Origin: Marsupella aquatica
Taxonomy: Eukaryota > Plantae > Marchantiophyta
Reading direction: 5' to 3'
Length of the DNA stretch: 64,000 nt
Assembly: GCA_973895155.1 (NCBI GenBank)
Contig: OZ316892.1
Coordinates: 7,609,251-7,673,250 of the forward strand
Numbering within the stretch: the stretch's first letter is position 1; each line of letters begins with the position of its first letter. A program made the translations under genes and the position numbers. The notes under the pieces were generated by a model. It was not told the origin of the DNA. It saw only the letters and a program-made list of their open reading frames with translations, and ran no database searches. Below, piece after piece: positions 1 to 64,000 of the stretch.

Positions 1-201
1 AAGCTGGAAGGCAACTAGTGTTGTCCGGCCACTAATCTGCAAGTATCTTCTGCTCGTTTGGTTGGGCACGGTGGAGCGGTGCAGAGTCACGGACGACTCT
101 TGTGTGTCCGATTTCGTGGCGAGCTACGTAGACATTCAGCGATTGAGTGATTAAGTTATTCATCGATAGAGTGATTCGATTGTTTGAGTTGAATATCGAC
201 G

Positions 202-1197
202 ATGGCTCGACGGACCCATGTGCCGAAGTTTGGGAACTGGGATGCGAATGATCATATGCCGTACACCGTAGTCTTCGATCACGCGCGTCAGGGTCGAGGC
301 AAACCTATCAATCCTAACGATCCCGCCGAGAACCCGAGCATGTTCCCCGCAGGCAGAGGGGCTGGTGGAGGAGGTCCCGGAGGTCCCGGAGGTCCCGGAG
401 CTCGACGACATTTCAACCCTAGTGACCCCGAGGAGTCGACGGACGGAGCAGATCACCACCCGCAACAGGAGAGGCCGCCCGCTCAGCAGCAGCAGCAAGG
501 GGTCGTTAGAGAGGGGAGTGGTAGTGGAAGTGGAGGCGCACGAACGGGGGGCCAGCAGCAGCTGTCGCAACAACGGGCGACTGGAGCAGAGGAACGACGC
601 AGAATGTCGTCTGGGCAGGCGAATTTGCCGTCCAGAGGGCCATCTGCCGACCTCAGCAAGCGGCCAAGTAGAGAGAGCGCGCTCGATCGTAACGTAGAGA
701 GCCCCTCGACCAGCTTCTCCGCTGACCAATCCCCCTCACATCCTTCCGGAGGTTCTGGACCAAGGTATGAGGGAAGTGCAGGTGGGCGAGGTGCGGGGAC
801 CAGGTTGGGGGGCAACTCACCCGCGTATGACCCAACGCGACGCAAGTCGACCGGGGAGGACGGAGGCCAGGTTTTCGCCCCGGCCACACCCAATAGATCG
901 CGTTTCGGAAATGGGAAGAACTCCAGGGAAGAGGCTCCCACGAAAGGTCCGTCAGCTGCACTGCCGAAGTTTGGTGCTTGGGATGCGCAGGATCCTGGCT
1001 CGGGAGACGGCTTCACCGTCATTTTTAACAATGCCAGAAACGAGAAGAAGTCCGGCGGGCCTGTGAACCTTAACCCCAAAACTCCGGAACGAGAAAATAA
1101 AGACCTTTACGAGAATTCGAATACCCAGGGTTATCAGAAGAGGCATAGCAGGCATAACAGCTGGTGTTGCTGCTTGTCACCAAGAGTGAAGCCGTAA
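202..1197 (+). CDS. RIN4: RIN4/NOI-family protein (RPM1-interacting protein 4-like), 331 aa, intronless
   Basis: N-terminal NOI domain VPKFGNWD...PYTVVFDHAR and C-terminal NOI domain LPKFGAWD..DPGSGDGFTVIFNNARNEKK. Both carry the AvrRpt2 cleavage consensus (V/L)PxFGxW. C-terminal WCCC is the acylation/membrane-anchor motif. A Gly/Ser/Pro/Gln-rich disordered linker joins the domains. One continuous ATG-to-TAA ORF. Confidence 0.95.
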   Translation: MARRTHVPKFGNWDANDHMPYTVVFDHARQGRGKPINPNDPAENPSMFPAGRGAGGGGPGGPGGPGARRHFNPSDPEESTDGADHHPQQERPPAQQQQQGVVREGSGSGSGGARTGGQQQLSQQRATGAEERRRMSSGQANLPSRGPSADLSKRPSRESALDRNVESPSTSFSADQSPSHPSGGSGPRYEGSAGGRGAGTRLGGNSPAYDPTRRKSTGEDGGQVFAPATPNRSRFGNGKNSREEAPTKGPSAALPKFGAWDAQDPGSGDGFTVIFNNARNEKKSGGPVNLNPKTPERENKDLYENSNTQGYQKRHSRHNSWCCCLSPRVKP

Positions 1198-3169
1198 GCC
1201 AGGCAGGCAGACGGACAGGCAGACGATAGGCAAGACCGACGGACGGCAGCTGTATGCGACCTGACCTACCTACTGCTGTAGTAGTAGTAATGCTTGAATG
1301 AATTCTTTGGCTAAAGCATATACAAGACGTAAAATTACATGGTTTGAAGCCGACTTGGCTTAGCTCGGCTCTGCTCAGCTCAGCTCACCGTCGACCATGC
1401 GAAAGGACAGGGATTGATGGAATCCTCACGGATGGTGATGGAGGGGATTCGCTTTTTGGAGCTGTAACCTGTGATGGTACCTGCCCGTAGTACAACACCC
1501 TCTCTGAAGCTGTTAATAACACGTGCTAGACAGCTCGCATTCCTGGTTCACATCACATTACACAGACTGCTGCCACAAGCACGATGGAAGGTACCCAACC
1601 CTAAGTGAAAGGTTGTGAATGAATGGTTCTTCCTCTCACTTATTCTGGTGTTTGACGGATTTGATCTGCTTACGAAGGGGAACCTGATCAGGACATGTTG
1701 CACGGAAAGTATCGGAGGGGGTTATTTTCAACCATCACGTGGTCTTGCCCTCCTGCACGAGGGCTGCTATGGGTCTGGAAGTCACTCGGCTGAGAATTCA
1801 TGGTGGAGATTATGAAGTTGAAGAAGTGAGATTCATTCAGACCAAGGCGGATGGATTGATGGAGAGACATTGTAGCAAGATGCTTTCCTGGCGGAACGAA
1901 GTAAATGCTAGCCGCTGCAGTGTGCATGACTCGCACGATAGGATTGCAGATGTAATTTAAACGTCAGTAACTATTGGTTGAAAAGTAGCTTGGCACCGCT
2001 TTCCGAGAAAACCGCCCAGGCTACTTTGGTATTGATGTAAATGACTCACTCCTGAAGGAGCACGTCCAGTTTTTGATGTCGACAGTAAAGTATTTTTTCT
2101 TTCTCCCCCAAATAGACTCGAGACTACAGGCTACAGGGTTCAGAGATCGTCTTGAGATCGTCTTCCTGGAGTACAGTAAAGTAACTTCCATGGATTGCCG
2201 ATTGGTGCTGAGTTCATCCCTTGCTGCCATCTTGGAAAACTTCAGCGGCGTCATTGCATTTCACTCCTGGGATTTTATCTATTAGTTTGAAGGCATCTTA
2301 GGATCCTAACTGTTGCTGTAGATAGCCTGTATACACAGTTCAATCCTGGTGGCGTGTTCCTTATTGATCTTTGCGTTTGGAAGTAGGGTCACTGTTGGGT
2401 AATGCGGGAGGCAATAGTTCTAATACCTGCGATTGATAGCATTGTCTAAATTGGTCAAAACTGAGCAGCCCATATTCATTATATTAATTAGAAATGAAAG
2501 TCGGGTTCTTATCCTGCATTTTTGAACATTACGGTAAGACCTCATGTAGTTTCCTGCAAGAAATGTCAAATTCTGACTTCCTCGTGCAGTTTCTAGGTTC
2601 TGAGCTTGGGTTGTGGGGTCAGTCTGGTATTGTGCTCCTTAAGTGGTCTTCCTTGTCAATCCTGATTTTACTCTTCTAGAAGTCTGGTTGCGATCGTTTC
2701 AAGCTGTGCATACTTTACATCATTTGGGCAATCCAACGTCATGTTCAGTTCCTTCCTAAGCCTCTGGTTAGGTGGACTACCTTTAAATCTCTTTCAAGGA
2801 TTATTCATGCATGTCAATTCACTACATTTCCCGAGAGGAGTGGACATTATGTACCCGCTATAGAGTATCGTCTGACCGTGTAAGCAACTCTAGGGTTTTG
2901 CAGTTTTGTCTTTGAATATTTACGTTCTTCGGACTTCTTACTCATTTTAGAGCATTGTGCTGTCCCGTGAATGAGGTCAGCCATAGATGTTAAGGGTATA
3001 TGGGGATAGAAGTCCTTAGTTTGTCGAATTTGGTTTGTAATCTGGATCTTGACCTGAGTTTCTCACTCAGGTATCCCTCTAACTCGGATTGGACTTTACC
3101 TAATTTGCATCCAAGATAAATTCATTACTGGATAAGTCTTCGTTTTAGCCCACCAGTGTCCCCGAAGCA

Positions 3170-6100
3170 GAAGCAAAACCTGGTGGATCCTGGCAAAACT
3201 GCTGGTGGATCCTGGCAGAAGCAAAACCTGGTGGATCCTGCAGGCTAAGTTAGTCACTAACGTTCTTAGTCGTGGTCATTCTGTCTTGGAGGCTAAGTTA
3301 GTCACTAACGTTCTTAAACCTTAACCTGGTAAGTCGTGGTCATTGTGTCTTGGAGGCATAAGGAAAACCTGGTGGATCTACACTCTTAACACTAATTAGT
3401 ATCGTAACTTATAATCTGGTGTATCTACACTTTTTAACACTAACTATAATTATAACTTGTTTTGTCTCCTAGCTTAAATAGTTTGACACACACTTATAAT
3501 CTGGTGTATGTACACTTTTAACACTAATTAATCTATGGACCCCCATGTTCATCCAAGGAATGTGTGTTTGATGAAGTGAAATCAATTTTCAACAAGACGG
3601 TAATCTATGGTTTTGAGTCTCCTGATGGTCTTGGTGTGTGCTCGTACAAAAAAAAAGATAGAGGAGATTTATCAACGGGAGATTGAATATGGAGGAATTA
3701 AGTTTTTTGACGGTTTTTGCTTACACAATGGAGAAATCGTGTTTCTATCATTCATGATTGATCGTTTGTGAATTACATTGAGCATTACTGCCACAAGACA
3801 GACTGGAGGATAACACTTGGCTATTGGCAAAAGAGCACTTGTCGATTCGGTGGGAAGAACACACAAAACAAACGAGTCATCACTTCACATGAAGGATTTG
3901 TAGTTGTTTTATTTAAGAAAGCTATGGCGTCAGAGAGACCAACGATTGTTTCTTTGACATAGAGGTTGTATTTGGCGTCAACCTGTGTTCAGAGTGAGCT
4001 TCAGTTGAAGACTAGAGGAATGCGAACAATTCAAGCCGAGAAGCAAGCATTGTGGACAAGGGATGGCGACGTAATCAAAAAAATCAATTTTCAACGACTA
4101 AGTTTGTGGCGGTGATGAGATTGTCATATCTCTTAATCGAGAAAGGGTTTCCAATGAGCCTCAGATTGACAAATTTTGTCAAGTTCCAAATGAGTTTTTG
4201 AATTTCTTTGCCTTTCCAATGAGTGTGAGTATAAGAAATATTGATCATGAGTCCATGAATTCTTTTAGTTTTCCAACATTGAGTACGACATTAACAAATT
4301 TTACGTCAGATTTTGTCACGATACTAAAGAGATCATGAGGTTTTCAATCTCTCTAGCTTTCTAATGTGTGACATTGAGATTATTAGTCAAGAATTAGAGA
4401 GATCATGATATCTGAATTTCTCTAGCTTTCCAATGAACCTAACATTGATAGAGTTTGTCAAATATTAAGGAGATGATGAGTTTTTAGTTTTACTTTAGCT
4501 TTCCAATGAGTGTGACATTGAGAGAATTTATGATCAAGACAATATTAAAGAGGTCACTAGTTTCTAAATCTTGATCTTGAGTTTTCCAATGAATCAAACA
4601 TTGACAATTTTATCAAATACTAAGGAGATTGATTATTTAGTTTTACAATGTGAAGCCAAAGGGGTTTTAACTATGTACATTTCTATTGGTTGGTTTTTTC
4701 AAGCTTGCAAACAATTAAAAAATATAAGCATTTTGATATAAAACACTGATATATCTTTGACAAACATCAAAATGGTGACTTTATTTTACTAAATGACATA
4801 TCTCCCTTTGTATTTTGGTTTTTTTACATTCAATATTTACGGCATGGCACCCCAAAAATTACGTTGCTTTTGCCACAAACAGGAATGTGCACGTTTGTTA
4901 TTGTTAAAAGTAGAATCATTCCTGTTTGTGGTTGGTTGTGGTGATGTGGCGCAACCTCGTGGCAGGGAATTTGCAAGAGACCTCTCATGGGGGTCCGTAA
5001 TTATTATCATAACTTGTTTAGTCTCCTTGCTTAAATAGTTTGACACACTTTTAGTATCGGAACTTATAATCTGGTGTATCTACACTCTTTACACTAATTA
5101 GTATCATAACTTATTTAATCTCCTTGCTTAAATAGCTTGACACACAATGCTAAGGGTGTGGCTACAAATCTCAAAACAATATAAAAAATAGTTTCCTTAT
5201 TAGTCTCCTATAGATTAATAAAAACTGACAGTGGGAAAAGAACCCTGGTGGAGTTTGAGTATGAAAATGTGCACATGACAATTCCTATCTGGAAATGAAG
5301 TTTGAGTACTAGGATTGCAGTGAGTTTAGTCTATTGTCATTCATTCTAGTTTGGTTTTGATTGCATTCATAAACTGCTTTTCAATTAATCATATTTTAAT
5401 AAATTTTGAATTTTAATTGACATTTATTTAATATTTTATAAGCCCTTGCAAATACATCTTAGGACTGGAAAATTTTGTAATTTTTATAAGTTACACACAT
5501 TAATTCAGGGTTTATCACTCACTATTTGCTTGTCTTGAAAAATAATCTCACTTACTTTAATTTACAATGAAATTTATTTGCTCTCACTCTTTAATATATA
5601 GTCTCACACACAATAATAATGGTGACATCCTTAAAAAACCTTTGTTCTAAATATTGTGTGTGTCACTAACTACGGCAATCAGTGTAGGTCCCTGTATTTT
5701 GCCAATAATGTTCTTAAGCCTAGTCTTGGTTTAATTCATTACTGTCCCAGAAGCAGGATCTGGTGGATAGTCACTAATGTTCTTAAACCTTAACCTGGTA
5801 AGTTTTGGGTTAACTTACACTGTCCTGTAAGAGAAGGAAAACCTGGTGGATCCAGTTCCCCAAATTTCTTGAGCAGGGAAGTTAAATGCAAAACCTGATG
5901 GATCCAGGCCAGAAAATTAGTCAGTAATGTTCTTAAGCCATCCCTATCTCAAAGGAAAATGGGTCAGTAATGTTCTTAAACAGTCCATGTCCCCTAAGGA
6001 AAATGCATTCATAATGTTCTTAGACCACCACTAGCTATGACAAAAACCTGGTTTCACCGTAAATAGTACCCTTTTCATTAAATTGTGGAGCAAAATGACA

Positions 6101-6620
6101 TGAGAGAGGAGAAGAATGAGTGGAATGGGAAAAAGGAGAGAAGACTTGGACACTTCCCCCTTTTATATGGCTAGTGGCAATTTAAACCATCCATGTCACC
6201 TAAGGAAAATGCCGTGGTTCCAGGTTACCAACATTGGTCAACAAAGTTCTCAAGAAAATTTTTAAAGTGCATTATTCTGTCCTCTGGAAACCTGGTGGAC
6301 ATGGCAGTTTAGAGTACTTACCACAATGACTCAATAATGTTTCCAAAGACAATTAAAAGAGGCAGTATTTTGTAGTCCCCAAAATTAATCAATAATGTTC
6401 TACAGAAAGCAAAAAGGGCATAGTCTTGTGGTCCCCTAACCTGATGGACAGTGGGGTTCAAAATGTACCAAAATTAATCAATAATGCTTTTAAAGAAAGC
6501 ACAAAAAAGTTTGTAATGTTGTCCTCCCCTAACCTGGTGGACAGTTACGAAAACTAAGTCAATAATGTTTTAAAGAAAGTGAAAAGTGCATTATTTTGTC
6601 CTCCTCAACCTGGTGGACAG
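3170..6620. repeat. Degenerate motif array (CCTGGTGGA(T/C) alternating with AGTCA(C/A/G)TAA(C/T)GTTCTTA), interrupted by the 1466-bp element
   Basis: About a dozen CCTGGTGGA-like copies at ~3179, 3202, 3227, 3368, 5243, 5759, 5842, 5894, 6291, 6440, 6533 and 6609, interspersed with the second motif. An AT-rich unit (acactaattagtatcataacttg...cttaaatagtttgacacac) repeats on both sides of the 3532-4997 insertion. Confidence 0.7.
3532..4997 (+). mobile_element. Non-autonomous DNA transposon, copy A (1466 bp)
   Basis: Reverse-complement homologue of 43892-45357 along its length. Inverted repeats GGACCCCCATG (3537-3547) and CATGGGGGTCC (4986-4996). TAA flanks both ends (3529-3531, 4998-5000). Internal degenerate TAGCTTTCCAATGA repeats. 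Confidence 0.85.
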
Positions 6621-8035
6621 TGTGATTTAAAGGAGAGCCTCTCAATGTAACCTAGTTCCAAGCATGATTCAATGATAAAATCTCCTCTAAAGCTTCTGGG
6701 ATTTTTGCCTCTCAGTTTATGGAAACACTTTTGTAGTTAGGACACCTAGATTATAGTAACTTCGATTTTTTCAGACTGGTAGAGCAAGTGTACGTTGCTG
6801 GCAGTTAGGCAGTAATTTGCAGGTCTCATCTCTTAAATTTATTCTAAAAGGCAGAATCTACCAGAACCTTGTGACAATTGCCGAAAGATGTCCCCAACTT
6901 GCTATGGCCTCTTTTTTTTTGTCGTGGATGAATTATTTTGGGAGTAGAAATGTAAGAGTAAACGGTCAGCTCACGGTCAGCATCAATTGCCCGAGTCTAC
7001 TTGGAGCTAGCCAGAACTAGACCCCAGTAGGCCAGGTTGATTGAACATGTACACAAAGGTCAGTCTACTTAGCTAAACAGATCCAAACCAAAATTTACCA
7101 GAATAGCTTACCAAGTTGTCTTGACTTGACTGCGAGTGTGTTAGTAATGCCATTGTCCTCGATGAAGGCTAGCGCTACTTGTAGATGCACGAACTCCTGT
7201 AATGAGTGTTGGTATAAAGCAGAATTATGCCTCTGATTAGATTCCTAACTTGTTGATGTGCAGATTGGAATGGACATCCTCCTTTCCTTCAAATGCTTTT
7301 AAAAAGTTTGAATGAAGATCACCTCGCTCATAAAAACAGACAGAATGTCCATATTTTGAGATGGATTAAGGTCATTTTCCCTTGAAATAACCAATTGCAA
7401 TTCATTTAAAAAGGTCACTCAAAGATTGTGGAGCCCAGAGGACCAGGGAAGTCGGCACCAGGAGAGACACAAGACCACCTGGTATACGAGAGTCATGAGC
7501 ATGGGGTTGGCGCCATGCTAAAGAGCAATATCGGAACAACAAGAACGCTCTACAAGGGGGCATTAAGGGGCATTAGTTGACAGCCTTTCTTTTTAGGACA
7601 TGCTTTAGGCTAATCTGGCAATCAGGAGAAAAAAAGTTAGATGTATTGTTGTCTTAAAAAAAAAACCGAAGTCATGCTTAGAGAGTCCTACTGTAGTATA
7701 TTATATAGTAGGTAGAAAATATAGAGGAGGCTTTCATTCTCACGGACCTGGTAAGGAAATACATGTTGAAATTATATTATATGTAATCTTGAAAATTAAG
7801 GACCTGAGGGAATTAGTCACTCTGGGTAATCTCCAAAATCCTTAAACCACAGCTGCTATCCGTAGCGCCCAGGCCCCTGCCAGGTCACTGGTCATTCCTG
7901 CCCAAGTGAACAGTGCCTCTCTGCTCCAAGCAGTATTTCACTTACTGTCTGTCCATTTTCAGCCAACGAAAAAGTAAGGATTCTCTTTTGTAAAATTCTC
8001 ATGAAATATAAAGTATGTTTGTCTGGGTAAGTGTA

Positions 8036-8310
8036 ACGTGCGAGCAAACAGTAAAAATTTTACTCGCACGAGCAAAAAAATTCCTGCATGACCCCTATTT
8101 TTCTACATGCAAGTGACTCGCTATCAACTACCTGGTTGGTAACATCCCTTTTGGGGACTCCCTTTTTGCTAGCGAGCTCGCTAGCAATCTGGAATCCTTT
8201 AAAAAACACAAAAAATGTAAAGGGCACCAAAAAGCAACTGAAATTTGGAACCATTATTGTCTCGCTATCAAAATCTGCTCGCTATCAAAATCTCCTGTTT
8301 GCTCGCAACA
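8036..8310. mobile_element. MITE, probably Tc1/mariner (Stowaway-like)
   Basis: Perfect 13-bp inverted repeats TGCGAGCAAACAG (8039-8051) and CTGTTTGCTCGCA (8295-8307). TA lies 3 bp outside each repeat. Internal CTCGCTATCAA repeats. Confidence 0.7.
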
Positions 8311-8344
8311 TAGAATACCTCTGTTTGTCTGCCTTTTACCAGTC

Positions 8345-8545
8345 ATAAATCTCATTTTGAACCATAGATTGACCCCTATGATGTACACACGAGATGACAA
8401 TGGGTATTTTTGGCCATAGATTGACCCCTATGATGTACACACGAGATGACAATGGGTATTTTTGGCTGCCTTGTGCTAGTCATAGATCTCAATTTTACCC
8501 ATAGATTGACCCCTATGATGAACAGACCAACGAGATGACAATGAT
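8345..8545. repeat. Tandem repeat, ~52-bp unit x3
   Basis: CCATAGATTGACCCCTATGATG(T/A)ACA...CGAGATGACAATG occurs three times. Confidence 0.9.
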
Positions 8546-10756
8546 AGAATTGCATTCATGAATGTGATTGTACTTCTAAGTTGTATGAGAATTGTATCAC
8601 AAAACCATTACAGATCCCAGTCTACTGATTTGTGCATGTCTTTTGGTCAAAAACTTAGACCTCCTCTGGCTGTGGCCTACAAATTTAGACCTCCTCTGGC
8701 GGTGGCCTAAAAGAATGGACCAAGCTGCCACTTCTATTCAGGGTATTGCATTTGTTATCTCCATATTTCACACATTTGCCCCTGGGGTATTGCATTTATT
8801 ATTGCCATACCTCCCACATTGGGGTCAGGCATTTTAATGTGTGTGCAAGACAGCATTTTACCTTTAAGGTCCAACTTACATGTCATTGGCCCTGTGTTTT
8901 GCAGTCCTCAACTTCATACATGGCATAAAAATATCCATTGATAATATTGTGGAGATACCACAAATTCCGGTAGGGCTTATGCCATAAAAGTGCAGAACAG
9001 CCCTTGCAGGTCAAGTCCTTTGAATCTCACATAAAGCAAAATGTCCTGCATAATGTGTAGTGGACAAAGACATATGGGGTATACATGGGCAAGGGCAATA
9101 ATCACACTTAGCAGGATAAGATCTACTTTTTCCCACAAACTTTGCAAGTATTTAGGGCCAAATTCTTCAAGGCTGCCTACATGCAAGTTGTGTCTTATAG
9201 CCAACTCACATGTCAATGGCCCTTGATCGAATTGATGAACAGATCGACATGATGACAATGATAGAGGAACGACAAGCTTGGGGTTTACGAAGCTGATGCC
9301 GCTGATTACGACTATCAAGGTTTCAAGAATTGAAATAGATAGTGCAAGGAGGGGAGACTGTTCAACATTATTTTGCTGTAGTGCACCATTGCCACGGAAC
9401 TATTGGGATTGGTGCTGAGAATTAAATGACTATCGTAAAGATTGGAGCTTCTTTGGCTTTGAGCAAGTGTTGTGATGGGATTCAGAGTCTAAAGATTTTA
9501 ATAGGTGGGGTTGTCGTGCGTCCAGAGGAAAAATCAAGCTCTACATGAATTGAAGTTTGAAGAAGATTTTGCTTGGGCATTAATTGGTGAAGATCAGGTG
9601 CGGGGCGGGGGGGGGGGGGGGGGGGGCGGCGCCTTTGATGTGCTCTTTGGGTGGATCAAAGAATCTTGGTGACGTTTATTGGTTGGAAAGAGTACCCCAG
9701 TACTTACAATTTTAAGAAGGGACTCCATCTTGCGTGGAAGCGCATAGTATTTGTTAGAGATGCTTTGCTTTGTAAGTTGGACAGGAGCATAGAATTAGTG
9801 GTAGGCATTGGGTTTAGAATGTGTCCTGCTGGTGTGGCCCCAGCTGGGACTGTGGACTTTGGGTTCTCTGCCAGTGCATGACCTATTGTGGTCCGGGTTA
9901 GGTCCCTTGGATTTTAGGGGCGTTTATGCTAGTTCTGCTTGGGCTTTAGTGATTATGATGCCCTGTTCTGCTGGCCTTTTGGGCTCATCTCCTTTTTGGC
10001 TCATTTCTTGGTCCCTTATGGTTCTTGGTTTGCCCTTTCCCTTGCCCTATAATTGGGTTCTTGCTTTTTTGGGGCCTTTTGGTAAGAGGAGTCTTTTTGG
10101 TGGTTGTGCTGCCTGCTTCCCCCCTACCATAGGGTTTTTGCGGTTTTTAATAAAGTTTTTAAAAATTCTGAGGGAAAGGTCGGGATCAACAGTAAGGACC
10201 ATAACATTTGCAGCCCTTGCCCTTCAAACTCCTGAAGTTTTGCTGTGAGGAGGGGCTCAAGAGATGGGCAAAGCAAGAAAGTCTCTTGCAGTAAAGACCT
10301 GGCACAAGTTCACGTAGGGCTGTTGTGCATGTAGATGGTCCTGAACGGCCCTTTGCATAACTGGTGGTGGCCCCCGAGTGACCATGACTATCCCCTGAGT
10401 GACGCTGTCCTGATACACTAATCTAGGATTTTGAAGGGCAAGGCGACACGGAAATTTTCTGGCCCTTCACCGTCCCCACCTTTGTTAGTTATATGAATAT
10501 TAAGATGTGTTGCCCTGTAGAATTAAGAAACTGAAGGGACAAAGAAGGACACCTGGGTGACAAAGGACACGCCGGGCACACATCCTGAAGTAGCAGATTA
10601 TGTGAGGATTTGAGATGACCTTTTTGCGGACAATTCAGGAGTCATAAGGGCAGCATTTTTTAAGACAAAGGCACATGCCAGATAGCCCTTAGAGGGCCCA
10701 TTTTTTGGAGACCACCACACGCAAGAAGGCCCTCAACTTTGCTTTGGATTAATCTA

Positions 10757-10868
10757 CACTAGCCCCAACTACTCATCTTTGAACATTAATACAGGATAAT
10801 AAAAATGTCAATAAAATTTAATTATATACTATTCTCATTCCTTTGAAGGTTAATGAAATGATAAAAAA
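10757..10868 (+). repeat. Dispersed ~110-bp repeat (also 21834-21950 + and 22306-22418 -)
   Basis: CACTAGCCCCAACTAC..TCTTTGAAC...AATAAAAATGTCA...TTTGAAGGTTAATGAAATGATAAAAAAA matches the reverse complement of 22306-22418 and, more loosely, 21834-21950. Confidence 0.75.
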
Positions 10869-11205
10869 ACCATCATGCCTGGGCCCATAATTTAAAAATC
10901 ATAATATTTTCTATGCAATATATCCTCTAGCTTCACGCTTTATATATATAAGATTGAACGGCCCCCACCTCCTTGTAAAGCCCCCCCTCATAACCATCAT
11001 GCCTGGGCCCATAATTTAAAAATCATAACATTTTCTATGCAATATATCCTCTAGCTTCACGCTTTATATATATAAGATTGAACGGCCCCCACCTCCTTGT
11101 AAAGCCCCCCCTCATATTCATGTCCTAATATTCACGCTTTATATCTAAAATTTAACGGCCCACACCTCCTTGTAAAGCACCCCCTCAGATTCATGTCCTA
11201 ATATT
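10868..11205. repeat. Recent 124-bp tandem duplication plus a partial third copy, upstream of CML-1
   Basis: AACCATCATGCCTGGGCCCATAATTT...CCTCCTTGTAAAGCCCCCCCTCAT starts at 10868 and 10992 and is nearly identical. A shorter variant follows to ~11205. Confidence 0.9.
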
Positions 11206-11322
11206 CGGGTCTGGACGCTTCTAAAGGACACATTCCATCGCGCCTTCCAATTGCTTGAATAGTCACTTGTAGTCTATTATTCTATTCTATTAGGAGGGAC
11301 ACCAACTCACGGTGTTTCTCCG

Positions 11323-11411
11323 ACGCGGTCCAGGCCAAAGCGCGCTCTTGAACTCGAGACATCAGCGCACGAAGGACACGGGACTCGAGAAGCGGGAGTA
11401 CTACTATATAA
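11323..11411 (+). promoter_or_regulatory. Core promoter of CML-1: TATA box with upstream CGCG boxes
   Basis: TATATAA at 11405-11411, followed by a pyrimidine-rich UTR-like stretch. ACGCGG (11323-11328) and GCGCGC (11340-11345) fit the CAMTA vCGCGb consensus. Confidence 0.55.
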
Positions 11412-11810
11412 CCCCTGCTGCCGCCATAGCCAAATTGAACACAGTCATCAATAAGTTTGAGAACAGGACGACAGAGCCCGAATACAATCATCTCGTATCA
11501 TCGGTTGCTATCTTCTCTCGTTGAAGGAATTTCATCTCACATCGATCATACTTTCTACTCAGTACATCTTCGATCACCGCCGAATTCGTTGTCTCTTTCT
11601 TTGAAGAGTGAGTCGATAAATTCTTGGTTGGTTGCATCATCGCTTGTTATCTTCGTTGTTTGAAGACTTTCTACTTTAAGGAGACATCTATCGTTGATTA
11701 CTGCTCATCTTTTTGTTTCATTGAAAAGCAGAGTAGAGAAAATTTTTGGTTGGCTTGATACGGCTTCGATAGCACTCATAATTCAGGGAGGAGTCGTTCT
11801 TGATTCTGAA

Positions 11811-12590
11811 ATGGAATCGATGGCAGCAGGTTCACGGAGTTTGCGCGCTACTCCTTGCGTGATGGATGATTCGATGATTTTCTCTTTGCTAGATCAATCG
11901 TGGTATTTGCAATCGATCCTCAATCATTCCATGACATCGGTATCTGTTCCATCGTCGATAGAAAGCTCCGCCATCTCCACTAGTGAAGTGGAATCGGACA
12001 CAACTTTAAGGTCTTCTGAAGCAGGCAGCACAAACGAAAGCGTATCATCCACTGGAAGCGGAAAACGGTGGAACTCCACAATTGACAAGTCCGAGTTGCA
12101 GAGAGTGTTCAACAGGTTCGATGAGAACGCGGACGGGTTGATATCCGTGGAGGAGCTAAGGCGGTGGTGCACGAAGTGCTCCGGGAAAGATGTGTCGGAT
12201 ACGGAAGCCGACTGCATGATCTCATGTGTGGACCGCAACAACGACGGCGCAGTGGACTTCAACGAGTTTCTCTCGTTCTACCAGATTCATCATTCCGGCT
12301 TGGAGGAAGCCGAGGACAACAACACGAGAGCTCGCAATAATGAAGAGACTGAAAACGAAGAGGAGGACTTGTTGTTGGAGGCATTCCGTGTGTTTGACAG
12401 GGATAACGATGGATTTATTTCTGCTGAAGAACTGCAAGCTGTTTTAGTTAACCTTGGAATCCCGGAAGGAAAGCGCCTGATCAACTGCAAGAAAATGATC
12501 CGTAATGTGGATCGAAATGGCGACGGAAAATGTGATCTACGGGAATTTCAGGAAATGATGTCTGCCCAATCATGGAACTACCATTATTGA
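11811..12590 (+). CDS. Calmodulin-like protein CML-1 (4 EF-hands, Ser-rich N-terminal extension), 259 aa from the first ATG
   Basis: EF loops DENADGLISVEE, DRNNDGAVDFNE, DRDNDGFISAEE and DRNGDGKCDLRE. Acidic central linker. The LGIPEG..C.KMI motif resembles the plant CML3-7/CML42-43 group. The track ORF starts at a TTG (11694); the first in-frame ATG is 11811. Confidence 0.95.
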   Translation: MESMAAGSRSLRATPCVMDDSMIFSLLDQSWYLQSILNHSMTSVSVPSSIESSAISTSEVESDTTLRSSEAGSTNESVSSTGSGKRWNSTIDKSELQRVFNRFDENADGLISVEELRRWCTKCSGKDVSDTEADCMISCVDRNNDGAVDFNEFLSFYQIHHSGLEEAEDNNTRARNNEETENEEEDLLLEAFRVFDRDNDGFISAEELQAVLVNLGIPEGKRLINCKKMIRNVDRNGDGKCDLREFQEMMSAQSWNYHY

Positions 12591-13364
12591 CCAGATAGTT
12601 CAAATGGCCAAAATACCGTCACAGCTGACAATAAATTCCTGTGCTTCTCTATGTTATCCACGGCTACCACCTGAGTTGCAGTCCCTTCAGCAACGACTGC
12701 CTGTAGTAGTAGACCTACGATAATTGTGAACTGAAGCTGAACCGAAGGCATCGGACAATTGAATACATAAGCACCAATTGCACTCTTTCTGTTTGACCCA
12801 CTCAATTTCTGCCGTGACATTGTTCACTCGAGGATTACAGCCAAATGTGCGACGAACGAAGCTCTAATCATCGATCAGGTTGAATCCCTTCATTTCGCAG
12901 GATCCTGACGGCTGAAAAGTAAAGGCGCTATCAACATATCACCTATCATGTAAATGTGCGACTTGTACAAAATCGAGGGAGAGATGCACCCTATCAATTA
13001 AAGCAATCTTCGAGGCTTCAATTAACGCTGGCGTGAGAAATTACATTACGACATTCCAGACTTTTAGAAACAAATAGGATGAGGAGAAAACCTTATATTC
13101 AATAGAAGCCTGGCAGGCTGGCGCTTTAGCAGTTTAAGGTCTGAACGAAGTCGAGACTTGTCTAAACTATTTAGTGAAAATTCCCCAAGTTTTCATAAAA
13201 TTGAGTACTGTACCCTAGTCTGAAAGCCAAACACAATGCCCCCAACGTCAGCCGAGGGGCGTAGAATTGTAGAAACCCAGGAAGATAGACAAATCTGAAA
13301 CGAAAATTGTGCTTTGAAGGATTTATTCATTCTACGACGGTTTGAAATTGAGGATTTAACTGGA

Positions 13365-13995
13365 ATCATGATCATCCTTGTCATCTATTTTGCAACCTTT
13401 GAGGCTTCGCTCAATTCAATTGACAATGAAAGACACATTGAAACTGCGTGCGTTCTGTATAATACGACGCCTCGTCTGAATTGAGGATTTGAAGAAGGAA
13501 AATAGAATCATAGTTGATCAACTTGACATGTATTTTGCAACCTTTGAGGCTTCACTGACTTCAACTCACAATAAAAGTTACATTGAAATTGCATTCTGTA
13601 TAATTCCCAGAGTTTCTTTCATTTTGGTGATCCTCTATTTTATGGTGGACGGGCAACGCATATAATCCTATGGATGCTTCACAATCTTGTCATTATTTGC
13701 AACCTCAAGGTTTCACTCACATTGAAGCAGACAAAATTGCATTCTCCAAGACTCCTCAAGCTCGTTTCATTTTACCAGTTTCCTTCAATCCTCTATGATG
13801 TGATGGAATTGCAAACGAATACAATCCTTTGGATGCTTAACTATCTTGTCATTATTTGCAACGTCCGAGGTTTCACTCAGATGGACAAAGAAAGGTACAT
13901 TGAAGGCGACGAAATTGCTTTCTCTAAGACTCATCAGGTTCGTTTCAGGTTGGCACTTTCCTTAATCCTCTACTGTATGATGGACTAACGCATAC
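13365..13995. repeat. Old diverged tandem repeat, ~150-165-bp unit x4
   Basis: Recurring CTTG(T/A)CAT.(T)ATTTGCAACC...GAGG(C/T)TTCACT...ACATTGAA...TTGC(A/G)TTCT at ~13377, 13522, 13686 and 13845. Confidence 0.75.
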
Positions 13996-14371
13996 TATGA
14001 ATGCCTGATGCTGTTTATATTTCAGTCGAATGCAGCGTGATGAAACGCGAGGGAACTCGTGGCAGAAGGTGTCTGCAATCGGCTTGATGGTTGAACACAT
14101 CAGGAAGTGCAGTCAATGAGAAAGCGTTTCTGAAAGTTTCAGAGGTGGATAGAATCCAATCAAATTGTCAGTGGAAGATGAAACAATCAGATGCGTGGAA
14201 ACTGATTTTTCGCCAGGGAAAACGGTCTCTAATCTAAGTCGTCCTCAATTGAGTTCGAGTGGATCACGGATGCATAACAGAGAAGGATGAAATTAAAGGT
14301 ACAGGAGGCAGGACGGCCGTATCTGCTGCACAGTTTTGCTGCCATGGAAATTTCGATCGGTCACCGATCCT

Positions 14372-14885
14372 CTCGTCACCTTTGTTGGCAGAAATGGAAT
14401 CATAGACGTAGAAGGGCGACATCTATAACCAGACGAGGGCCAAAATGAATTAGAGACTTTTAGAAGCTCTCTCTTCACCTTTGCACGTCACTTGGCAGAA
14501 ATGGAATCATGGACGTAGAAGGGCGACATACACAAGCAGACGAGACGAAATTGAACAACAGACTTTTCCAAGCTCTGTTCACCTTTGCACATTGGCCAAA
14601 ATGGAATCGTAATCGTAGAAGGGCGAGATTCATATCATTCCAGACGAGGATCAAAATGAACTAGAGACTTTTCGAAGCTGGCTCGTCACCTTTGCACGTC
14701 GGCAGAAATGGAATCATGGACGTAGAAGGGCGAGATTCACAATCAGACGAGGACCAAACTGAAGTGCAGACTTTTTGAACCTCTCTCTTCACCTTTACAC
14801 ATTGGAAAAATGGAATCATAAACGTAGAAGGGCGAGATTCACAACCAGACGAGGTCCAAAATGAACTGGAGACTTTTTGAAGCTC
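14372..14885. repeat. Tandem repeat, ~100-107-bp unit x5, with alternating A/B variants
   Basis: ATGGAATC..ACGTAGAAGGGCGA...CAGACGAG...AGACTTTT. The ATGG anchor lies at 14394, 14501, 14601, 14708 and 14810. Confidence 0.9.
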
Positions 14886-17800
14886 ACACTACACTGCGCA
14901 ACAGACGGTCGAAACACAATCATTGATAGATTGTTCACAGGTCAGGCACAGCAATCCATGATGGCGCCGACTGCACCGTCGGCGCCAAGGTCAACTTGGA
15001 GGCAAGTCTTCCACGAGATTCTCAGTGGACCATCTCTTGCCGCAGTCGCAAATTCAAGTTTGTGGAACATTGGAATAGTCAGCTCGTGATTGTAATCATT
15101 CTTTGTACGCAATTCTACTGTAGCGCGCAAGCTCAAATTTATGGACAATTGGAATGGTCAGCTCGTGATTGCAATCATTCTTTGTAGGCAGTTCTACTGT
15201 AGCTCTTGACAGGTCAAAGGAGCAAACAGGTTTAGGGTCACCAAAGAAAAATTGATTTTAATAGCAATATCCTTGAAGTTGTTGCGAACTACTTACCTCG
15301 GCAAATTGAAGGATTCACCCTAGTCAAGAGGATTGGTCAATGGTATTAAGCGAAAATTTCATCGCAGTTAGACGAGGACCCGTTTCCAACTATAAGAGGT
15401 CAAGATTGGACGAAGGAGACTGAAGTCTAATTGGTAAAGCTAACGGATGGTTTGAAGAGAGGGGGCCGAAGCATTTTGTTGCCGATTTCAATCGGATTCC
15501 GTTCACTTGGTGTACAGTCTCGAGCGGGGTCTCGAGATCTTGTAATCGGAGCTCGATTTGATATGAATTGTCGTCGATAGATCCTCGGCACCGTGATACT
15601 GGAGAACAATCTCTCGTGCTCTGCATTGGAATTGGCGGCACTAAGTTGTGTGGACCGATGGCTTCTGGCTCGAATATCCGCTCAAGCACGAGAGACCTGG
15701 GGCCGACGTACTGGACGGTCTTGTCCTCTTCTCGTCGTAGACCCGAGCAATTGCCATTTTGTCAAAGCGATCCTTGAGCACAGTTTTCAGATATGGAAGG
15801 GCGGAACCAAAGGCTCATCGTGTGGAAAATTGTCGATCCCTTAGTGAAGAGAGAATAGTTTCGCCCGTTGGAACACCTCGTACTTGATCTAGTTCACCTA
15901 GTGACTTGCTGATCAAGATGATCACGAAATTCCACGAAATTTGCAAAGATCATGAAAGTCGTTTGGATAAGGCGCATCCACTTCATTGGAAAGCAACGGA
16001 AGGGAAACCTTCGCTTCTACATTAAGCTGTTGGCCGCCTGACATCCAAAAGATGATCACGAATTTGCCAAGTTGTAAGCGATGTAGTACACAACTGACGA
16101 ATAGGCTCGAAGGACACTCGCTCTTGATTCAAAAGCAACGTTACGAAGAAGCTACTTTCAAGACAACATCAGTGCCCACTCCTACGTTAAGATTTGGCTG
16201 CCTGGCTAATTGAGAGAGACGATCATATTATTTTGAAGAACACGATATCAATGTCTTTGGCCAAAGTGTAACTTCGTTCACCAAGGAAGCAAGAGACCAA
16301 CGAATACGAGATTCCCTGACAGGAAGGCGTGACAGAACGCAAGACGATGCTCACACGCCAAGGTGTTAGCTGCCTGACTACCAAAAATTGATCAAGAAAT
16401 TACGACGAAGGTCGTTGGACAATACACCTGCTCTTGATTACAAAGCAAGGAAACCTCTCGATAGTAAAGACTACCGAATAAGCTCACACCACGTCAACGA
16501 GTGGGGCCCGGAGCCCTAGAAAAATGGTGGTCGGAGAAACTCATGCGGAACGAACGTTTTTTGGCAGTTTTTCAGGTCAAGGTTGTCAAGTTTGCTGTGA
16601 GATGCAGATACTGTACACAATCGATGGACCACCACTCTATCACGCAACGGATCCCGTCACGAAGATAACCACTGTAGAAGTTTCGGCTCATGAAATCGAA
16701 ATCATGTACAAGATGAGACAAAGTCAATGCAGACAAGGCAATCATGATACTATTTGCCTTCAGCTGCCTTCGATTCTCTTCGACGATATTATATGTGCTA
16801 CAGTATGTGTGGCGGACGATAGTTCTGCCGACCGTTTTTGCCGGGTAACGGGTCCCGTAACGAGCCAAAACTCACTGTAGTAGACAAGCTTAGGCTATGG
16901 CGGTTTATAAAATAGAATCCATGTGCGTTTTGACGTACGTACAAAACTGAAGACGACGACGATAACATTCTTGGGTTTCTCATGTCGTCGACTCGCATCG
17001 AGAACATTCTTTGGAGCGAAAAGCAACGCGCGAGAACGATCACGAAGTTCTGAGTTCAGATTCTAGGATCGAGTTCATTTTCACAGAGAAGGTATGTAAG
17101 GATGACTTAATAGTGTTCAATGGAGACCTAAGTCGGCGGCCTTTTCTACAGCGTTGGGACTCGTACTGTAAACGTACACCATACTAACGACTTGGTACTT
17201 CCGAATTCAGAAATCAAGTCTACGATGATTTTCGGGCCTCGTATAGAACAGGGCAAAGTCATGGCATTCGCTTGGCTTGGCTGGCTAATCACACCCTCCT
17301 GAGTGAGAACCCGAAGGTATATCGCTCTGTCTCCAAATCAGGAAGACAACTAAGAGTTACTGCAAGATGAACATAACGGCTCGCTCACCTCTACGACGAC
17401 ACCCTGTGCTGTCCCATCGATCAGTACCGTAAGTGCGGCAGGCAATGTTGATTGTGCAGCGAGACGAGACAACAGGCATTCATGGAAATGCTTTAACCGA
17501 GTCGAGGAATTTGCCCCTACAGAAAAGTAAAACAGAAGCCCAGAACCAAAAATGTCCCTCAATGACCCTATCTCCCTTTCGGAAATTGTGCTGATCCCAC
17601 TATAGATGCATCAGCACAATTTAAAGCGGTACGCCTTCAAGATTCCCATGGCGCCGTCTATGTGATTATCAATTCTATTACTCTCTGCGAGAGAAGCCCA
17701 GTAGCACGAGGAGTCTAGAATCTAATATGCACTGTCGAATTGCGTCTCAACCAACTCTTGCTCTCTCTCTCGAGACAGCACAGTATGATAGCCTCAAGGC

Positions 17801-18792
17801 AATGATAATATTTCGCACAAACGTCTTCCGAAACAAGCGTATGTTACACCGCAATCAGTCATGTATTAGGATACCTGAGCTTCAGTCGTGACATTTGAGA
17901 TCACCCAGCTCTATATCACCCGACTGCATCAGTTGAGATCACTACTCTGCCGACAGCAAGCGCGTTCGGTTGATGCTCTACGAAAGCCAGAACTCTGTTA
18001 TGCATGAGAATTTGGTCGAGTAAATAACCAGATTGGCAATCCTTGAAGATCACACGAATTAACACAACGTCGACTGCCACACCTTCGACGTAAAGGCAAA
18101 GAAGATTGATATTGCTTTAGTTCCAGTGGAACAAAGCGTGAATCCAACTCGATTTACATTTCTTGAGAATGAACGATACACCATACGAGGCCTCACAAGA
18201 GATGGAAGTACTAACTCGAGAGGCACTCCCTAGAACTAGTCACCAAGTAAACAACATGCGACGTAATTGCAAGTCTCCGTTCGTCTCTGGGTAATTGCAA
18301 GCCTATCGACATTTGCCTTCACGCCAACTGGCGATTGCTATTGAAAATGTGGAGTAATTCCTCCCATAACCTTCCGATTTGTATCTCCATGCTCTACAAT
18401 GTTATCCGAGCCGATCCAACGGGATCGATTGTTTGCATCGATCCAACGGGATCAAACGGGATCGATTGTTTGCACCTACTTCTAAACCTACTCTGCTTCA
18501 TTTGGTGCGAACCTGCTTCTAAAACAAACTACTGACTGCATGTTACACACGCCGAGAAAAACCCGTCAGTGGCATTGCCACAATGACTGTTCCCAACGTG
18601 ATGCCATTCGCTTCACCATTTTTTAAAATCAACATTTCCTATTTTCACTAATATCTCGAGAAAAGTCTAAAGCTCCCATGAACCTGCAGTGTGTAAGCTG
18701 TACAAGCTCTGGCTTCGTCACGCGTGGGAGAGTATCATTAGCTCCATGGACCACACGTATGGCGGTGGAAGATCTCGTTACGCTGCAGAGTG

Positions 18793-18874
18793 CCCTCGGG
18801 AGTGAAGCTGAGGTTTCAGAGCGGAGTGGAGTTCCCTCGGGAGAGAAGCTGAACTTTCAGAGTGGAGTGGAGTT
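18793..18874. repeat. 41-bp tandem duplication just downstream of the U1 gene
   Basis: CCCTCGGGAG(T/A)GAAGCTGA..TTTCAGAG(C/T)GGAGTGGAGTT twice. Confidence 0.9.
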
Positions 18875-18886
18875 CGACTGCTTTTG
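18873..18886 (-). terminator. Plant snRNA 3' box
   Basis: CA-AAAGC-AGTCGAA on the - strand, ~12 nt past the U1 3' end, matching the plant consensus CA(N)3-10AGTNNAA. Confidence 0.65.
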
Positions 18887-18897
18887 AGGTTACATTG

Positions 18898-19056
18898 GAG
18901 GGAGCCGCGCGTACGCGAGCTCCCGCTAGCACAAATTATGACGTGCATTTTCCCCTTAGGGAAATGCTAGAAGTTGCCCCGCCGGAGTGCAATGGGGGAG
19001 CCTCTCCTAGGACATCGGCCTTGTTGATCACCGATTGACCCCGCCCAGGTAAGTAT
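18898..19056 (-). ncRNA. U1: U1 spliceosomal snRNA (~159 nt)
   Basis: The - strand reads ATACTTACCTGG (5' splice-site pairing). Stem-loop I is GGTCAATCGGT-GATCAACAAG-GCCGATG (U1-70K loop). Stem-loop II has the ATTGCAC loop (U1A site). Stem-loop III is CATTTCCC-TAAG-GGGAAAATG. Sm site AATTTGTG. Stem-loop IV is GGGAGCTCGCG-TACG-CGCGGCTCCC. Confidence 0.97.
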
Positions 19057-19113
19057 GCTCCAATGTGTTGCAGCGGCCTCCTTGTATCACACCCTTCCCA
19101 CTCCTCAACCAAC

Positions 19114-19124
19114 ACTTATGGGAT
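19114..19124 (-). promoter_or_regulatory. Upstream sequence element (USE) of the U1 gene
   Basis: ATCCCATAAGT at -68 to -58 from the U1 start, related to the angiosperm USE RTCCCACATCG. Only a weak TATA-like GATACAA near -30. Confidence 0.7.
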
Positions 19125-19593
19125 TTTGACGATGCAAATTATGGAGGCAACCCGGAGACTGCTGTTCCGTTCCTTTCCGGCACAACACAGGAAACCAACT
19201 GTCTGCTCCGCAAGCCTCGAAATATAGGCTCGTCAATCGATTGCTCGGCTCATGTAATGTACTACAGCACAGTCAGCCTGACCAAAACCAGCGCCATCGT
19301 TCCACCGATAGCACCAGCTTGTTGTTCAGTAGCAGTGCTTTGCTCCGAGACGATCAAAACTGGAACAGCAGCGAGGACTGCCAAAGTTGCCTCCGGTGTA
19401 AATTAAGCCTACGATCGACTGCCGAGCAGTTTATCGTCGTAACTTAATGAGACAATGGACAGGATTGCTGCCGTGAGCAATGACGACCACAACACTTCCC
19501 CATCAAATGCATAGTCTGCTGTGACCTTCAGAACTTTCGCAGATGTTGTGCTAACAGGATTGACTTTTAAAAAACCCGTTTTTAGAGCCATTG

Positions 19594-20400
19594 TTAATCC
19601 TGGAAACAGCTGGAGCGCATCATATCTTTAAATTCAGTGATATCAATAAGATCGTCCCCATTAGAATCCACTCTCTGAATCATATGCTTGCAATTGCTGA
19701 TGTCCTTGCCCTCCGGGATCCCCAACTGGTTGAGCACCTCCTGGAGCTCCTGAGGAGTGATCACTCCATCACCGTTCCTGTCAAAAACCTGAAACACTTG
19801 ACTCAATGTGTCATCCTCCTCTTCTGCTTCTTCTTCTTGTGCTGCTTCGACTTCGTGAGTTTCCCGGACGTCACCATTCAACGACGAGTATAGGGAGTAA
19901 AATTCTTCGAAGTCCACACATCCATCCGAGTTCAAATCGACACTTTTAAGCATACGCTTCGCCTCCTCCAGCGGCATTCCCATGAATCTAGTCAGATCCT
20001 TACCGCAGATCTTGCCGTCCTTATTAGCGTCGAACCTTTCAAAAACTTTCTTCATCTCGGATTTGTCCGGAACGTAGTCTTTTGCAAACCCGTAGCCAGT
20101 CGAGCAGGCTGACGAACTTCTGCTGTACGTTTCCGATGAACTGTCACTCTCCTTAGAACGCGAGGAAGTTGAGCTGGCTGACGCACTTCTACCGTAGCTC
20201 TCTGCTGAACTTCCACGCCCCGCCGAAGACGAGGACGTGGCGCTCGACGACGACAACACACGATCCATGGACTTTGGACTGCCATCGAGACTCTTGAACA
20301 ACCAGCTCGAGAACCAGCTCGATCGAGAGGCATTACCGTTTCGACTCGGTGGCCCAGCCTTCGAGTCTACGGAGCTAGAATTGAACAGTGAGGCAGACAT
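19594..20400 (-). CDS. Calmodulin-like protein CML-2 (4 EF-hands, ~110-aa Ser-rich N-terminus), 268 aa
   Basis: EF loops DANKDGKICGKD, DLNSDGCVDFEE, DRNGDGVITPQE and DSNGDDLIDITE. LGIPEGKDISNCKHMI motif shared with the other two CMLs. Intronless ORF. Confidence 0.95.
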   Translation of the reverse strand: MSASLFNSSSVDSKAGPPSRNGNASRSSWFSSWLFKSLDGSPKSMDRVLSSSSATSSSSAGRGSSAESYGRSASASSTSSRSKESDSSSETYSRSSSACSTGYGFAKDYVPDKSEMKKVFERFDANKDGKICGKDLTRFMGMPLEEAKRMLKSVDLNSDGCVDFEEFYSLYSSLNGDVRETHEVEAAQEEEAEEEDDTLSQVFQVFDRNGDGVITPQELQEVLNQLGIPEGKDISNCKHMIQRVDSNGDDLIDITEFKDMMRSSCFQD

Positions 20401-20979
20401 GGTTGGCGATGACTATTGAAAAATGGGACGAATTCTACTATAGAAAAAGCAGCGAAGGGAAGTACCAATGTGCAAACGACTGCCGCATCTATAACTTCCT
20501 CAAGTTGGAACGTTGCTACGGATGCAAAATCCGTCACTGTCACTGGCCGGATCGCAAGAATTGTCCTCGAACTTCAATTCTATCAACAAGTTTCCTCTGC
20601 GTACGTTCCAAACCCAGACTTCTAGTTGCAGGTAACTATTTCAATGCCACAATGAAAACTAGGGCCTAATTCTGCAGGTACCGACCAGAGACAGCTGCAA
20701 ATCCACAACAGACGAGTACACTTCTCACTCACTTATCTCTGCACACACGTTGCGCGACGGCACACACCGGCAACGAAGCAGTTCTACCTGTTTCTACTCA
20801 CGCCAGCCGCAGCGACCCAGGGAAGCAGAGTGAGCACACTCTCAGAGCCAGATAGAACACTATCGCTCTAATCAATCTATCTAGCCTCCAAAAAAAAATT
20901 AAGAGCGAGATATATATCTCTAGCCGTTGCGAACGGTCGTGAATTGAGGTTTCTTCTATCACAGAACAACCGGAAGAGC

Positions 20980-21196
20980 TATATATCGGGACGAGATGGG
21001 GAGCTAGTACTGCGGCTACGGAAACGTCTCGTGCAGAAGAGCGCGAATGAAGCGCGTGAGCTTTACTTCTGAGGACCCCAAGCACATAATTTCGTGCACT
21101 TTCGACGAAATGGAAGATATCAAGTGACCACAGACAACTTGGCAGAGGCTGGTCGACGCGAAGCATGGGATGCTTTACACAGATTCGTGAACGCGT
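20980..21196 (-). promoter_or_regulatory. Putative CML-2 promoter: TATA-like box and CGCG/RSRE elements
   Basis: TATATA at 20980-20985. CACGCGC on the - strand near 21052-21058. CGCGTT (rapid stress response element, CAMTA site) on the - strand at 21190-21195. Confidence 0.45.
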
Positions 21197-21678
21197 ATTG
21201 TGCTAGGACTTGCAAGCTCCTGCTCACATCCCCTATTGTATAAAACACGAAGGTGGGTGGAGCTGTGGTGGGCCTGAATGCTCTACGGGCTGGCTATGGC
21301 GAAGAAATCGGGCGATTTGGCGACCGTCATGGAGGATATGGACAATGGGGGACAATTTGCACAAGGGAGGGAAGGAGCAACGAAGGTACCGACGGCGGTG
21401 ACGCTGCGCTACTGCTTCGTACGCCAACGGACGGCGGAGCCACCTCTTCGGCCTCTGGGACGATATTTAAGTACACCTGGCCTCGCTCCGAGACCTTTGG
21501 CCCCACCGGGTACGGCCCTCTATGTTATCTGGATAGCTCAGTTGCCACCTGACTGAATCTAACCGTCCGCTGATGGTGCCGGCTGGATCTCCGCCCCTGG
21601 TTTCGTAAGAGGGGTTCCATGGCGGTGGCAGCTTCTATCTTACTTATAAATCTTCAATTACAAGTTAGAATTTAGTTT

Positions 21679-22167
21679 TCTAGAGCGAAGCCTCTAGACA
21701 ATAAATCCATGGCTCATGAGAAAAATTGATATCTATAATGTATGTCATGTCAAATGATAATCATAAGTACATTTTGTTATGATTTTTATTTATATTAAAA
21801 ATTGATCTTTATGGCCCCACCCTATTATATGTGCACTAGCCCAGACTATCCATTCTTTGAACGTGAATAGTGAAAAGGACAATAAAAGAATTATTAAAAT
21901 ATTTTTTTATTCATTAATATTATTTAAAAATTAATGAAATTATAATATATTATTTTCCTTGTATGTGTACATCAGTATTTTTGTGTGCACATCCATCTTC
22001 TATGCACATATGAATGTTGTGGTGGGGCCATAGTGCTTATATTTTTTGAATGTAATAATTAAAAATTATTATAAAAAATTGGCATGTACATATATCATAC
22101 TCATGTCATGAGTTTCTCTCTTGCACATGATGACCATAGAGTTACGGTCTAGAGGCTTCACTCTAGA
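21679..22167. mobile_element. AT-rich MITE-like element with 21-bp inverted repeats
   Basis: TCTAGAGCGAAGCCTCTAGAC (21679-21699) versus GTCTAGAGGCTTCACTCTAGA (22147-22167), one mismatch. A lone related end, TCTAGAGTGATGCCTCTAGACTATAACTC, lies at 28501. Confidence 0.75.
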
Positions 22168-22305
22168 CCTAGACTCTTAATTATAGACTTCAGTTTGCAT
22201 TTTTATATTAAGATAAGTGGAATGTGGGAAAGAAAAACTGAAAATGAGATGTACATAGAAAAAAATACTATGTATGATTATTAAAATGATGATATGCATG
22301 ATAAT

Positions 22306-22418
22306 TTTTTTATCATTTCATTAACCTTCAAAACATGTGAATAAAGAATATATTTTGGTGACATTTTTATTGTCCTCCCCTCTATTCACGTTCAAAGAAC
22401 AGGTAGTTGGGGCTAGTG
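22306..22418 (-). repeat. Inverted copy of the 10757-10868 dispersed repeat
   Basis: Its reverse complement aligns by eye with 10757-10868. Confidence 0.75.
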
Positions 22419-24439
22419 GTGAAATGAAAATAACATTATTTACGGACCCCACTAGAGGTACTTTCCAAAATTCTTGGCACCATAGCGTGTCACGTCAACA
22501 ACGACCGCAACAAACAAGACTAGTCGGTTTTGTGAATCAAACTTATAGTTTTCATTCGTGTTTGTGTCAATTTGGGTGTAAATTTTGGAACATCGTGCCG
22601 TAAAAAGAAAAGTAAAAACATTGGAAATACAAAGAGCAAGACGGTTAAAACTATCACTATGTAACCGTTTTAGTTACATTTCCAATTTTAAAACTTAAAT
22701 TCAAAGATTTATAAAAAGTATTTTTCATATAATAAATAATGACTAATAACTAACTTGATAACTTCCTCGTTAAACCGCAACTCCCGGTATGTAAGGACCT
22801 CTCGTATTGTACGGCCATTAATGCTGGGAAGAGCACATAGAAACCCAGGATCGGGGAGGAGGAATGGCTGGAATCTTGAAAGTTCATCGAATTCTATATT
22901 CAAAACTATTTACTCATTCTCAAAACAAAAAATACCCACTATTAGATCTCATTGAGATCTTTCTTTTGCACCCTAGATCGCCTTCTAACATGGATGAATA
23001 AGATTTCTAGAGGCATTACAAAATGGACGGCAAAGATCGTAAAATCAACAAAATCGACGGCTAGGAAGGCTTGGATTTGTTTAATTTTTCATTTGAAAAA
23101 TATTAACCCATTTGCAAAACAGACAGAACCCATCCATAGATCTATTTGAGATCTTTATTTTGAGCCATAGATTGGCCATTATGATGGACGGACGAGATTT
23201 CTGGAGATAAGAAATGGAGACGGCTCAGATCGACTCTTCCCCCTGATTTTATTAGCCAAGGGGTCCACGAACTAATTCTTGGTTTTTTTTAAGTTGGAAG
23301 AGTAGGAAGAAGAACCACAGTAGCATGAATTTTATTTTGGGGAGTTCAATGAAGGACACAGCCTGACGAATGAGGGAACACGCATAGTAAGTACAGGAAG
23401 GGTCAGTTTTTATGCACCCCTTTTCCTTCCTGATGGCCCCTTTCTTGCAAGGAGGGTGAAACAGTGGAAATGTACCCGTACACTTTGGATGCACTGCCCC
23501 CTTTTGCAAGCGAGAGTGTAGGTTTATTCTTGAAAAAAGACATTAAGATCTCTGTGTTAAATTCCCAATAGTCTATTGCCAGTGTGCTCCAATTTAGTTT
23601 TTTATTTTATTTCTTTGGGGAGAGGAGATTAAATGGCCCTACTGTGCACCAGTTGACTGGCATGTAAATAAGCACTGAAAACCTGAACATCAACAACATT
23701 GCCTGGTAATTTGAGGTTCATGCGGGATAACGGTCCCCTCTCATCCCAATCTTGAGAAGCATTGGCCTCTAAGGATCCTTGGTGCACAAGCAGAAGTGGG
23801 TACCCAAAATATCCAATGCAGAACCCTTCCAAAACACCATGGTGCACACCAAAATGTCATGTCAAATGGTGAAATTCAACATAATATGGCGCTTTACAAA
23901 ATTTTCATTGTCTAGTGGCGGTGTTTGCCTGGTTAGGTTGTGTGTGGCCTTGGTGATAGTCACTTACCCTATTGTCACTATTTTAGGGCATCTAAACAAA
24001 TTCCTCTTCATGACATTCATATGTGGCTTATTCTAGTAGTTTGCTGTTCAATAAGGTTCTAGTTCCTTTGCTGTTATAAAGAACTCTGGCGGTTAGTTTC
24101 GCTCTTGGGTCTTCTCGGGGTTTGTCCCTTGAATGTGTACTCCCTTTATTGGATCTTTGGCCTCTGGGATCCTGTTACTTGGCTGTCTCCTAGTTTTGAG
24201 TTTTTTGTTGTTTGAAAGTGTGAAATGGATGGTTTGACATGGCAAATATATGTTGTGTAACTATACATTCATATATCATACGGTGAAAGTAAGGTCACAA
24301 TCGGAGTCACAATAGGCAGCATTTGGTGCCCCACATATGTGCAAGATCAATGGTGACACAATAACTAAGATGTGATGGGTGACTTCCTGTGAGGCCTTTG
24401 CACAATACTAGGGACCATTTTTCTTAGTCAGTCATTGAT

Positions 24440-27030
24440 AGTTACGCACCTCTGCCCTCTCCCACCCATTTTCTTCTTCCTTGAAAATTATCATTCCATT
24501 GAAACAGTAAAAGGCAGCGCATCTCAAGGGGGAAAGGCCAATCATGGCCATTTATTGACAAGCAATCCATTCTTCCCCTTGAGAGCAATTTTGACATCGA
24601 CACCCTAATCTGTTTTTGCATGACTGGAAAAAATTGGTTGAATTTCATTCAAAAAAACCAACATAGAACAAGGTTGGCCACAAATAGGGTCAGCACACAG
24701 GTAATATATAATTGCAATATCACTAAACTGTTGCTATTGAGAAGTAATGTGATTTCTTTGCACTTTGAACTCCCAGAGCATCAAGGTCCCATTGGACAAC
24801 ACAGCTTCCATAAAGACCCAAATTCACTCCCTAGATTGACATGGAGCATAGGAACACTGACAAGAATTCCAATTATCTTCCTCTAGGCCAACACGTGGTT
24901 ACTAGGTAACACGTGAATTGGTCCATCCTCCCAACGTACAAACTCACCAGCACCATTGAGCACATCCCTCATGAAAATCATCCCCACTCTCCTGATATTC
25001 CGGTGAGGATTGCTAGAGCACTTTCCATGATTGGGCGCAATATGGTTGGGATGCAGTCGACAAATTAAAGGGTGCGGTAGGCCCCAGGATTTTCTTAGTT
25101 ACATCCCAACCTGTGCAAATGTTGGTTCAAACTCCAAACCTCTGAATCATCGACCGCAGCACAAAGTGACATTGAGAGAAAAAAAACCAAGAGAAATCCT
25201 TTGATCCCCATTTTTGATTTGTTAGTCATTTCATTTTGTGATGCAGAATGTGCGGCAGAGGAGGTCATCCCCTGTGGTTGTCTTTGGGGTTGTCTTATGC
25301 CAAAGCCCAGATATATAATGGAGCTGCTAGCAAGTTTTCTGGATTGACACTGCCACGAGAGAAATTAGTCCAAGCTCGCCAAACTTCTTGGGTCTGAAAT
25401 GGTGGCAAAATTCACCCTAGGCCTGGCCTTTTTGTTTGGTCCTGCCCAGATGAAAGGAGTAATGTTTTTCCTCATGGGCATCCAGTCTACATTGTTGCCC
25501 TTCCCACACCATCAACATGTATCACATCGTACTCATATTAACCTGAGTGATGGTTGGCCACCATGACTCTAGCTAGGAGAGATCCAAATCTCTTGCATAC
25601 CTTGTCAAGCCTGGATTCCAGCTTGTTGGACAGAGTGAGGACGGACGGTGTGAGGACCCTTTGCTATTCCAAGATACCACAAGCAAAAGGGATCCCAAGG
25701 AAATTGATGCAGTAAGCTTGTCTTCCCACTTCCAGGGTAAGACCCCGGTAATTGTTGGAATTCATAATAATTACAATGAAGGGAAATGAAGGCATTTTTC
25801 TGTCATATGCATAACAAGCAAGAGACCTTGCCAACTAAATCCAAGAGCCTTTTGCACAAGTCAGCAAATTTCATCACAAGCTGTATGATCATTGCAAGCT
25901 AGGTCATTCACAAATGAATTGTGGACGCAATGGACAACAACCAACTGAATTTGAACCACTTGGATGGGACGCTGGTGTGCTCCCATTGCATCATAAGACA
26001 AAGGGCAGCAACTGCAATCAGAAAATGTGAAAGAGATTGAGGACAACCTTGCCTTAGAACTGATCTTGCTAAGTTTGCCATTCACTTAGGAGGATCACAA
26101 AGGTCATTGAAACATGTGCGGCTCTCAGATATTGCATATGTAATCCGGCAAAACCTACTTTTCCATGATTGAAAAAGAAAGTGCCACTTGTGCTTATCAA
26201 GGGCCTCGGTGACATCCAACTTCATAAAAATGCAATCCATTTCAGATGTAGTCACATGATGCATTTGTTGAGTAGCATGAGAGAGTGGGTGGATATTTCT
26301 GCCAGGCGTACTGTAGAGGTGTGTTGATAAGTTGGAGGATAAGGGTGTTGCAATTGGAGAGCCTTAGGCCCAACCTGCATGTAATCAGTCCTTCAGGAAG
26401 CGACCCTCATACTGCAACATGTGATGCTCAGGATTGAAGATCCTGCCATGCTGTAAATTCATCCTTAGGCAGTCCTGATCAGCAGGTCTTGTGGGGACCC
26501 AGGGGCAAGGACCGGAAACTTTACGGCCCTTGCAGATGGACCCGACCTTTTGTTTGCGTAAAAAACAAAAACTTCACTTTGCGCAGCCTCAATTCCATGT
26601 ATATCTCACTGCATGCCAAGCAGCCCATAGCGACATAGCAGGGACATGGACTCCTCAGCACACACAACACATAGTAGAGAGTAGGATTGAGTTGTTAAAG
26701 AAGATTGTGCTTTTCCCTGAAGTGTCGGGCCGACTATATGTGCGTTGGCCCTTAGCTATGATCTTGTGTAGCACATTCAGCAAAGTGATGGGGTGTTTGT
26801 TGGTAAGTTCTCATTGGTCATCTTTCTTGAGGGGAGAATAATGAAGCCAGAGGTCAAAATCAAGGGGGAAGTGGCCATTGGAAGTACCCAGGGAGATAGC
26901 CCTTTGGAAGAAGGCCCCACCATTTTCCAGTTAGCCACTAAGAATTACAAATGCCACATCGATCCGGACTAGGGCATTTGTTGTTTGCCAATGCTATGTT
27001 GTTGTCTTACCAAACGCATAATTAAACTGT
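24440..27030 (-). mobile_element. Decayed L1-type LINE ORF2 (reverse transcriptase region), interrupted by a MITE
   Basis: Ordered - strand motifs: KCPSPDR (~KSPGPDG), KHPITLLNVLHKIIA|KALQL (RPITLLN..YKI.AK), MKLDVTEALDKHKWHFL (KLD..KAYD...W.FL), NFLGIPF (YLGIP), SFIWAG and PKKFGELGL (PK..GGLG). Many stops and frameshifts. Confidence 0.85.
26367..26751. mobile_element. PIF/Harbinger (Tourist-like) MITE, copy A, inserted in the LINE RT
   Basis: TTA duplication at 26364-26366 and 26752-26754. ~25-bp imperfect TIRs GGCCCAACCTGCATGTAATCAGTCC / GGGCCGACTATATGTGCGTTGGCCC. Internal homology to 30554-30887. Confidence 0.85.
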
Positions 27031-27065
27031 GAGGGGGACACACCCTAATGTTCAGGCAGGACCTA

Positions 27066-27735
27066 CACTGCTCACCGTAATTAGTGTTATGCCAGAATTA
27101 GTGTTAGTCCCACTAATTTATGTGAACTTGATCCGGAAGCAAAAGTAACACTAATTGGTGTCGGTTTTCAAAAAAAAAATTGAGGTTTTGTTTACATGTT
27201 TTGTTCAACATATTATTGTAGAGCATCTGGAGCTGAAAGCTCTATAGTCATGGAGGGCTAGAGTATCTACTAGCTAAGGGATTTGAGGGCTCCAAAACAT
27301 TTACTCCTGTGTGCAATTGTTTTTGGAGGTTTTATTTCCCATCCAACAGTAGAGCATTTGGAGGTGCTCTATAGTCGTGGAGGCTATTAGAGATCTTTTT
27401 CTGTCAATTCACATTGTGCTCATCAATCAATGTTAGCCTGAATGAGAGTGACGACTGAATACCCTAACAAAGAGCCTGTGATGAGAGGCCTGGTTGCCAA
27501 GAACACTTGAAGTCCCGTCACTCTGGTGCCGCGCGATATGAGTCAAAAAGTCACGTGAATTAGTGGTACATGACACTATTTTGCGTGCACGCAAATTAGT
27601 GTTAAGCACTACTATTTGGCATGAGCGGAATTAGTGTTTGCTCGGAATTAGTGTGACTAACACTAATTCACGAGTAGACCCCAAACATTGGGGCTCTCAA
27701 ATTAGTGTTACTCACACTAATTACGGTGAACACTG
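27066..27735. mobile_element. Non-autonomous Tc1/mariner-type element (670 bp)
   Basis: TA on both sides (27064-27065, 27736-27737). TIRs CACTGCTCACCGTAATTAGTGT / ACACTAATTACGGTGAACACTG. Many subterminal AATTAGTGT motifs. Confidence 0.85.
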
Positions 27736-27904
27736 TACCTTTTCATTTCCTTCTATAAGTCATGTGAATCAAAGTGAATGTTGTCCGCTGTGCAAGCAGT
27801 CGCTGCTGGCGGGGCTGCCGGTAGCCAGTTGGTGCAGGTTAGCTGGGTGTAGAATAAACTGAAATACGTCAAACCCGCCAATATTAACATCCAGCAGGCC
27901 ATGT

Positions 27905-28250
27905 CCTGCTGGTAGGCTGTGAGAGTGTGGGGAGAGAGGTTATGGGTTCAAATCTTGCTTGTGTCATTTTCCTTCTTAACACACATCCCCCCAAACGTGG
28001 GGCCCAGAGGTCTCTAGTGACATTCAATTTTTTTTCTGATTCCACCCCGAGTTAACACACATACTCCCCATAAAGTGGGCTTCACTAGCACCTAGTGACC
28101 CTTAGAATTTTATCATTTGAAGGAGAGGGGTCTCCAGTGACATTAGTATTTTTTTCTGATTCCACCACCGGAGTTAACACACATACTTCCCATAAAGTGG
28201 CGTTCACTAGCACCTAGTGACACTTAGAATTTTTTCCTTGAAGGAGAGGG
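27905..28250 (+). repeat. Possible tRNA-derived SINE-like head followed by a ~122-bp tandem duplication
   Basis: B-box-like GGTTCAAATC near 27945. GGTCTC(T/C)AGTGACATT...TTCTGATTCCACC...TTCACTAGCACCTAGTGAC.CTTAGAATTTT occurs twice (~28009 and ~28129). Confidence 0.45.
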
Positions 28251-30553
28251 AACGGGCTGTAGCAGTTTTTGGTCATTGTTCACTCAGCTACAAGACAACA
28301 TTAACCGCACAACAAGTGACTTGTAGAAGTTAGTCCTTTTTCATAATTAAAGACCAACCCCAAATCCTGGTTGTAGTGTAGATCACTCATTTTGTGACTC
28401 AGCTATGTATATCTTTCAGGGGCCTCCAACAGGGTCCTTTTCACTTTATCTCATGAATCTTACTAGTGAACCCCATCAAAAGCTACTCTTCAGGGTATTG
28501 TCTAGAGTGATGCCTCTAGACTATAACTCTCAGTAGATAGTGGTAGTGGATAAAGAAAACAAGGATGGGAGCAAAGATAACCCAAATAAGGAATTTGTTT
28601 TGCAGATTTGTTGTTGTCCATTTTTATTTGCTTTCAAGGAAGGAACCACCATGCTAGTGTTATTAAAGGCAGTGTATTCTTTTTTTATGTTTTTTCTTTC
28701 GGGTCCCTGTGAGGCTGTGACAATATGTCACCTTGTGTGAAGGGGAAGATGCTAGAAAGATTCATTTCCAAATTTGACTATATTACTTTTTGTTTGTCAG
28801 TACTCCCTAGACATTATAAGGCTAGTCCGCTAGTGGGTCTGTGGCTAGGTGGAAATCTGGCTGATGCAAAATAGAAACCTATACAAACTAATTTTTGCCA
28901 AAAGTAGCAAAGACTTTCAGAAGGATGCAATCATTTTGGCCAAAAGTGGCGAATTCTTTTAAGAGGGATGCAATAATTTTGGCCAAAAGTGACGGAATCT
29001 ACAGTTACCTAATTTCGTCACAAGAGAATGCTGCCCACCGGTGTTGGGGCCACCCAATCCTTTTGAGGTTAGTTTTGTTTTGTTTTTGTGGGCTTGACTT
29101 GTTGGGTTTTTTTGTCTCCTTGGGGTCTTCCCCCCCCCCCCCCCCCCTTTTTATTGGGTTCTTTTGTCTTTGGGATCATGTCTCCCAGTTTGGCCCTCCT
29201 ATCTTTTTGAGAGTGTGATATATATTTTTAGAGAGATGAAATCTATAACTAATGTTCGTCACTAAAAAATAGTTGCTTACTAGTATTGGTTCCAACTAAT
29301 ATAAGATTAATATAAGATATGGTGATGTCACTCGCTTTTGTTTCTTTCGCTTATGTGGATGGGGAGATCGGCTTGGACCGCATGCCAAGCACAAAATGAC
29401 CCTTGGATTCGACATCCCTGCAGTTGGGCTCTCTCCTGCACAGTAGCTCATCAGTCCACTTTGATTGCCAAATAATGCATCCCATAAGATGGGCCTTGGC
29501 ACCAGTACATCAAAAAACCTAAGAAACAATTGTCATTCACAAAAAAACATTTTGATAATTATTTTAATAGTTAGGTTTTTTAATCTCCGGCAGGTGCCAG
29601 CAGGTTCAGAGGAAATATTTGAGATAGCAAGATATATGTGTGGTTCCGATGATGTTAACAAAATTGTTTTTTGATGAAGGGCCAGGATTGGTTCTTGTCT
29701 GTTTCTCATTTTGTAATAAAAAAAGATGAGAGAAGTTTTTGGTAAGATTTGGTATTGAAATGCGTCTTGATAAATTGGTTTAACCTGTGTGCATTTGTTA
29801 TGTAAGATAGATTACCCCGCACTGTCCGCAGGCTGTTACCTTTGACTGTGCACTTAAAGCTAGGCCAAATATGTATATCAACTAAAAACACCGATTTCTA
29901 TTCTTAGGCTTTAAAAATGGGCCTATTATCACGGTCCTCACGGAGTATCTGCTGGAAATGATACGGATATATTTATTTGCTAGATTAAAATAATGCATGC
30001 TTTAGATTTGGCATGTGAACAGCCGTATCTCCTATGCCGGCGTTATCTCCCAAGCCAGCGTTACCTTTCAAGTTTCAGCTTGGTGCCTTGATCTTTGTGG
30101 TTAAATGATGTTGAAATATCGTTGGGTTTTAGCTATAAAATACCTGAAATTTCCCTCTACCAATGAGCAAAGGGCATCCAGTGAAACTGAAAATATTTTA
30201 AAAGGGCACCCGGTAAAAGAGGGTCAACAAATGGCACCTAAATCAGTGGATTCCTTCGTGCTGTATCTAATAACTTGATTTTGTCTTTCTTAAAGTCCCG
30301 CTTAAAGTAACTTCCGCTCTCTAGCACTGTAGATGCACGGGAGACAAGTGATCCGTGGTTCCCACCGGAACTTGAAGCCCTCCTTTGAAAATTTGAGAGG
30401 GTGGACAAAGAGAGGGTGAGGGCGACTGTTTTTGGCCCTCATCTGCCTAAAATAGTTGTTTCTCAGTGAGAGAAAGGCCGGGAGCTCAACTTTGTGAGTT
30501 TTGCAGCTTGCATTTAAACGTCCATTGTAACTTCATCGCATGGCAGCAACTTA

Positions 30554-30887
30554 GAGCCAACTTGCATGTAGTCTGCCCTACTAAATGCAACCCTTAAACT
30601 GAGACGTGTCATTCTCTTAATTCATGGTTCTGGCATGCCGTAAGCCCCTCTGTAGGCAGGCCTCATGGCAGGGTTTTATGGGGACCCAAGGGCAAAGGCC
30701 GGACACGTTCCGGCCCTTACAGGTCCCGACCCTGAGTGGCAAATAAAACAAAAGCACCGCATTACAGATGTTGAGCACAAGGCCTTTGGTGGATTTATGT
30801 AGTTGTTACTGCAGATCGCGCAGAATCCTGAACTTCCTCCATTCTAAGGGCCACATTTCTTAGGGCCGACTACATGCGAGTTTGCCC
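30554..30887. mobile_element. PIF/Harbinger (Tourist-like) MITE, copy B
   Basis: TTA duplication at 30551-30553 and 30888-30890. TIRs GAGCCAACTTGCATGTAGTCTGCCC / GGGCCGACTACATGCGAGTTTGCCC. Shares the internal GGGGACCCA.GGGCAA.G.CCGGA..TT.CGGCCCTT with copy A. Confidence 0.85.
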
Positions 30888-31562
30888 TTAGTCATATAGA
30901 GAATTATATTGGCTGAAATACCAGGTCCACTTTACTCCAGCTGTGGCAGGAGTAAAGTCTAGACTGAATAGGAGATGGCAAAGGAGGTGGTGAGCAGATC
31001 GTGAAGTGGTCTATCCACTCCCACAATCAGGATGATTTGGAGAATCTTGAGCTCAGCTTCTTTCAAATAGCGCATTTCAGTGGATTTACAGGGTGCCCAG
31101 GCTTGTTTCCTCAGAGTGGGCACCACTTTGCTTCCGCAGACGCTAGCCCCCTTATAGTACATTCCTGTCGCACTTGCTGATTTGATTAGGACATTGGATG
31201 TGGCCCATTACCTCTTGTCACATTCTCCAATCTAGACACTAGTCCTTGAGTTTGCACTCATGTAATGTTTGACACTTTTCTCTTTTTCTTCATCCTTTTT
31301 TAGGTTTTCATTTCCTTTTTTGTCCTGGTTAGGTGTTTGTTTTTGGAACTCCTTTCCTTTCCTTTCATTGTACTTTGTTTTTCCCTGATTTATAAATTTT
31401 GCTGGAAGATTTCCTTTAGTGAATTTTCTCTTTGTAAGTTTGGTGGAATGGAGAAGAATCCAAAACTTCTCAGACATCTAGTTAGTCTTGCAAAATAAGC
31501 TTTACTTTTGCTGAACATAGTAAAAAAACAATTTACAAATTTGGCCTTTAAGTTTACTAAAA

Positions 31563-31720
31563 CCCTCTTATGAGACCATCATGGGCTATAGTAGCCCTAA
31601 ACTCAGGCTAAAGCCTTCTCATGAAGCCATCATGGGCTATGGTAGCCCCTAAACTCAAGCTAAAGCCCTCCTATGAGGCCATCGTAGACTATAGTAGCCC
31701 CTAAACTCAAGCTAATGCCC
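31563..31720. repeat. Tandem repeat, 51-52-bp unit x3
   Basis: ATGA..CCATC.T.G.CTAT.GTAGCCC(C)TAAACTCA.GCTAA.GCC at 31570, 31621 and 31673. Confidence 0.9.
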
Positions 31721-33641
31721 TCATTTGGGGCGTGTGTTGTGGCGGTATAGCCTATACCAGAGAGTTACTATGGATATACAAATTGGTGAGGGCTCGTATA
31801 TAGGGGGAGACAGTGACTATATACAAATCAAAGGGGTGTCTTATGGGGGGGGAGTGGGAGATGGGCTGTGTTCTGCTTGTAAATTACACCTTAAGCATCA
31901 AACATTTGTTCCACAATTGTCTGACTGTGCTTAGCCGCTAGATGCAGGGCCAGATGGTGGACAGTTTTTGATAAGCTCGGGCACACCACGTTCCAGGGTG
32001 CTGTATGGCAGGTAGTGTAACCTGGGAGGAAATAAAATTTGCTGTTGTGAGGAAAAACTTACTTATGGTACCTGCGTTACTAGCAAACATGGTCCCCAGC
32101 TAGCCAAAACTTGGTTTCAAACTGCCCAAAATTCCCATAATCAGAAAGTTAATTTATGTAAAAACTTCAGCAAGTTCAGGAAAGAAACAAGAAAAATAAT
32201 ATCCCTGAAATTAAGGTCATGCAGTAGTGTGTAAAGAACGAAGAAAAAGTTGAAATGGTAGGATTTAAGGCCTTGCCAGGATTTGCTAGTAAAATTGTCT
32301 GTTGTGGTATTTTACTTTTGTTTTATATGGTAAGACTTTTGTATATAACACCATTCTGTTCACATGGCATAGTGGTCCATAATGCGCCCCCCCCCCCACC
32401 CCGAAAACAAGGGCTCAAGTTTTTAGGGGCTGTAGGGATCCACAATGAGCCGGATAACTGAAAATTAATATCTTAAAGGCCTAAGAGAACATTTACCGTG
32501 CATTCTTCTCTTTTCTTGTCCTGAGAAATACAAATAGAAAATTTCTAGAGTGCATTTGCCAGTACGAAAATTTCAAGGCATCATTGGAGAAAGAGTGCTC
32601 AAGATTTGTATAAACTCATTATAAAGATCTAATAACAATAAAAATCTCTTTAGAACTTCAAGTCAATTAATGTACTCTTCAATGGGCACTAATAATCCCT
32701 AAAAACTGAGCTGAAGCTCTTCTTTTTGTGGGCAGCTATATCCCACAATGTTCTGCAAACAGGATTTAATTGCCCATGTATGCCCAAATCAAACAGCCCT
32801 GGCGTAATTCCATCCTCAAATCAAGGTGTATATCATAGAAAATAAATGCTCTAAATAATAGAAAGCCACTCTCAGAAGTCTTTACTAAAGCACGATGCCT
32901 GCAAAGGGCCATTGATGAAATTCATGGAGATGCCCTACTATCGACGTTACCCACTTTCAGGTCTCAAATCACCCCCTGCCCTTGCATGATGCTGATGCCT
33001 GTGCTGATGGACTTGGACAATCGATCCTACTTTGGCAGTGTTAGCGCACTGAGGATTAAGGTTGTTCTTTTGGAATCTGGCCCCTAACGCGGCCTCACCC
33101 AGTCACCCAGTCACCCTCCAGCATGCTTGCAAGACAGCCTAGCACTATTTGGGTCTGCCACTTTTCTGCATGGTTGTGTGCTGGAAGGATCAAACTCCTA
33201 CTGTAGTCCTTCGGTTGATGACTATTGGGATACTCTTTGACTCATGGTTCACTCTGGGGGTCAACTACCACCAAGTTGGAAGGTGCAATCCAAAACAGGT
33301 AGTTTCATACTATTTTGACCAAAATCATAAAATATATCAGGTGAAATCAATTATTTACAACACAACATTAGATAAATATACTCAGAAATATCCTTATTTC
33401 ATACCTTTACAAAGTAAAATAATTCAATCAGCATTGAAAATCAGAATATCTGTAGTTAGGGTTCAACTTTAGTGAAAGACACTTCAAGTGTGATGAAACA
33501 TATGGTCATTTTATTGGTTTTAAAGAAAGACTAAAGAACTTTGTGGAGTTTAAAATATTGTGGTGTGCTGGTTTTTATTCTTGCAAATAATAAAAGTATC
33601 CATTCTAGGCGCCAAATAACTTCCCTTGGTGTAGCCTCAAG

Positions 33642-33973
33642 TGTTGAACTAAGACATCATTCGCAACGACCATACAACCATGACTCATTCCATGCACACG
33701 TAGTCGACACAATCTCTACGTGGTTCACCTCTTCTCCAAGGCTATGTCCACACAAACACTCAAGCTTTACTTCAAGAGTAAACGAACACACATGCTCTCC
33801 CTCTTCCTCAAGTTGCTCCGTTACAATCAGTAAGCACCACACACCAGCGGCTTACACTAGCCCTGGTATATACAAGGTCACACACGACTAATCTAACCTC
33901 AGCTAAGATCCTAACTGTGGTTAGCCTAAGTGCCGTAACCTATGAGTCACAAGACTAAGAGCAATCCTTAACA
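33642..33973. mobile_element. Solo LTR (Copia-like), 332 bp
   Basis: TGTT...AACA termini. Perfect 5-bp target duplication TCAAG (33637-33641, 33974-33978). Homologous to 42872-43164 (GTAGTCGACACA, GTGGTTCACCTC, GGCTA.GTCCAC, GAGTCACAAGACTAAGAGCAAT). Confidence 0.85.
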
Positions 33974-34459
33974 TCAAGTGGTACCAACTTACTTGGTGAC
34001 TGAGTTGCTTAAGGTCCTTCCTATATGCCCCCCCCCCCCAAAAAAAAAAAAAAACCAAAAAAAAACCAACAAAACAAGAAAAGAGATAAAACAACAAACA
34101 GAGAGATGGATATTGTAATCTAGCATTTGAAATGAATTACAGGCAAATTGCTTGCTTTAAGCTAATGCCACTACAACTCTACAAACAACCCTACTAGTTG
34201 AATTTATATTGCTCTGGGGAAGGATTTGTACCCCGATTTGTACTCTTCTTGGTCCTTCATATAGTATAGCATGTTCATCGTGCAACATGCCTTTTTTTTG
34301 TCTTGTTGTGATATGTAATTCATATAAGTTATTTTATGATAAAAGAAGTAAGTACATGTAAAGTATACACCAAGAAATTAATATTTGTTAATTAAGGGTG
34401 AGTGACATAACACACAAAACCATAAGTACACATGCAAAGAAAACCACATTATGATCAAG

Positions 34460-34720
34460 AAAATATAAAGGTACTAAAGAGTTGTGCACAAACAATACAA
34501 ATTTTCACTTGCTTAGGTAATGAGAGTAAACTCAATTAAAACCATAAAATATAACGGTACTAAAGAGTTGTGCACATACAGTACAAATTTTCACTTGCTT
34601 AGGTAATGAGAGTAAACTCAATTAAAACCAGAAAATATAACGGTACTAAAGAGTTGTGCACATACAGTACAAATTTTCACTTGCTTAGGTAATGAGAGTA
34701 AACTCAATTAAAACCATAAA
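34460..34720. repeat. Near-perfect tandem repeat, 86-bp unit x3
   Basis: GTACTAAAGAGTTGTGCACA...TTTTCACTTGCTTAGGTAATGAGAGTAAACTCAATTAAAACCA at 34471, 34557 and 34643. Confidence 0.95.
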
Positions 34721-35989
34721 TTTTATAAAGGAAACCACAAGGGAACTTAGTAGACCAGATGTGCACATTGTTCAAATTTATTTCTCTCACTCTCTTGAGA
34801 AAAACAAATTCACTAAAGAGTGATTCAAAATGAAAGATTAAACATTTATGAGGGAGCCAAATACATTCAAAATACTCTAAGTTCACTAAAATTTAAAGGG
34901 GTCTAAAAGTTAATTCAAAATAAACTTAATACAAATGATTCACCTTGTTAAGGCACATTAAAATCAAAATACTAGACGCAAAATTTGAATAAGACAAAAT
35001 TTGAAAGGTGGATTCACCATATATAGCAGTTTCATAAAAATCCTTCATATGCTTCATAGGATTCTAGAACCTTTGAGATACCTTGATTAAATTACCTCAT
35101 TGCACACTGTCTGGGGTGCACAGGAATGGAGTACTATTTTATTAGTAACATGGGCCATACACTTAAATCGGTTAACTTACTTGGTTTCAGAGTGATTGAC
35201 TTGAGTTGTCACTTTGGGAGAGGGGTATGGTGTATTGTCTACAGTGTCTAAGAGCAGCCAGGCTCTTGGGAAGACAGCTCGAGCTCGCACTTATTTATAG
35301 GTGCACTACCCAATAAGTGTATGGAGTTAAGGTTATGCATTTTTGTTTTTTTGCCTTGAAAACCAAAAACAGACCCATCCAACAGAGGATAGACATAGTT
35401 AGGTTTTGACTAGTTGTCAACTCGTCAAGCTACCATCGGGGCTACCATGGAGGCCGGCTCGATAATGCAACTAAAACTGGCCCTAAACCCTAAATCCTAA
35501 ACCTGAAAGCGTCAAGACATCATGCCATTACTTAGGAACACCGGTTCAGTTGACCCATATGAAAATTTCCAAGTGTAAAATGAAATCATGATTTAGAACA
35601 TTTGACCATATTTGTGTTAATTGGAAGTGGAGCATATGATCTCAAAAAAGTCTCAAACTTTGTCAAGCAATACATTGGACATCAGAGACTATGCTGGAAA
35701 AATTTCAGCTTAAATAGAGATCCAAAAGGTTTTCAAATAAATAAGCCCATCTGCCAAATTCAAAGGTAAGGTTTATGTCCCAAACAGTTGACAACTTTGA
35801 TTCTCCAGTCACCCAAACTAGTCAAAATTACTTGCCTGCCCCCAAATTTCAAGCTGCCCCCATTTTGTATGCTGGTTAGCCCTGTAACCTGTTTGAGTGC
35901 TCTAAGACTTTGATTCTGAGGGCCTAGTGCTTGCCGGTCTTGGACCTCCTCATCCCTCCTGAACAGATAGCTACAACAACCTGACGCCA

Positions 35990-36430
35990 CAAGAAACCAT
36001 GGCCCCTACTATGCTGCTGCTATTCTCATAATCTTAACTTGTGCCCAAAAAATTGTAGCTAAATAACCTCACCCAGACAAATCTTCCGCACAATGTTTGA
36101 TATCTGGCGCAGGACAAGAACCTATGGCCCATTCTTTTCTATGCTGATATTCTCATAATCTTGTGCCGGGAAATTTGTAGCTGGATAACCTCATCTTGGA
36201 CAAAACTTACCCACAACACCCAACGTCTGGGGTGGGGAAAAGAATTATGGCCTCATTTCTCCTCTATGCTGCTATTCTCATAAATCTTGTGCCAGGAAAG
36301 TTTTAGCTAGATAACCTTGACCGTGACAAAAATTCCCACTAAATCCAATGTCTAGCGCAAAGGGTTAATTTGTAACCGGATAACCCTGACCCTGACAAAA
36401 ATCACCCAGGAAATCTAATGTCTGGTGCAA
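35990..36430. repeat. Diverged tandem repeat, ~120-125-bp unit x3 plus a partial unit
   Basis: Recurring ATGGCC...TATGCTG.TATTCTCATAA.TCTTGTGCC...TAGCT..ATAACCT...GACAAA. Confidence 0.75.
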
Positions 36431-37668
36431 AAGGTTATTAGGGAATGTCAAAGCACAGCTGTACAGTGTCAGTTACAACTCAGGACATAAAACGCTGTTA
36501 AGGTGAGGAAAAAATTGCTATGGGCTACCAAAATACGTTCCCCATAAGGATGATATGTCCAAAAACATAAAACCTGTAACTCTTTGGTTACAGGATAACT
36601 TTGACACTCCCTGTTATCTAGAACTCTGAGTCCGGAATCTTCAAAAAGCTTCCAGTTTAGAACCCAGCCTGCCCCTAACCTCGGTTATCCTAACCTTAGG
36701 TATCCTAAACAATTCCTAGGACCCAGGGCATACCCAGGCTGCTCATATAGACTTCACTTAAACTGAAGGCTTGCAAAGGACTCCCATGACTTTCCAAGTC
36801 TTCAGGGCTTCAGTAGGGTGACACTCGGCAATTATGCTGCACTATTTTTACTACCGGGAACATACTGAAAGAGCGTGGGATCTGTGATGCATGGAATGTA
36901 TCCAACGGGGAAAGGACGAGGGTCAAATTTGTGCGGACCAATATTGAATCAAAATAACGGACAATTACGTTGAAATTTCCAATGGAAAAGGGAAGAGCCA
37001 TGGCCCGACGACAGCAATTTTTCTGTGACATTGTCCTAGATTCTCACCAACTGCACCCTCTTTGCTCCACAGCCAGGAAGCTCAATTGAAGGTTACAGAG
37101 GCAGATGATTAGTCAAGATACGAGTTACGAAGTTGACAATCGTGTACATTCTACGATTTTTTGTCTAAAGGGCCCAGAATGATTGATTGTGAGGGACGAA
37201 ATGCATCTTTCAATCATAGCCCATCCTTTGCCCCAACGTCCATATGATTGAACTAAATTTCTTCCCAATCCAGGCTGGACCTTGCCCTTTCCAATCAACC
37301 TTTCCCAAACGATTCCGGTTACGTGTCCAGTTTTTCACCTCCAAGTTGGCAAATCGGACTTTGGGCCCATTCCAGATTTCACAAACTCCACTGTAGCACT
37401 CATTACGTGGGCCACGAAGAGACATTTGAGTAACAAATCACAGCCATATTTTAATACCTTCCAAGACCACACGCAGCGAAAAATCCTGGCGCTTTCAGCT
37501 AGCTCGGGACGGTTGATAGGTTTGCTGTGATGGATAGATCCTTAGATAAGATAAAATCCGTGTCTTATATTGGGCTTTAGTAGAATTTAGACCACATCAA
37601 ACCGGTACACATGTAAGCTGATAACATGTAAACCTCTCTGGGTCATCGGCACTCATCCAAGTCGGCCC

Positions 37669-37754
37669 CAACTAGAGACGGGAGGATTGTGCTACTTCGA
37701 GACTCCATCGACAACTAGAGACGGGAGGATTGTGCTACTTCGATACTCCATCGA
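37669..37754. repeat. 43-bp tandem duplication
   Basis: CAACTAGAGACGGGAGGATTGTGCTACTTCGA(G/T)ACTCCATCGA twice. Confidence 0.95.
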
Positions 37755-38644
37755 CTAAGGGTGGCTTTACAAGACGTTAGGGGCAGTTTCCACATTTTTT
37801 TTGTGTCTAAGATCTGATCAAGGCCATCCATTTGAGAGAAATTGCTTCTGTTCACTTTACAAAACCTTGGGGACACTTTCAACTGAACCTGTTACTAATC
37901 CTACATAGAATGCAGTGGGGCCCAATTTTTGCTTATGTGGAGCACTCTTTTGTCCTAGATTTTAGACCACCTCTCTTGGTGGTCTCTTCTTCTGGCCGCT
38001 TGGTCCATTTTTATTTTAAGTCATTTGTAATAAAAAGGGGCTCACAAGTCCTTCATAAGTCAAATATACACACTTTTTATATACAAAGGGACCAATCAGA
38101 GTACAAATGAATAAACAAAAGAGGGTCCTTCATAAGATATTTTTTTCTCACATTTACAAAGACTTTAGCCAAAGATTAAGTGACATTCAGGTGGAGTGGG
38201 TCCTCAATCTGTCTTTTAGTCAATTAATTTGGCACCATTGGCTGCACTTGGCTTTACAAGACCTTGGGGGCAAACAAAGGATTCAAAAAATGCTTTTAGT
38301 CCCGGGACACTATATTTAGTGTGTGCAATGGCCCTCCAGTTTGCTTTGGTAAAAAAAACTCCCAATTGCCCCCCATGTTTTGTAAAGTCCTCCTAAGAAT
38401 CTGAATGTTGTTGCATCCACGGATAGGTCCGCACTGGTCTGCAATCATTGCATCGACAATGATATGCTAACAAATGTGTCTCCTGCCACGTGAAGAACCC
38501 TTGAGAAGATCCTCGTCAGAGAAGCTACTCTTTTAAAATGAAATGGTTGTAAAATAAAATAATCTCGCTGTAGTTGAGATTTGTCACAACAGAAAAATAA
38601 ACAGTAGTCCAAGAATTTAAGAAGTAATACGAAAGGGTTGAGCT

Positions 38645-39556
38645 CCCGGTTTGGACTTGTCGGACAAATAGGAGGGTTTGGACTTGTCGGACAAATAGGA
38701 GGATTTGGGACAACAAATGACATATGTCATCCCGGTCGATCCCGGCCGGGTGACAGGGTCGGGCCGGGAGAACATAGAGCCGGGCCGGGAGCAGGGTCGG
38801 GAGGTTGGCCGGGTCAGGCCGGGAGATCGGCCGGGGGGGGGGGGTGGGATGGGTCGGGCCGGGAGGGAGAGTCAGGGGTGGGAGACTAAGGTGGGGAGTT
38901 GGGCCGGGAGTCTTGCACGTTTAGGGTAAACCCCGGTTAGGGAGAGCCGGGCCAGGCCGGGAATGGGAGAGCCGGGCCGGGAAGAGATGTAGGGCTGGGA
39001 AGGGGAGAGCTGGGCCGGAAAGGAGGCCGGGCCGGGAAGAGAGGGAGGGCCGGGAAGGGAGGTAGGGCCAGGAAAGGAGGCCGGGCCGGGAAGAGATGTA
39101 GGGCCGGGAAAGGAGGTCGGGCCGGGAAGAGAGGGAGGGCCGGGAAGAGATGTAGGGCCGGGAAAGGAGGCCGGGCCGGGAAGAGAGGGAGGGCCAGGAA
39201 GGGGAGGTAGGGAGGGCCGGGAAGGGAGGTAGGGCTGGGAGTGCAAGCTGGGCCAGGAAGGTTGGGACCCTAAACCGGGGGCTGCTTCACTTAACCGAGG
39301 AAGTCCGGGACTCGGCCGAGAGATTTTGTGACCGGGCCAGGAGTCTTTTCGACCGGGTCGAGAGGGTCGGGACGGGGGTGGGATCTGGCCGGGAGGGGTC
39401 AGGAGAATTCGAGACCAGGCCGGGGACGGGCTAGGAATTTTTGGTCCCGACTGGGAAATATAAGGGAATATTGGACAAATAAGCCATTTTTGAGCGAACA
39501 AGTTGTCATTTGTCGTGTCGAACAAGGACACATCTTGTCCGACAGTGAAAACCGGG
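38645..39556. mobile_element. Non-autonomous TIR element with an 8-bp TSD (hAT-like) and a G-rich minisatellite core, 912 bp
   Basis: Perfect direct repeat GTTGAGCT at 38637-38644 and 39557-39564. TIRs CCCGGTTTGGACTTGTCGGACAA / TTGTCCGACAGTGAAAACCGGG. Interior of ~18-bp GGGCCGGGAA(G/A).. units. Confidence 0.88.
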
Positions 39557-42500
39557 GTTGAGCTGGACGGAGGGCTGAGGTCAATTGGTGATGCTGGTTG
39601 TCTGCTTCAGTGACGCTGCCATTCTTTCTCTTTACAAGCTAATTGACCAGCATGTTTGTTATCTCATGCGATAATTCATCCAATCGTCACACGTTCAATT
39701 CTCCACAAGGTCAAATTGTTATGGTTAAACTGTCAATGAATGGTCTTGTAACATAATGTACAACAGTGTCATTTATGAGAAATGCTCAAAGCCAGATCAA
39801 GAGACGTGAAAACTGGCAAACCCCGAATATCTGTACTCTAGGCATTTCTGAATACACCTCCAAACAATCAATGAAATGTAACTTCACAGAATAGCCGAGT
39901 AAACAAGCATATTCGAGGGTGAATTCGCTCCCAAAACTATCTCAAACGGTCTGATACCCTTCTTCAATTGGGTGGATCTCCCCAACACCTTATCCAAGGA
40001 ATATCTAGCGTTATGGTCTTATTCAGCTGACTAGTTGCGTGGTTTCAAGTCTAGTGACGTGAACCTCCTCTAATTCAGGTTACTGGATCTACAGATTTGG
40101 ACCGCAGAGTGAGACAGAACTCTGAAGAAACCACCTTACATGATTCATTTCTGATGTGCAAATATTACAATTGACACACATCCAAGAGGGCCATCGATCC
40201 TCAACTCTTGAATCATCCCCAGTTCTTAGTCTGGCATTTCGGAGGTAGCCAAACCCAAAGCTGAACCATCCAAAGACGATCTAGCTCACTGGAGGAATCT
40301 ATGCAAGATCATCGAAGAAAGTACAACTTCACATATCTGGAAATGGAGAACTGAGACCAATCGTTCCTCATTTCAGAACAGCTTGGAATCCGGCTTCGGT
40401 TGTAAAACATGTAGAATTTTTCGCTTGCTGCACAAGAACAATAATGTTCGAGGACGTTAGCACTTATAGTCTACCTGCGAGGAAGCTCTTGGAATCTGAT
40501 ACAGAGACAGATATGAACATCACATTTTAACGCAAACTTCAAGATGAGGCGAAAGGGTTTAGGGTGAACCTCCTTCTATGAAAAAGCACCAAACGTTGCT
40601 AACAGTCTTGATTGATTGATTGATGGATATTAAAACTGTAAGATATCAGAGAGTAGGTGTAAAATTCAGCAGGATAAACGGTAAGAAGCTTGGATTGAGA
40701 TCCTACGGGGAAAAGGAGAAGTGAAACCAGAAGAAAGCCTCAGAGTCTCATTGTCGTTAGATCCAAAAGAGTTTCGTGGCCGCTTGACCGAGCACTCGCT
40801 AGTAACCTTTGTTACCACGAATTCTTGTTCTCATATCAACCTATCACAGCAGTCGAGAGAAAGAAAAACTTGTCAGTCTCTGCATCCCCGATCAAGTCTA
40901 TGAAATTACCATTTCTGGAGGACCAAACCTCTTCTGTTAGAAGCAGAACAAAATTCCCGGCCAGCTCAAACATCAACTCCGCACCAATTATCTCCGAGCC
41001 CTCTGTCCTCTGTTACGCTGTATAAAGGGATCTAGCTCAGAAACAGACGTCTAGCTCAGCAATGAAAGCGAGTATACCAATTGGGCATAGAATCATTAGG
41101 TCAGATCCACACCTGGCCACGTTTGCACTGAAAATAGGTTTCTCGAAGCCCAACGCACTCGCTTGCTATTTGAGGCACCTTCTCTCCGGCACAGTCCTTG
41201 TAAGATCGGTGTTGATCCTGCAGATAATGAGCTTCGATCGTCAATCACGACAGAGCTACATCGACCATACGATCCCACATGATTTTATGATGGAAGGAAT
41301 TGCTGGATGCCGAATTAGGAAGTTAATCAGTAAGCAGAGATTAATAAGGTAGAGACGGACCTTCATACAAGGCGATTCACTTAGACATTTTACGAGCTCC
41401 AGGGCGAGGCCCTTGCAGGACTTCGACATCTCTCTCTGCTCAACAAATAGGAGCACAACCGTCAACCATCCTCATACCGATCAAGAGTGAATAATAAGGT
41501 CGAGCATCTAAACCCTAACAGAACCAAGCGAGGTGCTAATCACGTCCACCTCTCAGCCCTAGAGCGTTTATTGCATCGGCTCTTTGAGGAGTCAGTAAAC
41601 CAGCTCTCTGCGTCTCAAAGTAAACAACATGCAACCGAAAACCTAATTTTGAGCTCTCTCTGGTCCAAATCATCCACTTCAATAATAGTCATCTCATGGT
41701 CACAAGGTATGGGACCTGTGAGTAGAATGGCACAGTACGAAATTTGGGGAGAAATAAGTTAGCTTAATTGTGGGAACCACCATCGACAGATCCTGACGAA
41801 GAGATTAGATGGGGAATGAATTGAAGATGTGAGGGACAATTGAGAGGTGCAAGGTGGTACGAAAATCATGCCCACCTAGAAATTTCTGCACTCAGAAATG
41901 TCCAATATAGATCATCCTCTGCAGCGTTCCCCCGAAGGCAACCTGTTCCACAATTTTGCTATGATCCCTGCTTTGGGTTCCTCTGCCTTCACCGTTCCAC
42001 GTTCCCGCAGTGACTTCCACAGCTCGAGCAGCAGTGTATTCAATTGCAGATCCCCTGCGCCAGCACTGCTGCCTGTAGCAGCTCAGCTCAACCTCTACTT
42101 CTTGCTCCAATTCTCCTTTGTACTCTCCAACTGAGGGTGGCTTGTGGCTTTTTACAAGAAGTTGGGGGCAATCGGCCTAATCTTTAAGGTTTTTGCTTTT
42201 TCTCTAATAGGGCCCTCTCAAAGGTGGGTCATTAGTGAAAGTGATGATGGATTTGTGGTATGTCCCATAACTCAGCTTATGGGAAGCAGTTATGAAATTT
42301 TAAAAATGGGGGGAGGTAGTATTGACTCACCCCATAAGGGCTGGGTTCCATGGGCCAGGGAGTTCAATCACTCCTTCTGACATCCCCTGGGGCCCAAATA
42401 CACCATATGCCAAGGTGTTCGCAGTGTTTTAAATGTACGAGTTTTAATTTTAGAGCCAACAAGAATGCACTATACTCTCACTATACAGGGGCAGGGAGTG

Positions 42501-42871
42501 CCCTTAGAGTTTAATAGGGAGTGTGAGGGAAAATCATACTCCCTACTACCTTATTTGCACACTCCTCACTCCCCCAAAAAATTGTGATCTTATTGGCTTA
42601 AACATGCTGACACACATGTGCACTCCTCACTCCCAGCCCCATAGAACCTAGCTCTGAGGCAGGAGTTAGAGCCTCACCTATGTCATAGCCTCTATTCATT
42701 TTTCCTCAATTCTTGATCAGTCGCCACCTCAAACGCAACTGCCATCACCACATCAGGTGCAAAGCCCATGTGCCTTCGGTCACGATTTTCCGGAGTTCTG
42801 GAGTCCTGGATTTCTGAATTTGCACCTAAAGTTGCAGGAAAATTACGGGTTAAGTGTTGAGCTCACCGGCT

Positions 42872-43164
42872 TGTTGGGGATAATCCCTATCCCAAGATAC
42901 CATGCACATGTGAACACCATACAAAGTAGTCGACACAGCGAGTATGTGGTTCACCTCATGATCGAGGCTACGTCCACGGGAAAACAAGAGACCTTTACTT
43001 CTCTCTTGCCCAACTCAAACAATGAACTGAAGATCCACCAGGGATTGGCACCAGCCCTGGCTATATACACAACAACACTACTGCTAACCTTAGCTAAGTC
43101 CTAACCTGAGTTAGACTAACTGCAGTTAACTATAGAGTCACAAGACTAAGAGCAATGCCTAACA
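42872..43164. mobile_element. Solo LTR (same family as 33642-33973), 293 bp
   Basis: TGTTGG...CTAACA termini. Flanks CGGCT and GGGCT form a 5-bp TSD with one mismatch. Sequence blocks shared with 33642-33973. Confidence 0.8.
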
Positions 43165-43619
43165 GGGCTTTCCTTACGGTAGCTGAAGATTAGCTCTCAT
43201 AACTTTTATGTGAGTTCCTGTAATACTGAAGTTATATATGGGAGGGCCTATCTTGTCAACACCAGACTCTGAGATGCCCAGATAGGATGTCTTAAAGCTT
43301 TGAAATTAGAGATGATGGCTTTAGGCCATAAAGGAGTAGTCATAACTTTTTCATAAGGTTATGCAATATTTTTTTTTTCACTATCTTCTAGATAACTTTT
43401 TCATAAGGTTATGTGACATTTTTCTTTCTTTTTTGTTTTGACTATCCTCTACATTGACTAATGGTCATGACATACAACCAAATCTGTATGGCAAAAATTT
43501 ATGGACTATGAATCTGGTAGTCTGTAACAATTTGTGTCTGTAACCACTAACTATGGAGTTAGTAAAGGTCCATCAAATTCTGACTTTTGAAACACCCTTA
43601 TGTTATTGTACAGAAATGA

Positions 43620-45770
43620 AGATGCTAGGAATACTCCTTGTTTCAAAGCTTAGTTTTTAAAGGAGAAGATGCTTGTTTGATTTTCTAGATAGTATTTGAC
43701 AGTCAGATCTCCATAGATTTAAGGAAAATTGTTAGATTTTGGTTAAATGGTGTCTGGGGTCAGGTGGGAGACTTGCTAATGGAAAAAAGAATGGCAAATC
43801 TATGCAAAAAACTGCTACTAGTTTTAGAAAAGTGTAATCTGACCAGGGAACATTCACCACTAAAAACTATGCTGGCCCCATTGCTTCTTTACGGACCCCC
43901 ATTAGGGGTCTCTTGCAAATTCTCTGCCATGAGGTTGCGCCACATCATCACAACTAGTCACAAACAGGAATGATCCTACTTTTAACAATAATAAACGTGC
44001 ACATTCCTGTTTGTGACAAAAACAACGTAATTTTTGGGGCGCTATGCCGTAAATATTAAACGTAAAAAAACCAAAATACAAAGGAAGAGATGTCATTTAG
44101 TAAAACAAAGTTACCATTTTAATGTTTGTCAAAGATATATCAGTGTTTTATATCAAAATGTTTGTATTTTTTTAATTGTTTGTAAGTTTGAAACAATCAA
44201 TTGATAGAAATGTACATAATTAAAACCCATTTGGCTTCACATTGTAAAACTAAATAATAAATCTCCTTAGTACTTGATAAAATTTGCCAATGTTTGATTC
44301 ATTGGAAAATTCAAGATCAAGATTTAGAAACTCGTGATCTCTTTAGTGATGTCTTGATAAAATTTCTCAATGTCACTCATTGGAAAGCTAGAGTAAAATT
44401 AAAAACTCATAATCTCCTTAGTACTTGACAAAATCTATCAATGTTAGGTTCATTGGAAAGCTAGAGAAATTTAGATACTCATGATCTCTCTATTTCTTGA
44501 CAAATAATCTCAATGTCACACATTAGAAAGTTAAAAAGATTGAACACCTCTTGATCTCTTGAGTACCGTGACAAATCTGACATAAAATTTGTAAATGTCA
44601 GACTCAATGTTAGAAAGCTAAAAGAATTCATGAACTCATAATCAAAAAAATTTATACTAACACTCATTGGAAAGGCAAAGATATTCAAAAACTCATATGA
44701 AATTTGTCAATTTGAGGCTCATTGGAAACCCTTTCTCGATTAAGAGATATCACAATCTCGTCACCGTCACAAACTTATTCGCTACAAATTGATTTATTTG
44801 ATTACGTCACCATCGCTTGTCCACAATGCTTGCTTCCCGGCTTGAATTGTTCGCATTTCTTAGATAGTCTTCAACTAAAGCTCACTCTAAATACAGGTTG
44901 ACGCCAAATGCAGCCTCTATGTCAAAGAAACAATTGTTGATCTTCCCCTCACACCATAAGTTTCTTAAATAAAAATAACTACAAATCCTTTGTTTGAAGT
45001 GACGGCTCGTTCGTTTTGTGTGTTCTTCCCACCAAATTGACAAGCGCTCTTTTGCCAACAGCTGAGTGTTGTGCTCTAGTCTATCTTGTGGCGGTAATGC
45101 TCAATGTAACTCACAAACAATCAATCAAGAATGGTTGAAAGATGATTTTTCCAATGTGTAAGCAAAACCTATAAGAAAATTCAATTCCTCCACATTCAAC
45201 CTTCCGTTTGATAGATCTCTATCTTTTGAGCATTTGTTTTTGTACGAGCACACACCAACACCATCGGGAGACTCAAAACCGTTGGTTACCGCCTTGATGA
45301 AAATTGATTTCACTTAATCACACAAACATTCCATGGATGAACATGGGGGTCCACGGATTAATTAATCAGTGTGAGTTTAAAATGGGCACTGTAATGAGCA
45401 GAAATGGCTGCAATAGGCCAGTATAAAGGTTTTCTGTTTGTTTTTGCCAGGGTGCATGTCACCTTGTGCAAACACTACTATGCTAGGACTATTCCTTAAA
45501 TGATGTTCATAGATTAGTTTTTGACAGTCAGATGTCCAGAGATTTAAGGATGAGGGTTAGATTTTGGCTAGTGGGTCTTGTGGCCAGGGGGGAAACTGGT
45601 TAAATGAAAAGAGAACCCTAGCAAAGTTTTGCCAAACTAGCTACTAGTATTGAAGAGGTGGAAATGATGGGAATTTTTGCCACTAAAAACATGCTGGCCC
45701 CATTGCTTCGTTTAATCAATTACCGTGAGATTAAATCTTGACACTATAATGAGTGGGAATGGCTACTCTG
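43620..45770. repeat. Diverged tandem repeat hosting element copy B; related inverted copy near 54820-54875
   Basis: 43620-43890 aligns with 45480-45710 (TTTGACAGTCAGAT.TCCA.AGATTTAAGGA...TTAGATTTTGG; CCACTAAAAAC.ATGCTGGCCCCATTGCTTC). The second unit shows the empty insertion site. Confidence 0.7.
43892..45357 (-). mobile_element. Non-autonomous DNA transposon, copy B (1466 bp), inverted relative to copy A
   Basis: TTA at 43889-43891 and 45358-45360. Ends CGGACCCCCAT... and ...CATGGGGGTCCACGGA. Track ORF 43902-44096(-) is almost the same peptide as ORF 4793-5038(+), confirming homology. Confidence 0.85.
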
Positions 45771-46381
45771 GGGCCCATCTGGTATGGTTTCTGTTGATCT
45801 TACAGGACAAAGCAATGGCCCAAGGAAATGTTGACAGGAAGTGCTTGTTTTGTCTAGAATTTTAGATCACCTCTGGATCACTGGATGTGATCCAAACAGT
45901 TCGGGGATGGACCAGAGCCTCACTGGCTTGGGTAGACTTCTTTCCTTTCTTCTCAATTAGCCGCCAGCCCAAGTGCAGCAGCCATTGGGCAAAGGCCAAG
46001 GCCCACATGACTTTAATTGCATCTTTCCAAATTCTGGATTTGCACCTAAAGTGACTAGGAAATGGTTAATAAGTATTGTGAGGCTCCCACAACTTTGTGG
46101 GAGTTCCCAAAACTCTTGAGTTGAGGGGAAAATGGTCAAATCGCCTTGACATCCCTTTTTCACCCTCAACATCTTTTCTCGTTTGTACATTTTTTTTCAC
46201 CTAAACAGATTTACTCAACTTTGACATCATTTTCTTGCCTTGCATTTTTTGGCAACAACTGGCTAGTAGAATAAAATTGACTATAATTGCTTGCACGAAA
46301 TGCTTCGGATAGTCCTCATTATAAATTTCTGAGACGCGATGACTTGCGGAGGCTGACCCGATCGCGTCCATGTATTCAGAC

Positions 46382-46550
46382 CGTAAGCGTGTCGTTGTTT
46401 ATCTCGAAACTGTAGTCAAAATAGTTTCGTTTCCGACAGGTTCTTCCTGGCGTGTTGATGAAGTTTTCGAGCGCAGTGCTCCTCAATTCAACGGAGAGAG
46501 ACGGTATGAATGGTTCTTCAACCTCAATCACACCCAAATTCAAGCTTCGT
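46382..46550 (+). repeat. Diverged duplicate of the CML-3 upstream region (48400-48580)
   Basis: GTAAGCG.GT.GTTGT...GTTTCGTTT...CA.GTTCTTCCT.GCGTGTTG...A.GTTTTCGAG...AGTG.TC.TCAATTCA...GGAG.GACGG..ATGAAT is shared with 48402-48545. Confidence 0.8.
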
Positions 46551-46675
46551 TCTACGTGCCTTTTGGTATTGTTGCTACGGCTGTAAATTTCATTCTTGCT
46601 ATATGATTCGTATCTTCAACAATCCAGTGATCAATCTCTTGTTGTTAAAGTCTACCTATAAGACTAGACGAGGGA

Positions 46676-47140
46676 TGTTCTCATGATTCCCCACTCTCAA
46701 GTGAGGAGCATGAAGAGGGGGAAAGAGGCTCTGATCAAATCCTTCTCATGAGAAGAGGGATAGATTTAATCACTGCGTCCGAGCTTAATTCAGCAGGTGC
46801 TGCTCAAGTTGGGAATTCCTGAAGGGATCGAGAAGCTTATGTAGCTGTACAAAGATGACTGATAAAGTTGACGCTGATGTGAATGGAAGTGTGGATTTCT
46901 TCGAGTTTCTGGCTTATAGTTGTGGCAACTCTTAGATCTCTCCATCTTCAATTCATTTTGATTTGAGAAATAGGGTTTCAAAACGAGACAACGGTAGCTT
47001 CTCCAAGAGACTTAATTAGTTAGGGATGTAGAAATGTGTTATTGTCAATATCCATAGAGGGATGTAAGCCAATCTGGATACTAGGAGACTTCGGATAACT
47101 TCATTAATTAAACCATCAGTGTCTAGATGATGACTGTGGG
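46676..47140 (+). pseudogene. CML pseudogene: decayed copy of the 3' half (EF3-EF4, C-tail and 3' UTR) of CML-3
   Basis: GAGGCTCTGATCAA, ATCACTGCGTCCGA, CAGCAGGTGCTGCT.AAGTTGGGAATTCCTGAAGG, GTTGACGCTGATG..AATGGAAGTGTGGATTTCTTCGAGTTTC and CTCCATCTTCAATTCA match 50278-50750. Frameshifting indels and stops; no start codon and no EF1-EF2. Confidence 0.92.
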
Positions 47141-48399
47141 CATCACGACTCCACAGGGTAGAAACTATGAGGTACATATATCATATGTACAGGAGTCCCT
47201 CGTCTGCACCATTAATTCGCGAATGTCTTTTGAATGGCAATTCCTTACATTGAAAAAAAGCCCATGAGGTTAGCCTAGGTCAATCCTGTTGTAGCAGGTA
47301 TCTAAACCAATTGTTGAATTCAAGGCTACCCAGTAATTAATTACCTGCCAGGTGAACTACAATCCATCTTTGTCATCCAAGGACCCGTACCGACCACCAT
47401 TTTTCTCGAACGTACCCAGCGCCAAACATATGGTAATAACACGGGATGTAAAGGCGCCACAGCCAGGGCAGCGCACCCTTAAAGTTTGCAGGTGCATTTT
47501 CCGAATGAAACGACTTGTTTTCTTGGAATTCCATCAACCATCTCCCATGATAGAAAGTATCTGCAGTTTAACTGTGATCCAGACAAGGAAAAAAAACTCC
47601 TGGGGTTTCTTGTTTAATGGGGTAGATTCATTTGGGGTTCTTACTATTTCAGTCGTGATCATGCCGGTGTCCACCACAATGCTCACTTTGCCACAGTGCT
47701 CCCGGCAAAGACAATGTTTTCTTTGCCCTGGAAATCCGCCTCGAGGGTTACTAGCGCTTGAGATTGCAAGATCACAGCCATATGCTCTGTCAAAGATTTG
47801 CTCAGCCTATCTTTGAAATGCACTATAATGGTCTAGACACTGACCGACAGTTCGTGCCCATGCCGGGTAATTCCCTACGATGTGATTGCCAGCACTTTGA
47901 TCCGACTGAGACCACGGACAAACTCCGCATCACATCATATGGAGGCCTCTTGAATACTCATATGAAATTGGGTTTGAGAACCTCAGCACACAAAAGCCTT
48001 CCGATTAGCAAATCATGTGGGATCCCTTCGAAGAAATTTGGACCCAGCAAAAGCAAGTTGTGTTTTACACATTTACCGCCGTTCTCGCTCTTGTGGCCTC
48101 TGTTGTGCGGCTGTCGCAATTGCTGGACTTTATCCAAGCTAAGGAGGCAAAGGTTGACTGACCCGGGGACTGACCCTACAAGAGAATCAACCAGTGCACA
48201 GGCTGAGATTATCCAAAACAATGATCGATTCCCACATGTTTGTCTTAAATAAATGGTCTGCTGTTACAAGACTGCGTGAGTTCTTTGACATTGCCGAGAA
48301 CCACGTTACTGAATATAATACTATATACACGAGAGACTCTGGATTGTCCTTGTGATGTCTTAATTCCTGAAACACGATACCGTCGGACTAATTATCAGG

Positions 48400-48703
48400 G
48401 AGTAAGCGCGTAGTTGTCCGATGCCCCGTTGCACGTGCAGTGGAAACCGTTTCGTTTGTCACAAGTTCTTCCTCGCGTGTTGGCAAGGTTTTCGAGGCGT
48501 AGTGTTCATCAATTCATCGATCGGAGGGACGGGGCATGAATAATTCTGAAACCTTATACCCTTAATCAAGCCTCGATGCCCTCCTCTTTCATGATCGATC
48601 ATAGTTGTGTCGGTCCCGCGCTGCAATTCTGCGACCTATGTAAAAACACAGTACCTTCCAAGTTTGACAAGACAGGGGACTGAGGAAGGGAGGTGCTATA
48701 TAA
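48400..48703 (+). promoter_or_regulatory. Putative CML-3 promoter (CGCG boxes, G-box, TATA) ~1.15 kb upstream of the ATG
   Basis: GCGCGT (~48406), CACGTG (~48432), CGCGTG (~48474), CCGCGC (~48616) and TATATAA (48697-48703). A donor-like CAG|GTAAAAG near 49117 suggests a 5'-UTR intron. Confidence 0.5.
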
Positions 48704-49854
48704 GCAGGTACGAAAAATTATGTAGTCCTTGTTGAATTGATAGCTCGGCTGATTGTTGCTAAGCTGGTAGATTGAGCCGTTTGTATATATGATCCAGAGG
48801 TTCAATAATCCAGTGTTCAATTTCATGTTCGAGAAAGACTGAATCTGTTGAAGATTATTATTTCTTTCGAACAGGCGACAATCCTCGTGAGGGTCGTCCG
48901 TGGCCAGGTTAATATGGTAGTATTACTCGAGCGATGCCCTCAGATTTTCAGCACCGAATCTGGAATGGCGTCCGTATGACAAATTGGTTGAATGCGACGT
49001 TTTGTACATTAGTCTAGTATGTGACGGAGCTCTGCATGAGTTAATAGTGTTGTCCTACTCTTGTTGTCGTTCCCAAATCCTAAGTACATTAGTCGAGGAT
49101 GTGATGGAGCTCTGCAGGTAAAAGTGTCGTCGTGCTCTTATTGTTGTTCACAAATCCTAAGTTGTCTCGTGGACTTGCACGCAGAATTGACAAACCTGTT
49201 CAAATACAAAGACAGAAATAAAGATCGAAAACTCATGTACATCAACCAGGAAACCAACTGAAGACAGACTTGGAAAAATAGCTCTAAACAAGGAGGGGCA
49301 ATCTTGACACATGGTTCTCTCTTTTGTAAAATTCTTGCATCGTTGTCTCTGCGAGCTTTACTCAATTAGTCAAACTGCGAGGAACCATTTCCAGCAAAGA
49401 GCAAGACATCAAAGGTTTCATTCCGTCGGTTTTTCTCGATTTTAAATTTGCTCCATTTTTTTCCTCTGCTGTGGTCAATTAGTCGCTCTGTTAGTAAAAT
49501 AATCGCACTGCGACCATTGTAGTTCAGTGTCGGTTCCAAGATCAGTTCTAAAGCAGTATAATTGTCACCGATCCGAATGTCGGTTCCAACATTAGTTGTA
49601 AAGCAGTATGATTGTCACGGATCCTAGTTCAAATGTAAGAATTTACTCAATCTATACATTGTAATTACAATCCGCAACTGATAATTTAAGTCAGCTCGTT
49701 TCTCATTGCTAGCTGCGGGGCTAGCTGATGTCGTTCGGAACTTCATTCTGAGGTCGAAACTCTAAAGCTCTGTTCCTTCTTCGACCTCAGTGCGGTACAT
49801 AAAAGAAATCAAGTCAGAGCTCGTACTATAGTCAGCGAAGCAGAGTCAGATATC

Positions 49855-50637
49855 ATGGCGACATTGACGCAACGCATAGCGGAGCTCTCGAAACATGCTC
49901 TGTTGATGTACCGGACGATGCTCATAAAGTCTGAATTGAGGAGACGTAGAGCAGTAATTCAAAATGCTGAAGACCGTCACAGCACACTCCTACCAGATAA
50001 TGTCTTGCCCACTGCTGCTCCCCCTGGTTCGTCGATCATGTACAATTGCAACCGATCCGAAATAAAGCGCGTGTTCAATCTGTTCGACGAGAACAAGGAC
50101 GGTGTCATATCTGCCGATGAGCTGCAACTGTACATGAGAAAATTAGGTTTTGACTTGTCGGAACAAACTGTGAGAGGCATAGTGGGAAGCGTGGACAGAA
50201 ACAGCGACGACTTGGTGGACTTCGACGAATTCTACTCATTGTACAGCTCTGTATCCAAGGTGTCGAGGGAGAAGAGCTGTTCTTCTCATGATTCGCCTAT
50301 CGCAATTGAGAAGGATTTGGACGAGGAGGAAGAGGAAGAGGCTCTGATCAAGGCCTTCTTCGTCTTTGATGAGAACAGGGACGGCTGCATCACTGCGTCC
50401 GAACTTCAGCAGGTGCTGCTGAAGTTGGGAATTCCTGAAGGCAGAAGCTTGTATGGCTGTACAAAAATGATTGAAACAGTTGACGCTGATGGCAATGGAA
50501 GTGTGGATTTCTTCGAGTTTCAGGACATGATGAGCTCAAGTGTTTTCAGTTGTGGAAGCTCCTTACCTCCATCTTCAATTCACTTCGATTTTGGAAACGG
50601 GGCGTCAAATCGAGACCAGTTTTCGAAAGAGGAATGA
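49855..50637 (+). CDS. Calmodulin-like protein CML-3 (4 EF-hands, basic N-terminal and Ser-rich C-terminal extensions), 260 aa
   Basis: EF loops DENKDGVISADE, DRNSDDLVDFDE, DENRDGCITASE and DADGNGSVDFFE. LGIPEGRSLYGCTKMI motif. Intronless ORF. Confidence 0.95.
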   Translation: MATLTQRIAELSKHALLMYRTMLIKSELRRRRAVIQNAEDRHSTLLPDNVLPTAAPPGSSIMYNCNRSEIKRVFNLFDENKDGVISADELQLYMRKLGFDLSEQTVRGIVGSVDRNSDDLVDFDEFYSLYSSVSKVSREKSCSSHDSPIAIEKDLDEEEEEEALIKAFFVFDENRDGCITASELQQVLLKLGIPEGRSLYGCTKMIETVDADGNGSVDFFEFQDMMSSSVFSCGSSLPPSSIHFDFGNGASNRDQFSKEE

Positions 50638-52356
50638 GTTTCATCTGTACAAATTTGTCAATATGAAGATCCATAGAGAGGAAAGCGTACGTAGAGAGTA
50701 CGAGAATTTACGGTCTTAACTTCATTAAACCCATCACTAGAACATGAGTGTGTACATAATGTACGAGGCAGAAACGGTAGACGATAATTTCGCAGTTTGC
50801 ACATATCTAAATTAAATCTCCACTGTATTTTTAAGATGGTCTGACATTCAACCTATTGCGGCCCATTTTGGATCATTCTCAAACGTCGTGGTAGATTTGG
50901 GCTTCTGTTCTCAGAAAACCCATTTAGCGCATTGTACATAATTTTTAAAGGAGAGTCAATAATACTTGGAATCCTCCTTCCTACAAATGTTTGACATGTA
51001 CACATGTTATTAAGAATAACACCAGTTTACTGGTTTAATATGAGCATTGCATATTTGAATAGGAGAGCCGATAATCAGACTCTTCCTACAACTGTTTGTC
51101 ACTTAAAATGATTAAAGCAAAACTCTAGCTTGAACTGCACCTCCTCCGGGTCCACCTCGAGCGAGTCCAAGAGCAGTTGATCTTGGTTGCAACGGGTCAT
51201 CGAAATACCTTGAGCACAAACTTCGGTCTTAAGTACTGCGGTCAAAGCAATCATGGGACGGTGTTAGAGATGCGTGGTCCTCTGGAGGAGCCAGTCCAAC
51301 TTCACCATACAATGGATCACATGGAAAACGAGGGACTGTAATCTATAGGCTAATTGACTTTAGTGCTCTTTTGTCTAGTTTTCAGCATCTGATTGCCAAG
51401 AGCTGGTGAGCGTTGAATTTCTCAGCCTACTGAACGATCTACTGAAAATGAAGGGTTGAGACGTCCTCAGCAGCCCTACAGTTGAATTATTGATTTGAAG
51501 ATTCACGGGTGAGCTATCAAGTCTCGAAGCAATTCAATCATTAGTTGGTGAATTCCGGATCGGGTTCCGGATGCATCATTGCGAGGTGATTCTGAGCTTA
51601 TGTCGAACTTATTTAGCTCAAATCTCTCAAATTCGAGATTGGCACATTTATCAAATGAAGATTGTATGGACTTTCACTGACCTCACCGAGCCTCTTCTAC
51701 TGCAATTTAAACATTGACTTGTCGACATAGCTGACTCCAACCCAGCTATTTGGTGAGCCAATGCTATTCTGGACACCTAAAACTCACAAGCAATTTACAA
51801 TATTACAATTAAAAATGTGAGGATCTGTAGTACCTACGTAAGAGGTATTATTCGACATTAATATTAATTATAAGCTCAGATCTCATCTACCTAGCTCTGA
51901 TCACACGTTCTCTCCATCTCCAGCCAGAGGTTGAGAACTTGAGATGATACACGGATAGTCCGTGACGTCTCTGATTCTAGTTCCTACGCATGGTCCCTCT
52001 GGTCCGTCCATTCATTCATTGGGACCGCAGTGTATATCTTGATGAATAAGCTAAGCTCGAGGTTCATCTGTTATGTACTCGATTGACGAAAGGATGATGT
52101 TCACAATCAGGTAGCATCCGCTTTTGCCGGTTATCTGAGATCAAAATGTGATAGTATAATGTGTGCATTCAATGATTTAGATAGAATAATGAGATTTATC
52201 ATGGTAAGGACTGATTAAGTGTGCAATTTAAATAGAATAATGAGAGTTATCATGGTAAGGACTCATTAAGTGCACGATATTTTACTGGAATGTATTTTTT
52301 ATAAATTTTAATATCGTGAAACCCTTTTTATAAATTTTAATACCGTGAAACCCCAC

Positions 52357-52780
52357 TGATAGGGGGCACAACAAAGTCCAATGCAGCCAATACCAAACAA
52401 CACAACAAGGGCAACACAAGTGCACAATATTTTGATGTGCAATTACCGGGACTGGCAGAGAAGAGCCTCACGAGTTTTTTGCCACTCCTGACTGTATCTT
52501 TTTTTGACTCATAATGAATTAGCCTCACAAGTTTTTGGTCACTCAAGACTGTATTTTTTTTGCCTCATAAAAACCAAATGAATTCCATTCAAATAACCCA
52601 GCATATTTATAGAAAACAGGGGAAACAGGGGAGCCCCAAACAGCCGCATCCCCCCAAAGGACTGGTGGGTGTGGTGCTAATAGACCAGTGGAGCAGGTGC
52701 CAGGGAAGAAACTGGGCTTCAAAAGGAGTCAACTACACAAGACATTTTGTAACTACAACGGGATCAATACACTCCTACCA
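52357..52780. mobile_element. Possible solo-LTR-like remnant
   Basis: TGATAGG...CCTACCA termini and an internal TATTTATAG motif. No matching target-site duplication seen. Confidence 0.35.
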
Positions 52781-55700
52781 CTGGCCAGTGATCAGGTTAC
52801 TCCTACATCACATTTGTAACTACCAGCCAGTGATCAGGTTACTCTTGAAATGAGCATTTGGACTGTCTCTAGGCTGTGAACTTAGCATCTGTTAATCTAA
52901 TTATAATGATAGGTAATGCCACTCTTAGATTGAACCCTCTATTGAACCTTTTGGGCTCCAGGTTGTGAACTTTATGCCTCTTCGCAACCCTCCTGTGTGG
53001 TTTCCTCCTCTACCAGGCTTTTGAGTGTGGTGCTAAGATGGGCTCTAGTTCTTTGTAGAAAGTTGGGACTCAAGGGTTTTTTGACTCTTTGAATTAGTCT
53101 GTCCAGATTTCTCCCTTGTTAATTTTCCCCTTATGGGGTTTCTTAACTTGGGATCTAGTCCCCTTTGGGGATCTCTCCAGCTTATATTTTAATGCAAAAT
53201 TCCTGCTCCCCAAAACATTTTGGCCACTTTTGGCAAAGATTTGCTAGATTATTTGAATACCTTTAGCCAGTTTCCCCTTTGGGGGGGGGGGGGGGTCATT
53301 ATATGGAGGGTCATGCATCAAGTGCAAAGGTTTGGTCATTTATGACCCCCCTAAGGACCCCCTAAGTCACTTTATATGAAGTTGTATCACACAAATCACG
53401 TGAGTACATGTGTGCATTTTGCTAAGGAGATGTACCCGGAGATGTAATGATCACTCTGGATATAATTAGGAAAATCAGATAAGAAATATCAGGAGTGATA
53501 TTTGTAGCATCTTCTCCCTGAGAGAGGTTGACATTTGCCACACTGGCTAGAAAAAGATCTATTCTCTTGGTATGGTCCCGGGTATCATGGTGTTTTCTAT
53601 TCTTTGGCAGTCTGTTTTAATTGTTCTTTGCCGTGGTACATATATCTTCAGCTTTTCTCTTGTTGCACTATTTTAATTATAAACTCTCTCCTCTTGTCGC
53701 CTTCGCCTTACAAACTGGAACACAGGGCATGGGATCCTTGGGAACTCTCACAGTCTCCTAAGACCGTGAGCACAAAAGGGCTGGCTGACTCTTCCTGACC
53801 ACCCAAGTCATGGCCCTCACCATCTTCATTCTAGCACCAAAAATTTGCTAGATTCCCTGACCTGTTTGAAAGGCCTTCTCCATTTTGATAAATTCATTAC
53901 CATAGTCACATAAAATAATTTATTAACACATTTATGGGGCCATCAAGTGAATTCAAAGTTTCAGACCTGTCAGCCTGGGATAATACACTGGCCGTTCCTC
54001 AAAATTGAGAATAAATTAAAAGCTAGACACGACAGCCACATGGGGCAAATTGCTTTTGAAAACTAGTTTTTCTGTTGAAATATGTGGCAAACACATATTT
54101 TGGCTAGGTGGCCTGGAAAACTTCTCTCTAATTAAGGGAATGCCATAGTATCACGGCCCCTAGGACATTTGGCAAACTAGGTTACTACTACAGTACGTAG
54201 CTTTCTTGACTTCCTTTAGCCAGTTTCCCACTTGCATTAGCCAGAATTTAAGGTTATCATTTTTAATTAAATCTAGTGAGATGTGTTGGCTGGCTAGACT
54301 CTAGTCTCGGCAACTTGGATAAAGAATATCACTAGCATCTTCTCCTTCACACAAGGCCATAGCTCAAAAGTAAAAAACCTTGACCATTCCTTGCGTGCAA
54401 CTTTCCTTCTCCCGGACAAGCTCCACCAAGTGTTTCCATTCTGATAATTATGTGCAAATTTGCTACCAGGTGAAGTGGTTTGCAAATTATACAGATAAGT
54501 TTTTAAAAAGTTCTAGTCTGGGATTTTATCTCAGATAAAATCCTTGGTTAGATTTCTGACTGTGCCATGAGTGTCACCCGCCCAAAATACAAAAGGAAAC
54601 CCTGGTTCCACCTTGGGCCGAGACTGTGCTCGGACAATGGTTGTCTCTTCAAGATGCCATAAGTGTCACCTGCTGAAAATACAAAAGGAAACCATGGTTC
54701 CAACCAGCGTATTTTTAAGTGCAAATTTTAACCAAATTCCACCTCCCCCAAAAATGTTCGCCACTTTTGGCTAATATTGGCTGGATTTTTTGACCACCAT
54801 TAGCCACTCTTCATGGACCCCATTAGCCAAAATCTAAGTGTACTCCTTAAATCTAGGGTTATCTGACAGTCATGATTTACTTCAGTAAAATATGGAGAAC
54901 ATTCGCCACACTGGCTAAAAATTAAAAAACCTTAAAAAACAAGCCGGTTCCAAGCTGTGGCCCAACTATGCTCGTACCATGGTAGCCTCCTAGCGGGCCC
55001 TGACCGCGTCCGTCGCACCACCCTCCGACCTCCCACTCGCTTGCAGACTACGGCGATCCTGCCCTGCGGCTTCCTCCTCGCAAACTGAGCGCCGCCCTCT
55101 AACCGAGCACGGACCCGCCCTTTGGCCCTGCGTCTTCCTCCCTGCTGTCGCTGGCTCGTGCGAATCCACGCCGCCCATCTTCGGGACGCTGCGTCGTGGC
55201 CATTATTGTACTGCAGCTGGACCCGCCCTTTGGCCCTGCGTCTTCCTCCGTGCCCTCACTCGCTCGTGCGAATCCATGCCCAGCTCCCTCTGTCCTCTCT
55301 GGACGAGTGGAGTGCGCACTAGGCTTTTTCATCCCTGCCTGTGTATTTTCTTCGGCTGGAGGCCAAAAGGACCTACCATAGTTCGTTGGAGGGTACGCCT
55401 GCTTTTTCAGGGCCGGCTGCCTAGAGGACAGGTCTCTCAATTGTGTAATTTTTCATGGCCTCCTCTCTGTAGTGAAACCTCTAGTTGTAATTATGTTTTT
55501 ATAAATTTACTCGTTTATTTGGCATGAAGTCTTTATTTGGAAAAAGACCCAAACGGCACACGAATGCCTGTAACGCAGAATGGCAAGGGCCCAGTCACCA
55601 CTGGAAACAGAGCAACCCAAACGTGTCCCTAGTATTTGTAATTTTCAAAAGGAAATTCTCTACAAACGGTGATTATCAAAGGAATTACAAAAGGAAATTC

Positions 55701-58077
55701 TCTAGAAACGGTGATTATCAAAGGCTACTATCTAGAGTGAACTTCTGGAGTGTGACTCTGGGGAGTTGGGGGTGGAAGTGCAAAACTTGGAAGCATGGGG
55801 GCATTGCAAATAGTAGAGCCTATTCGAGCCTATTCGAATGTACCTACCTCTAAACTGTGGCTCTGGGGAGCTAGGGGTCCTAGTGGGAAACTGGGGGCAT
55901 GGTGAATCTTTGCAAATGATAGAAAGTGTCTGAATGTACTCACCTCTATTAACTCTATTTACGGTCAAAGAACCTTGGGCACTCAGACTAGTGTATATAG
56001 AGGGGCATGTGAAAAAAATGCTATGGCTCGCCAAGGAAGTGGACCGAGATGCAAAAGTAGAAGCAAAACTGGCCGTGGGCCCTGCATTTTTTGTGGCAGC
56101 TGGGTACGAAGGGCATGACATTTGTTTTGGTTTGGGCGGCGCAAGCTATTACCTACAAGGGGCGTGTGATTCTTTTGAGTTCGGTTCCAATGGCTAGGTA
56201 GTGATAAAGGGCTTTCGAATTGAAAGTATCATGCTCGCAATCAGATTTTGGGGAATTTGGGTTACATATATTTCTACGTCCAACGTAACTCTACGTACGC
56301 AACTGTTGTCGTTGTTTGATGCACAAGTTGCGGAAAGAGACGGGCACATGACCAGGTTCCCTTCACGTGACTGACCATCCTTGTTTAGTTCCGGCATATT
56401 CATCTCCTTCAAGTGGGGACAGACTGCATGGGGAATTATCTATTTTCGAATTCTTGAAGAACTTGACTTTATTGGGCACATTCCATCACTTAATGTCTCA
56501 GCATCAATCCTCTGAGCGAAAAGCGAAAACTATAACAAAGTGAGTAGGGACCCAGACACAGGGACTTCTAATGCTTCTGGAGCTTGCGTAAACCGTGAAC
56601 AATTATGAATCACAAAGGTATGACGATCGTGAAACTGAAAAGTGTGCTGTGATTGCCCTCGTCTTTGTCTACTGAGATTACAATCTTAGCTTACTTTAGA
56701 AGGGGCAGCCAGAACATTCCACGGCTAGCATCAGCGTGATTGGAGAAATCTTGCTCTGCTTCTTCAGTTGACAACACCGCCAGTGGACCCAAACGATGTG
56801 AATCGAAGGCCAATATATAACAGAATGTGGTGGCCCCGGCAGACCTCAGAAGCACACAATACTTAAATCCAGTTTGGTTTAGGCTCAATTTCAGCATTAC
56901 AGTATCTGGAGAGCATAGCTAGAAACAAGAGATGATATCAGCAATACAGTATCTGGAGAGCATAGCCAGAAACAAGAGATATATGTGTTCAGGTGATCCA
57001 GTAGCAGAACTTCGATTCCTCCTCTCTCCATATCGTTCAAGTGAGCTATATATGGCAGGTCAGACGGAACGGACTCCAGCGTCTTTGTACTTTATTCAGG
57101 AAATTTAATATGATTACCCAAGTAATGGAGTAATAACAGCACCGTGCACATGCCAGCCTGTCAGTTCTGTACGTGGTTGTGAACTTTCGCCCCATAAGAG
57201 TCACCAGAGTGGTCTATACATGGCCTTCGTATACATATATATGAACAGATTGCTTTTGCAGCCGGACCGTTCAAGTCCATTAGCTGTACTCCTGTAATCA
57301 TCTATGGAACAATCAAGCCTGACAGTAGAGTCCAGAGGCACCAAGAAGAAAGTTTTCTGTACGTGTACATTAGGAATTTGGAATACTGTAGGAATAATTA
57401 GAGGATCGTTGAAAAAGTCATTAGATACTTCATGTAGCACTGTCTGATAAGAAATATTAATTAGGGTCACAGAGAATCCCACGTGTGAATGTATTTCTTC
57501 CTGGCTGTCCAGACTTTATGCGTGAGCATCGTGGGGGAGGTCAGCTAATTCACTGCTTCGCAACAATGTGACAACCTATTACACGTCGAAGGTTGTGCTT
57601 ATTACATCATGGGTGCCGTCAACAATGAGCTAACTCCACAGAATGTCTTATTTAAATTCCATTTAGTGGTTGGAAGTTGTTCACAACATAAAGAATTCTG
57701 GCATCATTTTGTAACAACTGATGTATTCTGGAAGCAAGGCCTGCAGAAGTCTGTCAAATGCTCTGCTCATGGTCTATATACATTATTTGTGGATGTGACG
57801 AGATTAATCCAGTTCCAATTCTAGCAATGATGGATCTGAGGTCAATTACTTTGGAAGTAACCTACGGTACCTCTGTACGTTCTTTGTCACGAAGGGATTG
57901 AATTCTTCATGGGAGTACAGGCTTCGTAGGTAGGGAGTAGGGACTCCTCTTTGTGTAAAGCATTTGACGCGAAGACAGGCGTATAATACATCAAATTATA
58001 CACGGCAGTAATGGTTTGCAAGTTGAATTAGTTTGTGAAGTTTTCGAGGTCTTGCGCTACATCCTGTGGAGCTGCGC

Positions 58078-58084
58078 TATATAA
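58078..58084 (+). promoter_or_regulatory. TATA box upstream of the long fold-back
   Basis: GCGC-TATATAA-GGCC followed by pyrimidine-rich initiator-like sequence, ~200 nt before the 5' arm. No ORF of note downstream. Confidence 0.6.
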
Positions 58085-58281
58085 GGCCTCGCTCACTTCT
58101 GTTCTCCTCAATTGATGACGAAGAGAACTACCATTCTTCGTGTTCGTCGGCAATGTCTGGCACCATACATCACTCTCAGAATCCACACGATGTTGTTAGA
58201 CTATCTGTACATCATCTTCAGGATTTTCGCGACTCAGTCTGACTGTTCGGCACGTATATGACGACGTCGAGTCCCTGCAAG

Positions 58282-59305
58282 CCTGCCAAAAGCGCACTGG
58301 TATTTGTGATTTGCAATCGAATTCTTTGACAGTCTGTACTTCGACAATCAACCCCAACAATTTGTCCATCTCCTTTCTGCACAAAGCTGATCATGGTCTC
58401 GTACAGGAAGCAAGAGGAAGGCCATGATCGGAATTGAGTTCAACCTCGTGCATCAGTTGGTTCATCATATATTAGACTGCAAGCCAGCTTAGTTTTGTAG
58501 ACTTTGAATTTTATTGCTAAAGATTGTTGCCTTGGATATATAGCTATAGCCTGCTCAGATTTCTGAAACATTGCCTAGTTTCAGAATTTATCTTAGCTTG
58601 GGTAACTAAACCAAAGAGTTTCACCAGCAGAGAAACACATTTCCTCTCCAATTTGAAGCACATTTGATTCCGAATTCCAGTGACTCGAACCAAGGCATGG
58701 AGCTGTAAGGGAGTCAAGTTATGGAAAGAACTTCTGTCAGATTACAACAGCAAGTGACATGTTCATAGCTTCATGCATAGGAGCATACTTTGACTTAGTA
58801 CATGCATGAAGCCATGGACAGGTCTCCATTTGTTGTAGTCGCACAAATTCTAAAATCCCAGAATCCAACTTCCTTAGATATCCATGCCTTTGTTTCATCA
58901 TGGCGTCCAGAGTTGAATGTGCTTCAGATTGAAAGAAAGTAATCGTGTGTTCTCTGGCTGATGAGCAGTTTCGTTACCCCAGCTAAACTACATTCTTGAA
59001 AATACTAGAGTTTGAAAATCTGAGTCGGTGTGGTCAAGACAACTAATACTTAGTGGTCTAATTAAAGTCATCATTCACAGGAAGTGAACTGGAAAACAAC
59101 GAAGCAAGTCGTAATCATTCTAATAGAGAAGTTCTTACTGTCTAACTCAAAGTTGCTTCAGAAGGGAGGAGAATTGACGAAGCTGCTAGAATACGTCACC
59201 GTCACTGCATGAGTACGTCTTTCAGACTGTGTTAAATTAGAACTGGATGTTTTTTGTATTATTTCTTGAAATGCAATCATAGTTTGTGCAAGACAGTTGG
59301 TAAGG
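58282..59305 (+). ncRNA. Candidate long hairpin RNA / MIRNA-like precursor (~1-kb imperfect fold-back, apical loop 58779-58801)
   Basis: Colinear complementary blocks: 58756-58778/58802-58824, 58740-58750/58830-58840, 58706-58714/58868-58876, 58692-58701/58881-58890, 58649-58670/58910-58931, 58593-58606/58973-58986, 58554-58562/59016-59024, 58500-58505/59064-59069, 58470-58476/59119-59125, 58434-58440/59144-59150, 58370-58379/59159-59168, 58329-58336/59223-59230. Arm differences are mostly G:U-compatible on the + strand. Confidence 0.75.
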
Positions 59306-60320
59306 AATAGCTAGAACGTGGTAGCTAGACAGTGGTGATTCAGAGAAACTTTTTCCGTTTTAGCACTTGACAGCATATATATTATTGTCCACTGGCAGCT
59401 AGCTGCTTCAGGTAGAGCTACTGCAGGTAGAGTTTAGCTCCCTGCATAACGCCGACTGAGAAGGGAAGGTTGGCCCCTTGCATTGCACCGATGCAAAGGG
59501 TTTATTAAGACCGTCTTGCAGCTTCCGTCATTTAAAATGGTGGGCAGCCGCTTAACAAGGTGAGGCTGCGTGTAGACTGTCGACTTCTTCGGAGTGAAAT
59601 TGGATACTCACGGCTCGATGGAATGTGGGATTACACCTAACGTTGTTCTGTGTTTAATCTCCCTGTGTGTAGAGTTGTAATCATCAGAAATACACCGAGA
59701 TTCCACGAGAAGATCCGACGTATTTCCAGGTATCCTGTATCATGAGCGGTTTTACCCAGTTTGATATCGTTGTGAGTGTGAAACTTCCTAAATGTGAGGA
59801 AGTCTCCCGTTCTCCCTAGGTCTACCCAGGAAGAACTTTAGAGCTGTAGCTCCACCCTTCTGCCTTTAGAGCTGTTGATGAGCCATCCTGAAAAGCGCCA
59901 TTTCGCATCTGCATGTAGCATGCAAACCTATATCAGGTGGAATTGTCATGGTCCTCATTCAACCGTTACCTTGAGAGGATCTCCTAGACTGTTCGAGAGA
60001 TTGTGGCAGTATCCTGTGTCTGAGCTAATTAACTCTCCTGGGCGAACTTTCCGTGTGTGCAGTTGGTCTGCAAAATAATTGTCTTGCTGCCAGGGGACTT
60101 TTCGAGTACTACATGATGAACTCGTGGAGTACATTCGAGTAGCATCATGTGTTTGTGCAAGCGACGCAGGAGATTCTTCCTTACTCAAGTTACCAGACTT
60201 TCCATTTGTAGCTTGGGTCATCTTTATCCAGCGCAATCGGATGTGTGAACACCCTGTGTGAAGCATCTGGCTCCAGACTTTGTGGCACCTTGGCTACATG
60301 GCGAGAAGTAACTGCCTCGG

Positions 60321-60357
60321 TCCATACTTTCTGGCACCTTTGGCTACATGGCCCCAG
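60321..60357 (+). pseudogene. Tiny receptor-kinase-like fragment (subdomain VIII GTFGYMAP) ending at a splice donor
   Basis: TCC ATA CTT TCT GGC ACC TTT GGC TAC ATG GCC CCA G|GT encodes SILSGTFGYMAP followed by an intron-like GT. A 1-nt-shorter duplicate lies at ~60277-60302. There is an in-frame stop just upstream. Confidence 0.4.
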
Positions 60358-60722
60358 GTACGAGCTCTGCCTATTCTAGATATAATAGTTGCGTGAAAGA
60401 AGAATCTCATCATCTTCGAGGTAACGGTGCAAATGTGTGAATTGAGGGAGGTTCACGCTGAACTCTATGACGACCTTCTGCTTTTGGGTACTAAGGGTGT
60501 AGGTCTTTGGAGCACGCAATGTGGTCTTTTGAGCTATTTTTAAAGAATGAACTCACGATTCTTTTGAGCTATTTTAAAGATCGTAGGCCTTTTTCCTCTG
60601 TTCTTTGAGTATGAGACGCGACGAGACTCAGCACCAAAGGAGATATTATGGTTTTGGAATAGTTCTTCTTGAATGAATATACTCACCGCCAAAAAGCTAT
60701 TCCACAAGCTAATGGCATTCCA

Positions 60723-60870
60723 TCAAATTGACGGCATGACATCTTCGGCCAAAAGTGAGGGTCTTGTGAATATACGGGAACAATATTTTCATAGTCCAAA
60801 CTCAAATTGACGGTATAACATCTTCAACCAAAAGTGAGGGTCTAGTGAATATACGGGAACAATCTTTTCA
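60723..60870. repeat. 79-bp tandem duplication
   Basis: TCAAATTGACGG.AT.ACATCTTC..CCAAAAGTGAGGGTCT.GTGAATATACGGGAACAAT.TTTTCA at 60723 and 60802. Confidence 0.9.
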
Positions 60871-62695
60871 GAGTTAGGAGACTAAACTGTTCGAAGAAAT
60901 AAGTGTGCTGCTCATCTCAATATCAGGGAGCAAATAACGTAACTTTGTGCGTGGGCCTGTATTGCACATCATTGCTGTCCCAGAGTCGCACATCCATGAA
61001 AATTGTTTTTCACAATGGTAGTGATTGGAGTCGAGAATTTAGGACGAGAACCTGGCACCCAGAGTACTATAGATGACGTTCATGCAGTAGACGTGCTTCC
61101 AACCTCAGACAATGAGGTAACTAAATAATAGCAAATGTTCTGTATACTCTTTGTGATGTACTGCATTGTACCTTGGGTTGTCTGCTTTTATTAATCTTGT
61201 AGACGTCATTTTGTTTCCACTCGTGAGGCCCATCGTGCAAGGCATGCTAGGTCTTGGCAAAACAGTGTCTCCCTCATTTCCATCTGGGTCGTCTGTTTCG
61301 GATCTCACATACTGAGTAGTTCAATTTGCTACCACCAGCTCTACTACTGTCTTGAGAACAGTGCTCCGAGTCTCTCTAAAAACCCAAGATGAAAAACCCT
61401 GGATGAGATGCATGAGCGATGCATGATGCCGTGCTACCTCCTCGTCCAGAACGTGCAGATGTGCTACAGAGCACTTTCGCATGCTGTGCGTCCGGAACAT
61501 GCAGAGAACATGCAGATTTGCTACAGAGCACTGTTCGTATGATGAGGTACACTCGCGACAATGATGTGAAAACTCCAGTGAGCTTAAACAGCTCACAACA
61601 AAATCTAGTGAGGGTCAGTCCCACCACAAGTTCACACACCATCCACAAGTTAACACACCATCCACAAGTGCTCTAAAACAGATCTATAGTATAGATACAA
61701 GTGAGATCGTCATTGTGGTCTTTATCCATGCGCCCTCCCTGACGTTTTCCTAGGGTTGGCCAATTGAATGGGACTGTCAGTAACTAATCAACTCATAACT
61801 GTAGATCCTCTGGTTTTAGAGAATGGGGCGACAGTTCTTCCTTGTTTGGACGGCACGGCTTCACAACTCGAGCAGAATGGCTCCTAAAGATTCCGGAATA
61901 GGATCGACCTTAGAATCCAGAAGTATCGATGCTTTGAATCCAGAAAGTCTCTCAGTACTTCTTAGAGGGTTGTGATTCCCACATTAGGACGAATCCTTTC
62001 AGCACAAATATTTACTGATTCGAGACAAGATGGAAGGAAAACTACATCATCAAACTATATGCCATGAAATGACAATCAGGGATTGGAACTAGCCTTCGAG
62101 GATTCCTGCTAATCCCATCAACATGCCTATTAACACTCCTCTAAATAATATGAAGACTCGAGAGTCCCAACTGCATCTACAACCTGTACATCCAAAGATG
62201 AAGACTGTAACCGCAGCTTCAGTCGAAAGATGGTGATTTGTTTACAACACTTGTTATTCAGTAGTTTTCGGATTTATTTCGCATCACTAGCTGCAGATTC
62301 CGACACCGACAGGACAGCACAAGAAGGCCACTGGACCATACCATACGATTTGCAGTCAACAAACAACGGTGTAAACCCATCTCACTACCACCACCCCAAA
62401 AGCTGCTACAGTGCGTCCAACGTAAATATATGAACGACACAAAACTAGTGCATAGATCAAAGAAGTTCGAGGCAGACATTATAGTTATTAGGCCCGACTA
62501 TTTCCAAGAAGTGGGTTACGAAGAAACCGAAGGGAATCGACGGAGCAGAGAGAACACCAAAGATCTTATTCCATCGAAACGTACTTTGATGTGGCCGAGA
62601 GAACAGCGAAAAGATTAATCGGCAGGGATTCAAAGCTCACCAACAAGCAAACAAAGGGAAGGTTCTACTTCGACGAGGCAAAGAGAACAGAGGAT

Positions 62696-62890
62696 ATCTA
62701 TTTCCATGAGAACATACTTCGATGTAGCAGAAAGAACACCGGAAATCTACTTCCATGATGACATACTTCGATGTAGCAGTGAGAGCACCGAAAACCTACC
62801 TCCATGAAAGCATACTTTGAAGTAGCAGAGAGGACAACGAAATCTACTTCCATGAGAACATATTTCGATATACCAGAGTGAACACCGAAG
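62696..62890. repeat. Tandem repeat, 48-49-bp unit x4
   Basis: CTA.(T/C)TCCATGA...CATA.TT.GA..TA.CAG...GAACACCGAA, with CCATGA at 62704, 62753, 62802 and 62850. Confidence 0.9.
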
Positions 62891-63021
62891 AGAGAAGGGA
62901 ATCGAAATCTCGAATTCAGCAATACTACAAGGACCTCGCGGACTGCGCAGACAGCAAAACGCACTGAATCGTTACTTCCTCTTCCTCCTGTATACATAAG
63001 AGGTCCTCGCTTGTTTCTTGA

Positions 63022-63105
63022 GCTTGAGCTCCTAAACCCTAAACTAGCCCAACCGCAAATTGAAGCATGAGCTCCTAAACCCTAGACTCGCCCAACGGCA
63101 ACTTT
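63022..63105. promoter_or_regulatory. Duplicated telo-box plus site II-like module
   Basis: GAGCTCCTAAACCCTA(A/G)ACT.GCCCAAC occurs twice. AAACCCTA (telo-box) next to GCCCA (site II / TCP) is a known plant housekeeping-promoter combination. Confidence 0.4.
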
Positions 63106-64000
63106 ATTAACGGATAGTCCACCGTGCATTACTGCAGCGTGTATAAGTGCATCAAGTAATTCAGTGCAAGCTTGCCATGTGGTCCCATAATAATGCCGGT
63201 ATTTCCTTTGTAGATAGACCAAACAGTGTATTTTACTTATAGGGTTATTTTACTTATAGGGTAGTGGCGGTGGGGTTACTAGTCTGTAAAGCTCTAACAA
63301 GAAATTGAAGAAAGCTGAAAAACAGTAACTGGGAAGTTTTTATGAGCTTTGTGAGAACACGAGCTTTGTGAGAACAGTTTTCAGACTAGAACCCTAGCCT
63401 AAATAGTCATTATCAATCATATGTAATAACTGCCCAGAAAAAAGACTACCGGGTAAGATTTTCAGGGCACAGGGTTATGGTAAGGGTAGCACCTAGTAGA
63501 AAAGGTTACACACCAGAACCTTTCTTCGTGACAAGAGTTACTTAAATGCAAGAAGAACCTGACAAGAGTTACTTAAATGCAAGAAGAACCTCACGAAACA
63601 ACAAATTATATGTAACTCCAACCAAGAAGAGTACATATGCATCTACCACGTGCTGCAATTCCTAAGTAAACTTTAATTGATAAGTCAGTCTATGCACTCA
63701 GTCAGTTGAATCATGTAATATAAGGGCTTTGGGTATGAGGAAATGCATAAGTGATTCCACTGTATGCACTTTGGAGAAGTGCATAAATGACATCTCACTC
63801 ACTTATAGTGCATGCCATGGATGTGAGCACGCTTAGGGTGACTTCCTTGGAACCTGCACTTAGACAGGGTACTGTATTATTGCCATCTTGGCTGGCACAA
63901 AAAAAATTAAAAAATTAAGATTTTGGACTTGACTGACAAAACATTTTATAGGAGGGTTTAGGGTTTAGAATCATGCAAATTGAAAGAATTATAGGTATAT

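Follow-up and report, generated by a model that had tools for sequence, protein, structure and literature searches.

A 570-nt inverted repeat of Marsupella aquatica as a candidate hairpin small-RNA locus

The DNA analysed here is a 64,000-nt stretch of the leafy liverwort Marsupella aquatica (contig OZ316892.1, positions 7,609,251 to 7,673,250, hereafter the window). It contains a RIN4-like gene (193-1197) and three EF-hand CML genes, located at 11664-12590 (+ strand), 19594-20412 (- strand) and 49729-50637 (+ strand). Among the 18 matches of the RIN4-like protein, the closest is found in Calypogeia fissa (69%), followed by Marchantia (49%) and Riccia (45-47%). The three CML genes appear to be single-exon and encode long N-terminal extensions, while a broken partial CML copy is found at 46779-47007. 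As a guess, the RIN4-like and CML genes could form a calcium-signalling or immunity cluster. The sole Rfam match in the window is a full-length U1 snRNA (18898-19056, - strand, 131 bits), which follows the CML gene of the same strand (19594-20412) at a distance of ~540 nt.

The window also contains several repeats. A 1.5-kb inverted pair with internal tandem repeats (3525-5000 and 43889-45364, ~87-90% identical) possibly represents two copies of a non-autonomous element. An AT-rich fold-back (21823-22432, 28% GC, MFEI 1.11) has arms that are 70% identical and a run of 28 pairs; it is MITE-like, and an incomplete further copy of it lies at a distance of 11 kb (10757-10903). Short degenerate tandem duplications are present at 14370-14894, 34458-34720, 38955-39261 and 62533-62889, with a 49-nt array near 62.5-62.9 kb.

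The fold-back studied here is centred at ~58790, with no recognised gene closer than ~7.9 kb. Its score of 501 is the highest among the 316 centres scanned in the window, the runner-up reaching 367. It is formed by the folding of 58500-58778 on 58802-59069, a total of 570 nt, with arms 74% identical on either side of a 23-nt loop (self-BLAST E 4e-18). The features of the locus are listed below.

58077-58085, + strand: TATA-box-like site, recognised by its sequence, with a putative promoter function
58108-58110, + strand: initiator-like YCA motif, with a predicted start at A58110, 32 nt past the TATA
58110-58499, + strand: predicted 5′ leader, not homologous to the 3′ flank
58115-58261 (48 aa) and 58153-58242 (29 aa), + strand: short ATG frames of the leader
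58500-58778, + strand: 5′ arm of the inverted repeat, from the alignment
58649-58670, + strand: 5′ side of the best duplex, which has 22 uninterrupted pairs on the + strand only, with a candidate 5p small RNA, e.g., 58652-58672
58779-58801, + strand: 23-nt spacer or terminal loop region, from the sequence and the fold
58802-59069, + strand: 3′ arm of the inverted repeat, from the alignment, with natural variants at 58888 and 59017-59055
58910-58931, + strand: 3′ side of the best duplex, with 58910-58930 and 58913-58933 as examples of a candidate 3p small RNA
59070-59400, + strand: 3′ flank, outside the repeat, with a U-rich tract near 59245-59270

A first, sequence-only reading had proposed a ~1-kb fold-back pairing 58282-58778 with 58802-59305. 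The stability of the structure was confirmed, with folding z-scores of -10.8 on the + strand and -10.1 on the - strand against 40 shuffles per strand, and its MFEI is 0.91. Its length was not, as homology is limited to 58500-58778 and 58802-59069. The pairing proposed for the outer arms (58282-58499 with 59070-59305) reaches a score of 79, which corresponds to chance (shuffle mean of 82, with 54% of 500 shuffles reaching 79). Within the true arms, the two duplexes singled out by that reading are present: 58649-58670 and 58910-58931 form 22 consecutive pairs, four of them G:U, without a mismatch, and 58740-58750 is fully paired with two G:U. The best duplex closes a span of 275-290 nt and can yield 21/21-nt pairs with 2-nt overhangs, such as 58652-58672, which starts with a 5′ U, with 58910-58930 (span of 279 nt). 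As previously proposed, the locus lacks an ORF: none of at least 100 aa is found in 57516-59954, and the longest stop-to-stop frame over the stem is 78 aa.

The TATATAA noted at 58078 is also present, in a window that contains 15 occurrences of this motif. The longer CTATATAA occurs three times on the + strand of the window, at 58077 and at two sites (11404 and 48696) upstream of CML genes. The combination of the TATA and the YCA is found once in the window for 0.66 expected by chance, with a pattern that was defined after the site had been seen. The TATA and initiator are located ~390 nt ahead of the stem, and the chance of finding such a promoter site at most 600 nt from either stem end is ~0.01-0.14 depending on the looseness of the definition, which is again post hoc. 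The CpG o/e behind the TATA is 0.94, compared to 1.18 and 0.95 for two CML promoters, and 18% of the tiles are equally high. As for the transcript end, the U-rich tract near 59245-59270 is a guess.

The main argument of the sequence-only reading was that G:U-type differences between the arms greatly outnumber A-C ones, which was taken as evidence that selection on the + strand RNA maintains the structure. The full arm alignment comprises 191 identities, 14 gaps and 66 substitutions, of which 20 are of the G:U type, 15 of the A-C type and 31 of other types. A ratio of 20:15 is not an excess (p=0.5), and five alignment scorings gave 20:15, 27:27, 20:15, 11:11 and 20:15. Isolated and unambiguous differences are equally divided, four of each type. 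Across 40-nt blocks, the ratio ranges from 6:2 to 2:5 (the latter at 58700-58739), and the blocks of the earlier reader are selected G:U-rich ones. Moreover, the same-window controls gave 60:45 for the 1.5-kb inverted pair, whose copies are 39 kb apart and thus unlikely to share one hairpin, and 19:14 for the AT-rich fold-back at 21823-22432, so that the G:U share is 57-58% in all three. The 95% interval of this share is 0.39-0.74 at the locus; with a true share of 0.75, at most 20 out of 35 would be obtained with p=0.016, and with a share of 0.65, with p=0.21. Hence a strong bias (at least 75%) is unlikely, while a mild bias is compatible with the counts.

Folding is not strand-specific either. 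The energies are alike on both strands (-205.9 and -208.6 for the + and - strands, and -261.7 on both for 58380-59200), and the MFE folds contain 22 G:U on the + strand and 20 on the - strand. When the alignment columns were permuted 20000 times, 15% of the permutations produced a run of 22 pairs on the + strand and 26% on either strand; consequently, the best duplex is not beyond the permutation null. The AT-rich control fold-back surpasses the locus in both MFEI (1.11 versus 0.91) and run length (28 pairs). Transitions represent 35 of the 66 substitutions between the arms and 37 of 70 in the polymorphism of another sample, X3 (p=1.0; the test used 35:30 versus 37:33, omitting one of the 31 transversions). 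Similarly, the indel to substitution ratio is 14:66 between the arms and 22:92 in the local polymorphism (p=0.85). Since the G:U share, transitions and indels match those of the controls or the polymorphism, and both strands fold alike, arm divergence is indistinguishable from neutral decay. The proposed selection on the + strand RNA is therefore unsupported, near-equal counts of G:U and A-C being the outcome that had been named beforehand as speaking against it. For comparison, the best-aligned ~90 nt of pre-Mpo-miR11670, examined by eye, contain four G:U-type differences and one A-C-type difference, numbers that are too small to judge. Methodologically, a G:U bias drawn from hand-picked blocks disappeared on full alignment, and inverted pairs of the same window provide a neutral control.

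These results raise the possibility, rated somewhat below an even chance, that the repeat is a silent or near-silent old local inverted duplication in neutral decay, in which the TATA and the invariant 5′ arm described below would reflect coincidence and a shared haplotype. Such a repeat could contribute to background 24-nt siRNAs and to methylation. Arm divergence equals that of the neutral controls by every measure, both strands fold equally, the 22-pair run is ordinary, and the window is rich in decayed local duplications and contains a second, equally stable fold-back. Inverted repeats are also abundant in a moss genome, with 132,656 of them (median identity of 79%) described in P. patens, most of which are not small-RNA loci according to PMC2600652. 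The low CpG o/e of the arms (0.33) points the same way, though 28% of the tiles are equally low and the CpG contrasts are non-significant. However, only 4 of the 35 transitions are found at CG and 4 at CHG, which gives no clear methylation-driven decay. The neutral explanation also has to account for a TATA and an initiator in the usual spacing and orientation, and for a 249-nt part of the 5′ arm that is identical in other samples.

This last observation comes from a comparison with contigs of four DNA sequencing runs (X1-X4) from two studies, of which X1, near-identical throughout the stretch and perhaps its source, was not counted as support, and X2 was analysed to ~57%. The run contigs cross the flanks and the stem without joints, as expected of genomic DNA. 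Over 3001 nt (57200-60200), 70 substitutions are found in X3 and 83 in X4, i.e., the region varies by ~3%. In X4, a contig spanning 58493-58741 (record 20) has 0 differences at a depth of 89.5, compared to a two-haplotype sum of 86.5 nearby, while a contig of X3 spanning 58493-59016 (record 11) has 1 difference. In both contigs, the 249 nt of 58493-58741 are free of differences. The probability of such an empty stretch is 5e-5 if the 114 variant places are uniform, and 0.02-0.18 if they form 40 to 15 clusters. Bin arithmetic indicates no further X3 contig over 58614-59017. The invariance is to be read with the tendency of assembled contigs to drop small bubbles: X3 has a depth of 47.5 across the stem, less than the 65 given by the sum of its two haplotypes, and X4 has a depth of 18.2 beyond the listed pieces in 58513-58613 and further pieces from 58712 on.

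Individual variants were drawn from among 40 of the 92 substitutions, 12 of the 22 indels and 25 of the 80 pieces. Of the seven listed in the 3′ arm, two convert a pair to G:U, one converts a G:U to a Watson-Crick pair, one removes a bulged base and three break a pair, one of these within an 11-bp helix; their effect on pairing is no better for the + than for the - strand. Beyond the arms, 59186-59396 is a second stretch without a listed difference in X3 and X4, at about half depth, where another allele is probably missing from the contigs. In both X3 and X4, haplotypes differ at 11 of 202 nt in 58987-59189 and at 25 of ~300 nt in 59513-59807. Haplotypes that are 5-10% apart in places, with uneven ratios in X3 and X4, may indicate mixed plants or cryptic lineages.

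Inverted arms, a short spacer and no coding capacity are also shared with MITEs and fold-back transposons, whose terminal repeats could form such a hairpin. The window itself contains a MITE-like element (21823-22432, with another copy at 10757-10903), and false MIRNA calls are known to arise from MITE-like repeats (10.1101/213314). Nevertheless, it is very unlikely that the locus is the relic of such an element. In agreement with the sequence-only reading, no TSD was found, with no 2-11 nt candidate for ends within 58490-58509 and 59060-59081. Identity is not maximal at the outer ends (21, 14, 21, 19, 21, 21, 21, 17 and 19 per 30 columns, and 17/20 at the loop), and the GC content is 39-40%, versus 28% in the MITE-like control. 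At 80% likeness, no pile-up of related contigs was seen in the four runs (one contig over the 3001 nt in X1 and one over 58523-58986 in X3), which argues against a multi-copy element, and no relative is found in the window. A Pfam search of the six frames of 51001-64000 and 58450-59130 gave nothing real, including no transposase match in 51001-64000.

A donor of the arms was searched for as well. No sequence similar to the arms is found elsewhere in the window. A word search with one 65-aa frame returned 22 candidates, none at E 10, and phmmer gave 0 matches for one of the six frames. The best Atlas scores, 0.82 and 0.76, are below lead level, and stops are common to both arms in all six frames. 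Least probable of all is that the 5′ arm is kept for another reason (an enhancer, a lncRNA exon or a short-peptide gene) and that the 3′ arm is its neutral inverted copy: the invariance concerns the 5′ arm only, the 3′ arm carries pair-breaking variants and two short ATG frames lie downstream of the TATA, but Pfam, Atlas and phmmer support none of the frames tried and the shared stops interrupt every arm frame.

No known miRNA family was recognised. Rfam gave no MIR match at gathering or at E up to 5, with two chance-level matches near the stem. Comparison by eye with the 42 Pellia miRNAs of Table 2 of PMC4368373 gave no match, and within file 2 of the Marchantia supplement (PMC4788410), five of six motifs had 0 matches and the sixth had 2 unrelated ones in target rows. 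Only three liverwort-specific miRNAs are reported in PMC9291395 as common to Pellia and Marchantia, hence the lack of a family match is also expected for a real lineage-specific gene. A metagenome match (L001) to a pattern common to both arms extended no further than the 22-23 nt of the pattern itself, lacked a surrounding fold-back and was attributed to chance. Finally, no site with a penalty of 4 or less was found elsewhere in the window for 52 candidate 21-mers, so that neither the CML genes nor the RIN4-like gene nearby stand out as targets.

The explanation that is tentatively preferred, at close to an even chance, is that the fold-back belongs to a known class of hairpin small-RNA loci. 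What was observed comprises the repeat with its limits and stability, the invariant 5′ arm, the motifs resembling a promoter and the absence of close copies. The preference over neutral decay is a judgement that starts from a low base rate, is raised by two modest signs (the TATA/initiator and the invariant arm) and is lowered by the absent bias; neither sign is decisive for the reading as a gene. Accordingly, of the earlier proposal of a + strand hairpin RNA gene, the argument from G:U selection has fallen, while the idea of a lineage-specific gene is still viable through the TATA and initiator, the lack of close copies and the invariant 5′ arm.

In this proposal, an old local inverted duplication would have generated the 570-nt repeat, and a non-coding unit would be transcribed by Pol II from ~58110 on the + strand through the stem. 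Folding of the RNA would give an imperfect stem of 260 bp, from which DCL1 or DCL4 would release 21-nt small RNAs, the main product presumably coming from 58649-58672 and 58910-58933. Marchantia encodes the Dicers DCL1a, DCL1b, DCL3 and DCL4 (PMC11799827). By analogy with the general pathway, AGO-guided cutting of targets would follow. If there is selection, its object would be a single small-RNA sequence or a few of them, rather than base pairing along the entire stem.

Among the possible forms of such a locus, a loosely processed inverted repeat is rather unlikely, and a precise lineage-specific MIRNA somewhat more so. The criteria for MIRNA annotation include a single-stranded Pol II precursor, a foldback of at most 300 nt, and the sequencing of both miRNA and miRNA* with a precision of at least 75% in two libraries (10.1101/213314). 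The duplex 58649-58670/58910-58931 lies within the structural limits (at most five mismatches, at most three bulged nucleotides and no large loop), as do other windows on both strands. The part closed by the best duplex spans 275-290 nt, and the whole 570-nt stem exceeds the length limit; with this whole length, and with sequence and folding as the evidence, filing the locus as a MIRNA under these criteria is not possible. As an inverted-repeat small-RNA locus, for which folding on one strand and an origin other than a transposon are required, the fold-back has a z of ~-10 and no TE domain, TSD or close copies.

The closest known systems are the Marchantia precursors pre-Mpo-miR11670, of 408 nt and beginning 294 nt into a 1144-nt transcript (PMC4788410), and pre-Mpo-miR11672, of 913 nt (PMC9291395). 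Like the fold-back of M. aquatica, these liverwort precursors form a long imperfect stem in a non-coding unit, behind a leader of a few hundred nt and with several duplexes possible. However, they are backed by reads, miRNA* and degradome targets, whereas the present fold-back is known from DNA alone. In view of their lengths, describing the locus as unusually long was an overstatement. In Physcomitrella, the Pp21SR loci are inverted repeats of 100-1000 nt that are not linked to transposons, produce stranded 21-nt RNAs and grade from precise miRNAs into chaotically processed repeats (PMC2600652); they were defined by small-RNA reads and the present locus by sequence and folding. An origin by inverted duplication is shared with the Arabidopsis IR-MIR and proto-MIR genes, in which DCL use is set by stem length (PMC2582634), and with the ir-siRNA loci. 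Long ir-siRNA loci such as IR71 and IR2039, both over 1000 nt, are near-perfect (10.1101/238691), in contrast with the 570 nt and 74% identity found here, where the searches run identified no donor gene.

If transcribed and diced, the fold-back would provide the leafy liverworts with a small-RNA locus of their own, where a search for literature on small RNAs of this group found work on Marchantia only, and its targets could reveal lineage-specific regulation. No new mechanism would be involved. The most specific version, which is distinctly improbable, is a leafy-liverwort-specific MIRNA with a 570-nt precursor, several 21-nt duplexes, a 5′ arm under purifying selection and a short upstream peptide frame. 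Such a gene would be the first long multi-duplex small-RNA gene for the lineage, and an example of a working hairpin devoid of the G:U strand signature. A short frame ahead of a pre-miRNA has been recorded in Marchantia (PMC10841014). For the leader frames of the present locus, no coding constraint was seen and the best Atlas score of the 48-aa frame was 0.76, below lead level. Two changes in X3 alter residues of the 48-aa frame, and indels in other samples at 58256-58320 fall within the leader. The leader also contains a separate small hairpin of ~14 pairs at 58381-58432, with an MFEI of only 0.57.
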